A stretch of 64,000 nt of DNA from Candidatus Iainarchaeum sp. (GCA_018304465.1 JAGVWC010000009.1:1-64000); one strand, 5' to 3'. Shown: positions 1 through 64,000, counted from the first letter of the stretch. The notes: generated by a model not told the origin, from the sequence alone. A program made the numbers and translations.

Positions 1-902
1 GGATGTGAATTTTGCGATCTCGAACGATTCGACTGCGCCGGTGACGACGGTGGATTATAATAATGCGTGGCAGAATGTGGATGCGAATGTGGTGTTGACG
101 TGTGTGGATCCGTCGGGTTGTTTGCTCACGCAGTTTCGTTTGGATTCGGATTCGTCTGATGTGGTTTTGATGGGTGGGTGGCAAACGTTTGATTCCAATA
201 TTTTGGTTTCGAGTGATGGGAATTGGGCGATTGATTTTAATTCGACGGATTTGGTTGGAAACCGTGAAACTACGAATCGGGTTTACGTTTTGATTGACAA
301 GTCGCTTCCGACGCTTAGTTTGACGGTGACGAGTGTGAAAACAGTGGGTTTGTCGGCGACGTTGTCGTTTTTGGGTTCGTCGGAAAGCGGGATTAAGAAG
401 TATTGGATTTCAAGTGATGGCGGTACAACGTATTCGGATAATGGAGAAAACGCGTCTTCGTGTCCTTTGGATTGTCCCAACGTTTGCGGGGATCGTGCGT
501 GCACGCATGTCGAAAACAGTTTTAGTTGTCCGTTCGACTGTGCAGTCGGTTGTGGAAACGGAATTTGTGATGTGAGAGAATCAAAACAAACCTGTCCGAG
601 GGACTGTGATCCACTGGGCGGACAAATTCCAAATGTGACGGTTCCGAGTCCCACGGGAAACCAAACCCCTGTGACCGTGCCGTTGACGCCGCAGAACAAG
701 GCGTGTGAAAGCGATTCCGATTGTGGAGTGTCAACTGCGTGTTCGATTGCAAGATGCATTCGCAATCAATGTTACGGCGGCCAATTGCCGGAAGGTGAAA
801 CAATTAAAACCGGTTTCCGAATCCGATCCCATACTTTGGGTTTCGATCGGCGTGATCATATTGGCGTTAGGCGCCATCGGATACGAATACTTCAAAAAAT
901 AG
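1..902 (+). CDS. C-terminal part of a secreted/surface protein (Ig-like DxTAP repeat, Cys-rich CGxxxC...CPxDC repeats, C-terminal TM anchor); frameshifted near 800
   Basis: The frame is open from the window edge and contains DSTAPVTT and the repeats CGDRACTHVENSFSCPFDC and CGNGICDVRESKQTCPRDC. The anchor ILWVSIGVIILALGAIGYEYFKK* lies in a different frame (705..902). Confidence 0.7.
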
Positions 903-992
903 TTTTCTTGGGTATTTAGACCGAGCGATGCCTAGTTATCTGTAATTTGCCGGGAAGGCAAAATCGAAAGAAAAGAAAAAAAGGGGAAAGAT

Positions 993-1301
993 TCACCCAA
1001 ACAGGGCGGACAATCCTTCCGCAGCGGCTTCTTCCGATTTTGCGGTGTCTTCCTCGGATTTTTCTTCCTTGGCTGCATTTCCACCGGCTTGTGCGACGGG
1101 CGCGGCTGCTACGGCAACCGGTGCAACGGACGCTGCTTTGATGGCTTCTTCGATGTTGACTTCTTTCAACGAAGCGACCAAGGCTTTTGCGCGTGCGGCA
1201 TCGGGCGTAACGCCTGCGGCCTTCAAGACTTCTTCGACTGCTTTTTCGCTGATGTCTTTTTTGGCGGAATGCAACAACATTGCTGCGTAGACGTACTCCA
1301 T
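993..1301 (-). CDS. rpl12: 50S ribosomal stalk protein L12 (aP1)
   Basis: Starts [11 protein letters not shown], has an Ala-rich hinge and ends [10 protein letters not shown]. Confidence 0.98.
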
Positions 1302-1327
1302 TCTTTCACCTCATTTTTGGATTAATC

Positions 1328-2188
1328 TTAAGCGCTCTCTTTTGCCGGTTCTTTGACACGGGCTTTGAGGGCGTTGGCTTGACGCTGGATTTTGGCTAAG
1401 ACGTCTCCGACGACTTCTTTTTCCAGCACATTTCCTTCAATGGCCACCGCTTTGGAATCGCGGACGGCTTTTTGGACGAACAGCGAAACGGTGTCTTTTG
1501 TGAAGTATTCGAGGTTCAAGGCCAAATTGAAGGCATGGAAATGCGCGATCTTGAAGTTTTCAAAGACCTGCACTTCGTCAATATCAAGGACCGATGGCTG
1601 GTAAACCATTTTGTTTTCCAGGACGGCAACTAAGTTCAGTCCGACTTCGATCGGTTTGATGTTGAGCTTGGACAAGGTCGCGGCTACCGGAGCGCTGATG
1701 GCGTCCCCTTTTTTGGCGACAATCGTGTCTTTTGAAACGTGAATGCTGGCACCCATCATTTTGACGGGCAGTCCCGCGGCTTTTAAGTCGCTTAGTGCGG
1801 GGCCTGGCGGCAAACCGGTGTCTCCGGCGGGGATCATGATGTCGACCGGCGCGATTTGTCCGGCGGAAGCCGTGGTTTTTCCCTTGTTTTTCTTCAAAAA
1901 CCCGTATAATTCAAACGGGTTCATGTCGGTAAAGATAATCGCGGTCATGTTGGCGACTTGGTTTTTGATTGCCGCGTCTTTTTTGCTTGAGTGCTCAAAT
2001 GCTTTTTTGATGACCTGGGTTTTGGAGACCTTGACCACGGCTTTTCCTTGGAGTTTTTTGCGGAGTTTTTGAAACAAGTCCGCGGGAAAATTTTGAATGT
2101 CCGCAAGCGCGATAATCGGGTATTTTTCAATGAGCGCGGTGATTTCTTTGGCTTGGGATTGCTTCCAGGGTAACGTGTGGTTGGTCAT
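1328..2188 (-). CDS. rpl10: 50S ribosomal protein L10 (P0)
   Basis: IPAGDTGLPPGPALS and LSKLNIKPIEVGL motifs; L1-L10-L12 gene order. Confidence 0.97.
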   Translation of the reverse strand: MTNHTLPWKQSQAKEITALIEKYPIIALADIQNFPADLFQKLRKKLQGKAVVKVSKTQVIKKAFEHSSKKDAAIKNQVANMTAIIFTDMNPFELYGFLKKNKGKTTASAGQIAPVDIMIPAGDTGLPPGPALSDLKAAGLPVKMMGASIHVSKDTIVAKKGDAISAPVAATLSKLNIKPIEVGLNLVAVLENKMVYQPSVLDIDEVQVFENFKIAHFHAFNLALNLEYFTKDTVSLFVQKAVRDSKAVAIEGNVLEKEVVGDVLAKIQRQANALKARVKEPAKESA

Positions 2189-2189
2189 T

Positions 2190-2855
2190 TTATTGTTTCA
2201 CCTCGTCGGTGATTTTCACGGGCGGGCCCATGGTTAATTTGATGATTAAGGATTTGATGTTTTGCTGTTTTCCGGGCAACGCATTCAAAAGGGTTTGATA
2301 AATCGCCCAGACATTGTCGGCCAAATCTTCGTTTTTGAATTCTTCGTTGCCGATCAAGGTGTGCACCATGGGCATGTTTTTTCCTTTTTTGTTGGAAATG
2401 CGAATGCTTCCTTTGACGGATTTCAACGCGTTTTCAATCGCTTCGACCGAAGGCGGAATCAATTTTGGCATTTTTCCTTTCGGAGCAAGCGAGGGACCCA
2501 ATACGCGTCCGACCGTCAGCATTGCGGGACCTTCCGCAAGAATTACGTCGTATTCGTCGCCGATTTTTCCGGCTTCTTTTTTGTCAAGCTTTGAAATTTC
2601 GGATTCCAATACCACGCGATGCGCTTTGGTTTTGGCTTTCGCGGCAAAATCCGTGTCTTTGGTAAAAACAATGACCTTGGTTTCGCTTTTTCCCGTGGAA
2701 TGCGGCAAGGCGACGTTGACGTCGATTTTGTTTTCGTTTTTCGAAAAATCCAAGCCCTGGAAATTCACGTATAATTCGACGGATTGCTTGAATTTGCGCG
2801 TCTTTGAACCCGATCGCATTTGCGCTAAAGCGTTGACAATCTGTTGCTTATCCAA
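2190..2855 (-). CDS. rpl1: 50S ribosomal protein L1
   Basis: RKFKQSVEL, LGPSLAPKGKMP and KLTMGPPVK motifs. The TTG start at 2855 follows a GGAGGT RBS, so the ORF-track extension to 3161 is spurious. Confidence 0.96.
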   Translation of the reverse strand: MDKQQIVNALAQMRSGSKTRKFKQSVELYVNFQGLDFSKNENKIDVNVALPHSTGKSETKVIVFTKDTDFAAKAKTKAHRVVLESEISKLDKKEAGKIGDEYDVILAEGPAMLTVGRVLGPSLAPKGKMPKLIPPSVEAIENALKSVKGSIRISNKKGKNMPMVHTLIGNEEFKNEDLADNVWAIYQTLLNALPGKQQNIKSLIIKLTMGPPVKITDEVKQ

Positions 2856-3037
2856 CGAAATTACCTCCCAGATGAACTGGTAGAACGGCGAAAAAACAGA
2901 CGAAAAACCCGTTTTTTTCGCAATATACCATTTTTCATTAAATAAAGTTTTTAAAGGAGTATCCTGGTTAATCCTCTCTACCGGACAAAATAATGGAAAT
3001 GCACCAATACGACACGGTGCGGAGAGCGAAATAAAGA

Positions 3038-3697
3038 ATGCCACAAAAAGAAATTTGGGGATTGCGGATCGAACCGGACCCGGTGATTCACAAACAAATG
3101 GTGGACCGGTCATTGGTGGCAGAAGAAGTGAAAGCAAGGACAAAAACAATTCCGCAGACAAAAACTATTTATTATAGGGCTACAGTTTCTCGATTCAAAA
3201 AAGGAGATAATAAAGAAGGAGTATTTTTTGTAACCAATCCCGCGTTGAGGCAGTTTCTGGAAAAAAACCCGTTGCCGGAAGAAACCGTTTTGGGGAATAT
3301 TGATGTGAACATCGAGTCACAGTCAAAAAAAATCCTGATTGACTACTATTACCCCTACCTGTATGTGCATCACATCGGGCAAATCTTTGGCAAACAGTCC
3401 AATGCATTAGAAGAATTTGGACTGGCAAGCGCTATTGACTATCAACTGCTTTCTTATTGTGCAAAAAAATTTCCTGGTTTTTTGATAAAAACTGACAATC
3501 CCACGCAACACCGAAGACAGCAGCTCAGTCATCAAAAATTACCCGAAAACGATTGGGTTCCAGTAGAAACTGCATTTAGAAAAGTGCGGGATTACGTGGC
3601 AAACGGCATGCGTAAAATCCGTGGCAAAAAACCAGTCGGAAGAATCCGACAAACCATGCAAAGGAGCATTCGAAAAATCCGTTCCGCCGCAAAGTGA
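3038..3697 (+). CDS. hypothetical basic protein (possible degenerate GNAT-like fold)
   Basis: 219-aa ORF filling the rpl1-rpl11 gap, with a Lys/Arg-rich C-terminus. FGLASAIDYQLLSYC weakly resembles GNAT motif A. Confidence 0.6.
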   Translation: MPQKEIWGLRIEPDPVIHKQMVDRSLVAEEVKARTKTIPQTKTIYYRATVSRFKKGDNKEGVFFVTNPALRQFLEKNPLPEETVLGNIDVNIESQSKKILIDYYYPYLYVHHIGQIFGKQSNALEEFGLASAIDYQLLSYCAKKFPGFLIKTDNPTQHRRQQLSHQKLPENDWVPVETAFRKVRDYVANGMRKIRGKKPVGRIRQTMQRSIRKIRSAAK

Positions 3698-4056
3698 AGG
3701 TAAACGGAACAAGCAATAAAAAAAAATCTTGCATGGAGAAAAAAAACGTTTTTCCCGTCACGGGATGGTCAAACCGCTTGCCGGTCAAGAAAGCGTCGCA
3801 GGATTTGGTGATAATCGAGAATTTTCCGGTCATGGGATTTGACGAGTACCCGCAAATGGGTTCTGAAATAAAACGGGTATTAAAACCGTCACCGGAATCA
3901 AAAGTGATTTTTATCGCGGGTTTTCAAAACGCGATGCAGGAAGGAATCACGCGGAATTTTTGGGAACACGCGGGGTTCGTGGTGTCGAACCAGCAAAAAA
4001 TCCCGTTACCCGGAATGGTCACCGTGTTTTGGACGCTTCGGTTTGGTCAAAATTGA
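3694..4056 (+). CDS. hypothetical protein resembling the C-terminal half of a class I SAM methyltransferase (possible fragment)
   Basis: LPVKKASQDLVI and EIKRVLKP resemble Methyltransf_11 motifs, but there is no GxGxG motif I. Confidence 0.45.
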   Translation: MKVNGTSNKKKSCMEKKNVFPVTGWSNRLPVKKASQDLVIIENFPVMGFDEYPQMGSEIKRVLKPSPESKVIFIAGFQNAMQEGITRNFWEHAGFVVSNQQKIPLPGMVTVFWTLRFGQN

Positions 4057-4076
4057 AAAATAAAAAGAAACAGGAA

Positions 4077-4553
4077 TTATTTTTTCGGAAAAAACGCGGG
4101 AAATTTTCCGGCTTCCACGTCTTTGAGGGTGTCTTTGGCGCGTTTGCCTTCGACGTAAACGCCCATGGAGTCGCAGGTTCCCATGACTTCTTTCATCGCT
4201 TTGGGAAGCAGGTACGAATTCATTTTGTCGATTTTCATTTCCGCGATTTTTTTGACTTGCTCCATTTTTAGGTCGCCTTTGTTTTCCGTTTTTGGGTTCG
4301 CGGCCGCGGTTTCTATCCCGAGTTCTTTTTTGATGATCGCGCTGGTGGGCGGTGAACCGACTTCGATTTCCACGTTTTTCTTGGAATCGACGATGATTTT
4401 AACGGGCACTTTCATGCCGGCGAAGCTTTTGGTTTGCGCGTTGATTTTTTCAACGACGGAAACGATGTTGACGCCAAGGGGTCCCAATGCGGGTCCAAGC
4501 GGTGCGGCGGGAGTTGCTTTTCCGGCATCAACCATTACTTTTATTTCGGCCAT
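4077..4553 (-). CDS. rpl11: 50S ribosomal protein L11
   Basis: GKATPAAPLGPALGPLGVN and GMKVPVKI motifs. Confidence 0.98.
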   Translation of the reverse strand: MAEIKVMVDAGKATPAAPLGPALGPLGVNIVSVVEKINAQTKSFAGMKVPVKIIVDSKKNVEIEVGSPPTSAIIKKELGIETAAANPKTENKGDLKMEQVKKIAEMKIDKMNSYLLPKAMKEVMGTCDSMGVYVEGKRAKDTLKDVEAGKFPAFFPKK

Positions 4554-4575
4554 GTGAATTTCTCCTTTTCAAAAA

Positions 4576-5016
4576 TTATTCTTTTAGTACGCGGATGTTT
4601 TCCGCTTTGAGCGTGAGCGGGATTTTGACGGCGGCTTCAAGCAGTTCGACCGTGACTTCTTCTTTGGTCGGGTTTACGCGAAGCACTCTTGCGCGTTCGC
4701 CTTTGAATGCGCCGGAGACGATTTCGACTTTGTCGCCTTCGTTAAAGCTTTTCATGAGTGATTTTGCTTCAAGGACGGTCGTGAGTTCGTCTAATTTGAC
4801 TTCTCCGCCGACGATTCCTTTTCCTTTGACCTGCGAAATGTTCGAAATGGCGCGGCGAACCGTGAGTTCGTTGTCGGCTTCAATGAGCACGTATCCTTTC
4901 CAGGTTGGAACGACGGCTAAAGAATAGACGCCGAGTTGTTCGCGTTCGACTTTTCTCGCCAAAATATCCACGACAAGGGCTTCTTGTCCTACCGTGGTTC
5001 GAAGCATGTAAATCAA
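4576..5016 (-). CDS. spt5: transcription elongation factor Spt5/NusG
   Basis: IYMLRTTVGQE, KGYVLIEA and KOW motif GDKVEIVSGAFKGERARV. Likely TTG start at 5016 after GGTGA. Confidence 0.96.
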   Translation of the reverse strand: MIYMLRTTVGQEALVVDILARKVEREQLGVYSLAVVPTWKGYVLIEADNELTVRRAISNISQVKGKGIVGGEVKLDELTTVLEAKSLMKSFNEGDKVEIVSGAFKGERARVLRVNPTKEEVTVELLEAAVKIPLTLKAENIRVLKE

Positions 5017-5161
5017 TGGGTTCACCTACGTATCAATATTCTCTGATTAGGAATGCGTGTACTAAAAAAGAGAATATTATTTATTGGCTGAAAAAAACTT
5101 TAAAAAACCACTGTTAGGCCCGTTTTTCGGATTTTGGGGTTAAAACCGGTTCTTTTGGGGT

Positions 5162-5347
5162 TTATGCACCGATTTTAAGCAATGCAAAAACCATTAAGAC
5201 AATGAACCCGATGACTCCGATCAATACGATGCCGACGCCGGTGACCTTCGCCATTTCGTTGTATTCGGTGGCCGTGGGTTTTTTGCTGACCGTGAGTATT
5301 CTTTTGGTGGACTCGATGAAATCTTGAATGGATTCGCCAATATTCAT
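5162..5347 (-). CDS. secE: protein translocase SecE/Sec61-gamma
   Basis: RILTVSKKPTATEY plus one TM helix; ftsZ-secE-spt5 synteny. Confidence 0.95.
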   Translation of the reverse strand: MNIGESIQDFIESTKRILTVSKKPTATEYNEMAKVTGVGIVLIGVIGFIVLMVFALLKIGA

Positions 5348-5360
5348 TTGTGATTCTCCT

Positions 5361-6488
5361 TTAACCTGAAAAGTCGATTCCTAAATCGACTTCGCTTTCG
5401 CCGCGGTTTGACAATAATTCTTTGTTTCCGTCCAAGTACGGGAATCGTCCGCCGGCGATTACGACCATGGCCTGGATTTTTTTCTTGTCCAATTTGTCGT
5501 CGATCATGGCTCCCCAGATAATGTGGGCGTTTGGATGAATTTTGGATGAAACGGTTTCAACGATCATTTCGGCTTCGCGTAACGTCATGTCGGTTCCGCC
5601 GACCACGTTGATGAGCGAGCGGCTGGCTTCGGAAATATCGATGTCAAGCAAAGGCGAGGTTAACGCGTTTTCGACGGCTTCCAACGCGCGCGCTTCGGAG
5701 GCTTGTTCGTTATGGCTTTCGCCTAGTCCGATCATGGCGGCTCCGCCTTTTTCAAGAATCGTTCGCAAGTCGGCAAAGTCCAGGTTGATCAATCCGGGTT
5801 TGGTAACCATTTCGGTGATTCCTTTGACAGCGTTCGTAAGCACTTCGTCCGCGACTTTAAACGCCGCGTTTAACGGCAAGTCCGGCGCGATTTCAAGTAC
5901 TTTGTCGTTTGGGATCACGATGATGGTATCGGCCCATTTACGCATTTTTTCGAGTCCGTCCATCGCGTTTTCCATTCTTTTTTTTCCTTCGACGGTAAAC
6001 GGGATTGTGACGACGGCAACGGTCAAAGCGTTGAGTTCTTCTTTGGCCATTTGCGCGATGTATGGCGCGGCTCCGGTTCCGGTTCCTCCGCCCATTCCGC
6101 ACGTGATAAAAACCAGATCGCAGTTTTCCAGTTCGTCAAGCAATTCGATTTCGGATTCTTGCGCCGCGCGTTCTCCGACCGCCGGATTGGATCCGGATCC
6201 GAGTCCACGGGTGAGTTGTTGACCAATCAGCATTTTTTTGTCCGCAGTACAGGAAAGAAGGTCTTGGGCATCGGTGTTAACCGCAATGGTTTGCGCGCCG
6301 TGGATTCCGACTTCGCTCATGCGTTCAACCGTGTTGCATCCGCCGCCGCCAACGCCAACGACTTTGATCCGAGCCTGGCTTGCTTCCAGCAGTTTGACCA
6401 GTTCTTCGTCGTTTAACTGGGCTTTTTTCGGACCCGTTGCTGGCAGGGTTTTGGCGCGTTTAACGGCGTTAAGTACAACATCTCTCAC
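5361..6488 (-). CDS. ftsZ: cell division protein FtsZ
   Basis: VGVGGGGCN, GMGGGTGTG and INLDFADL motifs. Confidence 0.99.
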   Translation of the reverse strand: MRDVVLNAVKRAKTLPATGPKKAQLNDEELVKLLEASQARIKVVGVGGGGCNTVERMSEVGIHGAQTIAVNTDAQDLLSCTADKKMLIGQQLTRGLGSGSNPAVGERAAQESEIELLDELENCDLVFITCGMGGGTGTGAAPYIAQMAKEELNALTVAVVTIPFTVEGKKRMENAMDGLEKMRKWADTIIVIPNDKVLEIAPDLPLNAAFKVADEVLTNAVKGITEMVTKPGLINLDFADLRTILEKGGAAMIGLGESHNEQASEARALEAVENALTSPLLDIDISEASRSLINVVGGTDMTLREAEMIVETVSSKIHPNAHIIWGAMIDDKLDKKKIQAMVVIAGGRFPYLDGNKELLSNRGESEVDLGIDFSG

Positions 6489-6654
6489 AAAGACACCTCA
6501 AATGGTTTCAATAGTTTTATTAATTTCAAACTCTTTCTTATTTAAATTAGCAATTAATCCCAACATACTAGCATATACTGCGGCAAATTCAATTTAAAAA
6601 ACTTGTCCGCAAAACCCCAAAGACCCCTAAAAAACCCAAGAAAAGGCCGTTTAC

Positions 6655-7623
6655 ATGAACCCAAAGACCGCCGGAATTATTCGCGATATTCGCGCCGTCC
6701 GAATTCAGGGCGCAAGCCAAGTGCGGCACGCCGCAGTGAATGCGTTGTTATCCACGAGCCGGCAATCGAAAGCCAAAACCATGACCGCGTTTCGCGAAGA
6801 AATCGAAAAAACCGCGTTTGAACTGGTGAAAAGCCGTCCGACAGAACCGGGGTTGCGAACCGTGGTTCGCGTGTTGCTCGACGGCGCTTTCGGGTTTTCG
6901 AATGTTTCCGAAGCAAAAGAACAGCTGGTCAAAAAATGCCGCGAGTACGAAAAAAAACGCGAGGAAAACCTCAAGGCGATCCGGGAAATCGGAGCGCGCT
7001 TGTTTCCGAAAAACAGCACGGTGTTGACGCATTGCCATTCGCATACCGTGGAAGCGATTTTGATCAAAGCCAAAAAAAACATTGATACGGTGTATTGCAC
7101 CGAGACGCGGCCTTTGTTTCAGGGACGCATTACCGCGACGAATCTTTCGAAAGCGGGTTTGAACGTGGTTCAGATCGTGGACAGCGGCAGTTTTTCGGTG
7201 TTAAAAGAAAGCGATTTTTTCCTAACGGGCGCGGACGCGGTGCTGGCCAACGGAAACGTGGTCAACAAAGTGGGAACCGCATTGATTTCGCTTGCGGCAA
7301 AACGCTTCGGAACTCCCCACTATGTCGCGACTTCGACGTATTCGTTTGATCCGCTGAATTTTTTCGGCTGGCCCGAACCGATCGAAGAGCGAAGCACGTC
7401 CGAAGTGTGGCCGAAAAAACCGGCGCGAGTAAAAATCAAAAACCCGGCGTTCGACGTCACCGAAGCCGAATTGATCGCGGGAATCATTTGCGAAAAAGGC
7501 TTGCTGGCGCCTTCGGGATTTGCCGAAAAAATGATCGCGGAAATGGATTTGATCAATCATAAAAAAGAGTTTTTGGAAGGAATGAATCAAGCGGCTTTGC
7601 CGAAAAAAGCCGGAAAAAAATGA
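6655..7623 (+). CDS. ribose-1,5-bisphosphate isomerase (eIF2B-like family)
   Basis: RIQGA, SRPTEP, catalytic THCHS, ETRP, GADAV, NKVGT and NPAFDVT motifs; adjacent to AMP phosphorylase. Confidence 0.9.
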   Translation: MNPKTAGIIRDIRAVRIQGASQVRHAAVNALLSTSRQSKAKTMTAFREEIEKTAFELVKSRPTEPGLRTVVRVLLDGAFGFSNVSEAKEQLVKKCREYEKKREENLKAIREIGARLFPKNSTVLTHCHSHTVEAILIKAKKNIDTVYCTETRPLFQGRITATNLSKAGLNVVQIVDSGSFSVLKESDFFLTGADAVLANGNVVNKVGTALISLAAKRFGTPHYVATSTYSFDPLNFFGWPEPIEERSTSEVWPKKPARVKIKNPAFDVTEAELIAGIICEKGLLAPSGFAEKMIAEMDLINHKKEFLEGMNQAALPKKAGKK

Positions 7624-7637
7624 AACGGGTGTTTTGA

Positions 7638-9191
7638 ATGGAAGAACCGAATGATGACATGAACAAGACCGCGACGGAATATTCGCAGAAAATGGGCGTC
7701 AAGATTTTTGATATTGAATCCAAAGCATTGATTTCGATTCTTCACGAAAAAGACGCGCGCGAACTGGGTGTTTTTCCGCTCGAGCGGATCGAATTGGTGT
7801 GTCCGCGAACGAAAAAACGCGTCGTGACCGTGATTGACACGACCAAGTCCATGGTGAAAATCGATCAGATCGGAATTTTCAAGGACGTGCAAAAAATCCT
7901 GGGATTAAAAGAAGACGACGAACTCATGGTTTCGCCGTCGCTTCAGCCGGAAAGCGTTCGCTTCATCAAGAAAAAATTGCGCGGGCTCGAATTGACTCCC
8001 GTTGAGATTACCGCGATCGTGAACGACATCGCGCAAAACCGCGTGAGCGAAATCGAAGCCAGCGCGTTCATGGCGGCAGTGTATATTCACGGAAACACTT
8101 TGCCCGAAATCGTGGCCATGACCAAAGCATTGGCGAATGGCGGGGAACGATTGCAATTGAGCAAAACCCCTGTGGTTGACAAGCATTCGATCGGAGGAAT
8201 CAATGGCCGTGTCACCCTGGTGCTGGTGCCGATCATGGCTTCGGCGGGCGTGTACATCCCTAAAACCGCGTCGCGAAGCATTACGAGCGCTGCCGGAACC
8301 GCGGACGCCATGGAAGTACTTGCCGACGTGGAATTGTCGGTCGCACAAATCAAACAGATCACCGAAAAAATCGGTGGTGTTATTTGCTGGGGCGGCGGCG
8401 TGGAACTGGCTCCAGGCGACGACAAAATCATCAAAATCGAGCATCCGTTGTCGCTGGATCCGGAAGGACAAGTCATTGCGTCCGTGATGGCCAAGAAATT
8501 CGCGGTAGGCGCGAAATATTTGATCATTGATATTCCGGTAGGGCCCGACATGAAAGTGGATAACCGCGAAAAAGCCGAAGCCATGGCCAAACGATTCGTT
8601 GAAGTCGGAAAAAGACTCGGAATGAAAGTCGAAGTCGCGTTAACCGACGGAACGGAACCGTTGGGCCGCGCGTTTGGCCCGGCGCTCGAAGCCAAATATG
8701 CATTGGAAACACTTGAAGGAAAACGGTTTGACAACTTGGGGGAAAAAGCGTGCGAACTCGCGGGATTGTTGTTAGAGTTGTGCGGCAAGGCCCCGAAGAA
8801 AAAAGGAAAAATCATGGCCAAAAACATTTTGCAGAGCCGAAAAGCCCATAAAAAAATGCTTGAGATTCTGAAAGCCCAAAACGGAAAAGTGTTTTCGTCG
8901 GAAAAAGTTCCGATGGCAAAACTCAAAGCAACCGTGATCGCGCAAGGCGACGGCGTCATCGCGAACATGAACGTGAAGCGGTTGGTGGAAGTCGCACGCA
9001 TCGCCGGAGCCCCGGGAGACGCCCAAGCCGGCGTCTTGCTGTTAGTTGAAAAAGGAAACACGGTTGTCAAAGGCCAGGGATTGATGGAAATTTATTCGAA
9101 CAACAAGCAAAAACTGGATTTGGCCAAAAAATACGCGTTGGAGTCAAGCGGTTTGGAACCGCAGCAATTGATTCTGCAGGAAATCATGTAA
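7638..9191 (+). CDS. AMP phosphorylase (thymidine phosphorylase family)
   Basis: VDKHSIGG, PKTASRSITSAAGTADAMEVL, IEHPLSLDP and SVMAKK motifs, plus the extra N-terminal domain. Confidence 0.93.
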   Translation: MEEPNDDMNKTATEYSQKMGVKIFDIESKALISILHEKDARELGVFPLERIELVCPRTKKRVVTVIDTTKSMVKIDQIGIFKDVQKILGLKEDDELMVSPSLQPESVRFIKKKLRGLELTPVEITAIVNDIAQNRVSEIEASAFMAAVYIHGNTLPEIVAMTKALANGGERLQLSKTPVVDKHSIGGINGRVTLVLVPIMASAGVYIPKTASRSITSAAGTADAMEVLADVELSVAQIKQITEKIGGVICWGGGVELAPGDDKIIKIEHPLSLDPEGQVIASVMAKKFAVGAKYLIIDIPVGPDMKVDNREKAEAMAKRFVEVGKRLGMKVEVALTDGTEPLGRAFGPALEAKYALETLEGKRFDNLGEKACELAGLLLELCGKAPKKKGKIMAKNILQSRKAHKKMLEILKAQNGKVFSSEKVPMAKLKATVIAQGDGVIANMNVKRLVEVARIAGAPGDAQAGVLLLVEKGNTVVKGQGLMEIYSNNKQKLDLAKKYALESSGLEPQQLILQEIM

Positions 9192-9197
9192 AAAGAT

Positions 9198-10028
9198 TCA
9201 GGATTTGCTTAAATGCAAGAACAGTTCCACGAATTCTTCGACTTCGAGCAAGTATACTTTTTGGTCTTTGAATTTCAGTCCTGAAATTTTTTTCTTCAGG
9301 GTTTCTTTGTCGATCCCCAGTTCTTTTTGGAGTAGCGGCACGCATAATTGAAGCGCGTTGGAAAGCGTTTTGTTTTTGTAGCGAAAAACATCCTTGATGA
9401 AACGGATGAATTTTTTTTCGTCGGATACGTCCCCGAATCTTTTTTTGGATTTGAGTTTTACGCACGCCGAAAAACCCTGGGGTTGCGGGAAAAACGCGTT
9501 GGATTCCACCATGAAAAGAATCTCGGGTTCGCAAAAATACTGGGTAATCACGGAAATCGTGGTGTAGTCTTCAAAACCGGGTTCGGCGAGTAATTTTTCG
9601 GCGAATTCTTTTTGGAACACCAAATAGGCTTCCGAAAAACCGATTTCAAGGATTTTGTAGATGACTTCGGACGAGATAGAGTATGGTGGAAGCGAAACGA
9701 TTTTGCTGAATTCGCCGGGTTTGAATTGACTGTCCAAAAAATCTTCGTGGCGAAGCGCGAGGTTTTTGGGTGCGAGTTCGGTTCGAAGCAAATCGAATAA
9801 TCGGTCGTCTTTTTCGATCGCGATCACACGGGTTTTTTCCTGTAGTTTTTTGGTCAAAAAACCGGTTCCGCAGCCGATTTCAAGAACGGTTTCGGTGGAT
9901 TTGAGTTTGGCCGCCGAAACAAGTTTCTCGAGCAGTTCGTCGCTGATGCAAAAGTTTTGGGATAACCGTTTGTCGGGTTTGAAATGGTATTTGACCATTA
10001 ATCCTTGGAGTTCGCCTAAAAGATTCAT
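9198..10028 (-). CDS. rsmA: 16S rRNA dimethyladenosine transferase KsgA/Dim1
   Basis: KRLSQNF, VLEIGCGTGFLT, FQKEFAEKL and AFFPQP motifs; ATG at 10028. Confidence 0.92.
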   Translation of the reverse strand: MNLLGELQGLMVKYHFKPDKRLSQNFCISDELLEKLVSAAKLKSTETVLEIGCGTGFLTKKLQEKTRVIAIEKDDRLFDLLRTELAPKNLALRHEDFLDSQFKPGEFSKIVSLPPYSISSEVIYKILEIGFSEAYLVFQKEFAEKLLAEPGFEDYTTISVITQYFCEPEILFMVESNAFFPQPQGFSACVKLKSKKRFGDVSDEKKFIRFIKDVFRYKNKTLSNALQLCVPLLQKELGIDKETLKKKISGLKFKDQKVYLLEVEEFVELFLHLSKS

Positions 10029-10086
10029 GGAGCTCGGAAAGAATAAGATTCGGAGGTTTAAAAAAGAAATGGAACAACCAAACAGG

Positions 10087-10971
10087 TTACATTTTTTGCA
10101 GCGCGGCAATGCGGCTCTCAATGGGCGGGTGCGTGGCGAACAAGCCTTTGAACCACATTTTTTGTCCTTTCAAAGGATTGGAAATGTACAAGTGTGCGGT
10201 GGCTTTGTTGGCGGCTTCGAGGGGTTCGGTGTCCTTGTCGAGTTTTCGAAGCGCACTAATCAATCCGTCGGGATACCGCGTGAGTTCGACCGAACTTGCG
10301 TCGGCGAGGTATTCGCGCTGGCGCGAAACCGCAAGTTGGATCAGCGTCGCGATCAGTGGGGAAAGAATCGCGAAGATGATTCCGACAACAAGCAAAACGA
10401 TGTCCATTTTTCCGCGTTCGCGGTTACCACTGCCCCAAAAAAACGAGCGAAGCAAAAAATCGGATAACAGCGCAGTGATGCCAACCATGACCGTGACCAG
10501 CGTCATGAACCGGATGTCGTAATTCTTGATGTGGCTCATTTCGTGGGCGACGACGCCTTCGAGTTCGCTTCGGTTCATCGCGGACAATAGTCCGGTGGTC
10601 GCGCAGATGACGGCGTGCTTCGGATCGCGTCCCGTGGCAAACGCGTTTAGGGCGGTGTCATTGATCACGTAGAGTTTGGGCATCGGAATGCCGGCGGCGA
10701 TCGCGAGTCCTTCGGACACGTTGTAAAAATGCGGAAATTCTTTTTGGGTTGCGGGTCGCGCACTGGATATTTTCAATACGATGGAATCGCTCCAGTAATA
10801 GGATCCGACGGAAAGGAGGATGACGATAAAAGCGGCGATTACGAGTCCGAAGATGCCCCACCCGGTGATTTCGGCAAAGAGCCAGGAAAGAATCAACAAG
10901 AAAATAACGAATCCGAAGACGATGAGGATGGATCGGAGTTTGTTCGATGAAATTTGTTCATACATTCCCAT
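10087..10971 (-). CDS. htpX: zinc metalloprotease HtpX (M48)
   Basis: NAFATGR, HEMSH, SRQREYLAD and THPPIESRI motifs. Confidence 0.96.
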   Translation of the reverse strand: MGMYEQISSNKLRSILIVFGFVIFLLILSWLFAEITGWGIFGLVIAAFIVILLSVGSYYWSDSIVLKISSARPATQKEFPHFYNVSEGLAIAAGIPMPKLYVINDTALNAFATGRDPKHAVICATTGLLSAMNRSELEGVVAHEMSHIKNYDIRFMTLVTVMVGITALLSDFLLRSFFWGSGNRERGKMDIVLLVVGIIFAILSPLIATLIQLAVSRQREYLADASSVELTRYPDGLISALRKLDKDTEPLEAANKATAHLYISNPLKGQKMWFKGLFATHPPIESRIAALQKM

Positions 10972-11035
10972 GGTAATCCCCGTAATTAATTAATGAAAAT
11001 AAAAATAAAAAAGGCCCTTGCGGGCCGAATTGGGT

Positions 11036-11593
11036 TTAGAAAGAAACCTTGACGGCTTCCCTGCTTTTTTCTTCGATCTCGAAGTAGGGTTTTTCCTTGA
11101 ATCCGAAGATGCCGGCAACGATGCTTCCTGGAAACTGTTGGATGGCCGTGTCGTACGTCAGAACCGAGTCGTTGTAGAACTGGCGGGAGAACGCGATTTT
11201 TCCTTCAATTCCGGATAGCTCTTCTTGGAGCATCATGAAATTTTGGCTGGATTGGAGTTGCGGATATGCTTCGGCAACGGCAAACAGCGATTTCAAGGCT
11301 CCGGTGAGCATGTTGTTGGCTTCGGCGGTTTCCTGGACGTTGTTGGCTTTCATGATGGCGGCACGCGCCTTGGTCACTTCTTCGAAAACGGTTTTTTCCT
11401 GTTTGGCGTAACCTTTGACGGTTTCAACCAAATTCGGCACCAAATCGTATCGTTTTTTGAGTTGGACGTCGATTTGAGCCCAGGCATTGTCCACGCGGTT
11501 TCGAAGCAAGACCAGGCCGTTAAACATTAAGATTGCGGCCAGGATGAGGACAACCACTACGATGAGAATGATCCATAGAATAATGTCAAGCAT
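11036..11593 (-). CDS. lemA: LemA family protein
   Basis: [20 protein letters not shown] and AVAEAYPQL motifs; paired with htpX. Confidence 0.97.
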
Positions 11594-11673
11594 GGATTTT
11601 TTCCTCCGAGTTTATTACACAATTAGGAGTTTTTGGTATTAAAATAGGTTTTGTTTCGGAAAAAAAGGATTGA

Positions 11674-11817
11674 TTATTCTTTGATGAGCAAAATAAGGCC
11701 AACGACGAAAAAAACCAGCCAAAAATACGGTTGCAACAAATCGATTGGCGCGGGTAGTTTTGGAATCAATGTTCCGATGGCGACTCCGAGCATGAGCATT
11801 CCGATTTCGCGTGGCAT
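11674..11817 (-). CDS. small 47-aa membrane protein (not in the ORF track)
   Basis: Read manually: MPREIGMLMLGVAIGTLIPKLPAPIDLLQPYFWLVFFVVGLILLIKE*, with two hydrophobic segments; same strand as its neighbours. Confidence 0.55.
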   Translation of the reverse strand: MPREIGMLMLGVAIGTLIPKLPAPIDLLQPYFWLVFFVVGLILLIKE

Positions 11818-12042
11818 TTGAATCCAATTACACAACGCTGTTGTGCTTTAAATTCGTTTCGGGAGCGGTTTTGTCCCCAAAAACGTATTCTTGTATCCGA
11901 TTCTTTCGCAGGGCAAGTTTATTGAACAAAATCCAGGAAGTGTTCGATGTTGAATCGTTTTTTTCCCGCGTTGTTGCATTTGTCTTTGATGCAACCGTTG
12001 GTGGCGGTCTTTGTGGGCGTTAAAAAAAACGCAAGAAAAAAA

Positions 12043-12642
12043 TTATTGCCGCTCGCGGCCGGGTCCGCGTTCGAACGAGCGTTCAAAACGGGGTTTTTCT
12101 TTGGGTGGCGGGCGGCAGAACACGTAGTGTTTTTCGTCGTCGAATTCGAGTTCTTGCATGACGCGTTTGACGATCGCGCGGCTCGGGTTGGGTAACGCTG
12201 GCACGCGGTCGGATAATTCCTTGAATGATTCGAAGGGTTTTCGCTGCCGCTCGTCGAGCAATGTCTTGACGTGTTTGGGTCCAACGCCGGGCAATAATTC
12301 CAGTTGGTGCCGGCGAATCGTGATCGGAATCGAGTGGTTGTAAAAGTCAACGAATTTTTTTTCGTTTTCCATCACGATTTTTTCGACGTTTTGCCCCAGT
12401 TCTCCGGCGGCCGTCGGCGTGAGTTCCTTGTAGGGAATGCGGCGTTTGATGAGCGCGATTTCGTCGCGGACTTCGGGTCCGATGTAGACTTTGCTTCCGA
12501 TTTTGAGTTCTTTTTTCGGAACGACTTCCAAAAGAGAAAAAAATTCGGTTCCCAACAGCTGCGCTAGTTGTTCAGTCTTAAAGCTAGAGGATTTGCCGCG
12601 TGGCAAGTAGTCGAGTACGATTGCGTATTCTTCGTTTGGCAT
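12043..12642 (-). CDS. DUF655 family putative RNA-binding protein
   Basis: EEYAIVLDYLPRG and HQLELLPGVG motifs; conserved position after rpl21e-rpoF. Confidence 0.93.
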   Translation of the reverse strand: MPNEEYAIVLDYLPRGKSSSFKTEQLAQLLGTEFFSLLEVVPKKELKIGSKVYIGPEVRDEIALIKRRIPYKELTPTAAGELGQNVEKIVMENEKKFVDFYNHSIPITIRRHQLELLPGVGPKHVKTLLDERQRKPFESFKELSDRVPALPNPSRAIVKRVMQELEFDDEKHYVFCRPPPKEKPRFERSFERGPGRERQ

Positions 12643-12691
12643 TTTTCATTCCTTCTAGCGTGTTTTTGGGTGTTTTGCAATTGGAAAACCT

Positions 12692-13033
12692 TTATTCTAC
12701 GTGTTGTTTGCATAAATCCAGGATTTGTGTTTTTTGCGCGTCGGTAAGCGGGTATTTTTTCTGGATCAATACTTCAAGTGTTTGGGTTTTGACGGGCAGG
12801 ATATCGATGATTTTGACCGCCAATGTGTCGTCCATGCCTTCGATCCCCATCAGTTCTTTGTGGAGTTTGTCGGCTTTGGAGCGCGTGATGCGCGCGTATT
12901 GGTTCACGTACTTGATGGTCATGTCTTGTTCGTACGTGGGTTCGGCGTCTTTGTCTTTGAGCCGTTCTTTGATGATTTCCTTGACTTCTGCCAAAGGAAT
13001 CGGTTTTTTTGAAACGATTTTTTCAACAAGCAT
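12692..13033 (-). CDS. rpoF: RNA polymerase subunit Rpo4 (RpoF)
   Basis: IPLAEVKEII, TYEQ and AVKIIDILP motifs; synteny. Confidence 0.92.
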   Translation of the reverse strand: MLVEKIVSKKPIPLAEVKEIIKERLKDKDAEPTYEQDMTIKYVNQYARITRSKADKLHKELMGIEGMDDTLAVKIIDILPVKTQTLEVLIQKKYPLTDAQKTQILDLCKQHVE

Positions 13034-13345
13034 TTAGGCCGCCTTCTTTGGTTCTTTTTTTTCTTTCAAGTGAGCCGAGTTAACCGTTAATTGGCGCGAA
13101 GCGTTTCCGAGGTTAACGGAAACCACCATGGCTTTTCCGCGTTTTCCGATGACTTTTCCGGTGAGTCCTTGGTATCGCTGGTGCGGCAAGGACGCGTGAA
13201 CCGAAGAATCGATCGAAATGTGGACCGTGGTGCCGACGGGGATTTCGCGTAACTGGTCACGAACCGTAAGCCGGGGCGTATTGGCGCCGCGTTTAAACTT
13301 GTTTCGGGTTTTTTTTCGAATTCCCTTTGCTTTTTTGTTTGTCAA
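13034..13345 (-). CDS. rpl21e: 50S ribosomal protein L21e
   Basis: KGIRKKTRNKF and PHQRYQGLTGKV motifs. Confidence 0.96.
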   Translation of the reverse strand: MTNKKAKGIRKKTRNKFKRGANTPRLTVRDQLREIPVGTTVHISIDSSVHASLPHQRYQGLTGKVIGKRGKAMVVSVNLGNASRQLTVNSAHLKEKKEPKKAA

Positions 13346-13586
13346 ATATCATCACCTAAAGCTTTCGCTAACGAATTTGTTCGACAATAATAGTATACTG
13401 ATGCAAAGTTTTAAAAGGCAGGAGGCGCGGTTAAACCGACTCCAGAACGAAAAGAACCGATTCGAAAACGCGTCGAACAATAACCTAAACGCGGTTAAGC
13501 GGTTGCAAAACAACAAAAAATTTTCCCGTTTTTTTGTTTAAAAGAAAAAAAACCGACATAAATGGATAATGGAAGGTTTTGGGCTA

Positions 13587-13625
13587 TTTAAATACCTTTT
13601 TAAAGGTTTTTAAAGCATTTATAAA
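13587..13625 (+). promoter_or_regulatory. cluster of four TATA-like boxes upstream of tbp
   Basis: TTTAAATA (13587), TTTAAAGG (13599), TTTAAAGC (13609) and TTTATAAA (13618); the GTG start is at 13653. Confidence 0.6.
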
Positions 13626-13652
13626 CAGACCCAATGGTCAGGAGAGGTTTTC

Positions 13653-14273
13653 GTGAAGTATACCATTGTGAATATGGTGGCCAGTGCGACACTCAACGCT
13701 ACATTGGATTTGTATGGATTGGCTGTTTCGGTTCCGGACATTGAGTATGAACCCGAACAGTTTCCAGGCGCCATTTTGAAATTGAAAGAACCAAAAGTAT
13801 CCTTGCTGTTGTTCAAGAACGGAAAGCTCATTATTTCAGGAGCCTCAAGCGAAGAACAGATCGTGCAGGCGATCAAGAAAGCTTCCAAGATTATTCACGA
13901 GATTCAGCCGTCGGTTCGCGTTCCACGAAACGTGGATTATGAAGTCGTTAATCTCGTGGCCACCGCCAATTTGAACCGGTCATTGGATTTGTTCAAAACC
14001 GCGTTGGGTCTGGATAACGTTGAATACGAACCGGAACAGTTTCCGGGCGCGATTTTGCGCTTGGCGGATCCAAAGCTCACGTTGCTGTTGTTTAAAAACG
14101 GCAAAGTGATTTGTGCCGGAGCAAAACGCGAAGACTTGCTTCGAAAAGGATTAAAGAAAGCAAACGAACTCGTCAGCGAAGTCAACAAAAACGTCAAACC
14201 CGACGAATATGAGGAAGAAGACCTCAAGGAAGAAGAATCTGAGGAAAAACCGGCTAAAAAAGGCAAGAAGTAA
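13653..14273 (+). CDS. tbp: TATA-box binding protein
   Basis: Two repeats of N(M/L)VA...YEPEQFPGAIL...LLFKNGK and an acidic tail. Confidence 0.99.
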   Translation: MKYTIVNMVASATLNATLDLYGLAVSVPDIEYEPEQFPGAILKLKEPKVSLLLFKNGKLIISGASSEEQIVQAIKKASKIIHEIQPSVRVPRNVDYEVVNLVATANLNRSLDLFKTALGLDNVEYEPEQFPGAILRLADPKLTLLLFKNGKVICAGAKREDLLRKGLKKANELVSEVNKNVKPDEYEEEDLKEEESEEKPAKKGKK

Positions 14274-14305
14274 GCCTTTTAAAGAGTTGGCTGGGAAAGA
14301 TTGAT

Positions 14306-14423
14306 TGTTAGCGGCCATACCCAAGGGGAAACACCCGATCCCTTTTCGAACTCGGAAGTTAAGACCTTGTGGGAATGGTTTCGTAGTGCGTTTCTACGTG
14401 CAACGGGCCGAACGCTGCTAACA
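14306..14423 (+). rRNA. rrf: 5S rRNA (stand-alone)
   Basis: Terminal helix TGTTAGCGGC/GCTGCTAACA and core GGCCATA...ACACCCGATCCC...CGAACTCGGAAGTTAAG. TTTTAAAG box at 14277 and a T-run immediately downstream. Confidence 0.93.
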
Positions 14424-14595
14424 TTTTTTTGCTTTCAAGACATCCGTTTCTATTTTTGTTTGGGCAACGCGATTTCGACTCCGAGTTTTTTGCGGTAAGA
14501 CCATTCGATGGGCCAGATAAGCCTGAAGGCCGTATAATCTGTTTATTAAAGAGTTTTGCTCTTTATCGTTATTCTGTTAGATGCAAATCGGAGGA

Positions 14596-15144
14596 ATGAG
14601 CGTGGAAATGGTTCAATCGTTATCGGCGCGGGTCGGCGAAAAAGCCCCGGAGTTTTTCGGCAAGGCGTATGTGAAAGGAGAGTTCAAACAAATCAAAGCG
14701 TCGGATTATCGTGGAAAGTGGATTGTGTTGTTTTTTTGGCCTGAGGATTTTACGTTCGTGTGCCCGACGGAAATCAAAGCGTTCCGGGAAAAAAATATCG
14801 AGTTTGAGAAGAAAAACGCCCAAGTGATCGGTTGTTCCGTGGACTCGGTTCATTCGCACAAGGCCTGGGTGGAACGCGATCTTGGAGTGATTGATTTTCC
14901 CTTGATCGGAGACATGACCAAAGCGGTCGCAAGCATGTTTGGAATCGTGAACAAAGACGGGCTTGCGTTGCGCGCGACTTTTATTATTGATCCGGATGGC
15001 GTGCTTCAGTCGGCAACGGTCAACAACCTTTCGGTTGGACGCAATGTGGACGAAACATTACGGGTATTGGACGCGTTTCAGACCGGCGAACTGTGTCCCG
15101 TGAACTGGAACAAAGGACAAAAGACGTTGGGTAAAGACAAGTAG
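14596..15144 (+). CDS. ahpC: 2-Cys peroxiredoxin (AhpC/Prx1)
   Basis: PEDFTFVCPTEI, VGRNVDETLR and resolving-Cys motif GELCPVNW. The exact start is uncertain. Confidence 0.95.
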   Translation: MSVEMVQSLSARVGEKAPEFFGKAYVKGEFKQIKASDYRGKWIVLFFWPEDFTFVCPTEIKAFREKNIEFEKKNAQVIGCSVDSVHSHKAWVERDLGVIDFPLIGDMTKAVASMFGIVNKDGLALRATFIIDPDGVLQSATVNNLSVGRNVDETLRVLDAFQTGELCPVNWNKGQKTLGKDK

Positions 15145-15152
15145 GTGAAAGC

Positions 15153-15878
15153 ATGGAGTTTGAATCAAAAATTCTCAAAGCAGTGGATTATCGTGAAGAA
15201 AGTGTCTTGTCGGATCGGATCGTAACTTTGGAGACCCCGAAAGAGTTCGAATTCAAAGCGGGCCAGTTCGTGATGATCGGTCACGATGCCGTGAAAAACA
15301 AGAATAATCCAACCCAATTGAAATGGGGCAGCATGAGTATCGCGTCCTCGCCTCAGAAAAAAGGTTTTCTGGAGCTCGTACTTTCCATCGGTTCGCCGGA
15401 CGGGATTACGTATTTTGTCGGGAACAAGCGCCAAGTGGGTGACACGATCAAGGTGCGCGGACCATTCGGGGTTTTTGGCGTGCGCGAAAATTTCGACGAA
15501 GCCGTTTTCATCGCGACCGGGACCGGCATCGCGCCATTGATGGCCATGATTTCGGGTTTGTTGGAATCCGGCGAAAAAAGAAAACTCAAGTTGTTTTTTG
15601 GTTTCAAGAACAACGCGAAATTCCTCTACGAAAAAGAGCTTTTCGAGTTCGCAAAAAAAAATCCGAATTTTTCGTTTGAAATCATTTGTTCGCGGGAACC
15701 CGCAAAGCTCAATCAAAAACAAGGGTATGTGCAGGATTTGTTGCGGCAGCAAAAATGGGATCCGAAACAAAACATTCATTTTTACATTTGCGGCACGCCT
15801 GCGGCGGTTACGGATATCGTGAATCTGTTGAAGGAAACCGGTTTTCCTTCCGATCACATTCATTTCGAGCAGTGGTAG
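15153..15878 (+). CDS. FAD/NAD(P)-binding oxidoreductase, ferredoxin-NADP reductase-like
   Basis: FKAGQF, SIASSP, GPFG, ATGTGIAP, YICG and terminal EQW motifs. Confidence 0.9.
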   Translation: MEFESKILKAVDYREESVLSDRIVTLETPKEFEFKAGQFVMIGHDAVKNKNNPTQLKWGSMSIASSPQKKGFLELVLSIGSPDGITYFVGNKRQVGDTIKVRGPFGVFGVRENFDEAVFIATGTGIAPLMAMISGLLESGEKRKLKLFFGFKNNAKFLYEKELFEFAKKNPNFSFEIICSREPAKLNQKQGYVQDLLRQQKWDPKQNIHFYICGTPAAVTDIVNLLKETGFPSDHIHFEQW

Positions 15879-15887
15879 GATTTTTTC

Positions 15888-16721
15888 ATGACCGACACAG
15901 TACCCGCGGCGAATCCGTTTGCGTCTCGCCTGGACGAACAGAAAAAAAGAATTTCGGATAATCTTTCCATGGTCAAAAAAGTGATCGCGGTGGGAAGCGG
16001 AAAAGGCGGCGTTGGAAAAACGTTTGTCGCGATTAATCTTGCCTGGACCTTGGCGCGCAAAGGAAAAAAAGTCGGTTTGCTTGATGCCGATATTGATTGT
16101 CCGAACGTGTTCGTGGCGCTGGGGATTTCGGATCAATTGGAGGCGTCCGACGAAGGAAAAATTTTACCGGTTCCAATCGATGGAATCCAGGTGGTTTCCA
16201 TGGCGGGTCTTTCGGAAGACCCGGAACAGCCTCGGATTTGGCGCGGACCCATGATCGGAAAAGCGGTTTCGGATTTTTTGTCCAAAGTCGAATGGAGTGA
16301 ACTGGATGTCCTTATCATTGATTTGCCGCCTGGCACTTCGGATGCGGCGTTGACCTTGATGCAGTCGGTGGACTTGGCGGGATTTGTGATTGTTTCCACG
16401 AACGCGCCAAGCGCGGTGTTGGACGCGAAAAAAGCTTTTTTGATGGCCAAAGAAATGAACAAGCCCGTGACGGGTTTTGTCGAAAACATGCGCTCGGACA
16501 TGTTTGGACGCGAAAAAGTAGAGGATTTGGCCGCCGAAGTCGGTGCTCCGTTTTTGGGTGCGATCGAACTGGAAAAAGCGGTTCAGCAGGCCTTGGAAGA
16601 AAATCGTCCCGTGACCGCGATTGATCCGAAACTCAGAATCGCTTTTGAATCGATCGCGGAAAAAGTGTGGTCGGAGCTAACAGTGGAAGACAAACGCGAC
16701 GAAAATCCGCATGAAGAATAA
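15888..16721 (+). CDS. Mrp/ApbC/NBP35 family P-loop ATPase (lacks the C-terminal CxxC)
   Basis: SGKGGVGKT, LDADI, IWRGPM, DLPPGTSD and VENM motifs. Confidence 0.92.
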   Translation: MTDTVPAANPFASRLDEQKKRISDNLSMVKKVIAVGSGKGGVGKTFVAINLAWTLARKGKKVGLLDADIDCPNVFVALGISDQLEASDEGKILPVPIDGIQVVSMAGLSEDPEQPRIWRGPMIGKAVSDFLSKVEWSELDVLIIDLPPGTSDAALTLMQSVDLAGFVIVSTNAPSAVLDAKKAFLMAKEMNKPVTGFVENMRSDMFGREKVEDLAAEVGAPFLGAIELEKAVQQALEENRPVTAIDPKLRIAFESIAEKVWSELTVEDKRDENPHEE

Positions 16722-16832
16722 AAAAATTCAAATGATATAAAGGGTTGTTTTTGGCCGCGGGCCTTCACCGTACCAATGGCTTAAAAAATGCTCTAATTTG
16801 TAGTATATGTAGATTCCACCGCGGTTGATCCC

Positions 16833-18980
16833 ATGGATATTCAGGATTTCTTGAAAAAAATTGATTGGCGTCACGTCGCGATTTTGGGTTTTATTTTTTT
16901 GCTGGCGTTTGGAATTCGGGCGTATTTGTTCAAGTACGATTTGATGTTCGAATTCGACACGTATTGGCATACGCGAATGACGGCGGAAATTATTCAAAAC
17001 GGTGTCCCGCCGACAGTTGATCCGTTGGCATACACCCATTTGCCGAATGGTTCCCCGATTCCGATGGTGACCATACTGTTCTGGTATGTCGGAGCCGCGT
17101 TTTATTCGGTCGCGGCCTTGCTGTTCACGGGTTCTTTGGCGTATAACAAAGAGTTTTTGATTCAGGTGGTCAAGTTTTTGCCCGCGTTTTACGGGGCGTT
17201 GACGTGTTTGGTATTGTATTTTATCGGTAAAGAAGCGTATGACCGCAAAACCGGTTATGTCATGGCGTTTTTCGGGGCGGTGTCCGCGTCTTTTATTTAC
17301 CGGACCATGGCGGGGTTTTACGAAGCGGGTACGTTGGGACATGTCGTATTGGTGCTGGGAATATTGTTTTTGGTTCGCGCGGCCAAGCGTCTGGATGACA
17401 CGCGTGGTTTTGCTTTGAACATAGCGGCGGCGGGCGTCGTGTTCGGAATTTTGAGTTATACCTATGGAATTTTCCAGATCGTTCCGCTTTTGCTGGGGTT
17501 CTTTTTGATTTTTTTCGGTTTGGAAGTCGCGGCCAAGAAAGGGTTTCGTTCAGCAGGCGTGTTTGTGGGCGGAGTCATCGGTGCATTCGTTATTTTTTAT
17601 CTTGCGACGCTCGTGGGCCAGAACGCGGACTGGTTGAACGATGTGAATTATCTCGTGTCGCATTCCGTTGGGAAGGTTTTGGGCGGATCTTTTGGCAATC
17701 TGATTGTTCCGTTGATTATTCTCGTGCTTTTGATCGGTGTGGCGATCCTGTTGTTTTTTTCGATCCGGAAAAAAGGAAAAGAAAAAGCGACGGAAACCGA
17801 CGAATCGTTTTCCCGCGTGCTGCAGATCGGAAAAGTCGTTTTGTTGGTTTTGATTCTGGTCGGAACCGTGATTTTGACCCAGTTACCGAAGACCCAAGGC
17901 GGAGTGGCTGCGTCAAGTGTCGGGGAAGAAAGCCCGGGGTATTTGTATTTTGCCCACAAGTTTAACGCGTTGATTATTCTTCCGATTTTGATGTTGATTT
18001 TGATTCCGTTGGTGGAATTCAAACGCAAATCCATTGATCCTGGCGCCATGATTTTATTCGCGTACGTATTGCTGAGTTTTTACATGGCGTGGGACCGGTT
18101 GCATTATAGTTTTAATTTCGGGGTTCCGATCGCGATCGCGGCGGGATACGTGTTTTATCATACGTTATTGTTTTTCAATCGTCGGGATAAGACCGAACGG
18201 CAGGTGATCGGCGTTGCCTTGCTGTTTTTGGTGTTGGTTGGAGTATCATCCGCGACGTTGTTTACCCAGCAAAACACGCCTAACATCGAGGAAAACACGG
18301 GTTGGAAAGAAGGATTGCTGTGGTTAAGCAAGAACACGCCGAAAGACGCCAAGATGTTTAATTGGTGGGATGAAGGACACTGGATTTCGTTCGTAGGAGA
18401 ACGGAAAGTGATCACGGATAACCGTAACTTCGATCAAAAAGCCAATTCGGCCGTCGGAGTCTTTTCGACCACGAGTGATTTGAACGAAGCCCTTGGTTTG
18501 CTTAAAAAATACGATTCGGATTATTTGTTGCTCGGATCGGATTTGTTTGCCAAACGCAATTCCATGATTCTTTACGCGTATTACCTGGAAAATCCGGTTC
18601 CTCCGCAAGGAGACGCCCGGTTCGATAATGTTCAGAGTTTCACCGCTCCGTGTGGGACAACGACGGAAAGCGGGGTCGAATGGGTGAACTGTGCCGGAAA
18701 CCGGATTCCGAAAAACACGTTTCAGACAATTCCAACCGCTTGGACGGACAAGCCCACTACGATTGAAGACCAGCGCAACCCGATTTTCCTGTATCGATCG
18801 GCGGATAGCGGGCGCTTGATCAAGTTGTCCGCGAAGGTGAATTCCACGGTGTTTGCCAAGGTTTGGTTGCATGCGCCTGAAATGGCGAATCTTTTCGAGG
18901 AAGTGTATCCAAACAATGTTTCTGGTGCGACCGAAAAAGAATTCAAAGTCTTTAAGATCAAAAAGGAAAATTTTTCCTGA
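16833..18980 (+). CDS. aglB: oligosaccharyltransferase AglB/STT3
   Basis: Many TM helices; FEFDTYWH, SVGEE (SVSE/TIXE-like), WWDEGHWI and DNRNFDQK motifs. Confidence 0.92.
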   Translation: MDIQDFLKKIDWRHVAILGFIFLLAFGIRAYLFKYDLMFEFDTYWHTRMTAEIIQNGVPPTVDPLAYTHLPNGSPIPMVTILFWYVGAAFYSVAALLFTGSLAYNKEFLIQVVKFLPAFYGALTCLVLYFIGKEAYDRKTGYVMAFFGAVSASFIYRTMAGFYEAGTLGHVVLVLGILFLVRAAKRLDDTRGFALNIAAAGVVFGILSYTYGIFQIVPLLLGFFLIFFGLEVAAKKGFRSAGVFVGGVIGAFVIFYLATLVGQNADWLNDVNYLVSHSVGKVLGGSFGNLIVPLIILVLLIGVAILLFFSIRKKGKEKATETDESFSRVLQIGKVVLLVLILVGTVILTQLPKTQGGVAASSVGEESPGYLYFAHKFNALIILPILMLILIPLVEFKRKSIDPGAMILFAYVLLSFYMAWDRLHYSFNFGVPIAIAAGYVFYHTLLFFNRRDKTERQVIGVALLFLVLVGVSSATLFTQQNTPNIEENTGWKEGLLWLSKNTPKDAKMFNWWDEGHWISFVGERKVITDNRNFDQKANSAVGVFSTTSDLNEALGLLKKYDSDYLLLGSDLFAKRNSMILYAYYLENPVPPQGDARFDNVQSFTAPCGTTTESGVEWVNCAGNRIPKNTFQTIPTAWTDKPTTIEDQRNPIFLYRSADSGRLIKLSAKVNSTVFAKVWLHAPEMANLFEEVYPNNVSGATEKEFKVFKIKKENFS

Positions 18981-19011
18981 ATAATTCTGTGGCGAACCGA
19001 GTGAAAGACCA

Positions 19012-20052
19012 ATGATCGAATGGATCGGAATTCTGAGTGTCGCGCGTTACTTGGTTATCGCTTTTTTCGCTTTTCTCATTACGTATCTTGCGACTCCGAA
19101 AATAATTGATCGCATGAAATCCCAGGGTTTTATTGCTCCGGACATGAACAAGCTTTCAAAACCCGGTGTTGCGGAGTTGGGCGGAACCGCGATTTTTTTT
19201 GGGTTTGCGGCTGCCACGATGCTTGCGATTTTTTGGCATTCATTCGTGTCTGAATTTCAGGTTGATTTGACATTACTTTTGGCCGGTTTTTCAACGATTG
19301 TTTTGATCGGTTTCATCGGAATTTTTGACGATATTATCGGGTGGAAAAAAGGAATTCGCCAGTATCAACACGCGTTGTTTCCGATTTTTGCGGCGTTGCC
19401 GTTGATGGCAGTCAAAGCAGGGGTAACTGTGATTTCGGTTCCGTTTATCGGGCCCGTTGATTTTGGAATCGCATACGCGTTGGTTTTGATCCCGCTGGGC
19501 GTAACGGGGGCTGCCAATGCAAGCAACATGTTAGCGGGTTTGAATGGCCTTGAAGCCGGTCTTGGAACGGTTTTGACGGCCACGATGTTGATATTAAGTG
19601 TTTTAACCAATCAAGTGGAAGCCGCAATTATTAGTGCCGCCATTCTAGGCGCATTGCTTGGATTTTTGCGTTTTAATTGGTTTCCGGCCAAAGTGTTTCC
19701 GGGAGACGCCACTACATTAATGGTCGGCGCAAGTGTTGCAACAGCTTCCATTCTTGGAAACATGGAGAAACTGGGTTTATTGTTGTTTGCTTTGTATTTT
19801 TTTGAATTGATATTAAAAGCACGAAAAAAATTCCAAGGAGAAAGTTTTGGTCAACCCCAAACAGATGGAACATTGTCGCCACCAAAAGAGACTATTTCAC
19901 TTACGCATCTAATAATGAAACAAGGGCGTTTTTCGGAAAAAAAAGTGGTCTTGATTTTAATCGGTTTGCAAATCGTCGTGGCATTGGCAGTACTGATATA
20001 TTATTATCTGAACTCGATTCATTTTTTCTCGCCTTGGCTAAGTGGAATTTGA
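19012..20052 (+). CDS. UDP-HexNAc:dolichol-P HexNAc-1-P transferase (GPT/Alg7/AglH, MraY-like)
   Basis: DMNKLSKPGVAELGG, IGIFDD, NASNMLAGLNGLEAG and FPAKVFPGD motifs. Confidence 0.92.
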   Translation: MIEWIGILSVARYLVIAFFAFLITYLATPKIIDRMKSQGFIAPDMNKLSKPGVAELGGTAIFFGFAAATMLAIFWHSFVSEFQVDLTLLLAGFSTIVLIGFIGIFDDIIGWKKGIRQYQHALFPIFAALPLMAVKAGVTVISVPFIGPVDFGIAYALVLIPLGVTGAANASNMLAGLNGLEAGLGTVLTATMLILSVLTNQVEAAIISAAILGALLGFLRFNWFPAKVFPGDATTLMVGASVATASILGNMEKLGLLLFALYFFELILKARKKFQGESFGQPQTDGTLSPPKETISLTHLIMKQGRFSEKKVVLILIGLQIVVALAVLIYYYLNSIHFFSPWLSGI

Positions 20053-20062
20053 GGATAAAATA

Positions 20063-20518
20063 ATGGAACGAAAAAAAATTTGTTTGGCGTGTTCCGCGGG
20101 AGGGCATTTGCAGGAAATGCTGCAACTCGCGCCGTTTTATTCCAAATTCGACCATTTTTTTCTCACGTTTTCGCGAAAAGATTCGGATTCGCTTGCCAAG
20201 ACCGAAAAAGTGGCGTTTGCCACGCGTCCCGCGCGAAACCCAATCTCGACCTTGGCGTGCATCAAGGAATCGTTTGAGATTTTTCACCGCGAAAAACCCG
20301 ATGTCGTTATTGCCACCGGTGCGGACGTGTCGGTTCCGATGTGTTTTATCGCCAAATTATACGGAAAAAAAGTGGTGTTTATCGAAAGCTTTTGCCGCCC
20401 CCTAAAACCGGGCATCAGCGGTCGGCTCGTGTATCCCATCGCGGATTTGTTTATTTATCAGTGGAAAGCCTTGGCGAAGTATTATCCAAAAGGAAAATTC
20501 GGAGGCAGTATTTTCTGA
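20063..20518 (+). CDS. Alg14/PssD-like glycosyltransferase acceptor subunit
   Basis: LACSAGGHLQEM, PDVVIATGA, FIESFCR and FIYQW motifs. Confidence 0.9.
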   Translation: MERKKICLACSAGGHLQEMLQLAPFYSKFDHFFLTFSRKDSDSLAKTEKVAFATRPARNPISTLACIKESFEIFHREKPDVVIATGADVSVPMCFIAKLYGKKVVFIESFCRPLKPGISGRLVYPIADLFIYQWKALAKYYPKGKFGGSIF

Positions 20519-20519
20519 A

Positions 20520-21023
20520 ATGATGCAAATGACCGCCAAACAATCGATTTTTGTTTCAGTTGGAACGCATCCGCAACAGTTCAATCGCTTGCTTGAAAAA
20601 ATCGACGATTTGATCGCCGACAAAACGCTTGCAGGCGACGTGTTCGCCCAAACCGGCGCCAGCACGTATCGACCAAAGCATTTTTCACATGTGGCATACA
20701 TGGAATTAGCCGAATTCGAACAGCGAATCGCGAACGCGGATCTTGTCATCTCGCATGGCGGAGAAGGCAATATCGGACTTGCATTAAAACACCGGAAAAA
20801 ATGTATCGCAATTCCGAGGTTGGCGCGGTTTGGCGAGCATACCAACGATCACCAGACGGAGTTAGTGAAAGCCGCGGCGGATGCGGATAAAATCGTGGCG
20901 GTGTGGGCTGAAAAAGACTTGGCCAAAGCGATTAAAAGCGTAAAATCATTTAAACCGGATTTTTCGACGGGAAACGAACGGATCATCGGGTTGCTTGAAT
21001 CGTTTGTCAAAATGCTTAAATAA
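20520..21023 (+). CDS. Alg13/PssE-like glycosyltransferase donor subunit (GT28 C-terminal domain)
   Basis: IFVSVGTHPQQFNRL, ISHGG and PRLARFGEHTNDHQ motifs. Confidence 0.9.
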   Translation: MMQMTAKQSIFVSVGTHPQQFNRLLEKIDDLIADKTLAGDVFAQTGASTYRPKHFSHVAYMELAEFEQRIANADLVISHGGEGNIGLALKHRKKCIAIPRLARFGEHTNDHQTELVKAAADADKIVAVWAEKDLAKAIKSVKSFKPDFSTGNERIIGLLESFVKMLK

Positions 21024-21055
21024 TTTAAAATACATAAAACGTTTTGGGTGGTTGA

Positions 21056-21694
21056 ATGGCAACTCGGTTGATCAAAAGATTACGACAAACATTGGCCATT
21101 CGACGCGATCTGTTAATGCCTGAAAAAACAAAGACTCAGAACTTGCGGTTTCATCAGAACCAAGTCGCTCGTGTGGCCTATTCGCTTGCGCGGGCGTTGG
21201 AGAAAAAGGGGGTTCCGCTTAAACCCCGAGAATTTTTGGTCAGCGGAATGCTTCATGATTCCCTCGTCCTAAAGGGAAAAGCGTTGGCATGGGAAAAAGC
21301 ACAGGAACGAAAAGAATTAGCGGTTGTTTTAAAACAAGCCCGGGTGACGGCGCCTAAAAAAGTTGTGCTTGGAACAAACGCGTTTGACTTGTTTGCTGGA
21401 AAAAACCCGGAGGATCCTCGAAAACTTTCGTGGAAAACAAAGATATTACTGTTGGCCGACAATCATGTGGCAAATGATACGATTGTTCCGCTTTCAGACC
21501 GCCGCGATTATCATTTCGAGAAATTTCCAAGCGTCAAAGGGCGCACGGTCAAAGACGTCGATCAGGTATTCGATGCATTGGAAGGAATCGAACGAGAATT
21601 GATTCATCAGGGAATCGACGTTTATGGGCTGTTAAAGAAATTGGCTGCGCGGTATCCGTCTCGGACCAAGACCGCTGGTTTTGTCAAGCACTGA
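21056..21694 (+). CDS. HD-domain-like protein
   Basis: FHQNQVARVA...GMLHD...ILLLAD matches the H...HD...D pattern; basic termini. Confidence 0.65.
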   Translation: MATRLIKRLRQTLAIRRDLLMPEKTKTQNLRFHQNQVARVAYSLARALEKKGVPLKPREFLVSGMLHDSLVLKGKALAWEKAQERKELAVVLKQARVTAPKKVVLGTNAFDLFAGKNPEDPRKLSWKTKILLLADNHVANDTIVPLSDRRDYHFEKFPSVKGRTVKDVDQVFDALEGIERELIHQGIDVYGLLKKLAARYPSRTKTAGFVKH

Positions 21695-21772
21695 TTTTGC
21701 AAATCCGTGTACCAAACGCCTTTTTAAAGTCCGAATCGGCTATTCTGTATAATATATTGGTGGCGAGTTTGA

Positions 21773-22342
21773 ATGGATCGTGTTTCCTTTATCTTGCAGA
21801 ATGCGAAGGGGAAAATTCTCGACGTCGGGTTTGTCGCGTGTAGTTTGCACGAGCGAATCAAGGAGAATTTTCCAAAAACACAAATTTTCGGTGTGGATAT
21901 TGAAGAGGTTCCAAAAAATCCGAATTACAAGCAAGGGAGCGCGGAAAAAATTCCGTTCGAGTCCGAACAATTTGATACGATTGTTGCTGGAGAATTAATT
22001 GAACATTTGAAACATCCGAATCGATTTGTGAAAGAAACGCGTCGACTCCTCAAAAAAGGCGGGATCATGATTTTGACTACGCCGAATCGAAACAGTTGGA
22101 TTAATCGGTTGACCAAAAATTATCATACCAAAATTCATTTGAGTTTGTTTTCGTATCCAGAATTAAAAGAATTGCTGGAAAAAAACGGGTTGAAAGTGGA
22201 GAAGTTTTTTTGTTTGCCGTTCACGGAGGAAAGCAGCCCGGGAACAGAAAAAAAGTGGTTTTATCCGATTCGAAAAGTAGTGCATTGGTTTTTACCCCGT
22301 TCTCTTCAAGAAGAAATGGTTATTTTGGCGCGAAAAGAATAA
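21773..22342 (+). CDS. class I SAM-dependent methyltransferase
   Basis: ILDVG, IPFESEQFD, ELIEHL, RLLKKGG and TTPN motifs. Confidence 0.9.
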   Translation: MDRVSFILQNAKGKILDVGFVACSLHERIKENFPKTQIFGVDIEEVPKNPNYKQGSAEKIPFESEQFDTIVAGELIEHLKHPNRFVKETRRLLKKGGIMILTTPNRNSWINRLTKNYHTKIHLSLFSYPELKELLEKNGLKVEKFFCLPFTEESSPGTEKKWFYPIRKVVHWFLPRSLQEEMVILARKE

Positions 22343-22351
22343 GGTGGAAAA

Positions 22352-23341
22352 GTGAAGGCAAGCGTTGTTATTCCCGTGTACAATGGAGCTAAAACAATTT
22401 CAAACACGCTCCATGCGCTGCTGGAGCAGGATTTTCCAAAAAGCGATTTTGAAGTTATTGTGGTTAATGATGGCTCCACGGATTCTACCGCCGCAGTGGT
22501 CACTCATTTTTCGTCGGTAAAACTTATTTCCCAACCTAATGCAGGCCCCGCCGTGGCTCGAAATACGGGTGTACAAGTGGCCTTAGGCGACATCGTCGTT
22601 TTTTTGGATGCGGATTGTGTTCCGAAAAAAAACTGGCTGTCCGAAATGCTAAAACCTTTTTCCGATCCGAAAATCGTGGGTGTCCAAGGGCGATATGAAA
22701 ACCCAATCAAGAATTTGATGGCGGAATTTGTTCAACTCGAGATTGAAGAGCGGTATGAAGGCATGAAGCAGTTAGCCTCGATTGATTTTATTGGAAGTTA
22801 TTCCGCCGCGTATCGGAGAGAAACATTTTTACGTGAAGGCGGGTTTGATGAAAAGTTTCGCGCGGCTTCAGGCGAAGATCCGGACTTGAGTTTTCGGTTG
22901 TTTGACAAAGGACACCGGATGGTGTTTTGTGAAAACGCGGTCGTTGCCCATTTTCATCCCACGAGTTTGTTAAAATATTGGAAAACCAAGTTTTTTCGGG
23001 CTTTTTGGAGGGTTCGCATGTATTCGAAGAATCCGACGAAAATGAAAGGAGATTCATATACGAACCCTTGGCTTAAGTTTCAAATCGCATTTATATTAGC
23101 CGCATTGGTGAGCGGATTAATTCTTCCCGTGGCGTTGTTAGCAGGGGGAGATGCCCGACTCGTTGCCACAGTAGCGTTGGTGCTCTTAGGATTAGCAATT
23201 GTCTGTTCCTGGCCAACAAGCTTTTTTATGCTTCGGAAAAATATCAAAGTGGGTTTGATATCTTTTGGGATTCTTCCGGTAAATGCTTTTTTGTTTGCAA
23301 TAGGTATTATTGCGGGTTTGATCCAAAAACAGGGTGTTTGA
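22352..23341 (+). CDS. GT2 glycosyltransferase with C-terminal TMs
   Basis: SVVIPVYN, VNDGSTD, ARNTG, FLDADC, GGFDE and GED motifs. Confidence 0.93.
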   Translation: MKASVVIPVYNGAKTISNTLHALLEQDFPKSDFEVIVVNDGSTDSTAAVVTHFSSVKLISQPNAGPAVARNTGVQVALGDIVVFLDADCVPKKNWLSEMLKPFSDPKIVGVQGRYENPIKNLMAEFVQLEIEERYEGMKQLASIDFIGSYSAAYRRETFLREGGFDEKFRAASGEDPDLSFRLFDKGHRMVFCENAVVAHFHPTSLLKYWKTKFFRAFWRVRMYSKNPTKMKGDSYTNPWLKFQIAFILAALVSGLILPVALLAGGDARLVATVALVLLGLAIVCSWPTSFFMLRKNIKVGLISFGILPVNAFLFAIGIIAGLIQKQGV

Positions 23342-23342
23342 A

Positions 23343-24443
23343 ATGAAAATACTTCATATTACGAATCATTTTTGGCCTAGTACGGGAGGGATTGAAAAAT
23401 TTGTATGGGATTTGTGCATGGAATCTCGTGGTTTAGGATTTGAGTGTGAAGTATTGTGTTTGAATCATCCGCATCATTCGTCGATTGTATTGCCTGCGCA
23501 TGAAACCGTGGAAGGGATTCGAATTACGCGGGTTCCGTTTTGGAATTGGGTATATTACAAACCCGCATTGCTTCCGTTGCAAAAACTTCGGGAAGCCGAT
23601 GTGTTGCACGTGCATGGCGTTGGGGCGTTACTTGATTTTATCATTGCGACCAAACCGTTGCATCGAAAACCAATTATTGTATCTACTCATGGCGGCATAT
23701 TTCATACCAAGGCGATTGGATTAATCAAAAAAGCATATTTTAGTGGCTGGCAACGAATTGCATTGCGGGGAGTGGACAGGGTCGTTGCTTGCAGCAAAAA
23801 CGATTTTGAGTTGTTTAAACCCGTAGCGAAACGGCTAATATTGATTGAAAACGGGGTTGAATTGAAGCGGTTTGAACAATGCACCAAAAAATCGCAAAAA
23901 AATATTTTTTTGTTTGTGGGTAGATTATCCAAGAATAAACGAATTGATCAATTGATCCAAACCGCCGGAATACTACATAATAACGGAGTGGATTTTGAGC
24001 TTCGCCTCGTTGGAGAGGATTGGGAAGGAATTCGATCAAAGCTGGAAGCGGAAGCCAAACACCTTGGAATTTCAAAACAAGTTGTTTTTGTCGGAAAGGC
24101 GTCGGAGAAAGAATTGGTGGAAGAATATTGTAACGCCAAGGTGTTTGTTTCGGCGTCTTCGTATGAAGGCTTTGGAATTTCTGCGATCGAAGCCATGGCT
24201 GCCGGGTGCGTGGTGATATTGAATTCGATTGATTCTTTCAAAGTATTTGTCGAGCCGGAAAAAAATGGGTATCTGGTTGATTACTCAAATCCCAAGGCGT
24301 GTGCACGGGTGTGGAAAGACGTAGTAACAAAGGACCAGACAATGATTTTTCAACAAGCGGCAAAAACTGCTGAACAATTTGCGTGGAAGAAAAAAATAGT
24401 CGAATGGAAATCGTTGTATGAGTGTTTTTCCAAAAAAAAGTGA
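23343..24443 (+). CDS. GT4 glycosyltransferase
   Basis: PSTGGIE, VGRLSKNK and YEGFGISAIEAMAAG motifs. Confidence 0.93.
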   Translation: MKILHITNHFWPSTGGIEKFVWDLCMESRGLGFECEVLCLNHPHHSSIVLPAHETVEGIRITRVPFWNWVYYKPALLPLQKLREADVLHVHGVGALLDFIIATKPLHRKPIIVSTHGGIFHTKAIGLIKKAYFSGWQRIALRGVDRVVACSKNDFELFKPVAKRLILIENGVELKRFEQCTKKSQKNIFLFVGRLSKNKRIDQLIQTAGILHNNGVDFELRLVGEDWEGIRSKLEAEAKHLGISKQVVFVGKASEKELVEEYCNAKVFVSASSYEGFGISAIEAMAAGCVVILNSIDSFKVFVEPEKNGYLVDYSNPKACARVWKDVVTKDQTMIFQQAAKTAEQFAWKKKIVEWKSLYECFSKKK

Positions 24444-24456
24444 GTTCGAATTGAAT

Positions 24457-26013
24457 TTATTTTTGGAGCATCACTTTTGAAACCAGGGGTTTCTTCTTTT
24501 TTTGGTACGGCGAAAGATTTTTGGCCAAAATTCGCGGAATCACATGAGTCAGTGCAAAGACACCGAAATCTTTTAATGCTAAAAGGTATTGGAGTTTTCG
24601 TTTGCTTGAAAGCCATTTTTTACTCCAAGCATGCATGACAACAGGAGAAGCAAATTGAAGCGGGGAATTGAATTTGACATTGGCTTCGGTAACGACGTTT
24701 CGTAAATCCAAGTTGTGTTTGGCCATTCGAAAACGAGGGTCTTGTTCGGAATAAATCGCGTCCTTGAATAGGTCGTAATCTTTGGGTTCGAGTTTGAGGT
24801 TTAGTTCGTGGAAAATATCGGTTCCCGGAAACGGGGTCATGATCGCAAAACTGTATTCAGTAGCTTTGATGCGTTTGGCCAAATCGAGTGTTAGCTGGAC
24901 ATCTTCTTCTGTTTCATCAGGGAAGTTTGTCAGGAAATTGGCAAAGGTGCGCATATCGTATTTTCGGCAAATCGCGAAGGCATTTTCAATTTGTTCAATT
25001 GTAATGTTTTTTTGGACGCGCGCAAGGCATTTGGGGGAACCGGATTCGACTCCGAAATCGATTTGAATGCAGCCGGCGTCTTTCATAGTTTTGACAATTT
25101 CGTCGGTGATTTTGTCCACGCGTACTTCGCAGCCCCACACCAGATTGAGTTTCCGGTTTTTTAATTCGACGCAGAAATCTTTAACGCGTTGGCTGTTGAT
25201 AACAAAGCTGTCGTCGTAAACGTAAATCGCATCAATGTGGTAGTTTTTCACGAGGTATTCGATTTCATCTACGACATTTTGGATGCTTCGAAAGCGAACA
25301 ATTTTTTGGTTTCCGGTGGATTTCCAGAGATTTTTATTCACACAAAAACGGCATAAGGCAGGACATCCTCGGCTGGTAAAGATGTAAAAGCAAGAAAACA
25401 GTAGCCATCGAATCCCGTAAATGGATGGTTTGAGGTAATATTCCATGTCGACTTTATCATAAGCGGGGAAAGGATTGGTGTCCAGATCCTTAATGAGTTG
25501 ACGGGGTTGGTTCACCACGATTTTCCCTTCGTGAAAATACGCGGTTCCGGTGATGTCGTCAATGTTTTGCTTATTTTTGAGTCGCGAAATCAGTTCAAAT
25601 AATGTTTGTTCGCCTTCTCCGATGACTACCACGTCAAAGGGAGAATCCGAATAGAGAAACGTATCCGGGTACAAGGTGGGTTGAACGCCACCGACCACAA
25701 TCGTGGCGTCTTTGAATTTTTTTTTGAACAGCGCAGCCAATTGTGTGACTTCGTTGACTTCGGTGCAAAATGCCGGGAGCCCGATAATTAATGGTTTTTT
25801 TCTTCGAAGCTCTTTAACGATTTCGGAAATAATTTTCTTTTCTTCTTGCTCGGTCACTGGAGTAAATGAATTCGTTTTAATGTCAATGATATCGGCCTGG
25901 ATTCCTTTGGCTTCAAGATATGAGGCCAACATCATGAGCGCCAGCGGTGGACGACGGCTTTGGGCCCGATTGGGAGGAGAGATCAGACAAATATCGGCTC
26001 GAACAGAGGGCAT
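24457..26013 (-). CDS. cobalamin-binding radical SAM enzyme (class B methyltransferase-like)
   Basis: B12 domain (PPLAL, VVGGVQPT, VIGEGE), TSRGCPALCRFC (CxxxCxxC), FGVESGS and PFPGT motifs. Confidence 0.92.
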   Translation of the reverse strand: MPSVRADICLISPPNRAQSRRPPLALMMLASYLEAKGIQADIIDIKTNSFTPVTEQEEKKIISEIVKELRRKKPLIIGLPAFCTEVNEVTQLAALFKKKFKDATIVVGGVQPTLYPDTFLYSDSPFDVVVIGEGEQTLFELISRLKNKQNIDDITGTAYFHEGKIVVNQPRQLIKDLDTNPFPAYDKVDMEYYLKPSIYGIRWLLFSCFYIFTSRGCPALCRFCVNKNLWKSTGNQKIVRFRSIQNVVDEIEYLVKNYHIDAIYVYDDSFVINSQRVKDFCVELKNRKLNLVWGCEVRVDKITDEIVKTMKDAGCIQIDFGVESGSPKCLARVQKNITIEQIENAFAICRKYDMRTFANFLTNFPDETEEDVQLTLDLAKRIKATEYSFAIMTPFPGTDIFHELNLKLEPKDYDLFKDAIYSEQDPRFRMAKHNLDLRNVVTEANVKFNSPLQFASPVVMHAWSKKWLSSKRKLQYLLALKDFGVFALTHVIPRILAKNLSPYQKKKKPLVSKVMLQK

Positions 26014-26245
26014 TATCAGACACCACACCAGTTGAATAAACGTGTGTGTGAAAAAATCAGTGGCAATCGGTTTAAAAAACGCTCCTCTGTTTAACAGATG
26101 AGAACAGGTTATAACTCAGTGAAAGTCGAGGTCTCCAAAAACCCTAAGCGAGTAATTAGAGATTGTACCAATAATCCTTTTTTAAGCCAAAAGACACTAT
26201 TTTTCATTGAATTCCTTTTCGAAATCAGGGGAACAGGGTTTTTGA

Positions 26246-28015
26246 ATGAAGATTTTAGGATTGTATGACGGTCATAATGCGACGGCTGTTCTTTTGGAGG
26301 ATGGAAAAATTCTGGCGGCTGTCGAAGAAGAGCGGCTTTCGCGAATTAAATTTCACGATGGACGGTATGATGGTCCTCCGCATGCTTGTATCAACGAAGT
26401 ATTTCGTCTAACCAACACGCATCCAAGCGAAATTGATATGATCGCGATCCCGTTACTAGACCCGATTTCGCTTACGGCTCGCGTGTGGGGAAATATCGCA
26501 AAATCAAAAAATCTTCACTGGGCATTTTTCTTTGCGAATAATTTTGGAAACTGGGGACCGTTATATTATTTTTCACCATTTGATTATCAGAATCGGCGCA
26601 AAAAAAACATTCTTCAACTGCTTAAAGATCATGGATTGCAAGACAAACCGATTTTTTGGAGCGAACATCACATGGCGCACTGTGCATCGGCGTATTACAC
26701 CTCGAATTTGTCGAGCGACGTGTTGGCAGTTTGTTTTGATGGAAAAGGAGATGGGTTATCGGGACAAGCGTGCCTTGGAAGCGAAGGACGGTTGAAAGTG
26801 TTGGATCAAACGATCGAGTATCATTCTATCGGTTTGCTGTATTCGGCGATTACCGAATATTTGGGTTTTCGGCCCTTGCGACACGAAGGAAAAATAACGG
26901 GTCTTGCTGCGTTTGCCGATTGGAATAACCCGGCCTACGATATTTTGAAACAATACGCGTCGTTTAATTCGGGCGCAGTCCGTTTGAATGCCATTGAGAA
27001 ATTACCGGTCAAGCCATACCCGTGGCTTTCCACGCGCGATTTATTACCGAAAATTCGTCGGGATTTTGACGGAAAAAATATTCCGCGCGAACAGATTGCG
27101 TCCGCGGTTCAAAAAGTATGCGAAGACTTGATCGTGAAATATATTTCATATTGGATTAACAAAACCGGCGTCACAGACCTTGCCTTGTCAGGAGGGGTTT
27201 TTTCCAATGTAAAGATTAACCAGCGTATCATGGAGATCCCCAAAGTCAGCAGTATTTTTATTCATCCTGCGATGGGGGACGCGGGGCTTGCGGCCGGAGC
27301 TGCGTTTTTATGCCAAGCGTCTTCCGAAGGTCTTAAACCATTTGAATTAACCGATGTGTATTTCGGAATGGGGTATTCTAAAGCCGAGATTGAACACGAG
27401 ATTTCAAAATATAAAGGAATCGAGTATTATGAACCGGCAAACATTGCCAAAGAAACAGGTCAGATGATTGCGGATGGAAAAGTAGTTGCTCGTTTTGATG
27501 GACGAATGGAATATGGTCCAAGGGCGCTCGGAAACCGCACAATCATGTATGACCCGCAGGATCCGCAAGTCAATAAGTGGCTAAATGATCGATTAAACCG
27601 AACAGAGTTCATGCCGTTTGCACCTGTTGCATTGGAAGAGCATGCCGAAGAGCTCTATTTCGGGTTGGAAAAAGCCCGATATCCGGCGCGATTCATGACG
27701 ATTTCATTGGATACCACGCCGTTTGCCAAACAAAAAGCGGCGGCAGTCACCCATGTGGACGGAACCGCACGACCGCAGTTGATTAAGGAATCGTATAATC
27801 CGACGTATTATCGTATTCTGAAAGCGTTTTACTCCAATACCGGCATTCCATGTTGTGTGAACACAAGTTTTAATATGCATGAAGAACCGATTGTGGGGTC
27901 TCCTTATGATGCGGTGCGATCGTTTTTAATGGGTCGGCTCGATGTATTGTCCATTGGCGACTTTATGGTTACCATGAACAGTAACGAAAAAAGGGCGAAA
28001 AGAGTTTCCGAATGA
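26246..28015 (+). CDS. carbamoyltransferase (NodU/CmcH family)
   Basis: AAVEEERLSRIK, EHHMAH, DGKGD, EGKITGLA, EYGPRALGNR, FMPFAP, HVDGTAR and NTSFN motifs. Confidence 0.95.
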   Translation: MKILGLYDGHNATAVLLEDGKILAAVEEERLSRIKFHDGRYDGPPHACINEVFRLTNTHPSEIDMIAIPLLDPISLTARVWGNIAKSKNLHWAFFFANNFGNWGPLYYFSPFDYQNRRKKNILQLLKDHGLQDKPIFWSEHHMAHCASAYYTSNLSSDVLAVCFDGKGDGLSGQACLGSEGRLKVLDQTIEYHSIGLLYSAITEYLGFRPLRHEGKITGLAAFADWNNPAYDILKQYASFNSGAVRLNAIEKLPVKPYPWLSTRDLLPKIRRDFDGKNIPREQIASAVQKVCEDLIVKYISYWINKTGVTDLALSGGVFSNVKINQRIMEIPKVSSIFIHPAMGDAGLAAGAAFLCQASSEGLKPFELTDVYFGMGYSKAEIEHEISKYKGIEYYEPANIAKETGQMIADGKVVARFDGRMEYGPRALGNRTIMYDPQDPQVNKWLNDRLNRTEFMPFAPVALEEHAEELYFGLEKARYPARFMTISLDTTPFAKQKAAAVTHVDGTARPQLIKESYNPTYYRILKAFYSNTGIPCCVNTSFNMHEEPIVGSPYDAVRSFLMGRLDVLSIGDFMVTMNSNEKRAKRVSE

Positions 28016-29316
28016 ATTCTTTTTCAATCCACACGTACTTTAAGCGAACTTTGTTGGTGTACGGGGACCGTTTGTTAACCGTAGCGATTGGTTTTTTGTC
28101 GGTTTGGTTGCTAGCGAATTTTTTGGGTCCTGCTGAGTATGGAGTGTATGCTTTTTTGCTTGATTTTTTGGCCACCGGCACTTTGTTGTTGGGAATCAAC
28201 GCATTTGCTGAAAGTTTGATTGTTTTCATTGCCAAGGAACGAAATCTTTCCCTTGCGCACGTTTTATTGACCACGGGTCTTGTGCTGGGATTGTTTTTTT
28301 CGGGTGTAATTTTTTTCTTTCCCTCGTTTGTTCTTTCCCTGGTTAACCAAGGAAGCCCTGAGCTTATCAAAGCACTTTCATTGGTTGTTTTTTTTAACAT
28401 CACGGAGTTTTTGTTGATTAATGCCTTGACAGGAAGTCAACACTTTGGAAAAATCCTCAAAATGAGTTTTTTGGAAAACACGTTTAATATCGTGTTCTTG
28501 GGAATTTTTTTGTTTCATTTTCAATTAGGGGTTATGGGAGCCGTGTATGCCAAAACAATTTCGTTACTTGTATCCAGCGTTGTTGGGTATTGGTTTTTTC
28601 GTCATGTGGGATTACTCAAAAAAAACATTGTTTGGAAACCAGTGCTTAAGTTCACAGGTTATTCGCTTTTGCTTGGTTTCATGAAGCGTTTTTCAGCACA
28701 AACGCTTCTTTTTTTTATGGGGTTATTGATTTCTCCGGTAAAACTCGGTTTTTATTATTTGATTCAAAAGATCAGTACCTATTTGATTGATATGCCCGTG
28801 AATGCGTTTAATACCGTGCTGTTGCCCACCGCAGCCGAGCAGAATCAGGATATAGAACAAGTGGAAAAATTCGTTTCCATGAGTACGAAGTTTTATGTGA
28901 TTCTTTCGTTTGCATTTGCCGCTGCTTTTTTGGTTTTTGGACCTTTGTTTGTCACAATTTTTTTTCCTGAATTTTTACCCGCAATTGAACTCGTACCGTT
29001 GTTTGCCATTTACTTTGCATTAACGTTTGATATTCCATTGGGAACTTTTTACCGCGCGATTATGCGAAACGAGGTATTGGTTCAGGCGAACCTTATCGGA
29101 TTAGTGATCATGGTGGTAGCGGGTTATTGGGCGATTCAATCCTTTGGTTTGGAGGGGGTTGTAGGATTAATGGTTATCACGCGCACCGTGCAACTAATTT
29201 ATTTGTATTGGGATGTGAGGCGTCATCAATACAAAATTGAGTTTTGGCCGCGGTTACACGACATTATTTTTTTCTGGAATTCAGCCAAACGAGTGATTTG
29301 GAACAAAAAAAAATAA
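28012..29316 (+). CDS. oligosaccharide flippase (Wzx/MOP family)
   Basis: About 12 hydrophobic segments; LANFLGPAEYGVY, LGVMGAVYA and LGFYYL motifs. Confidence 0.85.
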   Translation: MNSFSIHTYFKRTLLVYGDRLLTVAIGFLSVWLLANFLGPAEYGVYAFLLDFLATGTLLLGINAFAESLIVFIAKERNLSLAHVLLTTGLVLGLFFSGVIFFFPSFVLSLVNQGSPELIKALSLVVFFNITEFLLINALTGSQHFGKILKMSFLENTFNIVFLGIFLFHFQLGVMGAVYAKTISLLVSSVVGYWFFRHVGLLKKNIVWKPVLKFTGYSLLLGFMKRFSAQTLLFFMGLLISPVKLGFYYLIQKISTYLIDMPVNAFNTVLLPTAAEQNQDIEQVEKFVSMSTKFYVILSFAFAAAFLVFGPLFVTIFFPEFLPAIELVPLFAIYFALTFDIPLGTFYRAIMRNEVLVQANLIGLVIMVVAGYWAIQSFGLEGVVGLMVITRTVQLIYLYWDVRRHQYKIEFWPRLHDIIFFWNSAKRVIWNKKK

Positions 29317-29317
29317 T

Positions 29318-30469
29318 TCATTTCTTCTTTTGAACGAGTTTCAAAAAGATTTGTTCGGCTCGGGCATTAAACAAGTCACGCTCGAATCTCCGAATCGCTA
29401 GCTGTCGAAAAAAATCGCGTTTTTTCGAATCAAACGCGTGTCTTCGAGCGGTTTTTACTTGGGCTGCGAAATCCTCCCATGTGGTGGTGTAAAAAGGGAG
29501 ATTGTTTTCGGAAAAAAGGGTGGCCAGGGCTCCCAAAGAAGGGCCTTTGGCTACGGGAGTCAAACCGCAGGCGGTATAATCATAGGTTTTGACGGGAATG
29601 CAGTAATCCAGTTGGTGTGGAACCGTAACAAATCCAAGGTCGGCGGCCGAAAAGTATCCGGAAAGGCCTTCGAAAGGAATTTTGCTGGCGTTCACAAACA
29701 AAACATGGGGGGATATTTTTTTTTCAGCGCAGATTTTTCGTAATTTTTCGACTTCGAGTTCTTGTTTTTGGGTAAACGGGATTAAAAATAAGAGAAAAAA
29801 ATCCGGGTCGGCGAGTTGGAAAGAAACGGATTCAATGAGTTGATCCACGTCCCAATCGACAAAGGATCCGGAATAAATCGCAAGAACTGCTTTTTTTGGA
29901 ATTTTGAGATTTTCTCGGATTTTTTCTCGAAGTGTGGGATCGAATTGAAAGAGTTGAACCGAAGTACCGTTTTCAATTAAGGCAATTTTTTCGGGAGAAA
30001 CATTCGCATCCGACAATACATGCGATTGAATGACCGGGGTGACGACAAAGATTCGATCGGATAGGTGATACGAAACTTTTTCGATGAATTGATACAAAAG
30101 AAATTTGGGGTCGTAGGGTTTGTAGACTTTTAATTGTTGGGCCGCATAGGTCCAAGGGTCGCGTAAATCCAATACAAAGGGTTTTGCAGATAATTTAGCC
30201 GCAAGTAATGCCACAAAGGAATGCACCATGGGGGGCGAGGTTCCCAATATCAAATCGAATTTTTCACGTCGGATAATCGAAAACAGTTCAGAAATATGGG
30301 AATAGCGTCTGGTTTTTTCGTTGGATTCAATGCCGGGACGTTTTGGAGCGAGTACCGTAACGGTGTGGCCATGAGAAGTTAAGAATCGTTGGTAGGCATT
30401 CATTCGAAGGACACAGGCGCCGAGTTCGGGGTCTGCAAACGGGGCAACCAAACAAATGTGCATTCGCAT
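29318..30469 (-). CDS. GT4 glycosyltransferase
   Basis: TSPP, VLDLRDPW, IENG and PVKTYDYTACG motifs; ATG at 30469. Confidence 0.87.
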   Translation of the reverse strand: MRMHICLVAPFADPELGACVLRMNAYQRFLTSHGHTVTVLAPKRPGIESNEKTRRYSHISELFSIIRREKFDLILGTSPPMVHSFVALLAAKLSAKPFVLDLRDPWTYAAQQLKVYKPYDPKFLLYQFIEKVSYHLSDRIFVVTPVIQSHVLSDANVSPEKIALIENGTSVQLFQFDPTLREKIRENLKIPKKAVLAIYSGSFVDWDVDQLIESVSFQLADPDFFLLFLIPFTQKQELEVEKLRKICAEKKISPHVLFVNASKIPFEGLSGYFSAADLGFVTVPHQLDYCIPVKTYDYTACGLTPVAKGPSLGALATLFSENNLPFYTTTWEDFAAQVKTARRHAFDSKKRDFFRQLAIRRFERDLFNARAEQIFLKLVQKKK

Positions 30470-30479
30470 TCTCCAAAAA

Positions 30480-31811
30480 TCACAATCCGACCGATTGGTA
30501 TTTTTTTTCACTATTGCCAAATACGGGATTGTTTTTGTCAAAGAGCCGCCAGGTATCAAAAAATATGCCGCGGGGGGTCATTAATGGAATCAAATCTTGC
30601 AAAGGAATTTGTTGGTAACGTTTGGTGCTGGTGCAAAAGCAAACCGCGGATGCGTTTTTGAATCCTTCCGAAAGCGCTGTGGGAGTAACACCGAGGGATT
30701 TTATTTTTTCGAAAGGAACCAAGAAATCGTGTCCATATAGGTTATGATACCCCATTGTTTGGAATGCTTGCACAAGTTCGATAGTGGGGGAGTCTCGTAT
30801 ATCATCGGTTTCAGGTTCTCCTTTGAATGCAAATCCAAGCAAAAATATTTTTTTGGATGGATCGTTGAGTTCACTTGCGATTCGTTTTGCAACATGTCGA
30901 GGAAGATTTTCGTTAATTTGTCGAGCGGTTTTAATTAATCCAAGTTCAATCCCGTTTTTTTTTCCAACGTCAATCAAGATGTGAGGATCTTTTCGAAGAC
31001 AAAATCCACCAACGAATCCTCCACGGGGAACTTTTGAGGCACTAAATCCCGGAGACGGGATTGCTGAGCGAGAGTATTTGTAATTGGCCGCATGAATAAT
31101 TTCATTCGCATCCAGGGACTGTTTTTCACAGATATGCGATATTTCATTGGCAAATGCAAATGTCGTGTCGCGCCAGGAATTGTTGAGTAGTTTGACCATT
31201 TCAGCGGATTCTAATGACGAGAGCACGACGGTTTCCGTGGTGATTTTTGAAAAAAGTTCGACGGCTTTTTGAGCGCTTTCTGAGTCATACCCGCCGATGA
31301 TTTGGGGCAGTTCCTGGGATTCTTGCAGCGCTTTTCCTTCAATGGTGCGTTCAGGACAAAACGCCAAAAAAAACTTTTTTCCGGTTTTTTTCAAAATAGG
31401 ATACACAATGTTTCGCGTGGTCCCAACCGAAACCGTGCTTCGAAGGACCACAAGGCAGTTGTTTTCGATTTTTTGGGCTACTTGCTGGGTTGCGGTTTTA
31501 ATCTGGTCCAAAACGGGTAAATTGGTGGTTTTATCGATCGGAGTCCCCACGGTAATGACATACGCGTCCATAACTTGAGTGGGAACGGAGTTTGAAAAAG
31601 TTAAGGATCTGCCTTGATGTTTTTGAAGCGCTTCGGGAAGTCCAGCTTCAAAAAAGTGGGGTTTTCCGCTTTTTAATTGCTTTAATGTTTCGGGGTTGGT
31701 TTCCACCCCCACAATGCGAGGAATGTCTTTTTCGGCCATGACGACCGAGAGCGTTAGACCCACAAATCCCATTCCAATGACACAAACGGACTTCAATTCG
31801 ATCACAGACAA
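30480..31811 (-). CDS. UDP-HexNAc 6-dehydrogenase (WecC-like)
   Basis: IGMGFVGL, TVGTP, FCPERTIEG, AEMVKL, GGFCLRKD and AFKGEPETDDIRDSP motifs. Confidence 0.9.
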   Translation of the reverse strand: MSVIELKSVCVIGMGFVGLTLSVVMAEKDIPRIVGVETNPETLKQLKSGKPHFFEAGLPEALQKHQGRSLTFSNSVPTQVMDAYVITVGTPIDKTTNLPVLDQIKTATQQVAQKIENNCLVVLRSTVSVGTTRNIVYPILKKTGKKFFLAFCPERTIEGKALQESQELPQIIGGYDSESAQKAVELFSKITTETVVLSSLESAEMVKLLNNSWRDTTFAFANEISHICEKQSLDANEIIHAANYKYSRSAIPSPGFSASKVPRGGFVGGFCLRKDPHILIDVGKKNGIELGLIKTARQINENLPRHVAKRIASELNDPSKKIFLLGFAFKGEPETDDIRDSPTIELVQAFQTMGYHNLYGHDFLVPFEKIKSLGVTPTALSEGFKNASAVCFCTSTKRYQQIPLQDLIPLMTPRGIFFDTWRLFDKNNPVFGNSEKKYQSVGL

Positions 31812-31855
31812 TAAATCTTGGTTTTAGCGATTTTAAATGGTTTTGGTATAACCCT

Positions 31856-32653
31856 TCACAAAGGGGTTGGCCGGGCTAAATAATTGTTCGAATTACAGGG
31901 GGTAATTGAATAACCTTGTTTTTCCAAAAACGAGGCAACGGATTGATAGTGAGATTCTTCATTGGATTCAAAAAAAATCGTGGGCCGGTGCTGGGATATG
32001 GTTTTTTGAGCGCCTTTTAGCACCGCGAGTTCCATTCCTTCGACATCAATTTTAATCAAAGAAATGGGGCTTGATAATCGCAAGTGGAAAAGGATGTCAT
32101 CTAAGGGTCGTACGGGTACTTCTTTGGATTGGGATAATTGTATTTTTTTTTCGTGTTCCATTAATTCTTTGCTTGAAGGGTCCGCCGTAGCCAGCGGAGA
32201 AAAGGCGTGTTCAAAAAAAATTGTTTTTTTTTCTTCTTTGTCCGAAAGTCCCATTTTAATAATCAATAATTGGTCCGAAACAGGCGAGTCAGAAAACGCG
32301 GTCTCTACAAGGTCTGCAACTGTCGGATTGATTTCAAACGCAATAGCGGGTTGATGCGTGGTGTTGACGTAAAAAGCAGAAAAAAAAGCGAGATTGGATC
32401 CGATATCAAGAAAAGTTCCTTGGGGAAGTGAAAAAAAATCAAATTCCGTAAACCACGAAGGACTGAAATCAGTCGCATGATCATGAAGAAAACCTAAAAA
32501 AGTGCGATGATGATTGACTGGGATCCAAAAGTGGGATTGGTACAGCTTTTGTTTTCGAAGGGATCCATTGGCGAGCAAGGCTGGAAGTTGAAACATCAAC
32601 AGGGCTTTGTCGGTAGCGGTGCGGGCATACGAAAGGTATTGAGAAATGGTCAT
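31856..32653 (-). CDS. FkbM family methyltransferase
   Basis: FLDIGSN, AFEINP and LIKIDVEGMELAVLKGA motifs. Confidence 0.92.
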   Translation of the reverse strand: MTISQYLSYARTATDKALLMFQLPALLANGSLRKQKLYQSHFWIPVNHHRTFLGFLHDHATDFSPSWFTEFDFFSLPQGTFLDIGSNLAFFSAFYVNTTHQPAIAFEINPTVADLVETAFSDSPVSDQLLIIKMGLSDKEEKKTIFFEHAFSPLATADPSSKELMEHEKKIQLSQSKEVPVRPLDDILFHLRLSSPISLIKIDVEGMELAVLKGAQKTISQHRPTIFFESNEESHYQSVASFLEKQGYSITPCNSNNYLARPTPL

Positions 32654-32675
32654 AACAGTTTTATCACCAGAGCAC

Positions 32676-33734
32676 CTAAAAAACCTTTTTTGAAAACCCG
32701 TTTTGACTCAAGTGGGTTTCAAGAAGCGTTTGGAGTTTTTCCTGAAAAGGTGTAAAGGAAAAAATTTTTTCGATTTCTAAAAACGAAGCCTGCGGGGGAG
32801 TCAGTGCATCGGTTACTGCTTTTTTGAAATTGGATAATTGAGGGTTTGTCACGACTTTACAGTAGGGGTGCGAAATTTCTTTTGCGATCCCAAACGGGGT
32901 GGTGACAACAGGCGTGTGAGTGGCTAATGACTCAATCGTAACAAACCCAAAACTTTCAAATCGGCTTGGAAACAAAACCACGTCAGCGGCCGCGTAGTAT
33001 TCTCCCAGCACAGCAGGAGATACTGGTTCGCGAGCATCAATCCATTTGGAAGTAGCTTTAGGGAAAGTAATTGAAATAAAGTGCCAGTCGGTTTCTTTGG
33101 CCAGTGCTTCGACACGATCAAATCCTTTGTAGTATTCCGGTCGCCCCACAAACAATACGATTCGTTCGTCTTCTTTTACCCCGATTTTCTTTCGGGCTTT
33201 TCGTTTGTCACGAGGATGAAAAAAATTGGAATCGGCAGGCGGATGAATTACTTGCGAATCCAATCTATAATCAGTTTTCAATAATTCTCGGCAAAAATTT
33301 GAATTGGAAACCAGAAGGTCAGCGTTTGAAAAACTTTTCTTTTCAAACCACGCATAGGCGTATTCACATCGAAGACGATTAAATCCCCACGGCATCGCGT
33401 TTTTGGCCAGCGATTTCCAGGTTCCATGCACGAGTCCGATTTTTAAAAAAGGTGTTTTTTTGGGAAGTGCCCATCCGTAAAGACCGTTGTAGAAAACGAC
33501 TTCAGGGTCAAGTTCGGCTAAACGCTCGTTCAGTTGATTAGCCACTATTTTGGCTTTGTAGGGTTCGGATAGAAAAGGCCATGAAATGGAATCCGAGAAC
33601 GGAGTAAAATAAATGGTTTGAAGGCCATCCAAGGCATTCGATAGCAACTGAGAATAGCGTTCGACACCCGCCGGCACGGATTCAAAGGGTTGACCGGTGA
33701 GTAGCACCGCAGAAAAGCGCTTTTTTGAAGACAT
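32676..33734 (-). CDS. GT4 glycosyltransferase
   Basis: AGVERY, FVGRPEYYKG and PSRFESFGFVTIESLA motifs. Confidence 0.9.
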   Translation of the reverse strand: MSSKKRFSAVLLTGQPFESVPAGVERYSQLLSNALDGLQTIYFTPFSDSISWPFLSEPYKAKIVANQLNERLAELDPEVVFYNGLYGWALPKKTPFLKIGLVHGTWKSLAKNAMPWGFNRLRCEYAYAWFEKKSFSNADLLVSNSNFCRELLKTDYRLDSQVIHPPADSNFFHPRDKRKARKKIGVKEDERIVLFVGRPEYYKGFDRVEALAKETDWHFISITFPKATSKWIDAREPVSPAVLGEYYAAADVVLFPSRFESFGFVTIESLATHTPVVTTPFGIAKEISHPYCKVVTNPQLSNFKKAVTDALTPPQASFLEIEKIFSFTPFQEKLQTLLETHLSQNGFSKKVF

Positions 33735-33962
33735 GGGGATATTCCTTTAGTTTGACCACAGCAAATCCAATAACTTCCACATAATTTAAGATGCTATAAA
33801 AGATCATTTCGTTTGAATAATAAAAGGCTTTTGGGTCAGCAAAAATCAGAATAAGAATAAAAGTATGATGGTTGTGTTTTTTATTGAAACTAAATAAGGA
33901 ATACTTCCGAAAAATAAATTTTAATTTGCATTTCTTCATGAATTGTTTCCAAAGTGTTGACA

Positions 33963-34745
33963 ATGGAATTCCATCATTTTAAACGAACGTTTCGAAAAAT
34001 AAAAAAGACCCCGTCTTCAATCATCGGGATGTTTTCGCCGCGAAAAATTTCAATGGCCGTTTCATATATGTTTGAAATGAGCGAATACGAATTTGTTCAT
34101 CGTTTGACCGGTTGTTCGGAAAAAAAATTTTTTCGTCTTTTGGAAGAACTGAATTCTCAGAAAAAATTTTTCAATGCATTGGATAAAAAGCATAAAAAAT
34201 ATCTCAAAGATTCGATTTGGGAGCGTTTTCAGCCGTGGTTTCGCATCCTGTACATATTGATTCGGATCCAAAAACCCGAAAAAATGGTGGAAACGGGAAC
34301 TTTTTCAGGTTTGTCCACTTCAATTATTTTGCTTGCGATGAAAAAAAATCGCGGGGGACATTTGTACTCAATCGACCTTCCGATTCGGAATCCCAAAAAG
34401 GCCAAAAAAGACTGGATTTTAGAACCGCTTCCACCGGGAACTCATCCGGGATTTGCTATTCCGAATGTGTTGCGTAGTCGATGGGAATTAATCGAAGGAG
34501 ACAGTGGAAAAAATTTGCCTAAGTTGCTGGAAAAACTGGGGGAAATCGAAATTTTTTTCCACGATTCGGATCATTCATATGACCATATGATGATGGAATT
34601 TGGAACGGCCTGGCCATACATTAAATCCCGCGGACTATTACTGGCGGACAATGTGGATTGGAACCAGTCATTTAAAGATTTTGGTAAAAAGGTCGGGCAC
34701 AAACAAAATCAAAAATTTGGTTTTGGCGGAATTCTGAAACACTAA
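33963..34745 (+). CDS. class I SAM methyltransferase (Methyltransf_24-like)
   Basis: VETGTFSGLST, LYSIDLP, IEGDS, FHDSDHSY and LADN motifs. Confidence 0.88.
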   Translation: MEFHHFKRTFRKIKKTPSSIIGMFSPRKISMAVSYMFEMSEYEFVHRLTGCSEKKFFRLLEELNSQKKFFNALDKKHKKYLKDSIWERFQPWFRILYILIRIQKPEKMVETGTFSGLSTSIILLAMKKNRGGHLYSIDLPIRNPKKAKKDWILEPLPPGTHPGFAIPNVLRSRWELIEGDSGKNLPKLLEKLGEIEIFFHDSDHSYDHMMMEFGTAWPYIKSRGLLLADNVDWNQSFKDFGKKVGHKQNQKFGFGGILKH

Positions 34746-34755
34746 TTTTTCATGA

Positions 34756-35103
34756 TTACAATATCAACACCATGGCCATTGCATACTGGACGTCATGGGA
34801 AAGCGAACAAAAGATTGTTCTTTTTTTGAGTCCTGTTTTGTGAATTCGGATGGATGGAGACCCGTTTCGTAGAACAACTTCAATTTGGTTCCATGGAATT
34901 TGGGCTTGAACGCATTTTCGGACCGCTTCTTTGGCGCAGAATCGAGCGGCAAAATGTTGTCCGGGAACCGATTGGGCATTGCAATACCGGATCTCGGCCG
35001 CTGTAAAGACGCGCTGATAAAATCGTTTGTTTTTTGAAAATGGCCGCTGTTTGAATCGTCGCACTTGCTCAAAATCGATTCCGATTCCCTTCGGCTTTTT
35101 CAT
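34756..35103 (-). CDS. acpS: holo-ACP synthase (4'-phosphopantetheinyl transferase)
   Basis: GIGID, FTAAEIRYC, FAARFCAKEAVRK and SLSHD motifs. Confidence 0.93.
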   Translation of the reverse strand: MKKPKGIGIDFEQVRRFKQRPFSKNKRFYQRVFTAAEIRYCNAQSVPGQHFAARFCAKEAVRKCVQAQIPWNQIEVVLRNGSPSIRIHKTGLKKRTIFCSLSHDVQYAMAMVLIL

Positions 35104-35154
35104 GCACAACACTTTGGACAAATTCTTTAAAACACTACGTTACAGCAATCTTTC

Positions 35155-35379
35155 ATGCTCGAAAAGATCGAGAGTATTATCGCAAAGATTTTCGGAGCCA
35201 AAAATCCGCTTTCGAGATCCACTGTTCTTTCTTCGATTCCGTCTTGGGATTCATTGAATGCATTATTGTTGATCAGTGAGATTGAACAGGCGTTTGGGGT
35301 TACTTTTTCGGACCAAGAAATTTTATCGATTAAAACGATTGGCGATATTGAAGATTGCATTCGAAAAAAGAAAAGCTAA
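35155..35379 (+). CDS. acyl carrier protein
   Basis: 74 aa with the WDSL phosphopantetheine motif, helix II LISEIEQAFGVTF and KTIGDI. Confidence 0.9.
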   Translation: MLEKIESIIAKIFGAKNPLSRSTVLSSIPSWDSLNALLLISEIEQAFGVTFSDQEILSIKTIGDIEDCIRKKKS

Positions 35380-37208
35380 GAAACGATTTTTATTTTTCCC
35401 GGAATTGCTTGTTTAAACTCGTTTTTTCCAAGTGAAAAAAACCAGTGCGAGTCTCCTTTAGAAGTTGTTTTTTCGTTTGAAAACCCCGCGTTTAAAAACA
35501 AGTCTTTGGAAACTTGGTTTTTTTCGGTTCGAAGATAACGTCCCCTCACCATTGCGGCTTTTTGGCGTTTCGCGTTTTCGAGGACATATTGTAAAAGCGC
35601 GTACTCTACTTTGCGGCCTAGTACCCGGCAACTGAGCAAAAAGGAATCAATATTCCATTCGTTTGGATTCGTTTTGTCCAAAATCAGGACGCCGACAATT
35701 CCGTTGTCTCCAAAGCGGTCTTTGACACGGATTGCCAGTATGTTCCACTTGGAGTTTTTTTGCATGTTTTCAATTTCAGCCACCGTATATCGTTTGGTCG
35801 TGAGATTAAACTGGTTGGTTTTGTGCACGAGTTGGGTGATGCGATCCAGGTTTTCGGGTTTTGCCGAAAACACCGTGATTTCTTGTTTTAATCCTTTTAA
35901 ATAAGCTTCGAGCGAACCGGCTTGTTCTTTGAATTCAGTTCTTTGGCGTTGTTTTTGGTACATTTCTTTTTTTTCCAGGTCTTCTTTGGTGATTGCGATT
36001 TTTTCAAAAAACGGTTGTTTGGATAAAAACAACCGGTATTCTTTGGGATCTTCGGGCATTTCTGGCACTGTGACCTGCGGCAGCATTGTGGCTACGAGGC
36101 CTCGTTCAATTGGGTTGTCATCGACAAACACCATGCTGTCGAGCCCGATGTTTAGTTCGTCGGCAATGGATTGGAGGTTTTGGGCTTTGTCCGTCCAGTT
36201 GATTCGAATCGAGGCAAAATCGCTTTTTTGGAGTACCATGTCAGAGTGTTTTTGAAACACTTCTTCGACGTCTTCCGGATTGTTTTTGCTATTGATCGCA
36301 AGCAAAATTCCGCGTTCGGTTAGTTGTTTTAGAAATTGTTGAAATTCAAAAAATTCTTTTCCGGCACTGGTTTTGCTGAGTTTAATATGTTCTAAACCAT
36401 CTTCTCCGATAACGCCTCCCCAGAGCACATTGTCCAAATCCAAGACTACGCATTTTTTGGTTGTGCCCTTGAAGGCGCGCACGTATCGGTTTAATTGATT
36501 GGCAATAAACACCATGAAATCATAGGACCATCGGATGTCCCCGCGGTAATATAATCTTGGATCAAAGGCGCGTTCGCGTCCAAACACACTGGCCGCATAC
36601 TCAGTATCCAATACAAATACGTTTTTTACGTTGGAAAACGTTTTGGCCAGTTGTTGATTGGTTTTTTGAATGAGTTCTACTTGTCCCGAACTTTTGTTAT
36701 CCAAAATTCCAAGGGATAAGGGAAACGGAAGGCGAAAATTACTCACCAAAATTAAGGACCTGGTTTTTTGAACAAGCACTTCGACTAGTTGGCCTACGTC
36801 TTTAACGGCTTCTTGGCATTCTTTTTCTTTTTCCAAAACGGTTGTTTTCAAACTCCATTCAAAGCTTTTGGGAAGAATGGTTTGTCCATCCAGAGCCAAA
36901 AAAACGATTTCGGGGGAAAACGCGTATAGTTCGGAAGATGGATCCAAGATTTCTTTATGCACTTGGTTGTAAGGTCCAAAGTAAATCGTGGGGTTAAACC
37001 CTGCCAATCGACAAGCCAGGGAAAGCGGAATCTCCATGGGTCGAATCGTAAAATTGGACAATACTGCAATTTTGAGGGGTGGGAGAGAATTGGTTTCTTT
37101 TTGGAATTCGTGAAAAAGATCAGTGGTTTCAAGATACGTCAATGCATCGCGGTTCTTCAACAGGAGAAGATATTCCTCGAACAAGGTTTTGCGAAGGGTT
37201 TGGGTCAT
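35376..37208 (-). CDS. FkbH-like glyceryl-ACP synthase (HAD-IIIC phosphatase/acyltransferase)
   Basis: KCVVLDLDNVLWGGVIGEDG, INSKN, FVDDNPIE, KTNQFNLT, DRFGDNG and thioester-Cys motif FLLSCRV. Confidence 0.95.
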   Translation of the reverse strand: MTQTLRKTLFEEYLLLLKNRDALTYLETTDLFHEFQKETNSLPPLKIAVLSNFTIRPMEIPLSLACRLAGFNPTIYFGPYNQVHKEILDPSSELYAFSPEIVFLALDGQTILPKSFEWSLKTTVLEKEKECQEAVKDVGQLVEVLVQKTRSLILVSNFRLPFPLSLGILDNKSSGQVELIQKTNQQLAKTFSNVKNVFVLDTEYAASVFGRERAFDPRLYYRGDIRWSYDFMVFIANQLNRYVRAFKGTTKKCVVLDLDNVLWGGVIGEDGLEHIKLSKTSAGKEFFEFQQFLKQLTERGILLAINSKNNPEDVEEVFQKHSDMVLQKSDFASIRINWTDKAQNLQSIADELNIGLDSMVFVDDNPIERGLVATMLPQVTVPEMPEDPKEYRLFLSKQPFFEKIAITKEDLEKKEMYQKQRQRTEFKEQAGSLEAYLKGLKQEITVFSAKPENLDRITQLVHKTNQFNLTTKRYTVAEIENMQKNSKWNILAIRVKDRFGDNGIVGVLILDKTNPNEWNIDSFLLSCRVLGRKVEYALLQYVLENAKRQKAAMVRGRYLRTEKNQVSKDLFLNAGFSNEKTTSKGDSHWFFSLGKNEFKQAIPGKIKIVS

Positions 37209-37951
37209 GGCATGATGCTCCCGCCGCTCACAACAATATTGGATCCGGTCAAATATTGGCTTTCATCACTTGCCAAAAAAACAATGGTTTGAGCAATTTC
37301 TTTTGGCGTAGCAATGCGTTTGAGCGGAATCTCTTGGGTTTTTTGGCGGAGGGTTTCTTCGGATAAATGAGCAATAGCATCGGTTTGGGTGATCCCAGGA
37401 GAAACCATGTTGACGCGGATTTGATAGGCGGCCAGTTCGCTCGCAAGTGATTTGGAGAGGCCCATTAAGGCGGATTTCGCCGAAACGTACGAACTCAACA
37501 TGACCGGGGGTTTTCCAAGGGCATAAGTGGAAAGAATATTAATAATACTCCCTTTTTTTTGTTGGATCATAGAGGGCAGCACGCTTTGGATACAGTAAAA
37601 GGATCCACCCAAATGTACCGTAATATCTTTTTGGACATCGCTCCATTCAAGTGTTTGAAAACGTTTGGGAAGAATGGGACCGCTGGCATTATTCACGAGC
37701 ACGTCAATGGATTTGAACCGATTCAAGGCTTGTTGAACCATAGAGTGTACTGCGTTGGGGTCCGTTACATCGGCTTGGATGGCAATGGCGTGGGAACCAA
37801 GTTCTTTGGCGAGTTTTAATGCATTGGCGGAATCCGAGTTATAATTAATGATGACTTTGGCGCCTTCAGATACACATAAACGACAAATTTCGCTTCCGAT
37901 GCCGCCGCTTCCGCCGGTTACCAGCACTACTTTGTTTTTGAGTCGCTCCAT
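37205..37951 (-). CDS. SDR ketoreductase (FabG-like)
   Basis: TGGSGGIG, LVNNA, YVSAK and IRVNMVSPG motifs; overlaps the FkbH start. Confidence 0.92.
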   Translation of the reverse strand: MERLKNKVVLVTGGSGGIGSEICRLCVSEGAKVIINYNSDSANALKLAKELGSHAIAIQADVTDPNAVHSMVQQALNRFKSIDVLVNNASGPILPKRFQTLEWSDVQKDITVHLGGSFYCIQSVLPSMIQQKKGSIINILSTYALGKPPVMLSSYVSAKSALMGLSKSLASELAAYQIRVNMVSPGITQTDAIAHLSEETLRQKTQEIPLKRIATPKEIAQTIVFLASDESQYLTGSNIVVSGGSIMP

Positions 37952-37955
37952 GGAT

Positions 37956-38387
37956 TCACCTCAATACCTTGACTTTGGCAACCCCGTCCACCAGAATTTC
38001 TTCTTTTGCATTTCGGGCTTGGGTTTGGATGGTTAAAATGCGCGTTGAATCGGATTTTGCAATGACGGTTCCTTGAATCGTGAGTCGAGAAGGAAGAAAG
38101 ACGGGTTTTCGAAAAACGCTTTCCTGAGAAAGATACAGGCAATATTTTCCTGGAAGATGCATCCCAACCAATTGCGAAAAGAAAGCGTTGATAAGTGCTC
38201 CGTGACAAATAGGTTGCGAAAACTCGGTTTCTTTGGCATACGTTGGATCCATGTGAAGCGGGTTGTAATCCCCTGAAAGGCCTGCAAATTCTTTTACTGT
38301 TTGATGGTTAACCGTTACAGGAAAGGAAACATGGCTGCCGATTTGAATTTCGTCAAATACTTTTTCTTCGACCGAAGCCGCCTTCAT
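37956..38387 (-). CDS. MaoC-like hot-dog dehydratase
   Basis: FAGLSGDYNPLHMD, HGAL, LPG and FRKPV motifs. Confidence 0.92.
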   Translation of the reverse strand: MKAASVEEKVFDEIQIGSHVSFPVTVNHQTVKEFAGLSGDYNPLHMDPTYAKETEFSQPICHGALINAFFSQLVGMHLPGKYCLYLSQESVFRKPVFLPSRLTIQGTVIAKSDSTRILTIQTQARNAKEEILVDGVAKVKVLR

Positions 38388-38935
38388 AAGGTTGACACCA
38401 CCCGTGCTGGATTTCCAAGTGCAACGGAATGAGGGGGAATACTCGAAGCCACAACGCTTCCTGCGCCGATGAGCGCGTATGGTCCAATGTGCACACCAGG
38501 TAAGATAATAGACCCGCTTCCGATGTATACATGGTCGTGAATTTGAATCGGGTCGCTGGTAATGGAGCGACCGGGAATAGCACAGGGTCGAAATGATGCG
38601 GATGGTTTGGCTGAGACTTTTGACATGGATTCGATTCCATGAGTTAAGAAGGTTACGTGGGGGGCAATATCCACATTGTTTCCGAGAATAATTTTTTCTT
38701 CAAGATCAAACATCGTGAGGTTTCCGATCACTACGTCATTTCCAATCTCTAGATTTTTGTAGGAATAGATTTGAAAAAAGCGTAATTCTCCCATCACAAC
38801 GTTGGATCCGATTCGGCATCCAATTAATCGAAATAAAAAAGTTCGAATGGGGGGAAGCAAAATGATCCTCTGAATTCGGTCAAAAATGAGGAAAAAAAAG
38901 AGGACTATGCGACTTGGCTTTTGAGTCATGAACAC
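38384..38935 (-). CDS. hexapeptide-repeat (LbH) acyltransferase
   Basis: IGSNVV/IGNDVV/LGNNVD repeats, IGSGSIILPGVHIG and GNPARV. Confidence 0.9.
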   Translation of the reverse strand: MFMTQKPSRIVLFFFLIFDRIQRIILLPPIRTFLFRLIGCRIGSNVVMGELRFFQIYSYKNLEIGNDVVIGNLTMFDLEEKIILGNNVDIAPHVTFLTHGIESMSKVSAKPSASFRPCAIPGRSITSDPIQIHDHVYIGSGSIILPGVHIGPYALIGAGSVVASSIPPHSVALGNPARVVSTL

Positions 38936-38970
38936 CTAAACAACTATGTAAAGATATGGTATATATTTTT

Positions 38971-39927
38971 TTAGTTACGGTGTCCGGGTGGGGAAAAGAT
39001 CCCTTTTAATGAAAATGAACGTAGGTATTGAGAAATAGTTGGGTAATATAGGACGAAAAACAACCCGCTCGTCGCCTGGTTGATAATCAAGACAATGGTT
39101 AAAGCCAGCAAGGAAATTTCAACAGGGATCGAAATCAAGGTATACAAATATACCAGACTCCCTTCCTTTAGTCCGATGCCACTGGGAGTAATGGGAATAT
39201 ACCCAATCAAAAGCGATGCGATACTTAGAATGACAAACGGAATAATGGGCGGAGAGAGCCCAAACCCCAAGAAGACAATGTAAAGCGTCATACTTGCGAT
39301 AACAAGTCGAAGAATGCTTAGAACCAGATTCAAAAGAATTCTTTTTTTTTCGAATAGATACAATTGAATGGTTTTTCCGAATCCTTCCAACAGCGGTTTT
39401 TCAGTGGGAAAAAAACGCTGAATAACTTTTCGCACCAATACGCGTCCCGTAGGGGTGAGACTAAAAAAAGATAAAATCATTAATCCCGCGATTCCAAGCA
39501 AAAGCATAACGAGGGTATTTTCTAAGAAAAACGCTACGGATAACGCCACAAAAATCAAAACTGCCACCAGTGAAATCAGTTTGTCCAAAAATACCATCGC
39601 GCTGGTGCTTCCTAGGCGTGCGCCTTTTTTTTCCAAAAAAGTCGCTACAAATAGTTCACCTAAATGACCAGGCAGGAAAGCATTGATTGCAAAAAGGAGA
39701 TTGGACAGCGTTACGGATTCTTTGAAAGAAATTTTCAATACGGGTTGTGCAAAAAAATATAGATTCAATCCCGAAACAAGGAAAGTGAACGCGATAGGAA
39801 TAAGAGTCAATAAGAGAAAAACGAAATTAAAACGAGAAAACGCGGCAATAATTTTTTCAGGTCCGACGGTCAAATAAAGAATACTCAGAATCAGGAGTCC
39901 GATTCCAATTCCGATTCTTTTGTCCAT
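38971..39927 (-). CDS. UPF0104/LPG-synthase-TM family putative lipid-linked sugar flippase
   Basis: NAFLPGHLGE, VFLDK and IPITPSGIGLKE motifs; multi-TM. Confidence 0.85.
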   Translation of the reverse strand: MDKRIGIGIGLLILSILYLTVGPEKIIAAFSRFNFVFLLLTLIPIAFTFLVSGLNLYFFAQPVLKISFKESVTLSNLLFAINAFLPGHLGELFVATFLEKKGARLGSTSAMVFLDKLISLVAVLIFVALSVAFFLENTLVMLLLGIAGLMILSFFSLTPTGRVLVRKVIQRFFPTEKPLLEGFGKTIQLYLFEKKRILLNLVLSILRLVIASMTLYIVFLGFGLSPPIIPFVILSIASLLIGYIPITPSGIGLKEGSLVYLYTLISIPVEISLLALTIVLIINQATSGLFFVLYYPTISQYLRSFSLKGIFSPPGHRN

Positions 39928-39959
39928 ACAGATCCATTAAACATTTGAAAGAAAAAGGG

Positions 39960-41069
39960 TTAGTTTTGTGAAAAAAAGTTTCGAACGACTTGAATGACAT
40001 AGTCAATTTGTGCGCGTGTAATTCCCGCACCACTAGGCAATGACACTCCACTCGAGCTAATTTCTTCGGAAACAGGAAACGATTCGGAAGAGTGGTACGG
40101 TGGAAGTTGACTCAAGGGATAAAATACACGACGCGAATCAATTCCGTGTCTTTTTAGGACATTCATAAACGAATCACGATGAGGTACCTTGATCGTGGTC
40201 ATCCACCATACGCTTTCTGAGTTTTTTGGGGATTGTTGAAATTCAATTGAAGAAATATCCGAAAGACCGTTCAGATAGGCTTTGTACACTTCTTTTTTTT
40301 GTTGAATAATTTTTTGGATTCCTTCCAATTGTCCCAATCCAAATCCGGCTTGTAAAGCGGTCATTCGATAGTTGAACGCAATTTCGGGATGCCAGTATTG
40401 TTGCTCGGGAATCATTCCGTGGTTTTTCAAAAAATTAACCCGGTCGATTAATTGAGAATTGTTCGATACGACCATTCCGCCTTCGCCCGTCGTAATGATT
40501 TTGTTTCCAAAAAAGCTGAATGCGCTCAAGTCTCCGAATCCGCCCACGGTTTTTCCTTCAAAGCGGGCGCCGTGTGCTTCCGCCGCATCTTCGATGAGAG
40601 GCAGCTGGTGGGTTTTGGCAATTTTGGTTAATGCCGACATGTCACACGGAGCACCATATAGATGAACACACACAATTGCTTTGGTTTTATCCGTTATTTT
40701 TTCTTCGATTTTTTTTGGGTCCAAGTTCCAGGTTTTTGGATCCACATCGACAAACACGGGTTTGGCCCCTAAATATGCCGCGGCATTGGCGGTTGCAATA
40801 AACGACAAATTCGGCATCAAAACTTCGTCGTCTTTTTGGATTCCGACCGCGTGGTACGCCAAATGCAAGGCGGCAGTTCCATTCGAAACCGAAGTTGCGT
40901 ATCGGGTTCCCACAAATTGCGCGAATGCATCTTCAAAGCGTTTGACAAACGGGCCTTTGGAGGAAACCCATTTGGTTCGAATGGCTTCGGTTACGTATTT
41001 TTCTTCGTTACCGCAAAGGATGGTATCGGCAATGGGAATGAATTCGTGGACTTCTTTTTGTAAGGTCAT
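39960..41069 (-). CDS. DegT/DnrJ PLP aminotransferase (perosamine synthase-like)
   Basis: WVSSKG, SNGTAALHLA, EDAAEA, SFFGNKIITTGEGG and NYRM motifs; ATG at 41069. Confidence 0.94.
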   Translation of the reverse strand: MTLQKEVHEFIPIADTILCGNEEKYVTEAIRTKWVSSKGPFVKRFEDAFAQFVGTRYATSVSNGTAALHLAYHAVGIQKDDEVLMPNLSFIATANAAAYLGAKPVFVDVDPKTWNLDPKKIEEKITDKTKAIVCVHLYGAPCDMSALTKIAKTHQLPLIEDAAEAHGARFEGKTVGGFGDLSAFSFFGNKIITTGEGGMVVSNNSQLIDRVNFLKNHGMIPEQQYWHPEIAFNYRMTALQAGFGLGQLEGIQKIIQQKKEVYKAYLNGLSDISSIEFQQSPKNSESVWWMTTIKVPHRDSFMNVLKRHGIDSRRVFYPLSQLPPYHSSESFPVSEEISSSGVSLPSGAGITRAQIDYVIQVVRNFFSQN

Positions 41070-41076
41070 TTTTTCC

Positions 41077-42066
41077 TCATTGGACGAGCGATTTTTGTTT
41101 GGCTGCTTCCCATGGCCATTTTTGATCATTCTCGTTGAAATAGTCCACGGTTTTTTGCAGTCCTTCTTCAAAGGATACTTTGGGTTCCCAGCCGGTTAGT
41201 TTATGGAGTTTGAAATAACTGGCTTGGAGTTGTTCAACATCGAGGGGTCGTAAGCGTCGTTGTTCAATGGAAATATCAATGGAATCATGACCCATGATGG
41301 CCGATATTTTTTCGGCGATTTCTTTGATGCTAAAATCGGTTCCATAGCCGCCGTTAAAGACTTGGCCCACGGCTTTGGGTTCTTTCATCAATGCGATCCC
41401 GGCTTTGGCGGCGTCAGTTACGTAAGTAAAGTCGCGGCGGGCATTGATATTTCCGAGTTTGAGCTTGTTCGATTTCGATAATTGTGAAATGAGTTCCGGG
41501 ATAATGTAAGGATGGGTTTCGCGGGGTCCAAAGCAATTGAATTGGCGCAAAATAATAACGGGCAGTTCTTGTTCGTAATGTAAGGTGTAACAGAGTCGAT
41601 CCGCAGCGGCTTTGGCCACTGCGTAGGTCGAATGCGGATTGATGGGATGGTGTTCGTCCATGGGAACTTGACGCGCGGTTCCATAGACTTCGCTCGTGGA
41701 CCATTGAATGATGCGTTCAACCCCGGTTTTTTTGGCTGCCAGCATGACATTTAATGCACCGGTGGCGTTGATGTCAAAAAAATCAAAGGGTTTGTCGTAA
41801 CAATCGGGAATATACGGCATGGCCGCGAGATTGAACACGTATTGGATATGATGATCCTTTAAAATCTGGGAAAACAGGGGACTTCGGATGTCTTCTTCAA
41901 TGATCGTGATTTCGTTTTTGATTTCTTCAAGGTTTTCGTGTAATCCGCTCATGAAATTGTCCAGTATCGTGACATTGGCGTTTACAGCCCGTAACTCTCG
42001 AACGAGGGTAGAACCGATAAATCCGGCGCCCCCCGTGACCATAACGTTTTTTCCAGATAAACTCAT
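41077..42066 (-). CDS. NDP-hexose 4,6-dehydratase / extended SDR
   Basis: TGGAGFIGS, STSEVYG, YAVAK and RDFTYV motifs. Confidence 0.9.
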   Translation of the reverse strand: MSLSGKNVMVTGGAGFIGSTLVRELRAVNANVTILDNFMSGLHENLEEIKNEITIIEEDIRSPLFSQILKDHHIQYVFNLAAMPYIPDCYDKPFDFFDINATGALNVMLAAKKTGVERIIQWSTSEVYGTARQVPMDEHHPINPHSTYAVAKAAADRLCYTLHYEQELPVIILRQFNCFGPRETHPYIIPELISQLSKSNKLKLGNINARRDFTYVTDAAKAGIALMKEPKAVGQVFNGGYGTDFSIKEIAEKISAIMGHDSIDISIEQRRLRPLDVEQLQASYFKLHKLTGWEPKVSFEEGLQKTVDYFNENDQKWPWEAAKQKSLVQ

Positions 42067-42196
42067 AACAATCCCCAAGTATTACTTCTTACTACTTTAT
42101 CCTACCTTTATGTTTTTATAAAGATTTTGGTGCGATCAAACCCCTTTTTCCGGTTTCGAATGCAAATTTAAATACTTTGACGGTTTTTTTGGATAG

Positions 42197-42931
42197 ATGA
42201 AGGAAAAAATATCCATTTCACTTGATTCCGGCACGATTGCGTCCCTGGATCAAAGTATTGATAATAAATTGATTCGAAATCGAAGCCAAGCCGTCGAATT
42301 CGTTTTGGCCCAATATTTTGATTCCAAAGCCCCGCTCAAAGCCGTGTTGCTGGGCGGCAAACTGGAAGAATCCGCCAAACTGTTGAATTTGAACAAGATT
42401 CTGGATGAATTGGCCCAAGCCGGCGTCACGGAACTCATTGTCGCGGGCGGAAAAGCAACGGAGCGGATTTTTTCGGAAATCCAAAAACATCCGTTTTATT
42501 CGAAAAAATGCATGTACTTGCGTGAAGACGCTCCGCTTGGAACCGCGGGCGCGGTAAAACTGGCGGCCAATTATTTGCAGCACGCGTTTATCGTCACGTA
42601 TTTGGACGTCGAATTTTCCATGGACTTGGCCAAGATGGTTGCGTTTCATAAAAAATCCCGCGGACCGGCCACCATGGCGGTCACGTATGTGGAAGGAAAC
42701 AACCTGACGGATTACATTCGGATTTCAGGGGAAAACATCAGCGAATTCGAATACAAATCCGGTCGCACCACCAAATTGCAGAACGCGGCCGTGTATGTAT
42801 TCGAGCCCTCGATTTTGGAAGAGTTGCCTTCAAAAGGCGGCTTGGAAAAAGAATTGTTTCCGCAATTGGCCAAAGAAGGAAAGCTTCGCGGATTCATGTT
42901 CGACACCAAATGGAAGCATCTTGAAAAATAA
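42197..42931 (+). CDS. ribbon-helix-helix domain fused to a degenerate sugar-phosphate nucleotidyltransferase domain
   Basis: KISISLD...LDQSI...NRSQAVEFVL (CopG/NikR-like), then AVLLGG lacking GTRL, EDAPLGTAGAV, NAAVYVFEP and LEKELFP. Confidence 0.8.
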   Translation: MKEKISISLDSGTIASLDQSIDNKLIRNRSQAVEFVLAQYFDSKAPLKAVLLGGKLEESAKLLNLNKILDELAQAGVTELIVAGGKATERIFSEIQKHPFYSKKCMYLREDAPLGTAGAVKLAANYLQHAFIVTYLDVEFSMDLAKMVAFHKKSRGPATMAVTYVEGNNLTDYIRISGENISEFEYKSGRTTKLQNAAVYVFEPSILEELPSKGGLEKELFPQLAKEGKLRGFMFDTKWKHLEK

Positions 42932-42937
42932 CATCGA

Positions 42938-44029
42938 TTATTTTTTCTTGTGGCCGCGCGCCAATTCCGCTAAAACGGCTTCAAGCGTGATGCGAAGAAC
43001 CGGGGTCAAACGACCGCTGTTTTTTTGAATGAAATCCATAATTCCTTTTTTTGAGAATTTGATAATGGCAAAATAAGCCGCTTCGTCATCTTTTGGTTTG
43101 TTTCGAAGCTGATATTCGCCAGGTTTGGTTTCGATGAATGCCTCGCGGACAAAATCGTATGGGTCACTGGCCCGATATTCAATGGCGTAAACGAATTCCG
43201 CACTCGGATCCACTTTTTCCAGGCTTCGCGCAAAAGCGATTGGTTCGCCTTTTTTAATTGTGCGACGCGTGGTTTTCAATGTTCGAAGTCCGCGTCCAAG
43301 AAAGGAAAGATTCTTAGGCGAAAACCCGGTTTCTTCCGCGATTTCGTTCAAGGCGTGCCGCGCGGGAACGACGGGTTTTTTTCGGAATTTTTTCGAATCG
43401 CTTTCAACGGTTCCGCCGATGACGTGAAAAAAATGATCGTACAGACGCGTGTTTCCCCGATTCGGAATTACCAAAAACGTTTTTCCAATCGAAAGCAATC
43501 CAGACGCGCCAAGCAATTGGGAAAACGTTTTGGCATACCCGATTTTTCCGCGAGAGCGGTTTTCTTCTCGAAATAATTTTCGGACTTGGGTTTGCATCAT
43601 TCCCCGAAGCACATCTCGTGCGCGCAAGTTGTCGCCGTATGTTCCCGGGGCAAGGGTTACTCGCAAGGTTCCTTTTTTGGTAACGTCCATGCGATCAATG
43701 GTGTGTTTGGTCGTTGGATGCCGATCCGCGTAAGACCACGGGGCTTTTCCGCCGTTTTCACGTGTTTTTCGGGCAAGTAAATCATTTGCTTGTGTAATGA
43801 CTGCTTTTGCAGAGGGAGTTTTTTTTGTTTTTTGTTTATATGCGACTTTGGGCGAGTGAAAACCAATGCGGCCCACGGCGGATAGTTCACCGGGGTGTTC
43901 TGGCTTTTTTCGTTGTCGCACGATCAGGAGGTTTTGTTTGAGTTTTCGAACACGATAACCTGCAGCAGGCATAACAATAAGAGCATGCGCGGCATATTTA
44001 TCTTTTTCTGTTTTTTCGTACCGAATCAT
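42938..44029 (-). CDS. hypothetical basic protein with a Nudix-box-like motif
   Basis: 363-aa ORF containing IGGTVES...HALNEIAEETGF; very Lys/Arg-rich. Confidence 0.55.
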   Translation of the reverse strand: MIRYEKTEKDKYAAHALIVMPAAGYRVRKLKQNLLIVRQRKKPEHPGELSAVGRIGFHSPKVAYKQKTKKTPSAKAVITQANDLLARKTRENGGKAPWSYADRHPTTKHTIDRMDVTKKGTLRVTLAPGTYGDNLRARDVLRGMMQTQVRKLFREENRSRGKIGYAKTFSQLLGASGLLSIGKTFLVIPNRGNTRLYDHFFHVIGGTVESDSKKFRKKPVVPARHALNEIAEETGFSPKNLSFLGRGLRTLKTTRRTIKKGEPIAFARSLEKVDPSAEFVYAIEYRASDPYDFVREAFIETKPGEYQLRNKPKDDEAAYFAIIKFSKKGIMDFIQKNSGRLTPVLRITLEAVLAELARGHKKK

Positions 44030-44060
44030 TAAAATAGTGTTTTTGAAGTAGTTTTCATGT

Positions 44061-45200
44061 ATGAAAGTCTTTGTCGTAGGTCCGATTTACCCTTTTCGCG
44101 GAGGAATTGCGCACTCGAACAGGATTCTTTGCGAAAACCTCCAGAAAAAGCATGACGTGACGGCGATTTCTTTTTCGCGCATGTATCCAAAAATCTTGTA
44201 CCCTGGGAAAGAGCAAAAAGAAGTCACGGAAGACGCTTCGTTTGCGGTGAAAACGGAGTACTTTCTGGATTCCATGAATCCACTGACGTGGTTTAAGGTC
44301 GCGGACCGGATCAAAAAAGAACAGCCGGACTGGGTGGTGTTTCAATGGTGGCACACGTTTTTTGCTCCCCTGTACTGGACGATTGCGAAATTTGGGAAAA
44401 ACCAAAAAACACGGTTTTCCGTGGTTTGTCAAAACGTGTTGCCGCACGAAGAAAGCAAAGTGCACGAGTCCTTGACGAAATTTTTTTTCGGAAAAGTGAA
44501 TTATTTTATCACATTATCCAGTTCGGATCTGCAAATTTTGAAAAAATTGTTGCCGTCGGCGAACGCGAACTGGATTACGGAATCAACGTACGAAACCCAG
44601 TTTGGCCAAAAGTCATCCAAAGCGGAGGCCAGGAAAAAGCTGGGTGTGAAAGGAAACGCGATTTTGTTTTTCGGGTTCGTGAGGCCGTATAAGGGATTGG
44701 AATTTTTGTTGCGGGCGATGCCTGAGCTTTTGAAGAAAAAACACGATTTGACCTTGATGATTGTAGGCGAGTTTTGGAATGATAAAAAAGAATATTTTAA
44801 TTTGATGGACGAATTAAAAATTAAGGATCATTTATTGATCGTTGACCGATATGTGGCCAACGATGAGGTTCCGACGTATTTTTCGGCCGCGGATGCCGTG
44901 GTATTACCTTATGTTTCTTCTACCGAATCAGGAATCATTCAATTGGCTTATGGACTAAACACGCCAGTGATCACAACGGCAGTCGGCGGAAATGTGGATC
45001 TGATTGAACATGAAAAAACCGGGCTGCTTTGCAGACCCAAAGACCCAGCCGATTTGGCCCAAACGGTTCTTTCGTTTTATCAAAAAGACCTTGAAGGCCC
45101 TATCAAAAAAGGAATGCGACAAAACGCTGACTTGTTTAGATGGACCTCGGAAAAAGAAAGCGTTTTTTTTAACCAAAAACAATCCAAAGGAAAGGAGTGA
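44061..45200 (+). CDS. GT4 glycosyltransferase
   Basis: GPIYPFRGGIAH, FFGFVRPYKG and AADAVVLPY motifs. Confidence 0.93.
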   Translation: MKVFVVGPIYPFRGGIAHSNRILCENLQKKHDVTAISFSRMYPKILYPGKEQKEVTEDASFAVKTEYFLDSMNPLTWFKVADRIKKEQPDWVVFQWWHTFFAPLYWTIAKFGKNQKTRFSVVCQNVLPHEESKVHESLTKFFFGKVNYFITLSSSDLQILKKLLPSANANWITESTYETQFGQKSSKAEARKKLGVKGNAILFFGFVRPYKGLEFLLRAMPELLKKKHDLTLMIVGEFWNDKKEYFNLMDELKIKDHLLIVDRYVANDEVPTYFSAADAVVLPYVSSTESGIIQLAYGLNTPVITTAVGGNVDLIEHEKTGLLCRPKDPADLAQTVLSFYQKDLEGPIKKGMRQNADLFRWTSEKESVFFNQKQSKGKE

Positions 45201-45204
45201 AACC

Positions 45205-45441
45205 GTGTCACAAGAGTTGGAGATTGTAAAAGGGTTTAAATCCAAGTTTCTAGACTTTGTTCCGCCCGAAAAAAAAGAGCGGATAGAAAAAGAATTCGGA
45301 AAAGTTGTGGCGGGCATTCCACCCACAGAACTAGAAAAAATTTCAAAGTATATTTTGTTGTATAAAAACAGGGTAACAGATTCTGAACAGATTTATTTTT
45401 CAAAAAAATCTGCTGATTTGTTGAAACCATTTTTTCTTTGA
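45205..45441 (+). CDS. small hypothetical protein (78 aa)
   Basis: GTG at 45205 after GGAGTGA; fills the gap between two GT4 genes. Confidence 0.45.
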   Translation: MSQELEIVKGFKSKFLDFVPPEKKERIEKEFGKVVAGIPPTELEKISKYILLYKNRVTDSEQIYFSKKSADLLKPFFL

Positions 45442-45477
45442 AAAACATGCAAAAGAGTGAAATTGAGTTTGAAAAAA

Positions 45478-46563
45478 ATGAAAATTGCTTTGGTTTGTCC
45501 GCGAACGCCTCGAGAGAGTTTTGCCGGAATCGAAAACTTGGTGATTCAGGTTGGAAAAGGGTTAAATGCCCGTGGCGTCGACGTTTCCATTGTTACGACA
45601 GCGGAACATCCCAAACCATCCGTTTTTGAAGAAATTTCCGTCCAAGAGTTTCCGCGTTGGGCGCCCAGCGAAAATTATTTTCTTTCGCCGGAACTCGTAA
45701 AAGGTCTTGAAAAGGGAAAATGGGATATTATTCACTGTTTTGGATATAACAATCTTATTACGTTTATGGTGATGGCCAAAAAAAAGAAGGACCAGTGCTT
45801 GGTGGTGTCTCCGGCCAGTGCAGGTACCTCTTCTTTGTTTCGAAAAATGCTTTTATTTCCGTATCGACATTTGTTCAACTGGTACAGCAAAAACATTGAT
45901 GCGGTCGTTTTTTTGTCGGAATTTGAAAAAAATCTCTTTTTGAAAGATCTTCGAGTAAACCCAACGAATACATGGATAATCCCAATTGGAGTGGACCAAC
46001 GATTCATTGATTCGATTAAAGTCCAAAAAAAACATGAAATTGTTTCTGTTGGACGGCTTGTGAAAAACAAAGGGTTCGATCGATTATTACAGATTTTTGC
46101 GATTATTTCAAAAAAAGATCCAGGTCTTCGGCTTCGAATTATTGGAAAAGGAGTGGAACGAGTTACTTTGGAACACTTGGCTAAAGAACTTGGGATCCAA
46201 GACAAAGTGGATTTCATGGGCGAAATTCCGTTTTCGCGGCGAACAGAATTATTTACTTTTCTAAAACAAGCCAAAGCATTTGTTTTTCTGAGTAAGTATG
46301 AAAGCCAAGGAGTTGTTATTTCCGAAGCCATTGCATCTAAAACTCCGGCAATTATTTTTCCGAATTCGGCACAAAAAGAATTCATAGACCAGGGTTGGGC
46401 GGTTGGTGTTTCGGAAAATGATACAAACGAGAACATTGCAGAGAAAATTTTTGAAGTTGTTTCGAATCCCGATGAATTTGTTTCGAAAGAAAACCCTCCA
46501 AGTATCGAAGAGATTATTCAAAGGCATCAAGAGCTTTATGAAAAATTGAAGGAAAAAAAATAG
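45478..46563 (+). CDS. GT4 glycosyltransferase
   Basis: AGIE, VGRLVKNKG and YESQGVVISEAIAS motifs. Confidence 0.92.
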   Translation: MKIALVCPRTPRESFAGIENLVIQVGKGLNARGVDVSIVTTAEHPKPSVFEEISVQEFPRWAPSENYFLSPELVKGLEKGKWDIIHCFGYNNLITFMVMAKKKKDQCLVVSPASAGTSSLFRKMLLFPYRHLFNWYSKNIDAVVFLSEFEKNLFLKDLRVNPTNTWIIPIGVDQRFIDSIKVQKKHEIVSVGRLVKNKGFDRLLQIFAIISKKDPGLRLRIIGKGVERVTLEHLAKELGIQDKVDFMGEIPFSRRTELFTFLKQAKAFVFLSKYESQGVVISEAIASKTPAIIFPNSAQKEFIDQGWAVGVSENDTNENIAEKIFEVVSNPDEFVSKENPPSIEEIIQRHQELYEKLKEKK

Positions 46564-46574
46564 TTGTCAATCGA

Positions 46575-48050
46575 TTAATTTTGAATCCATCGATAAATCG
46601 TAAGTGAATGCGGTGAAGTGGATTCAAATACTTTTTCTAGGTGCGGGGAATTTGCTTTGACAAAGTCAATGACTTGTTTGCGTTCTCGATCAATGGCATC
46701 TTGTCGTTCGGGAGCACCTGAAACAGTAGAATAACGTAGCACCATCACGTAGACAGGCCCCGAAAATTTATTGATTTCGTTTTGCGCATTCAAAAAAGGC
46801 GTGTCAATTCGAATGTATTTTCGATCCCCAAAAAAAGCTTTGGAAAAATAAATGCAATCATCACTCGAACCAACGGTCAGGGATCCTTCGGGAATCGTTT
46901 GTTTAATCGTATCCAAAACTGTTTGTCGTCCAAGAAGGGATTGTTGATGAACAATCGTTCCAATGACACTGCCCGCAAATAACCCAATGGTTAAGACCGC
47001 AAGTATTGCCGGAACAGATACATGAATTTTTTTACCCAGCCATTTGAGGGTTTCTTCGACGTGGTGGGCATATGGAATCATCAATAACCCAGCAACGGGA
47101 ATCAGATATCGCATTCGCCCCGTAATGGTTACTGGTGAAAAAAAATCGTAGGCATAGATATCCGTAGTGCGTGAAAACAGCCATAACACGACAAAAGTGG
47201 AAATCAATGCTTCCATCGCCAATGGTTTTTTTCGAAAAACAATTGGAAGCAAAACCATAAACGGATAGACAATTAATAAAATGGCGGTGAAAACCAAAAA
47301 GTTTGAAACAACGTGTGTATTTTCTTTGGCTAAGAAGTTTCCCGCCGAATACCCATACGGGGTTTGAAGTGGTCCTCCGTACATTAGCGTATTGAAACCC
47401 ATTACGAGTAGTCCAACAAGGAAAAAGCCAGCGATCATGGAAAGCAGCTTTTTTCGATCGGATAAAAGAGCGACCAATCCAAAACCTGAAAACAATAAAG
47501 CGGCATCGTTTCTAACAAACACAGCCAGACCGAAAACAAGCCCGGATAAAAACCAGTCTTTTGCGTTATTTCTTAGATACAATAAGGTTCCACCTAATGC
47601 AAAGGTGAGAACCAATAATTCTGGGAATAGTGTGCGACTCGCCCATAAAAATGCAGGAAAGAAAAGATAAAGTACAACTAATCGTTCATCGATTTTGAGT
47701 TTTCGTAAAATTAGCAAAAACAAAATTCCGTTCAACAAATGAATAACAAGCCCGCTGAGCATCAGCCCCATGATTCCGAATGGAACAAAGGGAATCAAGA
47801 CGACCGATTTTCCTAAAAAATAGGTGGAGAAATAATGTCCATTAACCATGGCCCCACCGCAAAAATCTACTGGATCAGAATCGAATAGTGATCCATTTAG
47901 CAGTAAATAGGCATTACGCGCGTATTCATGTTCGTCAATCGAAATCGGAAGCGGTGGAAAAAAAAAGGCAAACACCAAAGAGAAAAGCACAAATACGACT
48001 GGTACGAATATGCGCGGAGAACATAAGGACTCAAGAAAGTTGGTTTCCAT
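46575..48050 (-). CDS. GT-C fold membrane glycosyltransferase (ArnT/PMT_2-like)
   Basis: First-loop SIDEHEY, about 11 TMs, GLAVFVR and RYLIP motifs. Confidence 0.8.
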   Translation of the reverse strand: METNFLESLCSPRIFVPVVFVLFSLVFAFFFPPLPISIDEHEYARNAYLLLNGSLFDSDPVDFCGGAMVNGHYFSTYFLGKSVVLIPFVPFGIMGLMLSGLVIHLLNGILFLLILRKLKIDERLVVLYLFFPAFLWASRTLFPELLVLTFALGGTLLYLRNNAKDWFLSGLVFGLAVFVRNDAALLFSGFGLVALLSDRKKLLSMIAGFFLVGLLVMGFNTLMYGGPLQTPYGYSAGNFLAKENTHVVSNFLVFTAILLIVYPFMVLLPIVFRKKPLAMEALISTFVVLWLFSRTTDIYAYDFFSPVTITGRMRYLIPVAGLLMIPYAHHVEETLKWLGKKIHVSVPAILAVLTIGLFAGSVIGTIVHQQSLLGRQTVLDTIKQTIPEGSLTVGSSDDCIYFSKAFFGDRKYIRIDTPFLNAQNEINKFSGPVYVMVLRYSTVSGAPERQDAIDRERKQVIDFVKANSPHLEKVFESTSPHSLTIYRWIQN

Positions 48051-48058
48051 GAAAAAAC

Positions 48059-49024
48059 CTATCGTTTTGATTTGGAATTGTTCTTTTCTAGTTGCATCTT
48101 TTTTTGACGGTACAATAAATCTTCAGTAATTTTGCGGTTATTTTTGATCATTTCCGCCACTAATCCCAAGGCCATAATTTGAGAACCGAACAGCAAAAAG
48201 GCAACAGACACTAATGCCAATGGAAAATGAGGCGTCACTTGTCCGGACTGCAGGAAATGAGAAAGAATGAATAGTCCTCCCGCAAGTCCGACAAGAAAAA
48301 TACTGCCTCCAATCGCTAAGAAGACGCGCAAAGGCTTGTAGTTTAAGTATCCCATAAGTAAAACCAGTGCCGATTGTTTGGCGTACCCAAAAAGGCTTGA
48401 AATCAAACGAGATTTTCCCGAACGCTTTCGAAAATCAATCGGGACTTCGACGACCTTGAAGCGATGATATGCTGCTTGAAGAATGGTTTCTTGAGTATAG
48501 GTGTAACGCGATAAAACCATGAGTCGTAACGCTGCTTCGCGCGAAAATGCCCGAAACCCCGTTTGACCATCGGTGATGGGTAAACCGGATACAATGGAAA
48601 CCGCTTTGGTGGCCAGAATGTTCCCGACGCGATTTGCCCACGGCATGTATTCGATGTGGCCTGCAAACCGCGACCCTAATACCAGATCAGCATTGTGTTC
48701 AAGAATCGGATTGACCAAAAGCGGAATTTGGGTTTGATTATATTGATTATCTGCATCCGTATTCACGATGATATCCGCGTTAAGATCAAATAACGCGGAT
48801 TCCAACCCGTCTCTAAAAGTTTGTGCCAATCCACGATTGTTCGAGTGGCGTAACAGGCGCGCACCGAAGGCTTTTGCAACCGCACTTGTTTTGTCGGCGG
48901 AACCGTCATCAATGACTAACACTTCGATTTCAGAAATACCCGGGATCGTTTTGGGGATTTCTTTAAGTACAAAAGGAAGCGAAGTTTCTTCATTAAAAGC
49001 GGGAATGATGATAACCAATTTCAT
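48059..49024 (-). CDS. GT2 polyprenol-phosphate glycosyltransferase (Dpm1/GtrB-like)
   Basis: IIPAFNEE, DDGSAD, TDADNQY, GSRF and DGQTGFRAFSR motifs; two C-terminal TMs. Confidence 0.92.
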   Translation of the reverse strand: MKLVIIIPAFNEETSLPFVLKEIPKTIPGISEIEVLVIDDGSADKTSAVAKAFGARLLRHSNNRGLAQTFRDGLESALFDLNADIIVNTDADNQYNQTQIPLLVNPILEHNADLVLGSRFAGHIEYMPWANRVGNILATKAVSIVSGLPITDGQTGFRAFSREAALRLMVLSRYTYTQETILQAAYHRFKVVEVPIDFRKRSGKSRLISSLFGYAKQSALVLLMGYLNYKPLRVFLAIGGSIFLVGLAGGLFILSHFLQSGQVTPHFPLALVSVAFLLFGSQIMALGLVAEMIKNNRKITEDLLYRQKKMQLEKNNSKSKR

Positions 49025-49094
49025 ACGGATCGCTATAATGGGATGGTTCTTTTGGGTTTTATTTGTTTTGGTATCCTTACAGGTTTACCCTAGT

Positions 49095-50081
49095 TTAAAA
49101 AGAGGCAAAAACCTCCTTGAGTAAATACGAAAGGTTGGTGGCTCTCCGGACGAAAAAAAGGAAACCCACAAAAGCGGGTAAGATGGACGCGAGTGTCAAA
49201 TATAATAGTGAAAACGCGATGGCCTGATCGGCCGCTACGCTAAAAAAAGAAAATAAGACCAGAAAAAAAGTTTCCCGAGTCCCTAATCCTGAAATGGAAA
49301 TAGGCAATGCTTCAATAAGCGTCGCAAACGGAATGGCAATTACAAAAAACCAAAACGGAACATTGATTCCGATTGCCAAAGCAATAAAACCAGCCGAGAT
49401 AATGGCAAGTATCCAATTGAGACTTCCAAGAAGCATTGCAACAAATATTTTATTCTTTTTTTTTCGAAACACGTCCACATGGGAATAAAAAAAATCAAAC
49501 GCGCTTTTGGCTTTGGGTTTGATGACTTTTGGAACTAGTAGTTCAAAAAAAGGACGAAAAGTGGCAGCGGTTCGGTGCTTGTTTTTGAGAAAGAAAAAAG
49601 CGGCAACGATGCTCCAGCACAAAAGGACAATGAAAAAAGAAGCGGTCGGATCAAACCCGAAAAGAAATAATCCTCCAACTATTGCAAGACTTCCTGTGGC
49701 CACCAATAACAGGATATCCAATACGCGGTCGGCAAAAATGGAAAAAATCGTATGTCGGTAATCATGTTTTCCCAAAAAGAAAGCACGACCAAAATCCCCT
49801 ACCTTCGCCGGCGTTATCGCTCCGAGATAAAATCCGATGATAATAGCGCGGGCAAGATTCCAAAACCCAAATTTTTCTTCGAGTATCTCAAGAAGAATCT
49901 GCCATTTGATGGTTCGGATGACAATAGAGCAAACCAACAAGCCCAAAGAACCCATAATCCAGAAGTAATTGAGATTGGTTAAAACCACTGCGAGTTGTTT
50001 TAAATCCACGCGTAAAAGTACCGCAACAAACAGCACCAAACCGATTAAAGGAAGAAGTTGTTCAAACCAATTGATTTTCAT
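49095..50081 (-). CDS. UPF0104/LPG-synthase-TM family putative flippase
   Basis: ITPAKVGDFGR, ADRVLD and LPISISGLGTRE motifs. Confidence 0.88.
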   Translation of the reverse strand: MKINWFEQLLPLIGLVLFVAVLLRVDLKQLAVVLTNLNYFWIMGSLGLLVCSIVIRTIKWQILLEILEEKFGFWNLARAIIIGFYLGAITPAKVGDFGRAFFLGKHDYRHTIFSIFADRVLDILLLVATGSLAIVGGLFLFGFDPTASFFIVLLCWSIVAAFFFLKNKHRTAATFRPFFELLVPKVIKPKAKSAFDFFYSHVDVFRKKKNKIFVAMLLGSLNWILAIISAGFIALAIGINVPFWFFVIAIPFATLIEALPISISGLGTRETFFLVLFSFFSVAADQAIAFSLLYLTLASILPAFVGFLFFVRRATNLSYLLKEVFASF

Positions 50082-51712
50082 GACGCATTCTCCGTTTTTT
50101 TGTATACTTCAAATCCATTGGATTCGAATACCTTGGGAAAAGGAAGGGAAGTTGGATAAAATCCCTTGGGAGCTACAATAAACTGGACATCCAAGTTTTG
50201 CAAGCAATCAATGCAATGGGTCTCGAGAATTCTTTTTTTCTCAAGACTTTTTTTGATTTCGAGTTCAAATAAAGGGTCTGTGGATCGCGATACCATCGAG
50301 ATGAAAAAACCATTCAGTACATCAAAAGGAATTTTATCCGAAAAAACCGCTAAAAGCGACGAATTAGGGGTTAGAAAAAGCGTTTTGGCACGTTCGGGAA
50401 ACTGTTCTTTGAATGAAAACGCAAAGGCCGCTTGTTCCCGGCTAATTTTGCTTCCTTCTCGCAACCGTGAAAGTTCATTAGAGTAAAAAAAGCTTCCAAG
50501 GATCAGCAGTAACAATAACATTGTAAGAGCCGGCTTAAACCACCGCCTCAGATCTAATCGATTCAAGAATAATCCCCCCAATACCACCGCGGCAAGGGAT
50601 GCAAGTTCGGCCAACTTGCTAATAACAGGAATGCCCGTGAATAAGACCAATAGCAATGAGAGAACCACGACGGCAAGTAAGAACCATTCAATGACCTGTA
50701 TTGGTTCTCTTTTTTTGAGGTAAAAAAAAATCGTGAATAACAGGATTACCAACGGAACCCACCCCAGTAACAAAACAGTGGATGAAATCGCTTCGAGCAA
50801 AGAATACTGTGTGATGGATGTTTCAATAGGAAGGATTTGTTCGTGATACACGACTTGGTTCCATCCCTGCTGGCCCATGGCCAAAAAAGTTCCAAATACA
50901 GGGATCGCTAAGAAAATCGCAAGCCCGATTTTTAACCAAGGGAGATTTGAAAACAGTTCTTTGCGAATAGATTGCCTAAAAAAGACGACCCCAAGTACTC
51001 CCAGGAATCCTAAAAAAAGGAGAGGAGAAAAGTGCAAGAGCAATGCCGTTGGAAAAAAAAGAAAAACCGCGTCACTTTTACTTAACCAGGCCCATACCAC
51101 GGCCAGAAAAAAAACAGTTCCGAAGATACCGGGAAATAGACCCAACAAAAACGATTGAAAAACAATTTTAGATCCACAAAAAAGAAGTGCCGCCCAAAAA
51201 CCGGTGTTTTCTGATTTGAAAAATTTTGAAACAACCAAAAAAACAAGAATGACTTCCAATGCTGCAAAAACCGCGCCTAAAAAATATAAGATGAACAAAT
51301 CAGGTACCATTGAAAAGAAATCCACAAAGGGTTTGGCAAACAAGGTGAACCCAAAAAAATAATACGCCTTGACAGGAGAATACGGAGCATACGTGGTTGG
51401 AATTTTTTCTTGGGTAATTCGTTGGTGAACAAAGTGCATTCCGTCCGTTGACCCTAAGTAACCAGGACCCGCAAACACCGAAAACAACACCAAAATGAAA
51501 ACCAACCCAGCGAATGCCCAAATGGGAATCGGAATGGATTGATTAAAGTCGGGTTCGATTTTCTTAAGTACAATGAATCCGAGAACGATTCCGATCAAAA
51601 CCGTGAGAATTGAGTTGAGAAAGAATTGTCCGCTCCAATAAGAGAAAACGACCATGATCGCCGTAAACACCAGAAAAAAAAGGAATATACGGGCCGGTAA
51701 GCCATTCGTCAT
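50078..51712 (-). CDS. polytopic membrane protein, possibly GT-C-like
   Basis: About 13 hydrophobic segments, loop STDGMHF and a C-terminal soluble domain ending FEVYK. The start is uncertain (51712 or 51784). Confidence 0.6.
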   Translation of the reverse strand: MTNGLPARIFLFFLVFTAIMVVFSYWSGQFFLNSILTVLIGIVLGFIVLKKIEPDFNQSIPIPIWAFAGLVFILVLFSVFAGPGYLGSTDGMHFVHQRITQEKIPTTYAPYSPVKAYYFFGFTLFAKPFVDFFSMVPDLFILYFLGAVFAALEVILVFLVVSKFFKSENTGFWAALLFCGSKIVFQSFLLGLFPGIFGTVFFLAVVWAWLSKSDAVFLFFPTALLLHFSPLLFLGFLGVLGVVFFRQSIRKELFSNLPWLKIGLAIFLAIPVFGTFLAMGQQGWNQVVYHEQILPIETSITQYSLLEAISSTVLLLGWVPLVILLFTIFFYLKKREPIQVIEWFLLAVVVLSLLLVLFTGIPVISKLAELASLAAVVLGGLFLNRLDLRRWFKPALTMLLLLLILGSFFYSNELSRLREGSKISREQAAFAFSFKEQFPERAKTLFLTPNSSLLAVFSDKIPFDVLNGFFISMVSRSTDPLFELEIKKSLEKKRILETHCIDCLQNLDVQFIVAPKGFYPTSLPFPKVFESNGFEVYKKTENAS

Positions 51713-51818
51713 ATCGATAAGTGTCTCTTCATCCTTTATAGTTTTTTTGGAACGAGACCGTACCACAGGATTTAAATTGGCCAAAAAACCATTTTAAATG
51801 TCAAAGAAAGGTTTTTTG

Positions 51819-52931
51819 ATGCGAATCCTGATTTTAAATTGGCGAGATATTCGACACCCGGAAAAAGGAGGCGCGGAAATTCTTACGTTTGAAATTGCCA
51901 AGCGGTTGGTAACCAAAGGCCATTCCGTGACATGGTTTTCACCGCGATTTAAGAATTCAAAGCCGGAGGAAGAAATCGAAGGAGTCCAGTTTGTTCGAGC
52001 CGGTGGAAAATACACCGTTTATTTCGTTGCGGCTTGGAAATATTGGCACAACCAACTTGGTTCCTTTGACATCGTTATTGATGAGATGAACGGGATTCCT
52101 TTTTTTTCGCCATTATACATTCGGGAGAAAAAGATCTTGATGCTGCATCACGTGGTTGGAAAGATTTGGCATGTCGAATTTCCATTTCCATTCAGTTCAT
52201 TTGGAGCGCTTTTTGAAAAAGCGGCATTGAAGTTGTACGCTCAAATCCCGGTAATCACCGAAGGAAAATCTACGTGCCGAGATTTAATCCGAATGGGCTT
52301 TCAAGACACTTCCACTATGACGGTTGGAACAGGAATTACTCGACCAAAGAAACCACTTCCAAAAAAAAATAATCAATTGGTGTTTGTGGGCCGAATGAAA
52401 AAAGCCAAGCAACCGGATCATGCCATTAGAGCCATTGGATTACTAAAAAATCGTTTTCCGGATCTTCAATTAAAGTTAATTGGAGGCGGAGACGAGAAGT
52501 ATATTGAAGAGATGAAACAACAAGTCAAAGATCTCGGGCTTGAAAAACAAATTTCATTTTTAGGTCATTTGGGTTTTGAGGAACGAAACCGAATCGTTTC
52601 CGAATCCATGGCAATTTTGGTTCCCTCCATAAAAGAGGGATGGGGTTTGATTGTAACAGAAGCTAATTGTGTTGGGACAATTGCGATTGGATACAATGTG
52701 AATGGATTGTGCGATGCAATTTCGGATGGCGAAAACGGTTTTTTGACTGAAAATAATCCAACGGCATTGGCTGAAAAGATTCGTTTTTTTTTAAGTCTTT
52801 CCACTGAAAAGAAATTGAAATATTCCCAAAAAGCCCTTTTTCATAGCCGTCGATTCGAGTGGAATACGGGCGCTGACGAAGTGGAAGCACTTTTGAAAAA
52901 AACATTAAAAAACACACTCTCGTTTAAATGA
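51819..52931 (+). CDS. GT4 glycosyltransferase
   Basis: LNWRDIRHPEKGGAE and PSIKEGWGLIVTEAN motifs. Confidence 0.93.
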   Translation: MRILILNWRDIRHPEKGGAEILTFEIAKRLVTKGHSVTWFSPRFKNSKPEEEIEGVQFVRAGGKYTVYFVAAWKYWHNQLGSFDIVIDEMNGIPFFSPLYIREKKILMLHHVVGKIWHVEFPFPFSSFGALFEKAALKLYAQIPVITEGKSTCRDLIRMGFQDTSTMTVGTGITRPKKPLPKKNNQLVFVGRMKKAKQPDHAIRAIGLLKNRFPDLQLKLIGGGDEKYIEEMKQQVKDLGLEKQISFLGHLGFEERNRIVSESMAILVPSIKEGWGLIVTEANCVGTIAIGYNVNGLCDAISDGENGFLTENNPTALAEKIRFFLSLSTEKKLKYSQKALFHSRRFEWNTGADEVEALLKKTLKNTLSFK

Positions 52932-53719
52932 CTTTTGATGACGGTAAAGTAATGAAACAATCCAAAGGACTTGCGACCAAAGACCATTACACAATAGATG
53001 TAACCAATCAGTATAGTGGAAAGATCTTGGAGCGAGAGCGCATTTCTCTTGAATTAATGGCCAATGCACATCCCACTTCAAAAACGCGTTTGGTAGACGC
53101 CGGTTGTGCCAAAGGAAAATTGCTAATTGAAATTTGGAACCGTTTTGGTATCAAAGGTATTGGATTAGAGTATAGTAAAACATTTTTGGCCGAAGCACGT
53201 ACTGCCGGAGTTGATGCTCGTTTTTGCGATTTGCACGCGGGGATTCCGCTTGAAGACGCAACAGTGGATATTTTGAATGCGTCCGAAGTCATTGAGCATT
53301 TATATGATCCGGATTTTTTTTTACGAGAAGCAAACAGGGTATTAGCCAAAGGCGGGTCACTCGTGATATCGACTCCGAATCTGTGTGCATGGTTTAATCG
53401 GATATTGCTTCTTTTTGGAATCCAGCCCTTGTTCTTGGAATCAAGTACTGAAGACCGGAGCATTGGCGCCGGACCGCTTCGAAAAATGAAAAAATCAACT
53501 CAAGTGGTTGGGCATGTGCGCATCTTGCATGTGACAGCCTTAAAGGATTTATTGGAAAGACATGGGTTCGAAGTAAAAGAGATTCATGGAACAGTTTTTG
53601 AAAACGAACTACCGGCACCTGCGAGTTGGATTGATCGATTAATGACGATTCGAACCGGCTTAAGCGCGTTGTTGGTTGTGCGAGCCGTTAAAAAAAGAGA
53701 GTTAGTGAAGCAAAAATGA
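52928..53719 (+). CDS. class I SAM methyltransferase
   Basis: VDAGCAKG, EVIEHL, RVLAKGG and STPN motifs. Confidence 0.9.
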   Translation: MTFDDGKVMKQSKGLATKDHYTIDVTNQYSGKILERERISLELMANAHPTSKTRLVDAGCAKGKLLIEIWNRFGIKGIGLEYSKTFLAEARTAGVDARFCDLHAGIPLEDATVDILNASEVIEHLYDPDFFLREANRVLAKGGSLVISTPNLCAWFNRILLLFGIQPLFLESSTEDRSIGAGPLRKMKKSTQVVGHVRILHVTALKDLLERHGFEVKEIHGTVFENELPAPASWIDRLMTIRTGLSALLVVRAVKKRELVKQK

Positions 53720-54435
53720 TTTCCATTATCATTCCCGCCTACAATGAAGAACTGCGCATCGAAGCAACGGTTATGGATTACCATGATTTCTTTTTTTCCA
53801 AATCAGACCCGTTCGAAATTATTGTAGTTTCAAATAATTGTTCAGATAAGACGCCTTTGATTGTTGCGGCGCTTTCCGAGAAATATCCAGAAATTCGATT
53901 GATAAACATCCCTGAAAAAATCGGAAAAGGGGGGGCCGTAAAAGAGGGGATTTTGAAAGCCAGGGGCGATTGGGTGGGGTTCACCGATGCTGACAACGCC
54001 ACAAAACCAAAAGAGTTTTACAAAATTTTTTCCGCTGCCACAAAGAGCCAGTGTATTGCGATGGGTTCCAGAGCTGTTAAAGGAGCCAAAGTATTGCGTC
54101 AACCAACATACCGAAAATATTTAGGACGCGGATTTAATGCTATTGTACGATTTTTGTTTAAGTTACCGTTTCGCGATACCCAATGCGGAGCCAAAATTTT
54201 TCCGAAAGAAGCCGCTGCACAGGTTTTTAAAAACGTAAAATCCAACGGATGGGAGTTTGACGTTGAGCTGTTGTATGAAGCAAAGAAAGCAGGGTATAAA
54301 ATTGTCGAAGTGGCAGTATTGTGGGTGGATTCTGGAGAAACAAAAATAAAACCAATGACTATTCCACACATGTTTTTTGGATTAATCAAAATGCGTTTGG
54401 AAAAAAATAAATCCGGGAAAAAAAATGACGACTAA
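53716..54435 (+). CDS. dolichyl-phosphate glycosyltransferase (Alg5-like GT2)
   Basis: IIPAYNEE, GKGGAV, FTDAD, DTQCGAK and WEFDVELL motifs. Confidence 0.9.
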   Translation: MISIIIPAYNEELRIEATVMDYHDFFFSKSDPFEIIVVSNNCSDKTPLIVAALSEKYPEIRLINIPEKIGKGGAVKEGILKARGDWVGFTDADNATKPKEFYKIFSAATKSQCIAMGSRAVKGAKVLRQPTYRKYLGRGFNAIVRFLFKLPFRDTQCGAKIFPKEAAAQVFKNVKSNGWEFDVELLYEAKKAGYKIVEVAVLWVDSGETKIKPMTIPHMFFGLIKMRLEKNKSGKKNDD

Positions 54436-55360
54436 AAAAGTGTTGATCACGGGGATTTCGGGCTTTTTAGGAGCCTGGAGTGCCAAAGTATTACTTGAAA
54501 ACAAATTTGACGTTTACGGGTTGGTTCGAAAAAAAGGGGGACTATCCTCGCTTTCCTTGCTAGACCTTGATACCAAAATTCCGTTGATTGTGGCAAATCT
54601 TAGAAATCTGAAGGATTTAGAGGCGATTTTTCAAGAAAACGAGTTTGATTATTGTTTGCATTTTGCAGGGCTGACAAACCCAGCATATTGTAAAGACCAT
54701 GTACATGAAACCTTTGAAGCCAATGTTGCGGGAGTTTGGAATTTATTAGAAGCGATTCAGAAAAAAAGCCCTCAAACGAAAACAGTTGTTTCTTCGAGTT
54801 ATCTCACGGAGCAACACAATATGGAGTCTTCTCCGTATGCAGTATCTAAACTCTTGGGAGAATGGATCGCAAAAACTTATTCAAAACGATTTGGACTAAC
54901 CGTTGTAAATGTGCGTAATTCCAATTGTTTTGGACCCGCGGATGTTCATCTGGAACGGATTATTCCGTCCACCATTCTTTTGGCCCTAAATCGGAAAAAA
55001 ATTAGTGTTTTTAACGAAACCAATGCGCGAAATTTTGTATATGTTAAAGACGTGGCCAAGGGATACTTACATTTGTTGAATGCTATGAATAGAAACACTG
55101 CGGATTTGGATGGATTGATATTTGCTAATGATAAAAAAACACGGATATTGGATTTAACTCAACGCATTGTGAAATTAACCGAAACAAACGCGCCCATTGA
55201 GTTATTGGGAAAAAGTCACGAAGAAACACCAGAGGTTTCAATTACGCCAACCCAAGAGAAGATCGGTTGGAGTCCGTCGTATTCATTGAATGACGCATTA
55301 ACCGAAACCGTTGAGTGGTATCGGGGCCATCGAAATCAACTTTCAATCAAAAAAGATTAG
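54425..55360 (+). CDS. NAD-dependent epimerase/dehydratase
   Basis: TGISGFLG, PYAVSK and RNFVYVKDV motifs. Confidence 0.88.
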   Translation: MTTKKVLITGISGFLGAWSAKVLLENKFDVYGLVRKKGGLSSLSLLDLDTKIPLIVANLRNLKDLEAIFQENEFDYCLHFAGLTNPAYCKDHVHETFEANVAGVWNLLEAIQKKSPQTKTVVSSSYLTEQHNMESSPYAVSKLLGEWIAKTYSKRFGLTVVNVRNSNCFGPADVHLERIIPSTILLALNRKKISVFNETNARNFVYVKDVAKGYLHLLNAMNRNTADLDGLIFANDKKTRILDLTQRIVKLTETNAPIELLGKSHEETPEVSITPTQEKIGWSPSYSLNDALTETVEWYRGHRNQLSIKKD

Positions 55361-55455
55361 AATTTTCCACGAAGCTTATGCCGTGCTTAAACGGTCCCAA
55401 TATCAAAGACCAAATAATTTTATCACTCTTCACGGAAAGCTGGTTTTGTGCTTGA

Positions 55456-56202
55456 TTATTTAAAGCGTCGTCGGACAGCTTCTAGAGTTTCGATGCTTCC
55501 AATATCAAACCACTCATCAGTGGCAGAACCGTACACGAATCCATAGACCGACTTTTCTTTGAATAACCATTGGACGAATTCCCCTGGTTTGTCAGGGGAC
55601 AGTCCAAGTGAAAGGTATTTTCGAAAAAGTTTGACTGTTTCTTTCGAATAAAAATAAATTCCGATGGATGCCAAAGTTGAGGTTGGTTTGACTGGTTTTT
55701 CAATAAACTGAGTTACTTTTCCATTAGAATCAAGATTTACGATTCCAAATAGTTTGGCTTGATCTGATGTTTTAACATCGTAACACGCAATCACATCGGA
55801 TTTTTTTTTCGTGAAAAAATCCTGAAACGGTTTGATGGAAAACGAAAACAAATTGTCTCCTGAAACCCAAGCAATGTCTTCGTTTATGTTTTCTGTTTCA
55901 ATGACGAACTGGGCATCTCCAATTGCGCCAAGCCGTGTTTCATTCGAAGTGGTTCCATCATCGAGCACCACGATTGGAATTGAAACCGTTTGTTGACGTT
56001 TTTTTGCCCATTCTCGAAATTGAGAAGCGAATTTGTGATTTGAAACGACCACGATTTTTGTGATGTTATTTAGTTCGATAATTTTGTCCACGACGTAATC
56101 CATCATTGGGCGTCCTCCAATTTCGAGAAGCGCTTTGGGTTTGTCAAGTGTTAGCGGGTAGAGTCGCGTGGCATATCCCGCCACAGGAATAAGTGCAATC
56201 AC
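55456..56202 (-). CDS. sugar-1-phosphate nucleotidyltransferase
   Basis: AGYATRLYPLTLDKPKALL, GDN, EKP and WFDIG motifs. Confidence 0.92.
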   Translation of the reverse strand: MIALIPVAGYATRLYPLTLDKPKALLEIGGRPMMDYVVDKIIELNNITKIVVVSNHKFASQFREWAKKRQQTVSIPIVVLDDGTTSNETRLGAIGDAQFVIETENINEDIAWVSGDNLFSFSIKPFQDFFTKKKSDVIACYDVKTSDQAKLFGIVNLDSNGKVTQFIEKPVKPTSTLASIGIYFYSKETVKLFRKYLSLGLSPDKPGEFVQWLFKEKSVYGFVYGSATDEWFDIGSIETLEAVRRRFK

Positions 56203-57497
56203 ACGGGTTTCCTCCCAACACTGATGTATTCAAAACCAATTTTTTTCATTTGTTCAAGCGAGAACAGATTGCGTCCGTCAAACAAAATGGGTTTTTTGAG
56301 AATGGTTTTGGCTTGTTTCCAATCAAGTCCTCGAAATTGGGGCCATTCGGTCATAATTGCCACCGCATCGGCGCCTTTCATACAGTCGAATTCATTGACA
56401 GTAAACTCGACATTGGATAGCTTTTGATTGGCATTGTCCATCGCGACAGGATCGAACACTCGAATTTTAGCTCCTGCTTTTTGGAGTCCGGCAATGATAT
56501 CAAGAGCAGGTGCACTGCGCAAGTCATCTGTATCTGGTTTGAAAGCTAATCCAAGTACTGCAATTGTTTTTCCTTCCAAGGACCCGAATTTTTTTTGTAT
56601 TTTTTCCACGAAATTCGTGCGTTGCAACTCATTGATGGATTGGACTTCTTCGAGTAAGCCAAATGAGATTCCTTTGGCTGCCGCGATTCGAACAAACGCA
56701 TCCACATCTTTTGGAAAACAGCTTCCACCATACCCGATTCCCGCCTTAAGGAAATGCGGTCCGATGCGTTTATCTAAACTCATTCCGTATACGACGTCAT
56801 CGATATTGGCTCCAGTTTTTTCGCAAATATTAGCCAAAGCGTTCGCATACGAGATTTTGAGCGCCAAAAAAGAATTGGATGCATGTTTGATGAGTTCTGC
56901 ACTGGAAATATCCGTAAAGATAATCGGAGCCTTTAAAGGATCATACAATCGTTTCATTTTCTCGCGTGAACTTTCGCTTTCTGTTCCAATAACAATGCGA
57001 TCAGGTCGCATGAAGTCGGATACAGCTGTTCCTTCGCGAAGAAATTCAGGATTGCTTACAACATCAAACTTAACTTTGTGTCCGTTTTGGGTGTGAAGAA
57101 TTTCGTAGAGGCGATTTCCGGTTTCAACGGGAACGGTGCTTTTTTCAACCACAATTTTGGGGTCTTTGGCGGCTTTGGCAATTTCGTAAGCCACGTTTTC
57201 CACGTAGGAAAGATCGGCTTCTCCGTTGGGTTTGGAAGGAGTGCCTACCGCAATAAAAATGATTTCGGATTCGTTTATGCTACGGGGGAGATCTATTGAG
57301 AAAAATAATCGGTTTTGTTCCGTGTTTCGTCGGACCAGATCTTCTAATCCTGGTTCGTAGATTGGAATGATTCCTTTGTGGAGTTTGTCGATTTTTTCGG
57401 TGTTGTTATCTACACAAATAACCTGGTGACCAATCTCTGCCAAGCAAGTTCCCGTTACCAATCCAACATAACCAGTTCCAACGACAGTGACTTTCAT
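56199..57497 (-). CDS. ugd: UDP-glucose 6-dehydrogenase
   Basis: GTGYVGL, KSTVP, SNPEFLREG, GYGGSCFPKD and AFKPDTDD motifs. Confidence 0.95.
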   Translation of the reverse strand: MKVTVVGTGYVGLVTGTCLAEIGHQVICVDNNTEKIDKLHKGIIPIYEPGLEDLVRRNTEQNRLFFSIDLPRSINESEIIFIAVGTPSKPNGEADLSYVENVAYEIAKAAKDPKIVVEKSTVPVETGNRLYEILHTQNGHKVKFDVVSNPEFLREGTAVSDFMRPDRIVIGTESESSREKMKRLYDPLKAPIIFTDISSAELIKHASNSFLALKISYANALANICEKTGANIDDVVYGMSLDKRIGPHFLKAGIGYGGSCFPKDVDAFVRIAAAKGISFGLLEEVQSINELQRTNFVEKIQKKFGSLEGKTIAVLGLAFKPDTDDLRSAPALDIIAGLQKAGAKIRVFDPVAMDNANQKLSNVEFTVNEFDCMKGADAVAIMTEWPQFRGLDWKQAKTILKKPILFDGRNLFSLEQMKKIGFEYISVGRKPV

Positions 57498-57560
57498 AAT
57501 GTTCCCTCGTATTACCCGGAGTAATTGCTTAAAAAAGTAAATTGGTTCAATCGACGAAGC

Positions 57561-58490
57561 TCACTTGAGAAAAACGTTGTGGTTATACCAAGCAATGGTT
57601 TTTTCAAGGCCTTCATCAATCGAAAAACGCGGAGAAAAGCCGATTAATCGTTGCGCCTTGACAATGCGGGGTTCAAATTTTTCCACTTCACCGGGTCGAA
57701 TCGAAGAAACCGTGATAGCGCACTCGGAGTGATTTTTTTGGCAAATTTTCTTGGCGACTTCCAAAAGCGAAACCGCTTGTGGAAACGCTAGATTGTAGGC
57801 TTCGTTCTTGGCGGTTTCAAAGTTTTTGATGCCGCCCATGATTCCTTCGATGGCATCGTCAATGTAGGTAAATGCCAAGGACTTTTCTTTGCCAAAAATC
57901 GTAATGGGTTCATTTTGACGAGATTTTCGCAATACAATCGGAATAAAGCGTTCGCTGGTATCAAATTTTCCATACACATTTGAAAAACGGAAAATTTCAT
58001 AATCAATCCCAAAGCATTTTTGATAGGACACAACAAAGGATTCACCCGAAATTTTAGAAGCAGCATATGGAGACTCGGTGTTTTCAAGTGAAACATCGGA
58101 TTCGTCATGAATCATTTGGGGAGTATTTCCATAAACCTCCCGGCTGGATGCAAAAATTAAACGCGAGATCTTGTTTTTTCGACAGAATTCAAGCGTATTC
58201 AAGGTGGAAAGCACGTTGTCAACCGCTAGCTGCGGGTTTTGAACCGAAGGAAAAACGTAGGCATTGGCCGCGAGGTGAACGCATAGGTCGGCTTTGGAAG
58301 AAATTTTTTCAAGTTGAGCGGATTTGGTTAAATCAACGATCACGGTTTTTTTGTCAATCGCTTTGCTCCATTGATTATGAACTTTATCAACACCAATAAA
58401 ATCAATTTTTTCGGAAATGAGGCGTTCGCAGAGCGCGGTTCCAATCATTCCACTGGAACCCGTGACAATGATTTTTCGGATTTTACTCAT
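57561..58490 (-). CDS. NAD-dependent epimerase/dehydratase
   Basis: TGSSGMIG, SSREVYG and YAASK motifs. Confidence 0.9.
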   Translation of the reverse strand: MSKIRKIIVTGSSGMIGTALCERLISEKIDFIGVDKVHNQWSKAIDKKTVIVDLTKSAQLEKISSKADLCVHLAANAYVFPSVQNPQLAVDNVLSTLNTLEFCRKNKISRLIFASSREVYGNTPQMIHDESDVSLENTESPYAASKISGESFVVSYQKCFGIDYEIFRFSNVYGKFDTSERFIPIVLRKSRQNEPITIFGKEKSLAFTYIDDAIEGIMGGIKNFETAKNEAYNLAFPQAVSLLEVAKKICQKNHSECAITVSSIRPGEVEKFEPRIVKAQRLIGFSPRFSIDEGLEKTIAWYNHNVFLK

Positions 58491-58538
58491 GTCTCAAAAC
58501 CTTCAAATTACAAAAAGATTCATTTTTTTAACCTGCGT

Positions 58539-59441
58539 TTAAAGCAATAATTTTCCAAACCGGATGCTTCCCACCAACCGAGAGGATTTCACCGCAATGA
58601 CATATGCAATTCCCCCCAAAATAATTAAAATAGTGTGAAGGGGAGTCGAGTTTTTGAGAAACGTAATTCCTCGAGGACTGGATAGTTCAAATTTTCCCTT
58701 TTTTTGCCAAAGTCCCGTCGCAACAGCAAAATCAAACCACGGATCGATCCAAAAACCCCATTTAATGTTAAGAAATTCCTTGCAAACGGAAGAAGGGTGT
58801 TTTTTGTAAAGCAAAACATCATTCTGGTGGTAGACCAATCGTTGCCACACATGCTTTAGAAAATTAATCAGTCCGTTAGGTTTGACCATTTCGTGATCAT
58901 GAAGATAACCGGCTTTCACGAGTTTGAATTTGTATCCAAGTTCCATGATTTTAAAACTCAAATCAGTGTCTTCACGATAATACCGGTATTCTTCGTCATA
59001 ACCTCCAACTTGATCCAATAGTTCTTTTCGAAAACCCGTCGAAGTTCCTCCATAATAATCGTACGCGCTAACGACGCCGACTTCGGGAGAATCAAATCCC
59101 GCGACCATTTTTGAAAGCCAGTCTTTTTCGGCGATGCAATCATGATCCATATTGATGACCAATGGAAAACGAGCAAAGCGAATCCCCGCATTTCGGGATT
59201 TACACACGCCTTGGTTTTTTTGAAAATCAATAAAACGGATCTTTGTTTGGTTGGCAAATTCGAAGTGCATCATATTCCGAGTTTCATCCGTAGAACCGTC
59301 ATTCACCACAATGATTTCGTAGTCGCCTGAAAAATCTTGATTAAGAAGATTGTAAAGCGTTTTGCGAAGGGTTTTGGCATTGTTTAATGTCGCAATGACA
59401 ATCGAAGCACCAAAATCAGGATTTTTTTTGAGGCGGGGCAT
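58539..59441 (-). CDS. GT2 glycosyltransferase
   Basis: VNDGSTD, SRNAG, MDHDC, GGYDE and REDTDL motifs. Confidence 0.9.
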   Translation of the reverse strand: MPRLKKNPDFGASIVIATLNNAKTLRKTLYNLLNQDFSGDYEIIVVNDGSTDETRNMMHFEFANQTKIRFIDFQKNQGVCKSRNAGIRFARFPLVINMDHDCIAEKDWLSKMVAGFDSPEVGVVSAYDYYGGTSTGFRKELLDQVGGYDEEYRYYREDTDLSFKIMELGYKFKLVKAGYLHDHEMVKPNGLINFLKHVWQRLVYHQNDVLLYKKHPSSVCKEFLNIKWGFWIDPWFDFAVATGLWQKKGKFELSSPRGITFLKNSTPLHTILIILGGIAYVIAVKSSRLVGSIRFGKLLL

Positions 59442-59525
59442 CCTAATGAATTATTCGCAAAACAGGGTTTTTTAATCCTCAGGTACAGGAAAATTAAGGA
59501 CACCTACGAGAGGAGAAATGAAAAA

Positions 59526-60416
59526 ATGAACGTACTGGTTACCGGCGGAACTGGGTTTATTGGAAACGCCTTGGTAAAAGAACTTCTATTGCGAAAAAAC
59601 GAAGTCATCGTAGCTTCGATGCGTTCAAATTCCCCTCAAAACCAGCCGGTTAAAATAAGGACAAGTAATTTGAAAAACTTGGAGGATTGTGTCAAAGCCA
59701 CCAAGGACATGGACGCAATTTTTCATTTGGCAACCGCAGGCGAAAAAGGAAAAACCCAGGAAGAAATCCAATCGGAAAACGAAACCATGATGAAAAATCT
59801 GTTGGAAAGTGCCAAAAAAAATCAGGTGAAATCATTTTTACTTGCAAGTACGTTGCTAGTGAATTCATTTCTTGAAAATCCAAAACAAGAAACGTCTCGT
59901 CGCGGATACATTCAAAGTAAACTGAATCAAGAAAAAATGCTCGTACAAACCGCAACGCAAGCAGGTTTTTCTTTTTGCATTGTTCGGATTGGAAATTGTT
60001 ACGGTCCGGGTTTTTTGAGTTCAGGCCAGCCAAGTGTGATCGGTACGTTCATCACCAAGGCCATAGAAAACCAACCGATACCCGTGTTTGGAGAGGGAAA
60101 TCAGAAGCGCTCGTTTATTCATGTGGACGATGTGGCCAAAGGAATGTGCGCCGTGTTTGAATCAAACAAGGCCAATGAACCATTGGACTTAACGTTTCCA
60201 GAAACGATTACCATTAACGATTTGGCCAAAAAAATCATTTCCTTAACCAACTCCAAAAGCGAGATTAGTCGGATTCCGCAAGATCATGTCGATGTATCTC
60301 GTCCCATTTTTGACATGGAAAAAACCCGGCTTAAAACCGGTTTTGTTCCTCAATTTTCGCTTGAAAAAGGGCTAAAAGACACGATTTCGTGGTACCAGAA
60401 AAACAAAGGCAAGTAA
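59526..60416 (+). CDS. NAD-dependent epimerase/dehydratase
   Basis: TGGTGFIG, YIQSK, YGPG and RSFIHVDD motifs. Confidence 0.88.
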   Translation: MNVLVTGGTGFIGNALVKELLLRKNEVIVASMRSNSPQNQPVKIRTSNLKNLEDCVKATKDMDAIFHLATAGEKGKTQEEIQSENETMMKNLLESAKKNQVKSFLLASTLLVNSFLENPKQETSRRGYIQSKLNQEKMLVQTATQAGFSFCIVRIGNCYGPGFLSSGQPSVIGTFITKAIENQPIPVFGEGNQKRSFIHVDDVAKGMCAVFESNKANEPLDLTFPETITINDLAKKIISLTNSKSEISRIPQDHVDVSRPIFDMEKTRLKTGFVPQFSLEKGLKDTISWYQKNKGK

Positions 60417-60468
60417 TTGTACCAAACTGCATTTAAAAACCCGGCCAGGAAATATATCAGAATTACGT

Positions 60469-61437
60469 ATGTCTACACGCACGATTTTGGTGACCGGTGG
60501 CGCGGGTTTTATCGGAAGCCATTTTGTCAAACACCATTTGAAAAACTACCCTTCCGACCAAGTGATTAATTTTGATAAACTGACGTATGCGGGTCGGCTT
60601 GAAAATCTCAAAGAAGTCGAAAAAAACCCGAATTATTCGTTTGTGAAAGGCGATATTTGCAATCCATCCGAAGTCGCCAAGGTGATGAAAAACGTGGATA
60701 TGGTGGTTCATTTTGCCGCGGAATCCCACGTGGATCGAAGCATCCAAAGCTCGATCGAATTCCTTGAAACCAACGTGATCGGAACGTATCGATTGCTGGA
60801 AGAAAGTCGAAATCAAAACGTGTCCAAGTTTGTGCAAATTTCAACCGATGAAGTGTACGGACAAATCATGTCCGGCAGTTTTAAAGAAACCGACGTGTTG
60901 AATCCTCGAAATCCATATTCTGCCAGCAAAACAGGGGCGGATCGCTTGGCCTACAGTTTTTTTGAAACCCACAACGTCCCGGTCGTGATCACGCGTTCAA
61001 GCAACAATTACGGGCCCAATCAGTTCCCCGAAAAATTGATTCCGTTGTTTGTCACGAATTTGTTGGTCAAAAAAAAAGTGCCTGTGTACGGAACCGGAAA
61101 AAACATTCGGGATTGGTTGCATGTCGAAGACAATTGTCGCGGAATCGAAGCCGTGTTATCCAAAGGAAAAAACGGGGAAGTATACAACATCGGCGGCGAA
61201 AACGAATACACCAACATTGAAATCACGAAAATGATTCTAAACGAACTTGGAAAAGGCGAAGAAATGATCGAATACGTGGAAGACCGCAAAGGTCACGATT
61301 TCCGATATGCGCTGGATTGTTCCAAAATCAAAAAAGAACTGGATTGGAAACCCGTGATTTCGTTTGAAAAAGGAATCAAAGACACTATTCGTTGGTATCA
61401 AGACAACGAATGGTGGTGGAAACCGCTGGTGAAGTAA
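60469..61437 (+). CDS. rfbB: dTDP-glucose 4,6-dehydratase
   Basis: DKLTYAG, AAESHVDRSI, STDEVYG, YSASK and NNYGPNQFPEKLIP motifs. Confidence 0.97.
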   Translation: MSTRTILVTGGAGFIGSHFVKHHLKNYPSDQVINFDKLTYAGRLENLKEVEKNPNYSFVKGDICNPSEVAKVMKNVDMVVHFAAESHVDRSIQSSIEFLETNVIGTYRLLEESRNQNVSKFVQISTDEVYGQIMSGSFKETDVLNPRNPYSASKTGADRLAYSFFETHNVPVVITRSSNNYGPNQFPEKLIPLFVTNLLVKKKVPVYGTGKNIRDWLHVEDNCRGIEAVLSKGKNGEVYNIGGENEYTNIEITKMILNELGKGEEMIEYVEDRKGHDFRYALDCSKIKKELDWKPVISFEKGIKDTIRWYQDNEWWWKPLVK

Positions 61438-61439
61438 AA

Positions 61440-61817
61440 ATGAAAATAAAAAAAGAAATGGAACTTTTTGAGCCAAACAAGGAAAAGAATTTTGACCTGG
61501 CCCAATTAGATGAAGAGGATCAAAAAAGTTGGAGGGATCAGGCGGTCAGAGCAGTTCAAAATTCTTTCTTAAATTACTATTTAGTTGTGGGATCGGCTTT
61601 AGTTCTATTACTTGGAATTTTATTGGACCCCCGAAAATTCCTAGAAACCTATTTGCCTCAACAAGTTCAAAACATTTGGGTTGCAATGATTTTTGTTTTG
61701 GTAGTTGGGATGTTATTAGCATATATACTTCACAGAACTAGAAATGAAGCCAACAAAAGAATTGAGAAAATATGGCAAGAATATTTAGATAATAAAAAAA
61801 AGGAGTCAAAAAAATGA
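61440..61817 (+). CDS. hypothetical 2-TM protein, AT-rich
   Basis: 125 aa with two hydrophobic helices, translationally coupled to both neighbours. Confidence 0.65.
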   Translation: MKIKKEMELFEPNKEKNFDLAQLDEEDQKSWRDQAVRAVQNSFLNYYLVVGSALVLLLGILLDPRKFLETYLPQQVQNIWVAMIFVLVVGMLLAYILHRTRNEANKRIEKIWQEYLDNKKKESKK

Positions 61818-62560
61818 AAGGTGTTATTCTTGCAGGCGGAATGGGGTCAAGACTAAAACCTCTTACGTCCGTGACCAACAAACATTTGTTGCCGATTTAT
61901 GACAAGCCCATGATTTTTTATCCGATTCAAATTCTAAAGGACGCGGGCATCACGGAGATCATGGTTGTCACGGGAACGCATCACGCAGGAGCCATCTTTC
62001 AATTGTTGGGAAGCGGCCATGAATATGGTGTAAAGTTTACATACCGGGTTCAGGACCAAGCCGGCGGGATTCCGCAAGCGATTGGTTTGGCGGAAGGATT
62101 TGTCGGGGACGACAAGTTTGTGTCGGTGAACGGGGATAATATTTTGTTTGAAAACATCAAGCCGTTTGTGGACGAATTCGAAAAAGGAAAAGAAGAAGCC
62201 CGGATTTTGTTGTACAACGGTTCAAGAGAAGATGCCCAGAAATCCGGCGTTGCCGTGCTGGAAGGCGACAAGGTGTTAAAGATCGTGGAAAAACCCAAGG
62301 ATCCACCCAGCAATTGGATTTCAATCGGTGTTTTGATGTTCACGCCAGGCGTGTTTGATATCATCAAGACGCTAAAGCCAAGTGCGCGGGGAGAACTCGA
62401 GATTTCGGATGTGCAAAACGAGTATATTCGACGCGGAACATTGAAAGCCAGTAAATTGCGCGACGAATGGCTGGATGCGGGAACGATTGATGAACTGGTG
62501 CGCGTGAACCAGATCATTGCCGAACACGAACAAAAGAAAAAAAGGGATTCTTATACATAA
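61814..62560 (+). CDS. rfbA: glucose-1-phosphate thymidylyltransferase (short RmlA/SpsI type)
   Basis: ILAGGMGSRLKPLT, KHLLPIYDKPMI, EKP, PSARGELEI and WLDAGT motifs. Confidence 0.93.
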   Translation: MKGVILAGGMGSRLKPLTSVTNKHLLPIYDKPMIFYPIQILKDAGITEIMVVTGTHHAGAIFQLLGSGHEYGVKFTYRVQDQAGGIPQAIGLAEGFVGDDKFVSVNGDNILFENIKPFVDEFEKGKEEARILLYNGSREDAQKSGVAVLEGDKVLKIVEKPKDPPSNWISIGVLMFTPGVFDIIKTLKPSARGELEISDVQNEYIRRGTLKASKLRDEWLDAGTIDELVRVNQIIAEHEQKKKRDSYT

Positions 62561-62566
62561 CGTGGT

Positions 62567-63538
62567 GTGGGTTTGCAGCGATTCATCTCCGTCGTGATTC
62601 CGGTTCACACCCGGCGTTCGGAATTGGAAAAAAACCTGTTAGCTTTAGAGCGGCAAACGTATCCCAAAACAAGGTTTGAAGTCGTTTGCGTTGGGCAAAA
62701 CGAAAACGCGCTTCCTGAGTCGTTTTGCAGACCCGAACGGTTTTCGAAGACGCGGAAGAATTTTTCTTTTTTTTCGATTCCGTCGCGCTGGCCGGATGCC
62801 AAAAGAAACGCGGGAATCAAAAAAAGCCGGGGGGAAATCGTCGCGTTTACGGATGACGATTGTCTCGTGGCCGAGGATTGGCTGGAAAAAATAAACCTGG
62901 CGTTCGAACAGAACCCAAAAATCGCGGGAGTCGAGGGAAAAACCGTCGGACAATCCGAATTGTTGTTTTCACACGCGACAAAAAACGAGTGCGGGGGGCT
63001 GTATCCGACGTGCAACATGGCTTTTCAAAAAAACGCGTTGCAACAAGTGAACGGGTTCGATGAACGATACCATTTTTTCCGCGAAGACATCGACTTGGCG
63101 TTTGCAGTTCAGAAAAACGCCGGACCGATTGTTTTTGACGATCACGTGGTCGTGGTGCATCCCGAGCGAAAAACGAGTGGGTTGTCCGTGTTAAACGAAT
63201 TGAAGATGTTTCGCGGAGACGTGCTGTTGTTCAAAAAATATCCAGCCGAATACAAACGAACGTTTGGTTGGCTTGGAAAAGGCGCGTTGAAACAATCATT
63301 CGCGACGTTTTTTTTGTTGGTCATGTTTTCGGTTTTTTTGGAACTGGGTTTTCCGGTCGCGGCGTTGGGAATGGTGTTCGCGTGGATCGTGTTCAAGTTT
63401 TTCTTATTGATGCGAAAGAAAAAATTTTCGTTAATCGAGGGAGTTTTGTTTTTGATCGCAAGCGGGGCAAAGGATTTGCTCGCCCCGGTTTATTATTTCA
63501 AGTATTGGCTTGAAGTAAATGAAAAAGAAAAGGGATGA
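62567..63538 (+). CDS. GT2 glycosyltransferase with C-terminal TMs
   Basis: SVVIP, KRNAG, FTDDDC, CNMAF, GFDE and REDIDL motifs. Confidence 0.9.
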   Translation: MGLQRFISVVIPVHTRRSELEKNLLALERQTYPKTRFEVVCVGQNENALPESFCRPERFSKTRKNFSFFSIPSRWPDAKRNAGIKKSRGEIVAFTDDDCLVAEDWLEKINLAFEQNPKIAGVEGKTVGQSELLFSHATKNECGGLYPTCNMAFQKNALQQVNGFDERYHFFREDIDLAFAVQKNAGPIVFDDHVVVVHPERKTSGLSVLNELKMFRGDVLLFKKYPAEYKRTFGWLGKGALKQSFATFFLLVMFSVFLELGFPVAALGMVFAWIVFKFFLLMRKKKFSLIEGVLFLIASGAKDLLAPVYYFKYWLEVNEKEKG

Positions 63539-63634
63539 CCGTGGGAAAATCGGTTGTTTTTGAACAGGATTTTTATCTTGCAAAACAGGGTTGAATGGAA
63601 AAGTATTTATCACTCAAAAACAAAGGGTTTACGA

Positions 63635-64000
63635 ATGGAAAAAAAGTGGTGGAACGGCGTCGTTTTCGAGCAAGACATTTACCTGGCGAAGGAATCCGAG
63701 GCCCGTGCCCGGATGAAAATCGCCGAAAAAGCAAAGCAAATCGGTTTTTTGCGGTTTGGCGGCGAATTTTTGTTTATGAAATCAAATGATGTTCAAGATT
63801 TGGAAAAACAGGAAGAATTGGCCAGGGAAATTTTCAAGCAGCATGAGAACTTGTTTGACGAAACCTATTTTTCGATTCATTGCCCATGGATTCCAACGGA
63901 TTCGACTTCGATTGAAACCAGCTTGGAAGCGCTGCAGACGCTTGAAAAATTATTGTCATTTGCCCCCGATTTGGTGTCGGTGATTAATCTTCATTTTGGA
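63635..64000 (+). CDS. 5' part of a hypothetical protein, possibly a xylose-isomerase-like TIM barrel (runs off the window; not in the ORF track)
   Basis: Read manually: MEKKWWNGVVFEQDIYLAKES...YFSIHCPW...VINLHFG, open to the end of the window. Confidence 0.6.
   Translation, partial: MEKKWWNGVVFEQDIYLAKESEARARMKIAEKAKQIGFLRFGGEFLFMKSNDVQDLEKQEELAREIFKQHENLFDETYFSIHCPWIPTDSTSIETSLEALQTLEKLLSFAPDLVSVINLHFG

What the first reader, a model, noticed from the sequence alone, without database searches (positions are those of the whole stretch)
34756..42066. Complete ACP/FkbH acyl-loading module in an archaeal glycosylation locus: predicted glyceryl/lactyl acylation of an amino sugar
Seen: AcpS, an ACP (WDSL), FkbH (DLDN, LLSCR), an SDR ketoreductase, a MaoC dehydratase and an LbH acyltransferase. 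They lie on one strand with a flippase-like gene, a DegT aminotransferase and an NDP-sugar dehydratase; only the ACP gene is on the other strand. No ketosynthase or PKS/NRPS gene is in the window. Established: archaea generally lack ACP-based chemistry; FkbH loads glycerate from 1,3-bisphosphoglycerate onto ACP; DH-KR-FkbH loading units of trans-AT PKSs (FR901464, bryostatin) convert it to lactyl-ACP; LbH enzymes such as LpxA/LpxD accept acyl-ACP; N-acyl perosamines occur in Vibrio O-antigens. Inference: a stand-alone route from 1,3-BPG through glyceryl-ACP and pyruvoyl-ACP to lactyl-ACP, which N-acylates a 4-amino-4,6-dideoxyhexose for the surface or N-glycan.
Basis: partly seen in the sequence, partly recalled or inferred. 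Interest (0 to 1): 0.9.

Follow-up and report, generated by a model that had tools for sequence, protein, structure and literature searches.

The report
Archaeal ACP-based sugar acylation cassette
A small-genome archaeon carries, inside its surface-sugar gene island, a complete self-priming carrier-protein module that probably makes a three-carbon hydroxy-acid and attaches it to an amino sugar; the module turns out to be common but unstudied in archaea and bacteria.

Summary
AcpS, ACP, FkbH, a FabG-like SDR, a MaoC dehydratase, an LbH acyltransferase, a PF03706 membrane protein, a DegT aminotransferase and a LegB-like SDR all score over Pfam thresholds, with catalytic motifs intact. The contig is archaeal on both sides, and independent contigs from other runs reproduce the arrangement. 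These are the genome's only ACP, PPTase and FkbH, and no ketosynthase is present.

The pathway logic is supported by comparison only. FkbH-ACP adjacency holds in 66 of 81 loci. The order LbH-MaoC-SDR-FkbH-ACP recurs in a Nitrospinota locus, and MaoC-SDR fusions sit beside FkbH elsewhere. In 20 of 21 Asgard loci, AcpS-FkbH-ACP lies beside a homologous LbH plus a polysaccharide deacetylase. That points to ACP-dependent N-acylation.

The rarity claim is overstated. FkbH occurs in 63 of 301 sampled Asgard genomes, against 7 of 215 in this organism's phylum. No chemistry was tested. My literature searches found no description of FkbH in glycan loci. I call it a new variant of a known kind, of moderate to high interest.

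The parts
34756..35103 (-). AcpS-type 4'-phosphopantetheinyl transferase. The ORF extends to a TTG at 35121; the ATG at 35103 is the likelier start.
   Evidence: PF01648 67.5 bits and TIGR00556 65.1 bits against a cut-off of 45.35. It is the only PPTase match in the genome.
35127..35132 (.). Palindromic TTTAAA in the 51-nt spacer between the divergent AcpS and ACP start codons. It may be a shared TATA box for two leaderless transcripts (inference).
   Evidence: Sequence read. It lies 24 nt from the AcpS ATG and 23 nt from the ACP ATG.
35155..35379 (+). Acyl carrier protein of 74 aa with Ser33 in WDSL. It sits in the canonical position just 3' of FkbH but is inverted.
   Evidence: PF00550 34.2 bits. 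It is the only ACP over cut-off in the genome. Aligned with 25 FkbH-linked ACPs. The orientation is reproduced in independent contigs.
35376..37208 (-). FkbH-like glyceryl-ACP loader: FkbH_N domain, HAD-IIIC phosphatase domain and a C-terminal Cys domain.
   Evidence: TIGR01686 322.6 bits against 146.65, plus PF21211. DLDNV and Cys527 are conserved. PDB 3slr (BF1531) matches at E 5e-62.
37205..37951 (-). Classical SDR, FabG-like; the proposed 2-ketoacyl-ACP reductase.
   Evidence: adh_short_C2 195 bits. It is 41.7% identical to the SDR next to FkbH in L023 and 39.6% to the SDR half of the fused L029 protein.
37956..38387 (-). MaoC / (R)-specific hydratase-dehydratase; the proposed glyceryl-ACP dehydratase.
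   Evidence: PF01575 68.8 bits and an intact hydratase-2 motif. PDB 1iq6 matches at 1e-21. It is 42-43% identical to FkbH-adjacent MaoC genes in L021, L023, L027 and L034.
38384..38935 (-). Left-handed beta-helix acyltransferase; the proposed transferase that takes the acyl group from ACP.
   Evidence: Hexapep 51.7 bits. The best PDB match is QdtC, 3fs8, at 1.5e-15. It is 38.8% identical to the FkbH-adjacent LbH of L011. Homologues lie beside FkbH in 18 of 81 loci and in all 21 Asgard loci examined.
38971..39927 (-). Polytopic membrane protein of the LPG_synthase_TM / 'flippase-like' family. Its role is unknown.
   Evidence: PF03706 108 bits and TIGR00374 72 bits. No homologue was found next to FkbH in the other 81 loci.
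39960..41069 (-). DegT-family PLP sugar aminotransferase. The ORF extends to a TTG at 41171.
   Evidence: PF01041 412 bits. LegC family TIGR04181 scores 369 against a cut-off of 420. The best PDB matches are GDP-perosamine synthases, 3bn1 at 3e-94.
41077..42066 (-). Extended-SDR NDP-sugar 4,6-dehydratase-like enzyme, LegB-like, with STSEVYG and YAVAK motifs.
   Evidence: PF16363 204 bits. TIGR04180 scores 241 against a cut-off of 475. PDB matches are 6dnt and 6bi4. Motifs.
42197..42931 (+). Divergent sugar-1-phosphate nucleotidyltransferase-like gene. Its specificity is unclear.
   Evidence: PF00483 46 bits. The best NCBIfam hit is mannose-1-P guanylyltransferase at 53 bits, far below cut-off.
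33954..34745 (+). Class I methyltransferase (Methyltransf_24), convergent with AcpS. It may be a tailoring enzyme, but the link is weak.
   Evidence: PF13578 67.6 bits. A homologue lies 1.9 kb from FkbH in 1 of 81 loci, L018.

Best explanation
This is a self-contained acyl-ACP supply and transfer unit set inside an archaeal glycan-biosynthesis island.

Proposed steps:
1. AcpS converts the dedicated apo-ACP to holo-ACP, using CoA.
2. FkbH takes a glycolytic C3 unit (1,3-bisphosphoglycerate), dephosphorylates it and loads it as glyceryl-S-ACP through its conserved Cys527.
3. The MaoC dehydratase removes the 3-OH, giving enol-pyruvoyl and then pyruvoyl-ACP.
4. The FabG-like SDR reduces the 2-keto group to lactyl (2-hydroxypropanoyl)-ACP.
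5. The LbH transferase moves this C3 hydroxyacyl group from ACP onto a sugar. The most likely acceptor is the 4-amino group of an NDP-4-amino-4,6-dideoxyhexose, made by the co-transcribed LegB-like dehydratase and perosamine-synthase-like DegT.
6. The acylated sugar then enters the surface or N-linked glycan that the surrounding glycosyltransferases and AglB assemble.

What is shown: gene identities, intact motifs, uniqueness in the genome, conserved synteny and gene fusions.
What is inferred: every chemical step, the donor for the LbH, the acceptor atom and the final glycan.

The module was probably acquired horizontally.
For: Identities and motifs.

The seven minus-strand genes from the dehydratase to FkbH are packed with gaps of -4 to 35 nt.

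The cassette holds the genome's only ACP, PPTase and FkbH, so these three must serve each other. PGK is present, giving a possible route to 1,3-BPG. A thiolase shows CoA-dependent metabolism.

Across 81 FkbH loci, partners within 3 kb were ACP in 66, MaoC in 19, LbH in 18, SDR in 16 and AcpS in 10. AcpS is adjacent in 6 of 9 archaeal loci and in one CPR locus, which fits hosts that lack a housekeeping PPTase.

The order LbH-MaoC-SDR-FkbH-ACP is identical in L023 (Nitrospinota) and nearly so in L069 (Clostridiaceae). Single MaoC-SDR fusion proteins lie next to FkbH in L029 and L051, and longer proteins matching both lie next to FkbH-ACP in L033 and L040.

In 20 of 21 Asgard loci, AcpS-FkbH-ACP sits beside a convergent LbH homologous to the window's and a Polysacc_deac_1 deacetylase. 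L023 has a PIG-L de-N-acetylase after the ACP, and L014 has an aminoglycoside-N-acetyltransferase-family gene there. Both point to amine acceptors.

The best solved relative of the LbH is the nucleotide-amino-sugar N-acetyltransferase QdtC. The DegT is closest to GDP-perosamine synthases.

Other FkbH neighbours are GT4, GT2, sulfotransferase, polysaccharide deacetylase, GNAT and MBOAT genes, which is a glycan context.

That FkbH loads 1,3-BPG-derived units onto ACP is established knowledge. One passage seen in PMC7901079 gives '1,3-bpg + ACP -> D-lactate-ACP' for FkbH loading modules. The DH/KR conversion of glyceryl-ACP to lactyl-ACP in FR901464 is recalled, not retrieved.
Against: No biochemical or glycan-structure data exist for this or any homologous locus that I could find.

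The LbH's best NCBIfam hits are O-acetyltransferases: WbbJ 69.6 bits and WcaF 68.2 bits, both far below cut-off. The NeuD/PglD N-acetyltransferase model matches only the C-terminal 56 residues. Solved LbH relatives use acyl-CoA, and this LbH has no extra C-terminal domain of the kind LpxA and LpxD carry (the latter point is recalled).

LbH identity to the bacterial LbHs of the syntenic loci is low, 26-28% for L023 and L069.

Only 2 of 81 loci have a DegT within 3 kb of FkbH, so the amino-sugar link is locus-specific.

The dehydratase and DegT fall below the LegB and LegC cut-offs. The dehydratase also resembles UDP-xylose synthases, and two NDP-sugar 6-dehydrogenases lie in the island, so a 4-amino-pentose is not excluded.

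Loci with MaoC but no SDR (L021, L027, L034, L045) show that the MaoC product need not be reduced by this type of SDR.

The ACP gene is inverted, so its co-expression with the operon is unproven.
Confidence: 0.55

Rival explanations
1. The acyl-ACP supply is the same, but the LbH esterifies a sugar hydroxyl (O-glyceryl or O-lactyl) rather than an amine. The DegT product would be acylated by something else or left free.
For: The best NCBIfam matches of the LbH are WbbJ, WcaF, LacA and maltose O-acetyltransferases. Maltose and galactoside O-acetyltransferases follow QdtC closely in the PDB search. A His in the position used by that family is conserved in the window, L011-L013, L017 and L089. In 16 bacterial loci the ACP is followed by an MBOAT, a family of O-acyltransferases.
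Against: The top solved relative is an N-acetyltransferase, QdtC. In 20 of 21 Asgard loci the homologous LbH is paired with a de-N-acetylase family gene. The LbH is co-transcribed with an aminotransferase here.
Confidence: 0.2
2. The LbH is an ordinary acetyl-CoA-dependent sugar acetyltransferase unrelated to the ACP. The ACP-bound C3 acid goes elsewhere, for example to a lipid or glycolipid through the PF03706 membrane protein or an unidentified transferase.
For: All solved relatives of the LbH use acyl-CoA (donor specificity recalled). The PF03706 gene sits between the LbH and the DegT. Most FkbH loci, 63 of 81, have no LbH homologue within 3 kb.
Against: LbH-FkbH adjacency recurs across Asgard, Nanoarchaeota, Nitrospinota, Gemmatimonadota and other lineages. 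No PF03706 homologue was found beside FkbH in the other loci. The start of the LbH's neighbour overlaps its stop by 4 nt, and it lies within the MaoC-SDR-FkbH run.
Confidence: 0.1
3. MaoC and SDR act on CoA thioesters, as in the ACP-independent archaeal fatty-acid route. They would make for example (R)-3-hydroxybutyryl-CoA for N-acylation, with FkbH-ACP serving a separate function.
For: Archaeal FabG-like SDR and MaoC enzymes working on CoA substrates are described in bioRxiv 10.1101/2024.07.05.601840 (passages seen). N-3-hydroxybutanoyl amino sugars are known in bacteria (recalled). The genome has a thiolase.
Against: MaoC and/or SDR sit directly beside FkbH-ACP in many unrelated lineages, and are fused to each other there. 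The thiolase lies on another contig, C5.
Confidence: 0.05
4. The cassette is a bacterial fragment mis-assembled into an archaeal contig.
For: The island at about 21-63 kb has lower GC (0.40-0.44 against 0.479 for the genome) and lower tetranucleotide correlation, in the 3rd to 22nd percentile. In the tree the FkbH groups with bacterial sequences.
Against: The contig is 189,695 bp, with archaeal genes on both sides: L10/L1, TBP and AglB upstream, and a geranylgeranyl reductase-like gene downstream. The cassette is no more atypical than the rest of the island, and no sharp junction appears. Independent contigs from runs of three studies tile 27000-46900 without differences. Contamination is estimated at 0.41%. 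The best FkbH identity anywhere is 42-46%.
Confidence: 0.02
5. The genes make a hydroxymalonyl- or methoxymalonyl-ACP extender unit, or a lactyl starter, for a polyketide synthase.
For: FkbH, ACP and nearby methyltransferases recall the FkbGHIJK pathway. The MaoC-SDR-FkbH-ACP set matches trans-AT PKS loading modules (recalled).
Against: There is no ketosynthase anywhere in the genome. No acyl-CoA dehydrogenase or 3HCDH family hit appeared among the 42 window ORFs scanned with Pfam. The surrounding genes are glycosyltransferases and sugar-modifying enzymes.
Confidence: 0.02

Closest known systems
DH-KR-FkbH-ACP lactyl starter loading units of trans-AT polyketide synthases (FR901464, bryostatin; recalled from memory, not retrieved)
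   Same: They hold the same four catalytic functions: dehydratase, ketoreductase, FkbH and ACP. The proposed chemistry is also the same, from 1,3-BPG through glyceryl-ACP and pyruvoyl-ACP to lactyl-ACP. In some relatives MaoC and SDR are even fused next to FkbH.
   Different: Here the proteins are free-standing. The dehydratase is MaoC-type and the reductase a classical FabG-like SDR, not PKS DH and KR domains. No ketosynthase exists in the genome. The proposed acceptor is a sugar, not a polyketide chain.
FkbH/FkbJ, OzmB and ZmaN/ZmaD glyceryl-ACP formation for (hydroxy/methoxy)malonyl-ACP (established; enzyme names recalled)
   Same: It meets the FkbH family model TIGR01686 over cut-off, has the HAD DxDxT motif and the conserved Cys, and has a dedicated small ACP.
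   Different: No FkbI- or FkbK-type oxidoreductases were found among the ORFs scanned. MaoC and SDR are present instead, and the context is glycan, not PKS/NRPS.
Vibrio cholerae O1 RfbK-O: ACP-dependent synthesis of the tetronate that N-acylates perosamine (recalled)
   Same: A dedicated ACP and tailoring enzymes lie inside a surface-polysaccharide locus. The acceptor is a 4-amino-4,6-dideoxyhexose made by a perosamine-synthase-like DegT. An LbH-type transferase is proposed.
   Different: The acyl unit and the loading enzyme differ: FkbH from 1,3-BPG rather than an acyl-CoA-ligase-like route. The host is an archaeon and the cassette carries its own AcpS.
NodB/NodA/NodF and LpxC/LpxD: de-N-acetylation followed by acyl-ACP-dependent N-acylation of an amino sugar (recalled)
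   Same: The Asgard version of the module pairs the LbH with a polysaccharide-deacetylase-family gene in 20 of 21 loci. L023 has a PIG-L deacetylase. LpxD is an LbH enzyme that uses acyl-ACP.
   Different: In the window the amine comes from a DegT transaminase, not from a deacetylase. The acyl group would be C3 hydroxyacyl, not a fatty acyl. This LbH lacks the extra domains of LpxD.
QdtC (PDB 3fs8) and related LbH N-acetyltransferases of nucleotide-linked amino sugars
   Same: QdtC is the best solved sequence relative of the LbH, at E 1.5e-15 over residues 55-181. It acts on an NDP-amino-dideoxyhexose.
   Different: QdtC uses acetyl-CoA. The window LbH has the N-terminal segment typical of WbbJ/WcaF-type enzymes and is genetically tied to an ACP.
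BF1531 of Bacteroides fragilis (PDB 3slr, 'uncharacterized protein')
   Same: It is the only solved relative of the FkbH N-terminal and HAD parts, at E 5e-62 over residues 34-405.
   Different: The structure is a 387-residue chain without the C-terminal Cys domain, and no function is recorded.

Membership tests
FkbH (TIGR01686 / HAD-IIIC) | Family model over its curated cut-off | tested here: met
   322.6 bits against 146.65. TIGR01681 HAD-IIIC scores 79.2 against 35.75.
FkbH (TIGR01686 / HAD-IIIC) | HAD motif I (DxDxT/V) and the conserved C-terminal Cys that carries the glyceryl intermediate | tested here: met
   DLDNV is at 257-261 and Cys527 lies in S-C-R. D257, D259 and C527 are invariant in 25 sequences.
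FkbH (TIGR01686 / HAD-IIIC) | Uses 1,3-bisphosphoglycerate and loads glyceryl onto ACP | not testable with these tools
   Needs an enzyme assay. Only PGK presence in the genome was shown.
Acyl carrier protein (PF00550) | PP-binding domain over cut-off with the Ser attachment motif | tested here: met
   34.2 bits against 20.8, with DSL at residues 32-34. The housekeeping AcpP equivalog models were not met, e.g. TIGR00517 at 22.6 against 70.45.
AcpS-type PPTase (PF01648 / TIGR00556) | Domain models over cut-off | tested here: met
   PF01648 scores 67.5 against 25 and TIGR00556 scores 65.1 against 45.35. The acpS equivalog TIGR00516, at 52.2 against 59.8, was not met.
MaoC / hydratase 2 | Hydratase-2 motif with catalytic Asp and His | tested here: met
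   FAGLSGDYNPLHMDPTYA matches the motif (the motif pattern itself is recalled). PF01575 scores 68.8 bits.
FabG 3-oxoacyl-ACP reductase | Equivalog model over cut-off | tested here: not met
   TIGR01830 scores 191.5 against 297.75 and NF004198 scores 203.5 against 296. It is a classical SDR with an intact TGxxxGxG/NNAS/YxxxK set, but not a FabG equivalog.
NeuD/PglD/VioB sugar N-acetyltransferases (TIGR03570) | Full-length family match over cut-off | tested here: not met
   59 bits against 160.8, covering only residues 123-178.
WbbJ/WcaF O-acetyltransferases | Family models over cut-off | tested here: not met
   NF007240 scores 69.6 against 243 and NF007797 scores 68.2 against 192.
Legionaminic acid pathway (LegB, LegC, LegI) | LegB and LegC models over cut-off, and a NeuB-type synthase in the genome | tested here: not met
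   TIGR04180 scores 240.9 against 475 and TIGR04181 scores 369.4 against 420. The only NeuB match in the genome is a DAHP synthase, with NF006421 at 405.7 against 335.
PKS loading module or methoxymalonyl-ACP pathway | A ketosynthase or PKS to receive the unit | tested here: not met
   The only PF00109 hit in the genome is a thiolase. The genome is 91.9% complete, so absence is not proven.

The most novel reading that the evidence does not exclude
FkbH-ACP, with a built-in AcpS where the host lacks one, may be the core of a widespread and so far uncharacterised ACP-dependent glycan-acylation system. It would use interchangeable transferases (LbH, MBOAT, NAT/GNAT) and optional tailoring (MaoC-SDR, VOC/glyoxalase-family, HMGL-like). 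It would install glyceroyl, lactyl or pyruvoyl groups on surface sugars in many bacteria. In the Asgard sample it accounts for most of the small stand-alone AcpS genes. This could be the missing route to N-glyceroyl sugars; the gene for the glyceroyl group of Tannerella Pse5Am7Gra 'remains elusive' (PMC6120980, passage seen). It would also qualify the view that archaea lack ACP chemistry.
Probability: 0.4. Interest if true: 0.8.

Novelty: new variant of a known kind. Interest (0 to 1): 0.6.

Why it matters
ACP and ACP synthase are described as missing from most or nearly all archaea (PMC3533463 and bioRxiv 10.1101/2024.07.05.601840; passages seen).

This locus shows an ACP system in an archaeon that has nothing to do with fatty acids. 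It is a compact, self-priming module wired into glycan synthesis. The comparison shows that the same core is common in Asgard archaea and many bacteria, yet my searches found no paper on it.

If the proposed chemistry holds, it would:
- give a genetic marker for predicting C3 hydroxyacyl decorations on surface glycans;
- supply a candidate route for N-glyceroyl sugars whose genes are unknown;
- provide a small enzyme set (AcpS, ACP, FkbH, MaoC, SDR, LbH) that can be tested directly in vitro.

Tried and rejected
Nonulosonic (legionaminic) acid pathway: rejected. The only NeuB match in the genome is a DAHP synthase, and the LegB and LegC models are below cut-off.

PKS extender or starter supply: rejected for lack of any ketosynthase.

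Assembly chimera: judged very unlikely.

Complex prediction with three LbH copies plus the ACP returned 'no answer', score 0.00. This is no evidence either way.

The look-up of sequencing runs listed no RNA holder, so nothing can be said about expression.

Read laying: no single listed contig spans the whole 19.9-kb stretch; continuity is piecewise.

Literature: searches found no paper that places FkbH in a polysaccharide, O-antigen, capsule or archaeal context.
- One search was badly designed, because FkbH was not a required term.
- One search (gellan glyceryl transferase) gave only irrelevant hits.
- Subscription journals are not covered, and supplementary files were not consulted.
- I could not retrieve the FR901464/bryostatin DH-KR-FkbH work or the Vibrio cholerae rfbKLMNO work; both are cited from memory.

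I did not run structure prediction or fold searches. I judged that LbH folds would not separate N- from O-acyl or CoA from ACP donors.

The neighbourhood counts use phmmer at E<=1e-3 with the window's own proteins as queries. Divergent partners are therefore undercounted.

The 80 genome-contig loci are the best-scoring of 597 relatives, not a random sample. The 20 extra Asgard loci were chosen from the 47 genomes that already had AcpS next to FkbH. They are related to each other, so their agreement is not 20 independent observations.

Full report
**1. What is there**

On the minus strand, window 42066 to 35376 holds seven tightly packed genes, with gaps of -4 to 35 nt:
- a LegB-like extended SDR;
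- a DegT aminotransferase;
- a PF03706 'flippase-like' membrane protein;
- a left-handed beta-helix (LbH) acyltransferase;
- a MaoC dehydratase;
- a FabG-like SDR;
- a 610-aa FkbH.

A 74-aa ACP follows on the plus strand (35155-35379), overlapping the FkbH stop by 4 nt. An AcpS-type phosphopantetheinyl transferase follows on the minus strand (34756-35103/35121).

All of these pass Pfam gathering scores, and FkbH passes its NCBIfam cut-off at 322.6 against 146.65 bits.

Catalytic signatures are intact:
- FkbH: DLDNV and Cys527;
- ACP: WDSL;
- MaoC: the hydratase-2 motif;
- SDR: TGxxxGxG, NNAS and YxxxK;
- dehydratase: STSEVYG and YAVAK.

**2. Is it archaeal and real?**

The window is the first 64 kb of a 189,695-bp contig. 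The genome is 1.25 Mb, 91.9% complete and 0.41% contaminated.

Upstream lie archaeal L10/P0, L1, FtsZ, ribose-1,5-bisphosphate isomerase, AMP phosphorylase, TBP and an AglB-type oligosaccharyltransferase. Downstream of the window lie a geranylgeranyl-reductase-like gene and a DAHP synthase, among others.

The cassette sits in a glycosylation island of about 40 kb. The island holds GT2 and GT4 genes, NDP-sugar dehydrogenases, methyltransferases, a carbamoyltransferase, a Wzx-like protein and RmlB.

The island as a whole is lower in GC (0.40-0.44 against 0.479) and compositionally atypical. The cassette is not an outlier within it, with r = 0.913 at the 14th percentile.

Logan contigs from four runs not flagged as possible sources, from three studies, tile 27000-46900 with no differences. 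They include a 4,977-bp contig running from the FkbM-type methyltransferase gene (31856-32653) across the GT4, Methyltransf_24, AcpS and inverted ACP genes into FkbH. A bacterial chimera is very unlikely.

**3. Self-sufficiency**

In the whole genome there is one FkbH, one ACP over cut-off and one PPTase, and all three are here. The only 'ketosynthase' match is a thiolase. There is no NeuB-type synthase. PGK is present.

So the ACP can only be primed by this AcpS and loaded by this FkbH, and no PKS or FAS exists to consume the product.

**4. Comparative evidence for function**

FkbH relatives are very numerous. More than 7,997 proteins score at E<=1e-20, the best at 42-46% identity. Sources name them from Asgard lineages, Bathyarchaeota, Woesearchaeota, Nitrososphaerota, Patescibacteria and Clostridia.

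I examined 81 loci: 80 from genome contigs plus one relative from the same order. Within 3 kb of FkbH, an ACP homologue lies in 66. It is co-directional in 65 of those, mostly directly downstream. MaoC lies there in 19, LbH in 18, SDR in 16 and AcpS in 10.

AcpS is adjacent in 6 of 9 archaeal loci and in a CPR bacterium, but in only 3 of the other 71 bacterial loci. That fits hosts without a housekeeping PPTase.

The window's gene order LbH-MaoC-SDR-FkbH-ACP is reproduced exactly in a Nitrospinota locus (L023). There the SDR is 41.7% and the MaoC 43.1% identical to the window's. It is nearly reproduced in a Clostridiaceae locus (L069).

In L029 and L051 a single protein carries MaoC at the N-terminus and the SDR at the C-terminus, directly next to FkbH. 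Longer proteins matching both lie next to FkbH-ACP in L033 and L040. These fusions and the conserved order tie MaoC and SDR to the FkbH-ACP pair.

Other recurrent neighbours are MBOAT (16 loci, typically just after the ACP) and a VOC/Glyoxalase_4 protein (16 loci). GT4, GT2, sulfotransferase, polysaccharide deacetylase and GNAT genes also recur (Pfam was run on cluster representatives only). The general setting is therefore glycan modification, with different transferases plugged into the same acyl-ACP source.

**5. The transferase and the acceptor**

The window LbH is most similar, at 38.8% identity, to the LbH next to AcpS-FkbH-ACP in an Asgard locus.

I then fetched 20 further Asgard loci, chosen among those with AcpS next to FkbH, plus one more. 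Of the 21, 20 carry AcpS-FkbH-ACP with a convergent LbH about 245 nt away and a Polysacc_deac_1 deacetylase next to it. The 21st is cut by a contig end.

L023 has a PIG-L de-N-acetylase after the ACP. The CPR locus L014 has an aminoglycoside N-acetyltransferase-family gene there.

Deacetylase plus acyltransferase is the logic of N-acyl exchange on an amino sugar. In the window the amine would come instead from the DegT. Its best solved relatives are GDP-perosamine synthases at 3e-94.

The LbH's best solved relative is QdtC, an N-acetyltransferase of an NDP-amino-dideoxyhexose.

Against this, NCBIfam ranks WbbJ/WcaF-type O-acetyltransferases first, all below cut-off. No known close relative uses acyl-ACP. 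N-acylation is favoured but not shown.

**6. Most likely mechanism**

- AcpS primes the ACP.
- FkbH loads glyceryl from 1,3-BPG. This is the established function of the family.
- MaoC dehydrates it to pyruvoyl-ACP.
- The SDR reduces that to lactyl-ACP. This repeats the chemistry recalled for the DH-KR-FkbH-ACP starter modules of FR901464 and bryostatin. One passage in PMC7901079 gives FkbH loading as '1,3-bpg + ACP -> D-lactate-ACP'.
- The LbH passes the C3 hydroxyacyl group to the 4-amino sugar.
- The product enters the surface or N-glycan.

All chemical steps are inference. I put 0.55 on this overall reading. I put more, about 0.75, on the narrower claim that the module supplies a glycerate-derived acyl-ACP for glycan decoration. 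I put less, about 0.45, on lactyl specifically.

**7. Distribution and origin**

In the organism's own phylum sample, FkbH is found in 7 of 215 genomes, 5 of them over cut-off. AcpS is found in 4 of 215. None of the three genomes of the same family has FkbH.

One genome of the same order (G024) has AcpS-FkbH-ACP followed by an HMGL-like gene instead of MaoC, SDR and LbH.

In a quick maximum-likelihood tree, archaeal FkbHs are interleaved with bacterial ones. The window's FkbH is sister (SH-aLRT 91, not starred) to a Geminicoccaceae/Thermoanaerobaculia/Thioalkalispiraceae group. G024's lies on the other side of a 100-supported split. This suggests separate horizontal acquisitions, although the tree is unrooted and many rows have an unusual composition.

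In contrast, 63 of 301 sampled Asgard genomes have FkbH over cut-off. Of those 63, 56 also have an AcpS domain, and in 47 it lies within 3 kb. ACP chemistry is therefore not exceptional in Asgard archaea.

**8. Comparison with the known, and novelty**

FkbH, ACP and AcpS are members of their families; the membership table gives the tests. The SDR, the LbH and the LegB/LegC-like pair are not equivalogs of the named enzymes.

The system works like a PKS lactyl-starter loading unit joined to an amino-sugar N-acylation step. In that second respect it resembles Vibrio cholerae O1 tetronate-perosamine, NodB/NodA/NodF and LpxC/LpxD (all recalled). It has no PKS and sits in an archaeon.

My literature searches found nothing on FkbH in glycan loci or in archaea. 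For Tannerella Pse5Am7Gra, the gene for the N-glyceroyl group 'remains elusive' (PMC6120980, passage seen).

I therefore rate it a new variant of a known kind. The biochemistry of each part is familiar. The combination and its use are unstudied, and the finding is one instance of a large family rather than a singular oddity.

**9. Verdict**

Interest is 0.6. It is still substantial, because a common, testable, ACP-dependent glycan-acylation system appears to have gone unnoticed.

Noticed in passing
window 35103-35400: The ACP gene keeps the canonical position just 3' of FkbH but is inverted; 65 of 66 other loci have it co-directional. A palindromic TTTAAA at 35127-35132 lies 23-24 nt from both divergent start codons (AcpS and ACP). 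Oligo-T tracts follow both convergent stops (ACP and FkbH). This would fit a shared archaeal TATA box and leaderless transcripts (inference). The inversion is reproduced in independent contigs.
   Followed up: partly
L101:5705-15778 (-), from G333; counts: In the Asgard sample, 48 of 301 genomes carry the AcpS domain inside an ORF of 1,000 aa or more, and 35 inside an ORF of 2,500 aa or more. The one I scanned (3,357 aa) reads NMO(ER)-KS-AT-ACP-KR-DH-PPTase and sits beside a carboxyltransferase. This is a type I FAS/PKS-like megasynthase in Asgard archaea.
   Followed up: partly
L102-L122 (Asgard genomes): A conserved five-gene unit occurs in 20 of 21 loci: AcpS-FkbH-ACP with a convergent LbH and a Polysacc_deac_1 deacetylase. 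A Glyoxalase_4/VOC gene lies nearby in 9 of the 21.
   Followed up: yes
L086, L031 and 14 other bacterial loci: An FkbH-ACP-MBOAT arrangement, with the MBOAT-like protein of about 484 aa usually the second gene after FkbH, occurs in 16 loci. It is often followed by a 376-aa protein with no Pfam hit. It looks like a Dlt-like route for extracytoplasmic O-acylation from the same acyl-ACP.
   Followed up: partly
L009 (G024, same order as the window's genome): This is a variant module: AcpS-FkbH-ACP followed by an HMGL-like (aldolase/lyase family) gene, next to seryl-tRNA synthetase and without MaoC, SDR or LbH. Its FkbH falls in a different major clade from the window's.
   Followed up: partly
window 27000-46900 (read laying): All four runs hold a contig that joins 40248 back to 37797 with six extra letters between the two sides. 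X6 and X7 look like one data set filed twice. Single contigs also diverge ('loose ends') at several places, for example after 35409 at the ACP/FkbH boundary. Strain variants or other organisms sharing parts of the locus are possible. This remains unexplained.
   Followed up: no
window about 21000-63000: The whole glycosylation island is lower in GC (0.40-0.44 against 0.479 for the genome). It lies in the 3rd to 22nd percentile of tetranucleotide similarity to the genome, as is often seen for surface-glycan islands.
   Followed up: yes
window 48059-50081 (-): A second PF03706 'flippase-like' gene (134 bits) lies directly next to a GT2 gene. This pairing is reminiscent of lipid-linked monosaccharide synthesis and flipping.
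   Followed up: no
window 24457-28015: A B12-binding radical SAM enzyme (24457-26028, -) and a NodU/CmcH-type carbamoyltransferase (26246-28015, +) sit in the same island. They suggest further unusual sugar modifications.
   Followed up: no
G088, G100, G108 (family f20 of the window's phylum; L097-L099): FkbH-domain matches of 205-215 bits lie in ORFs of only about 352-357 aa, so they lack the N-terminal FkbH_N part. No AcpS was detected in those genomes, while two other f20 genomes have AcpS but no FkbH. The genomes are incomplete.
   Followed up: no
L021 against L028: The FkbH of a contig labelled Acidiferrobacteraceae (L021, with ACP, MaoC and AcpS) is sister, with full support, to that of a Marine Group I thaumarchaeote. 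This could be recent transfer or a mis-binned contig.
   Followed up: no
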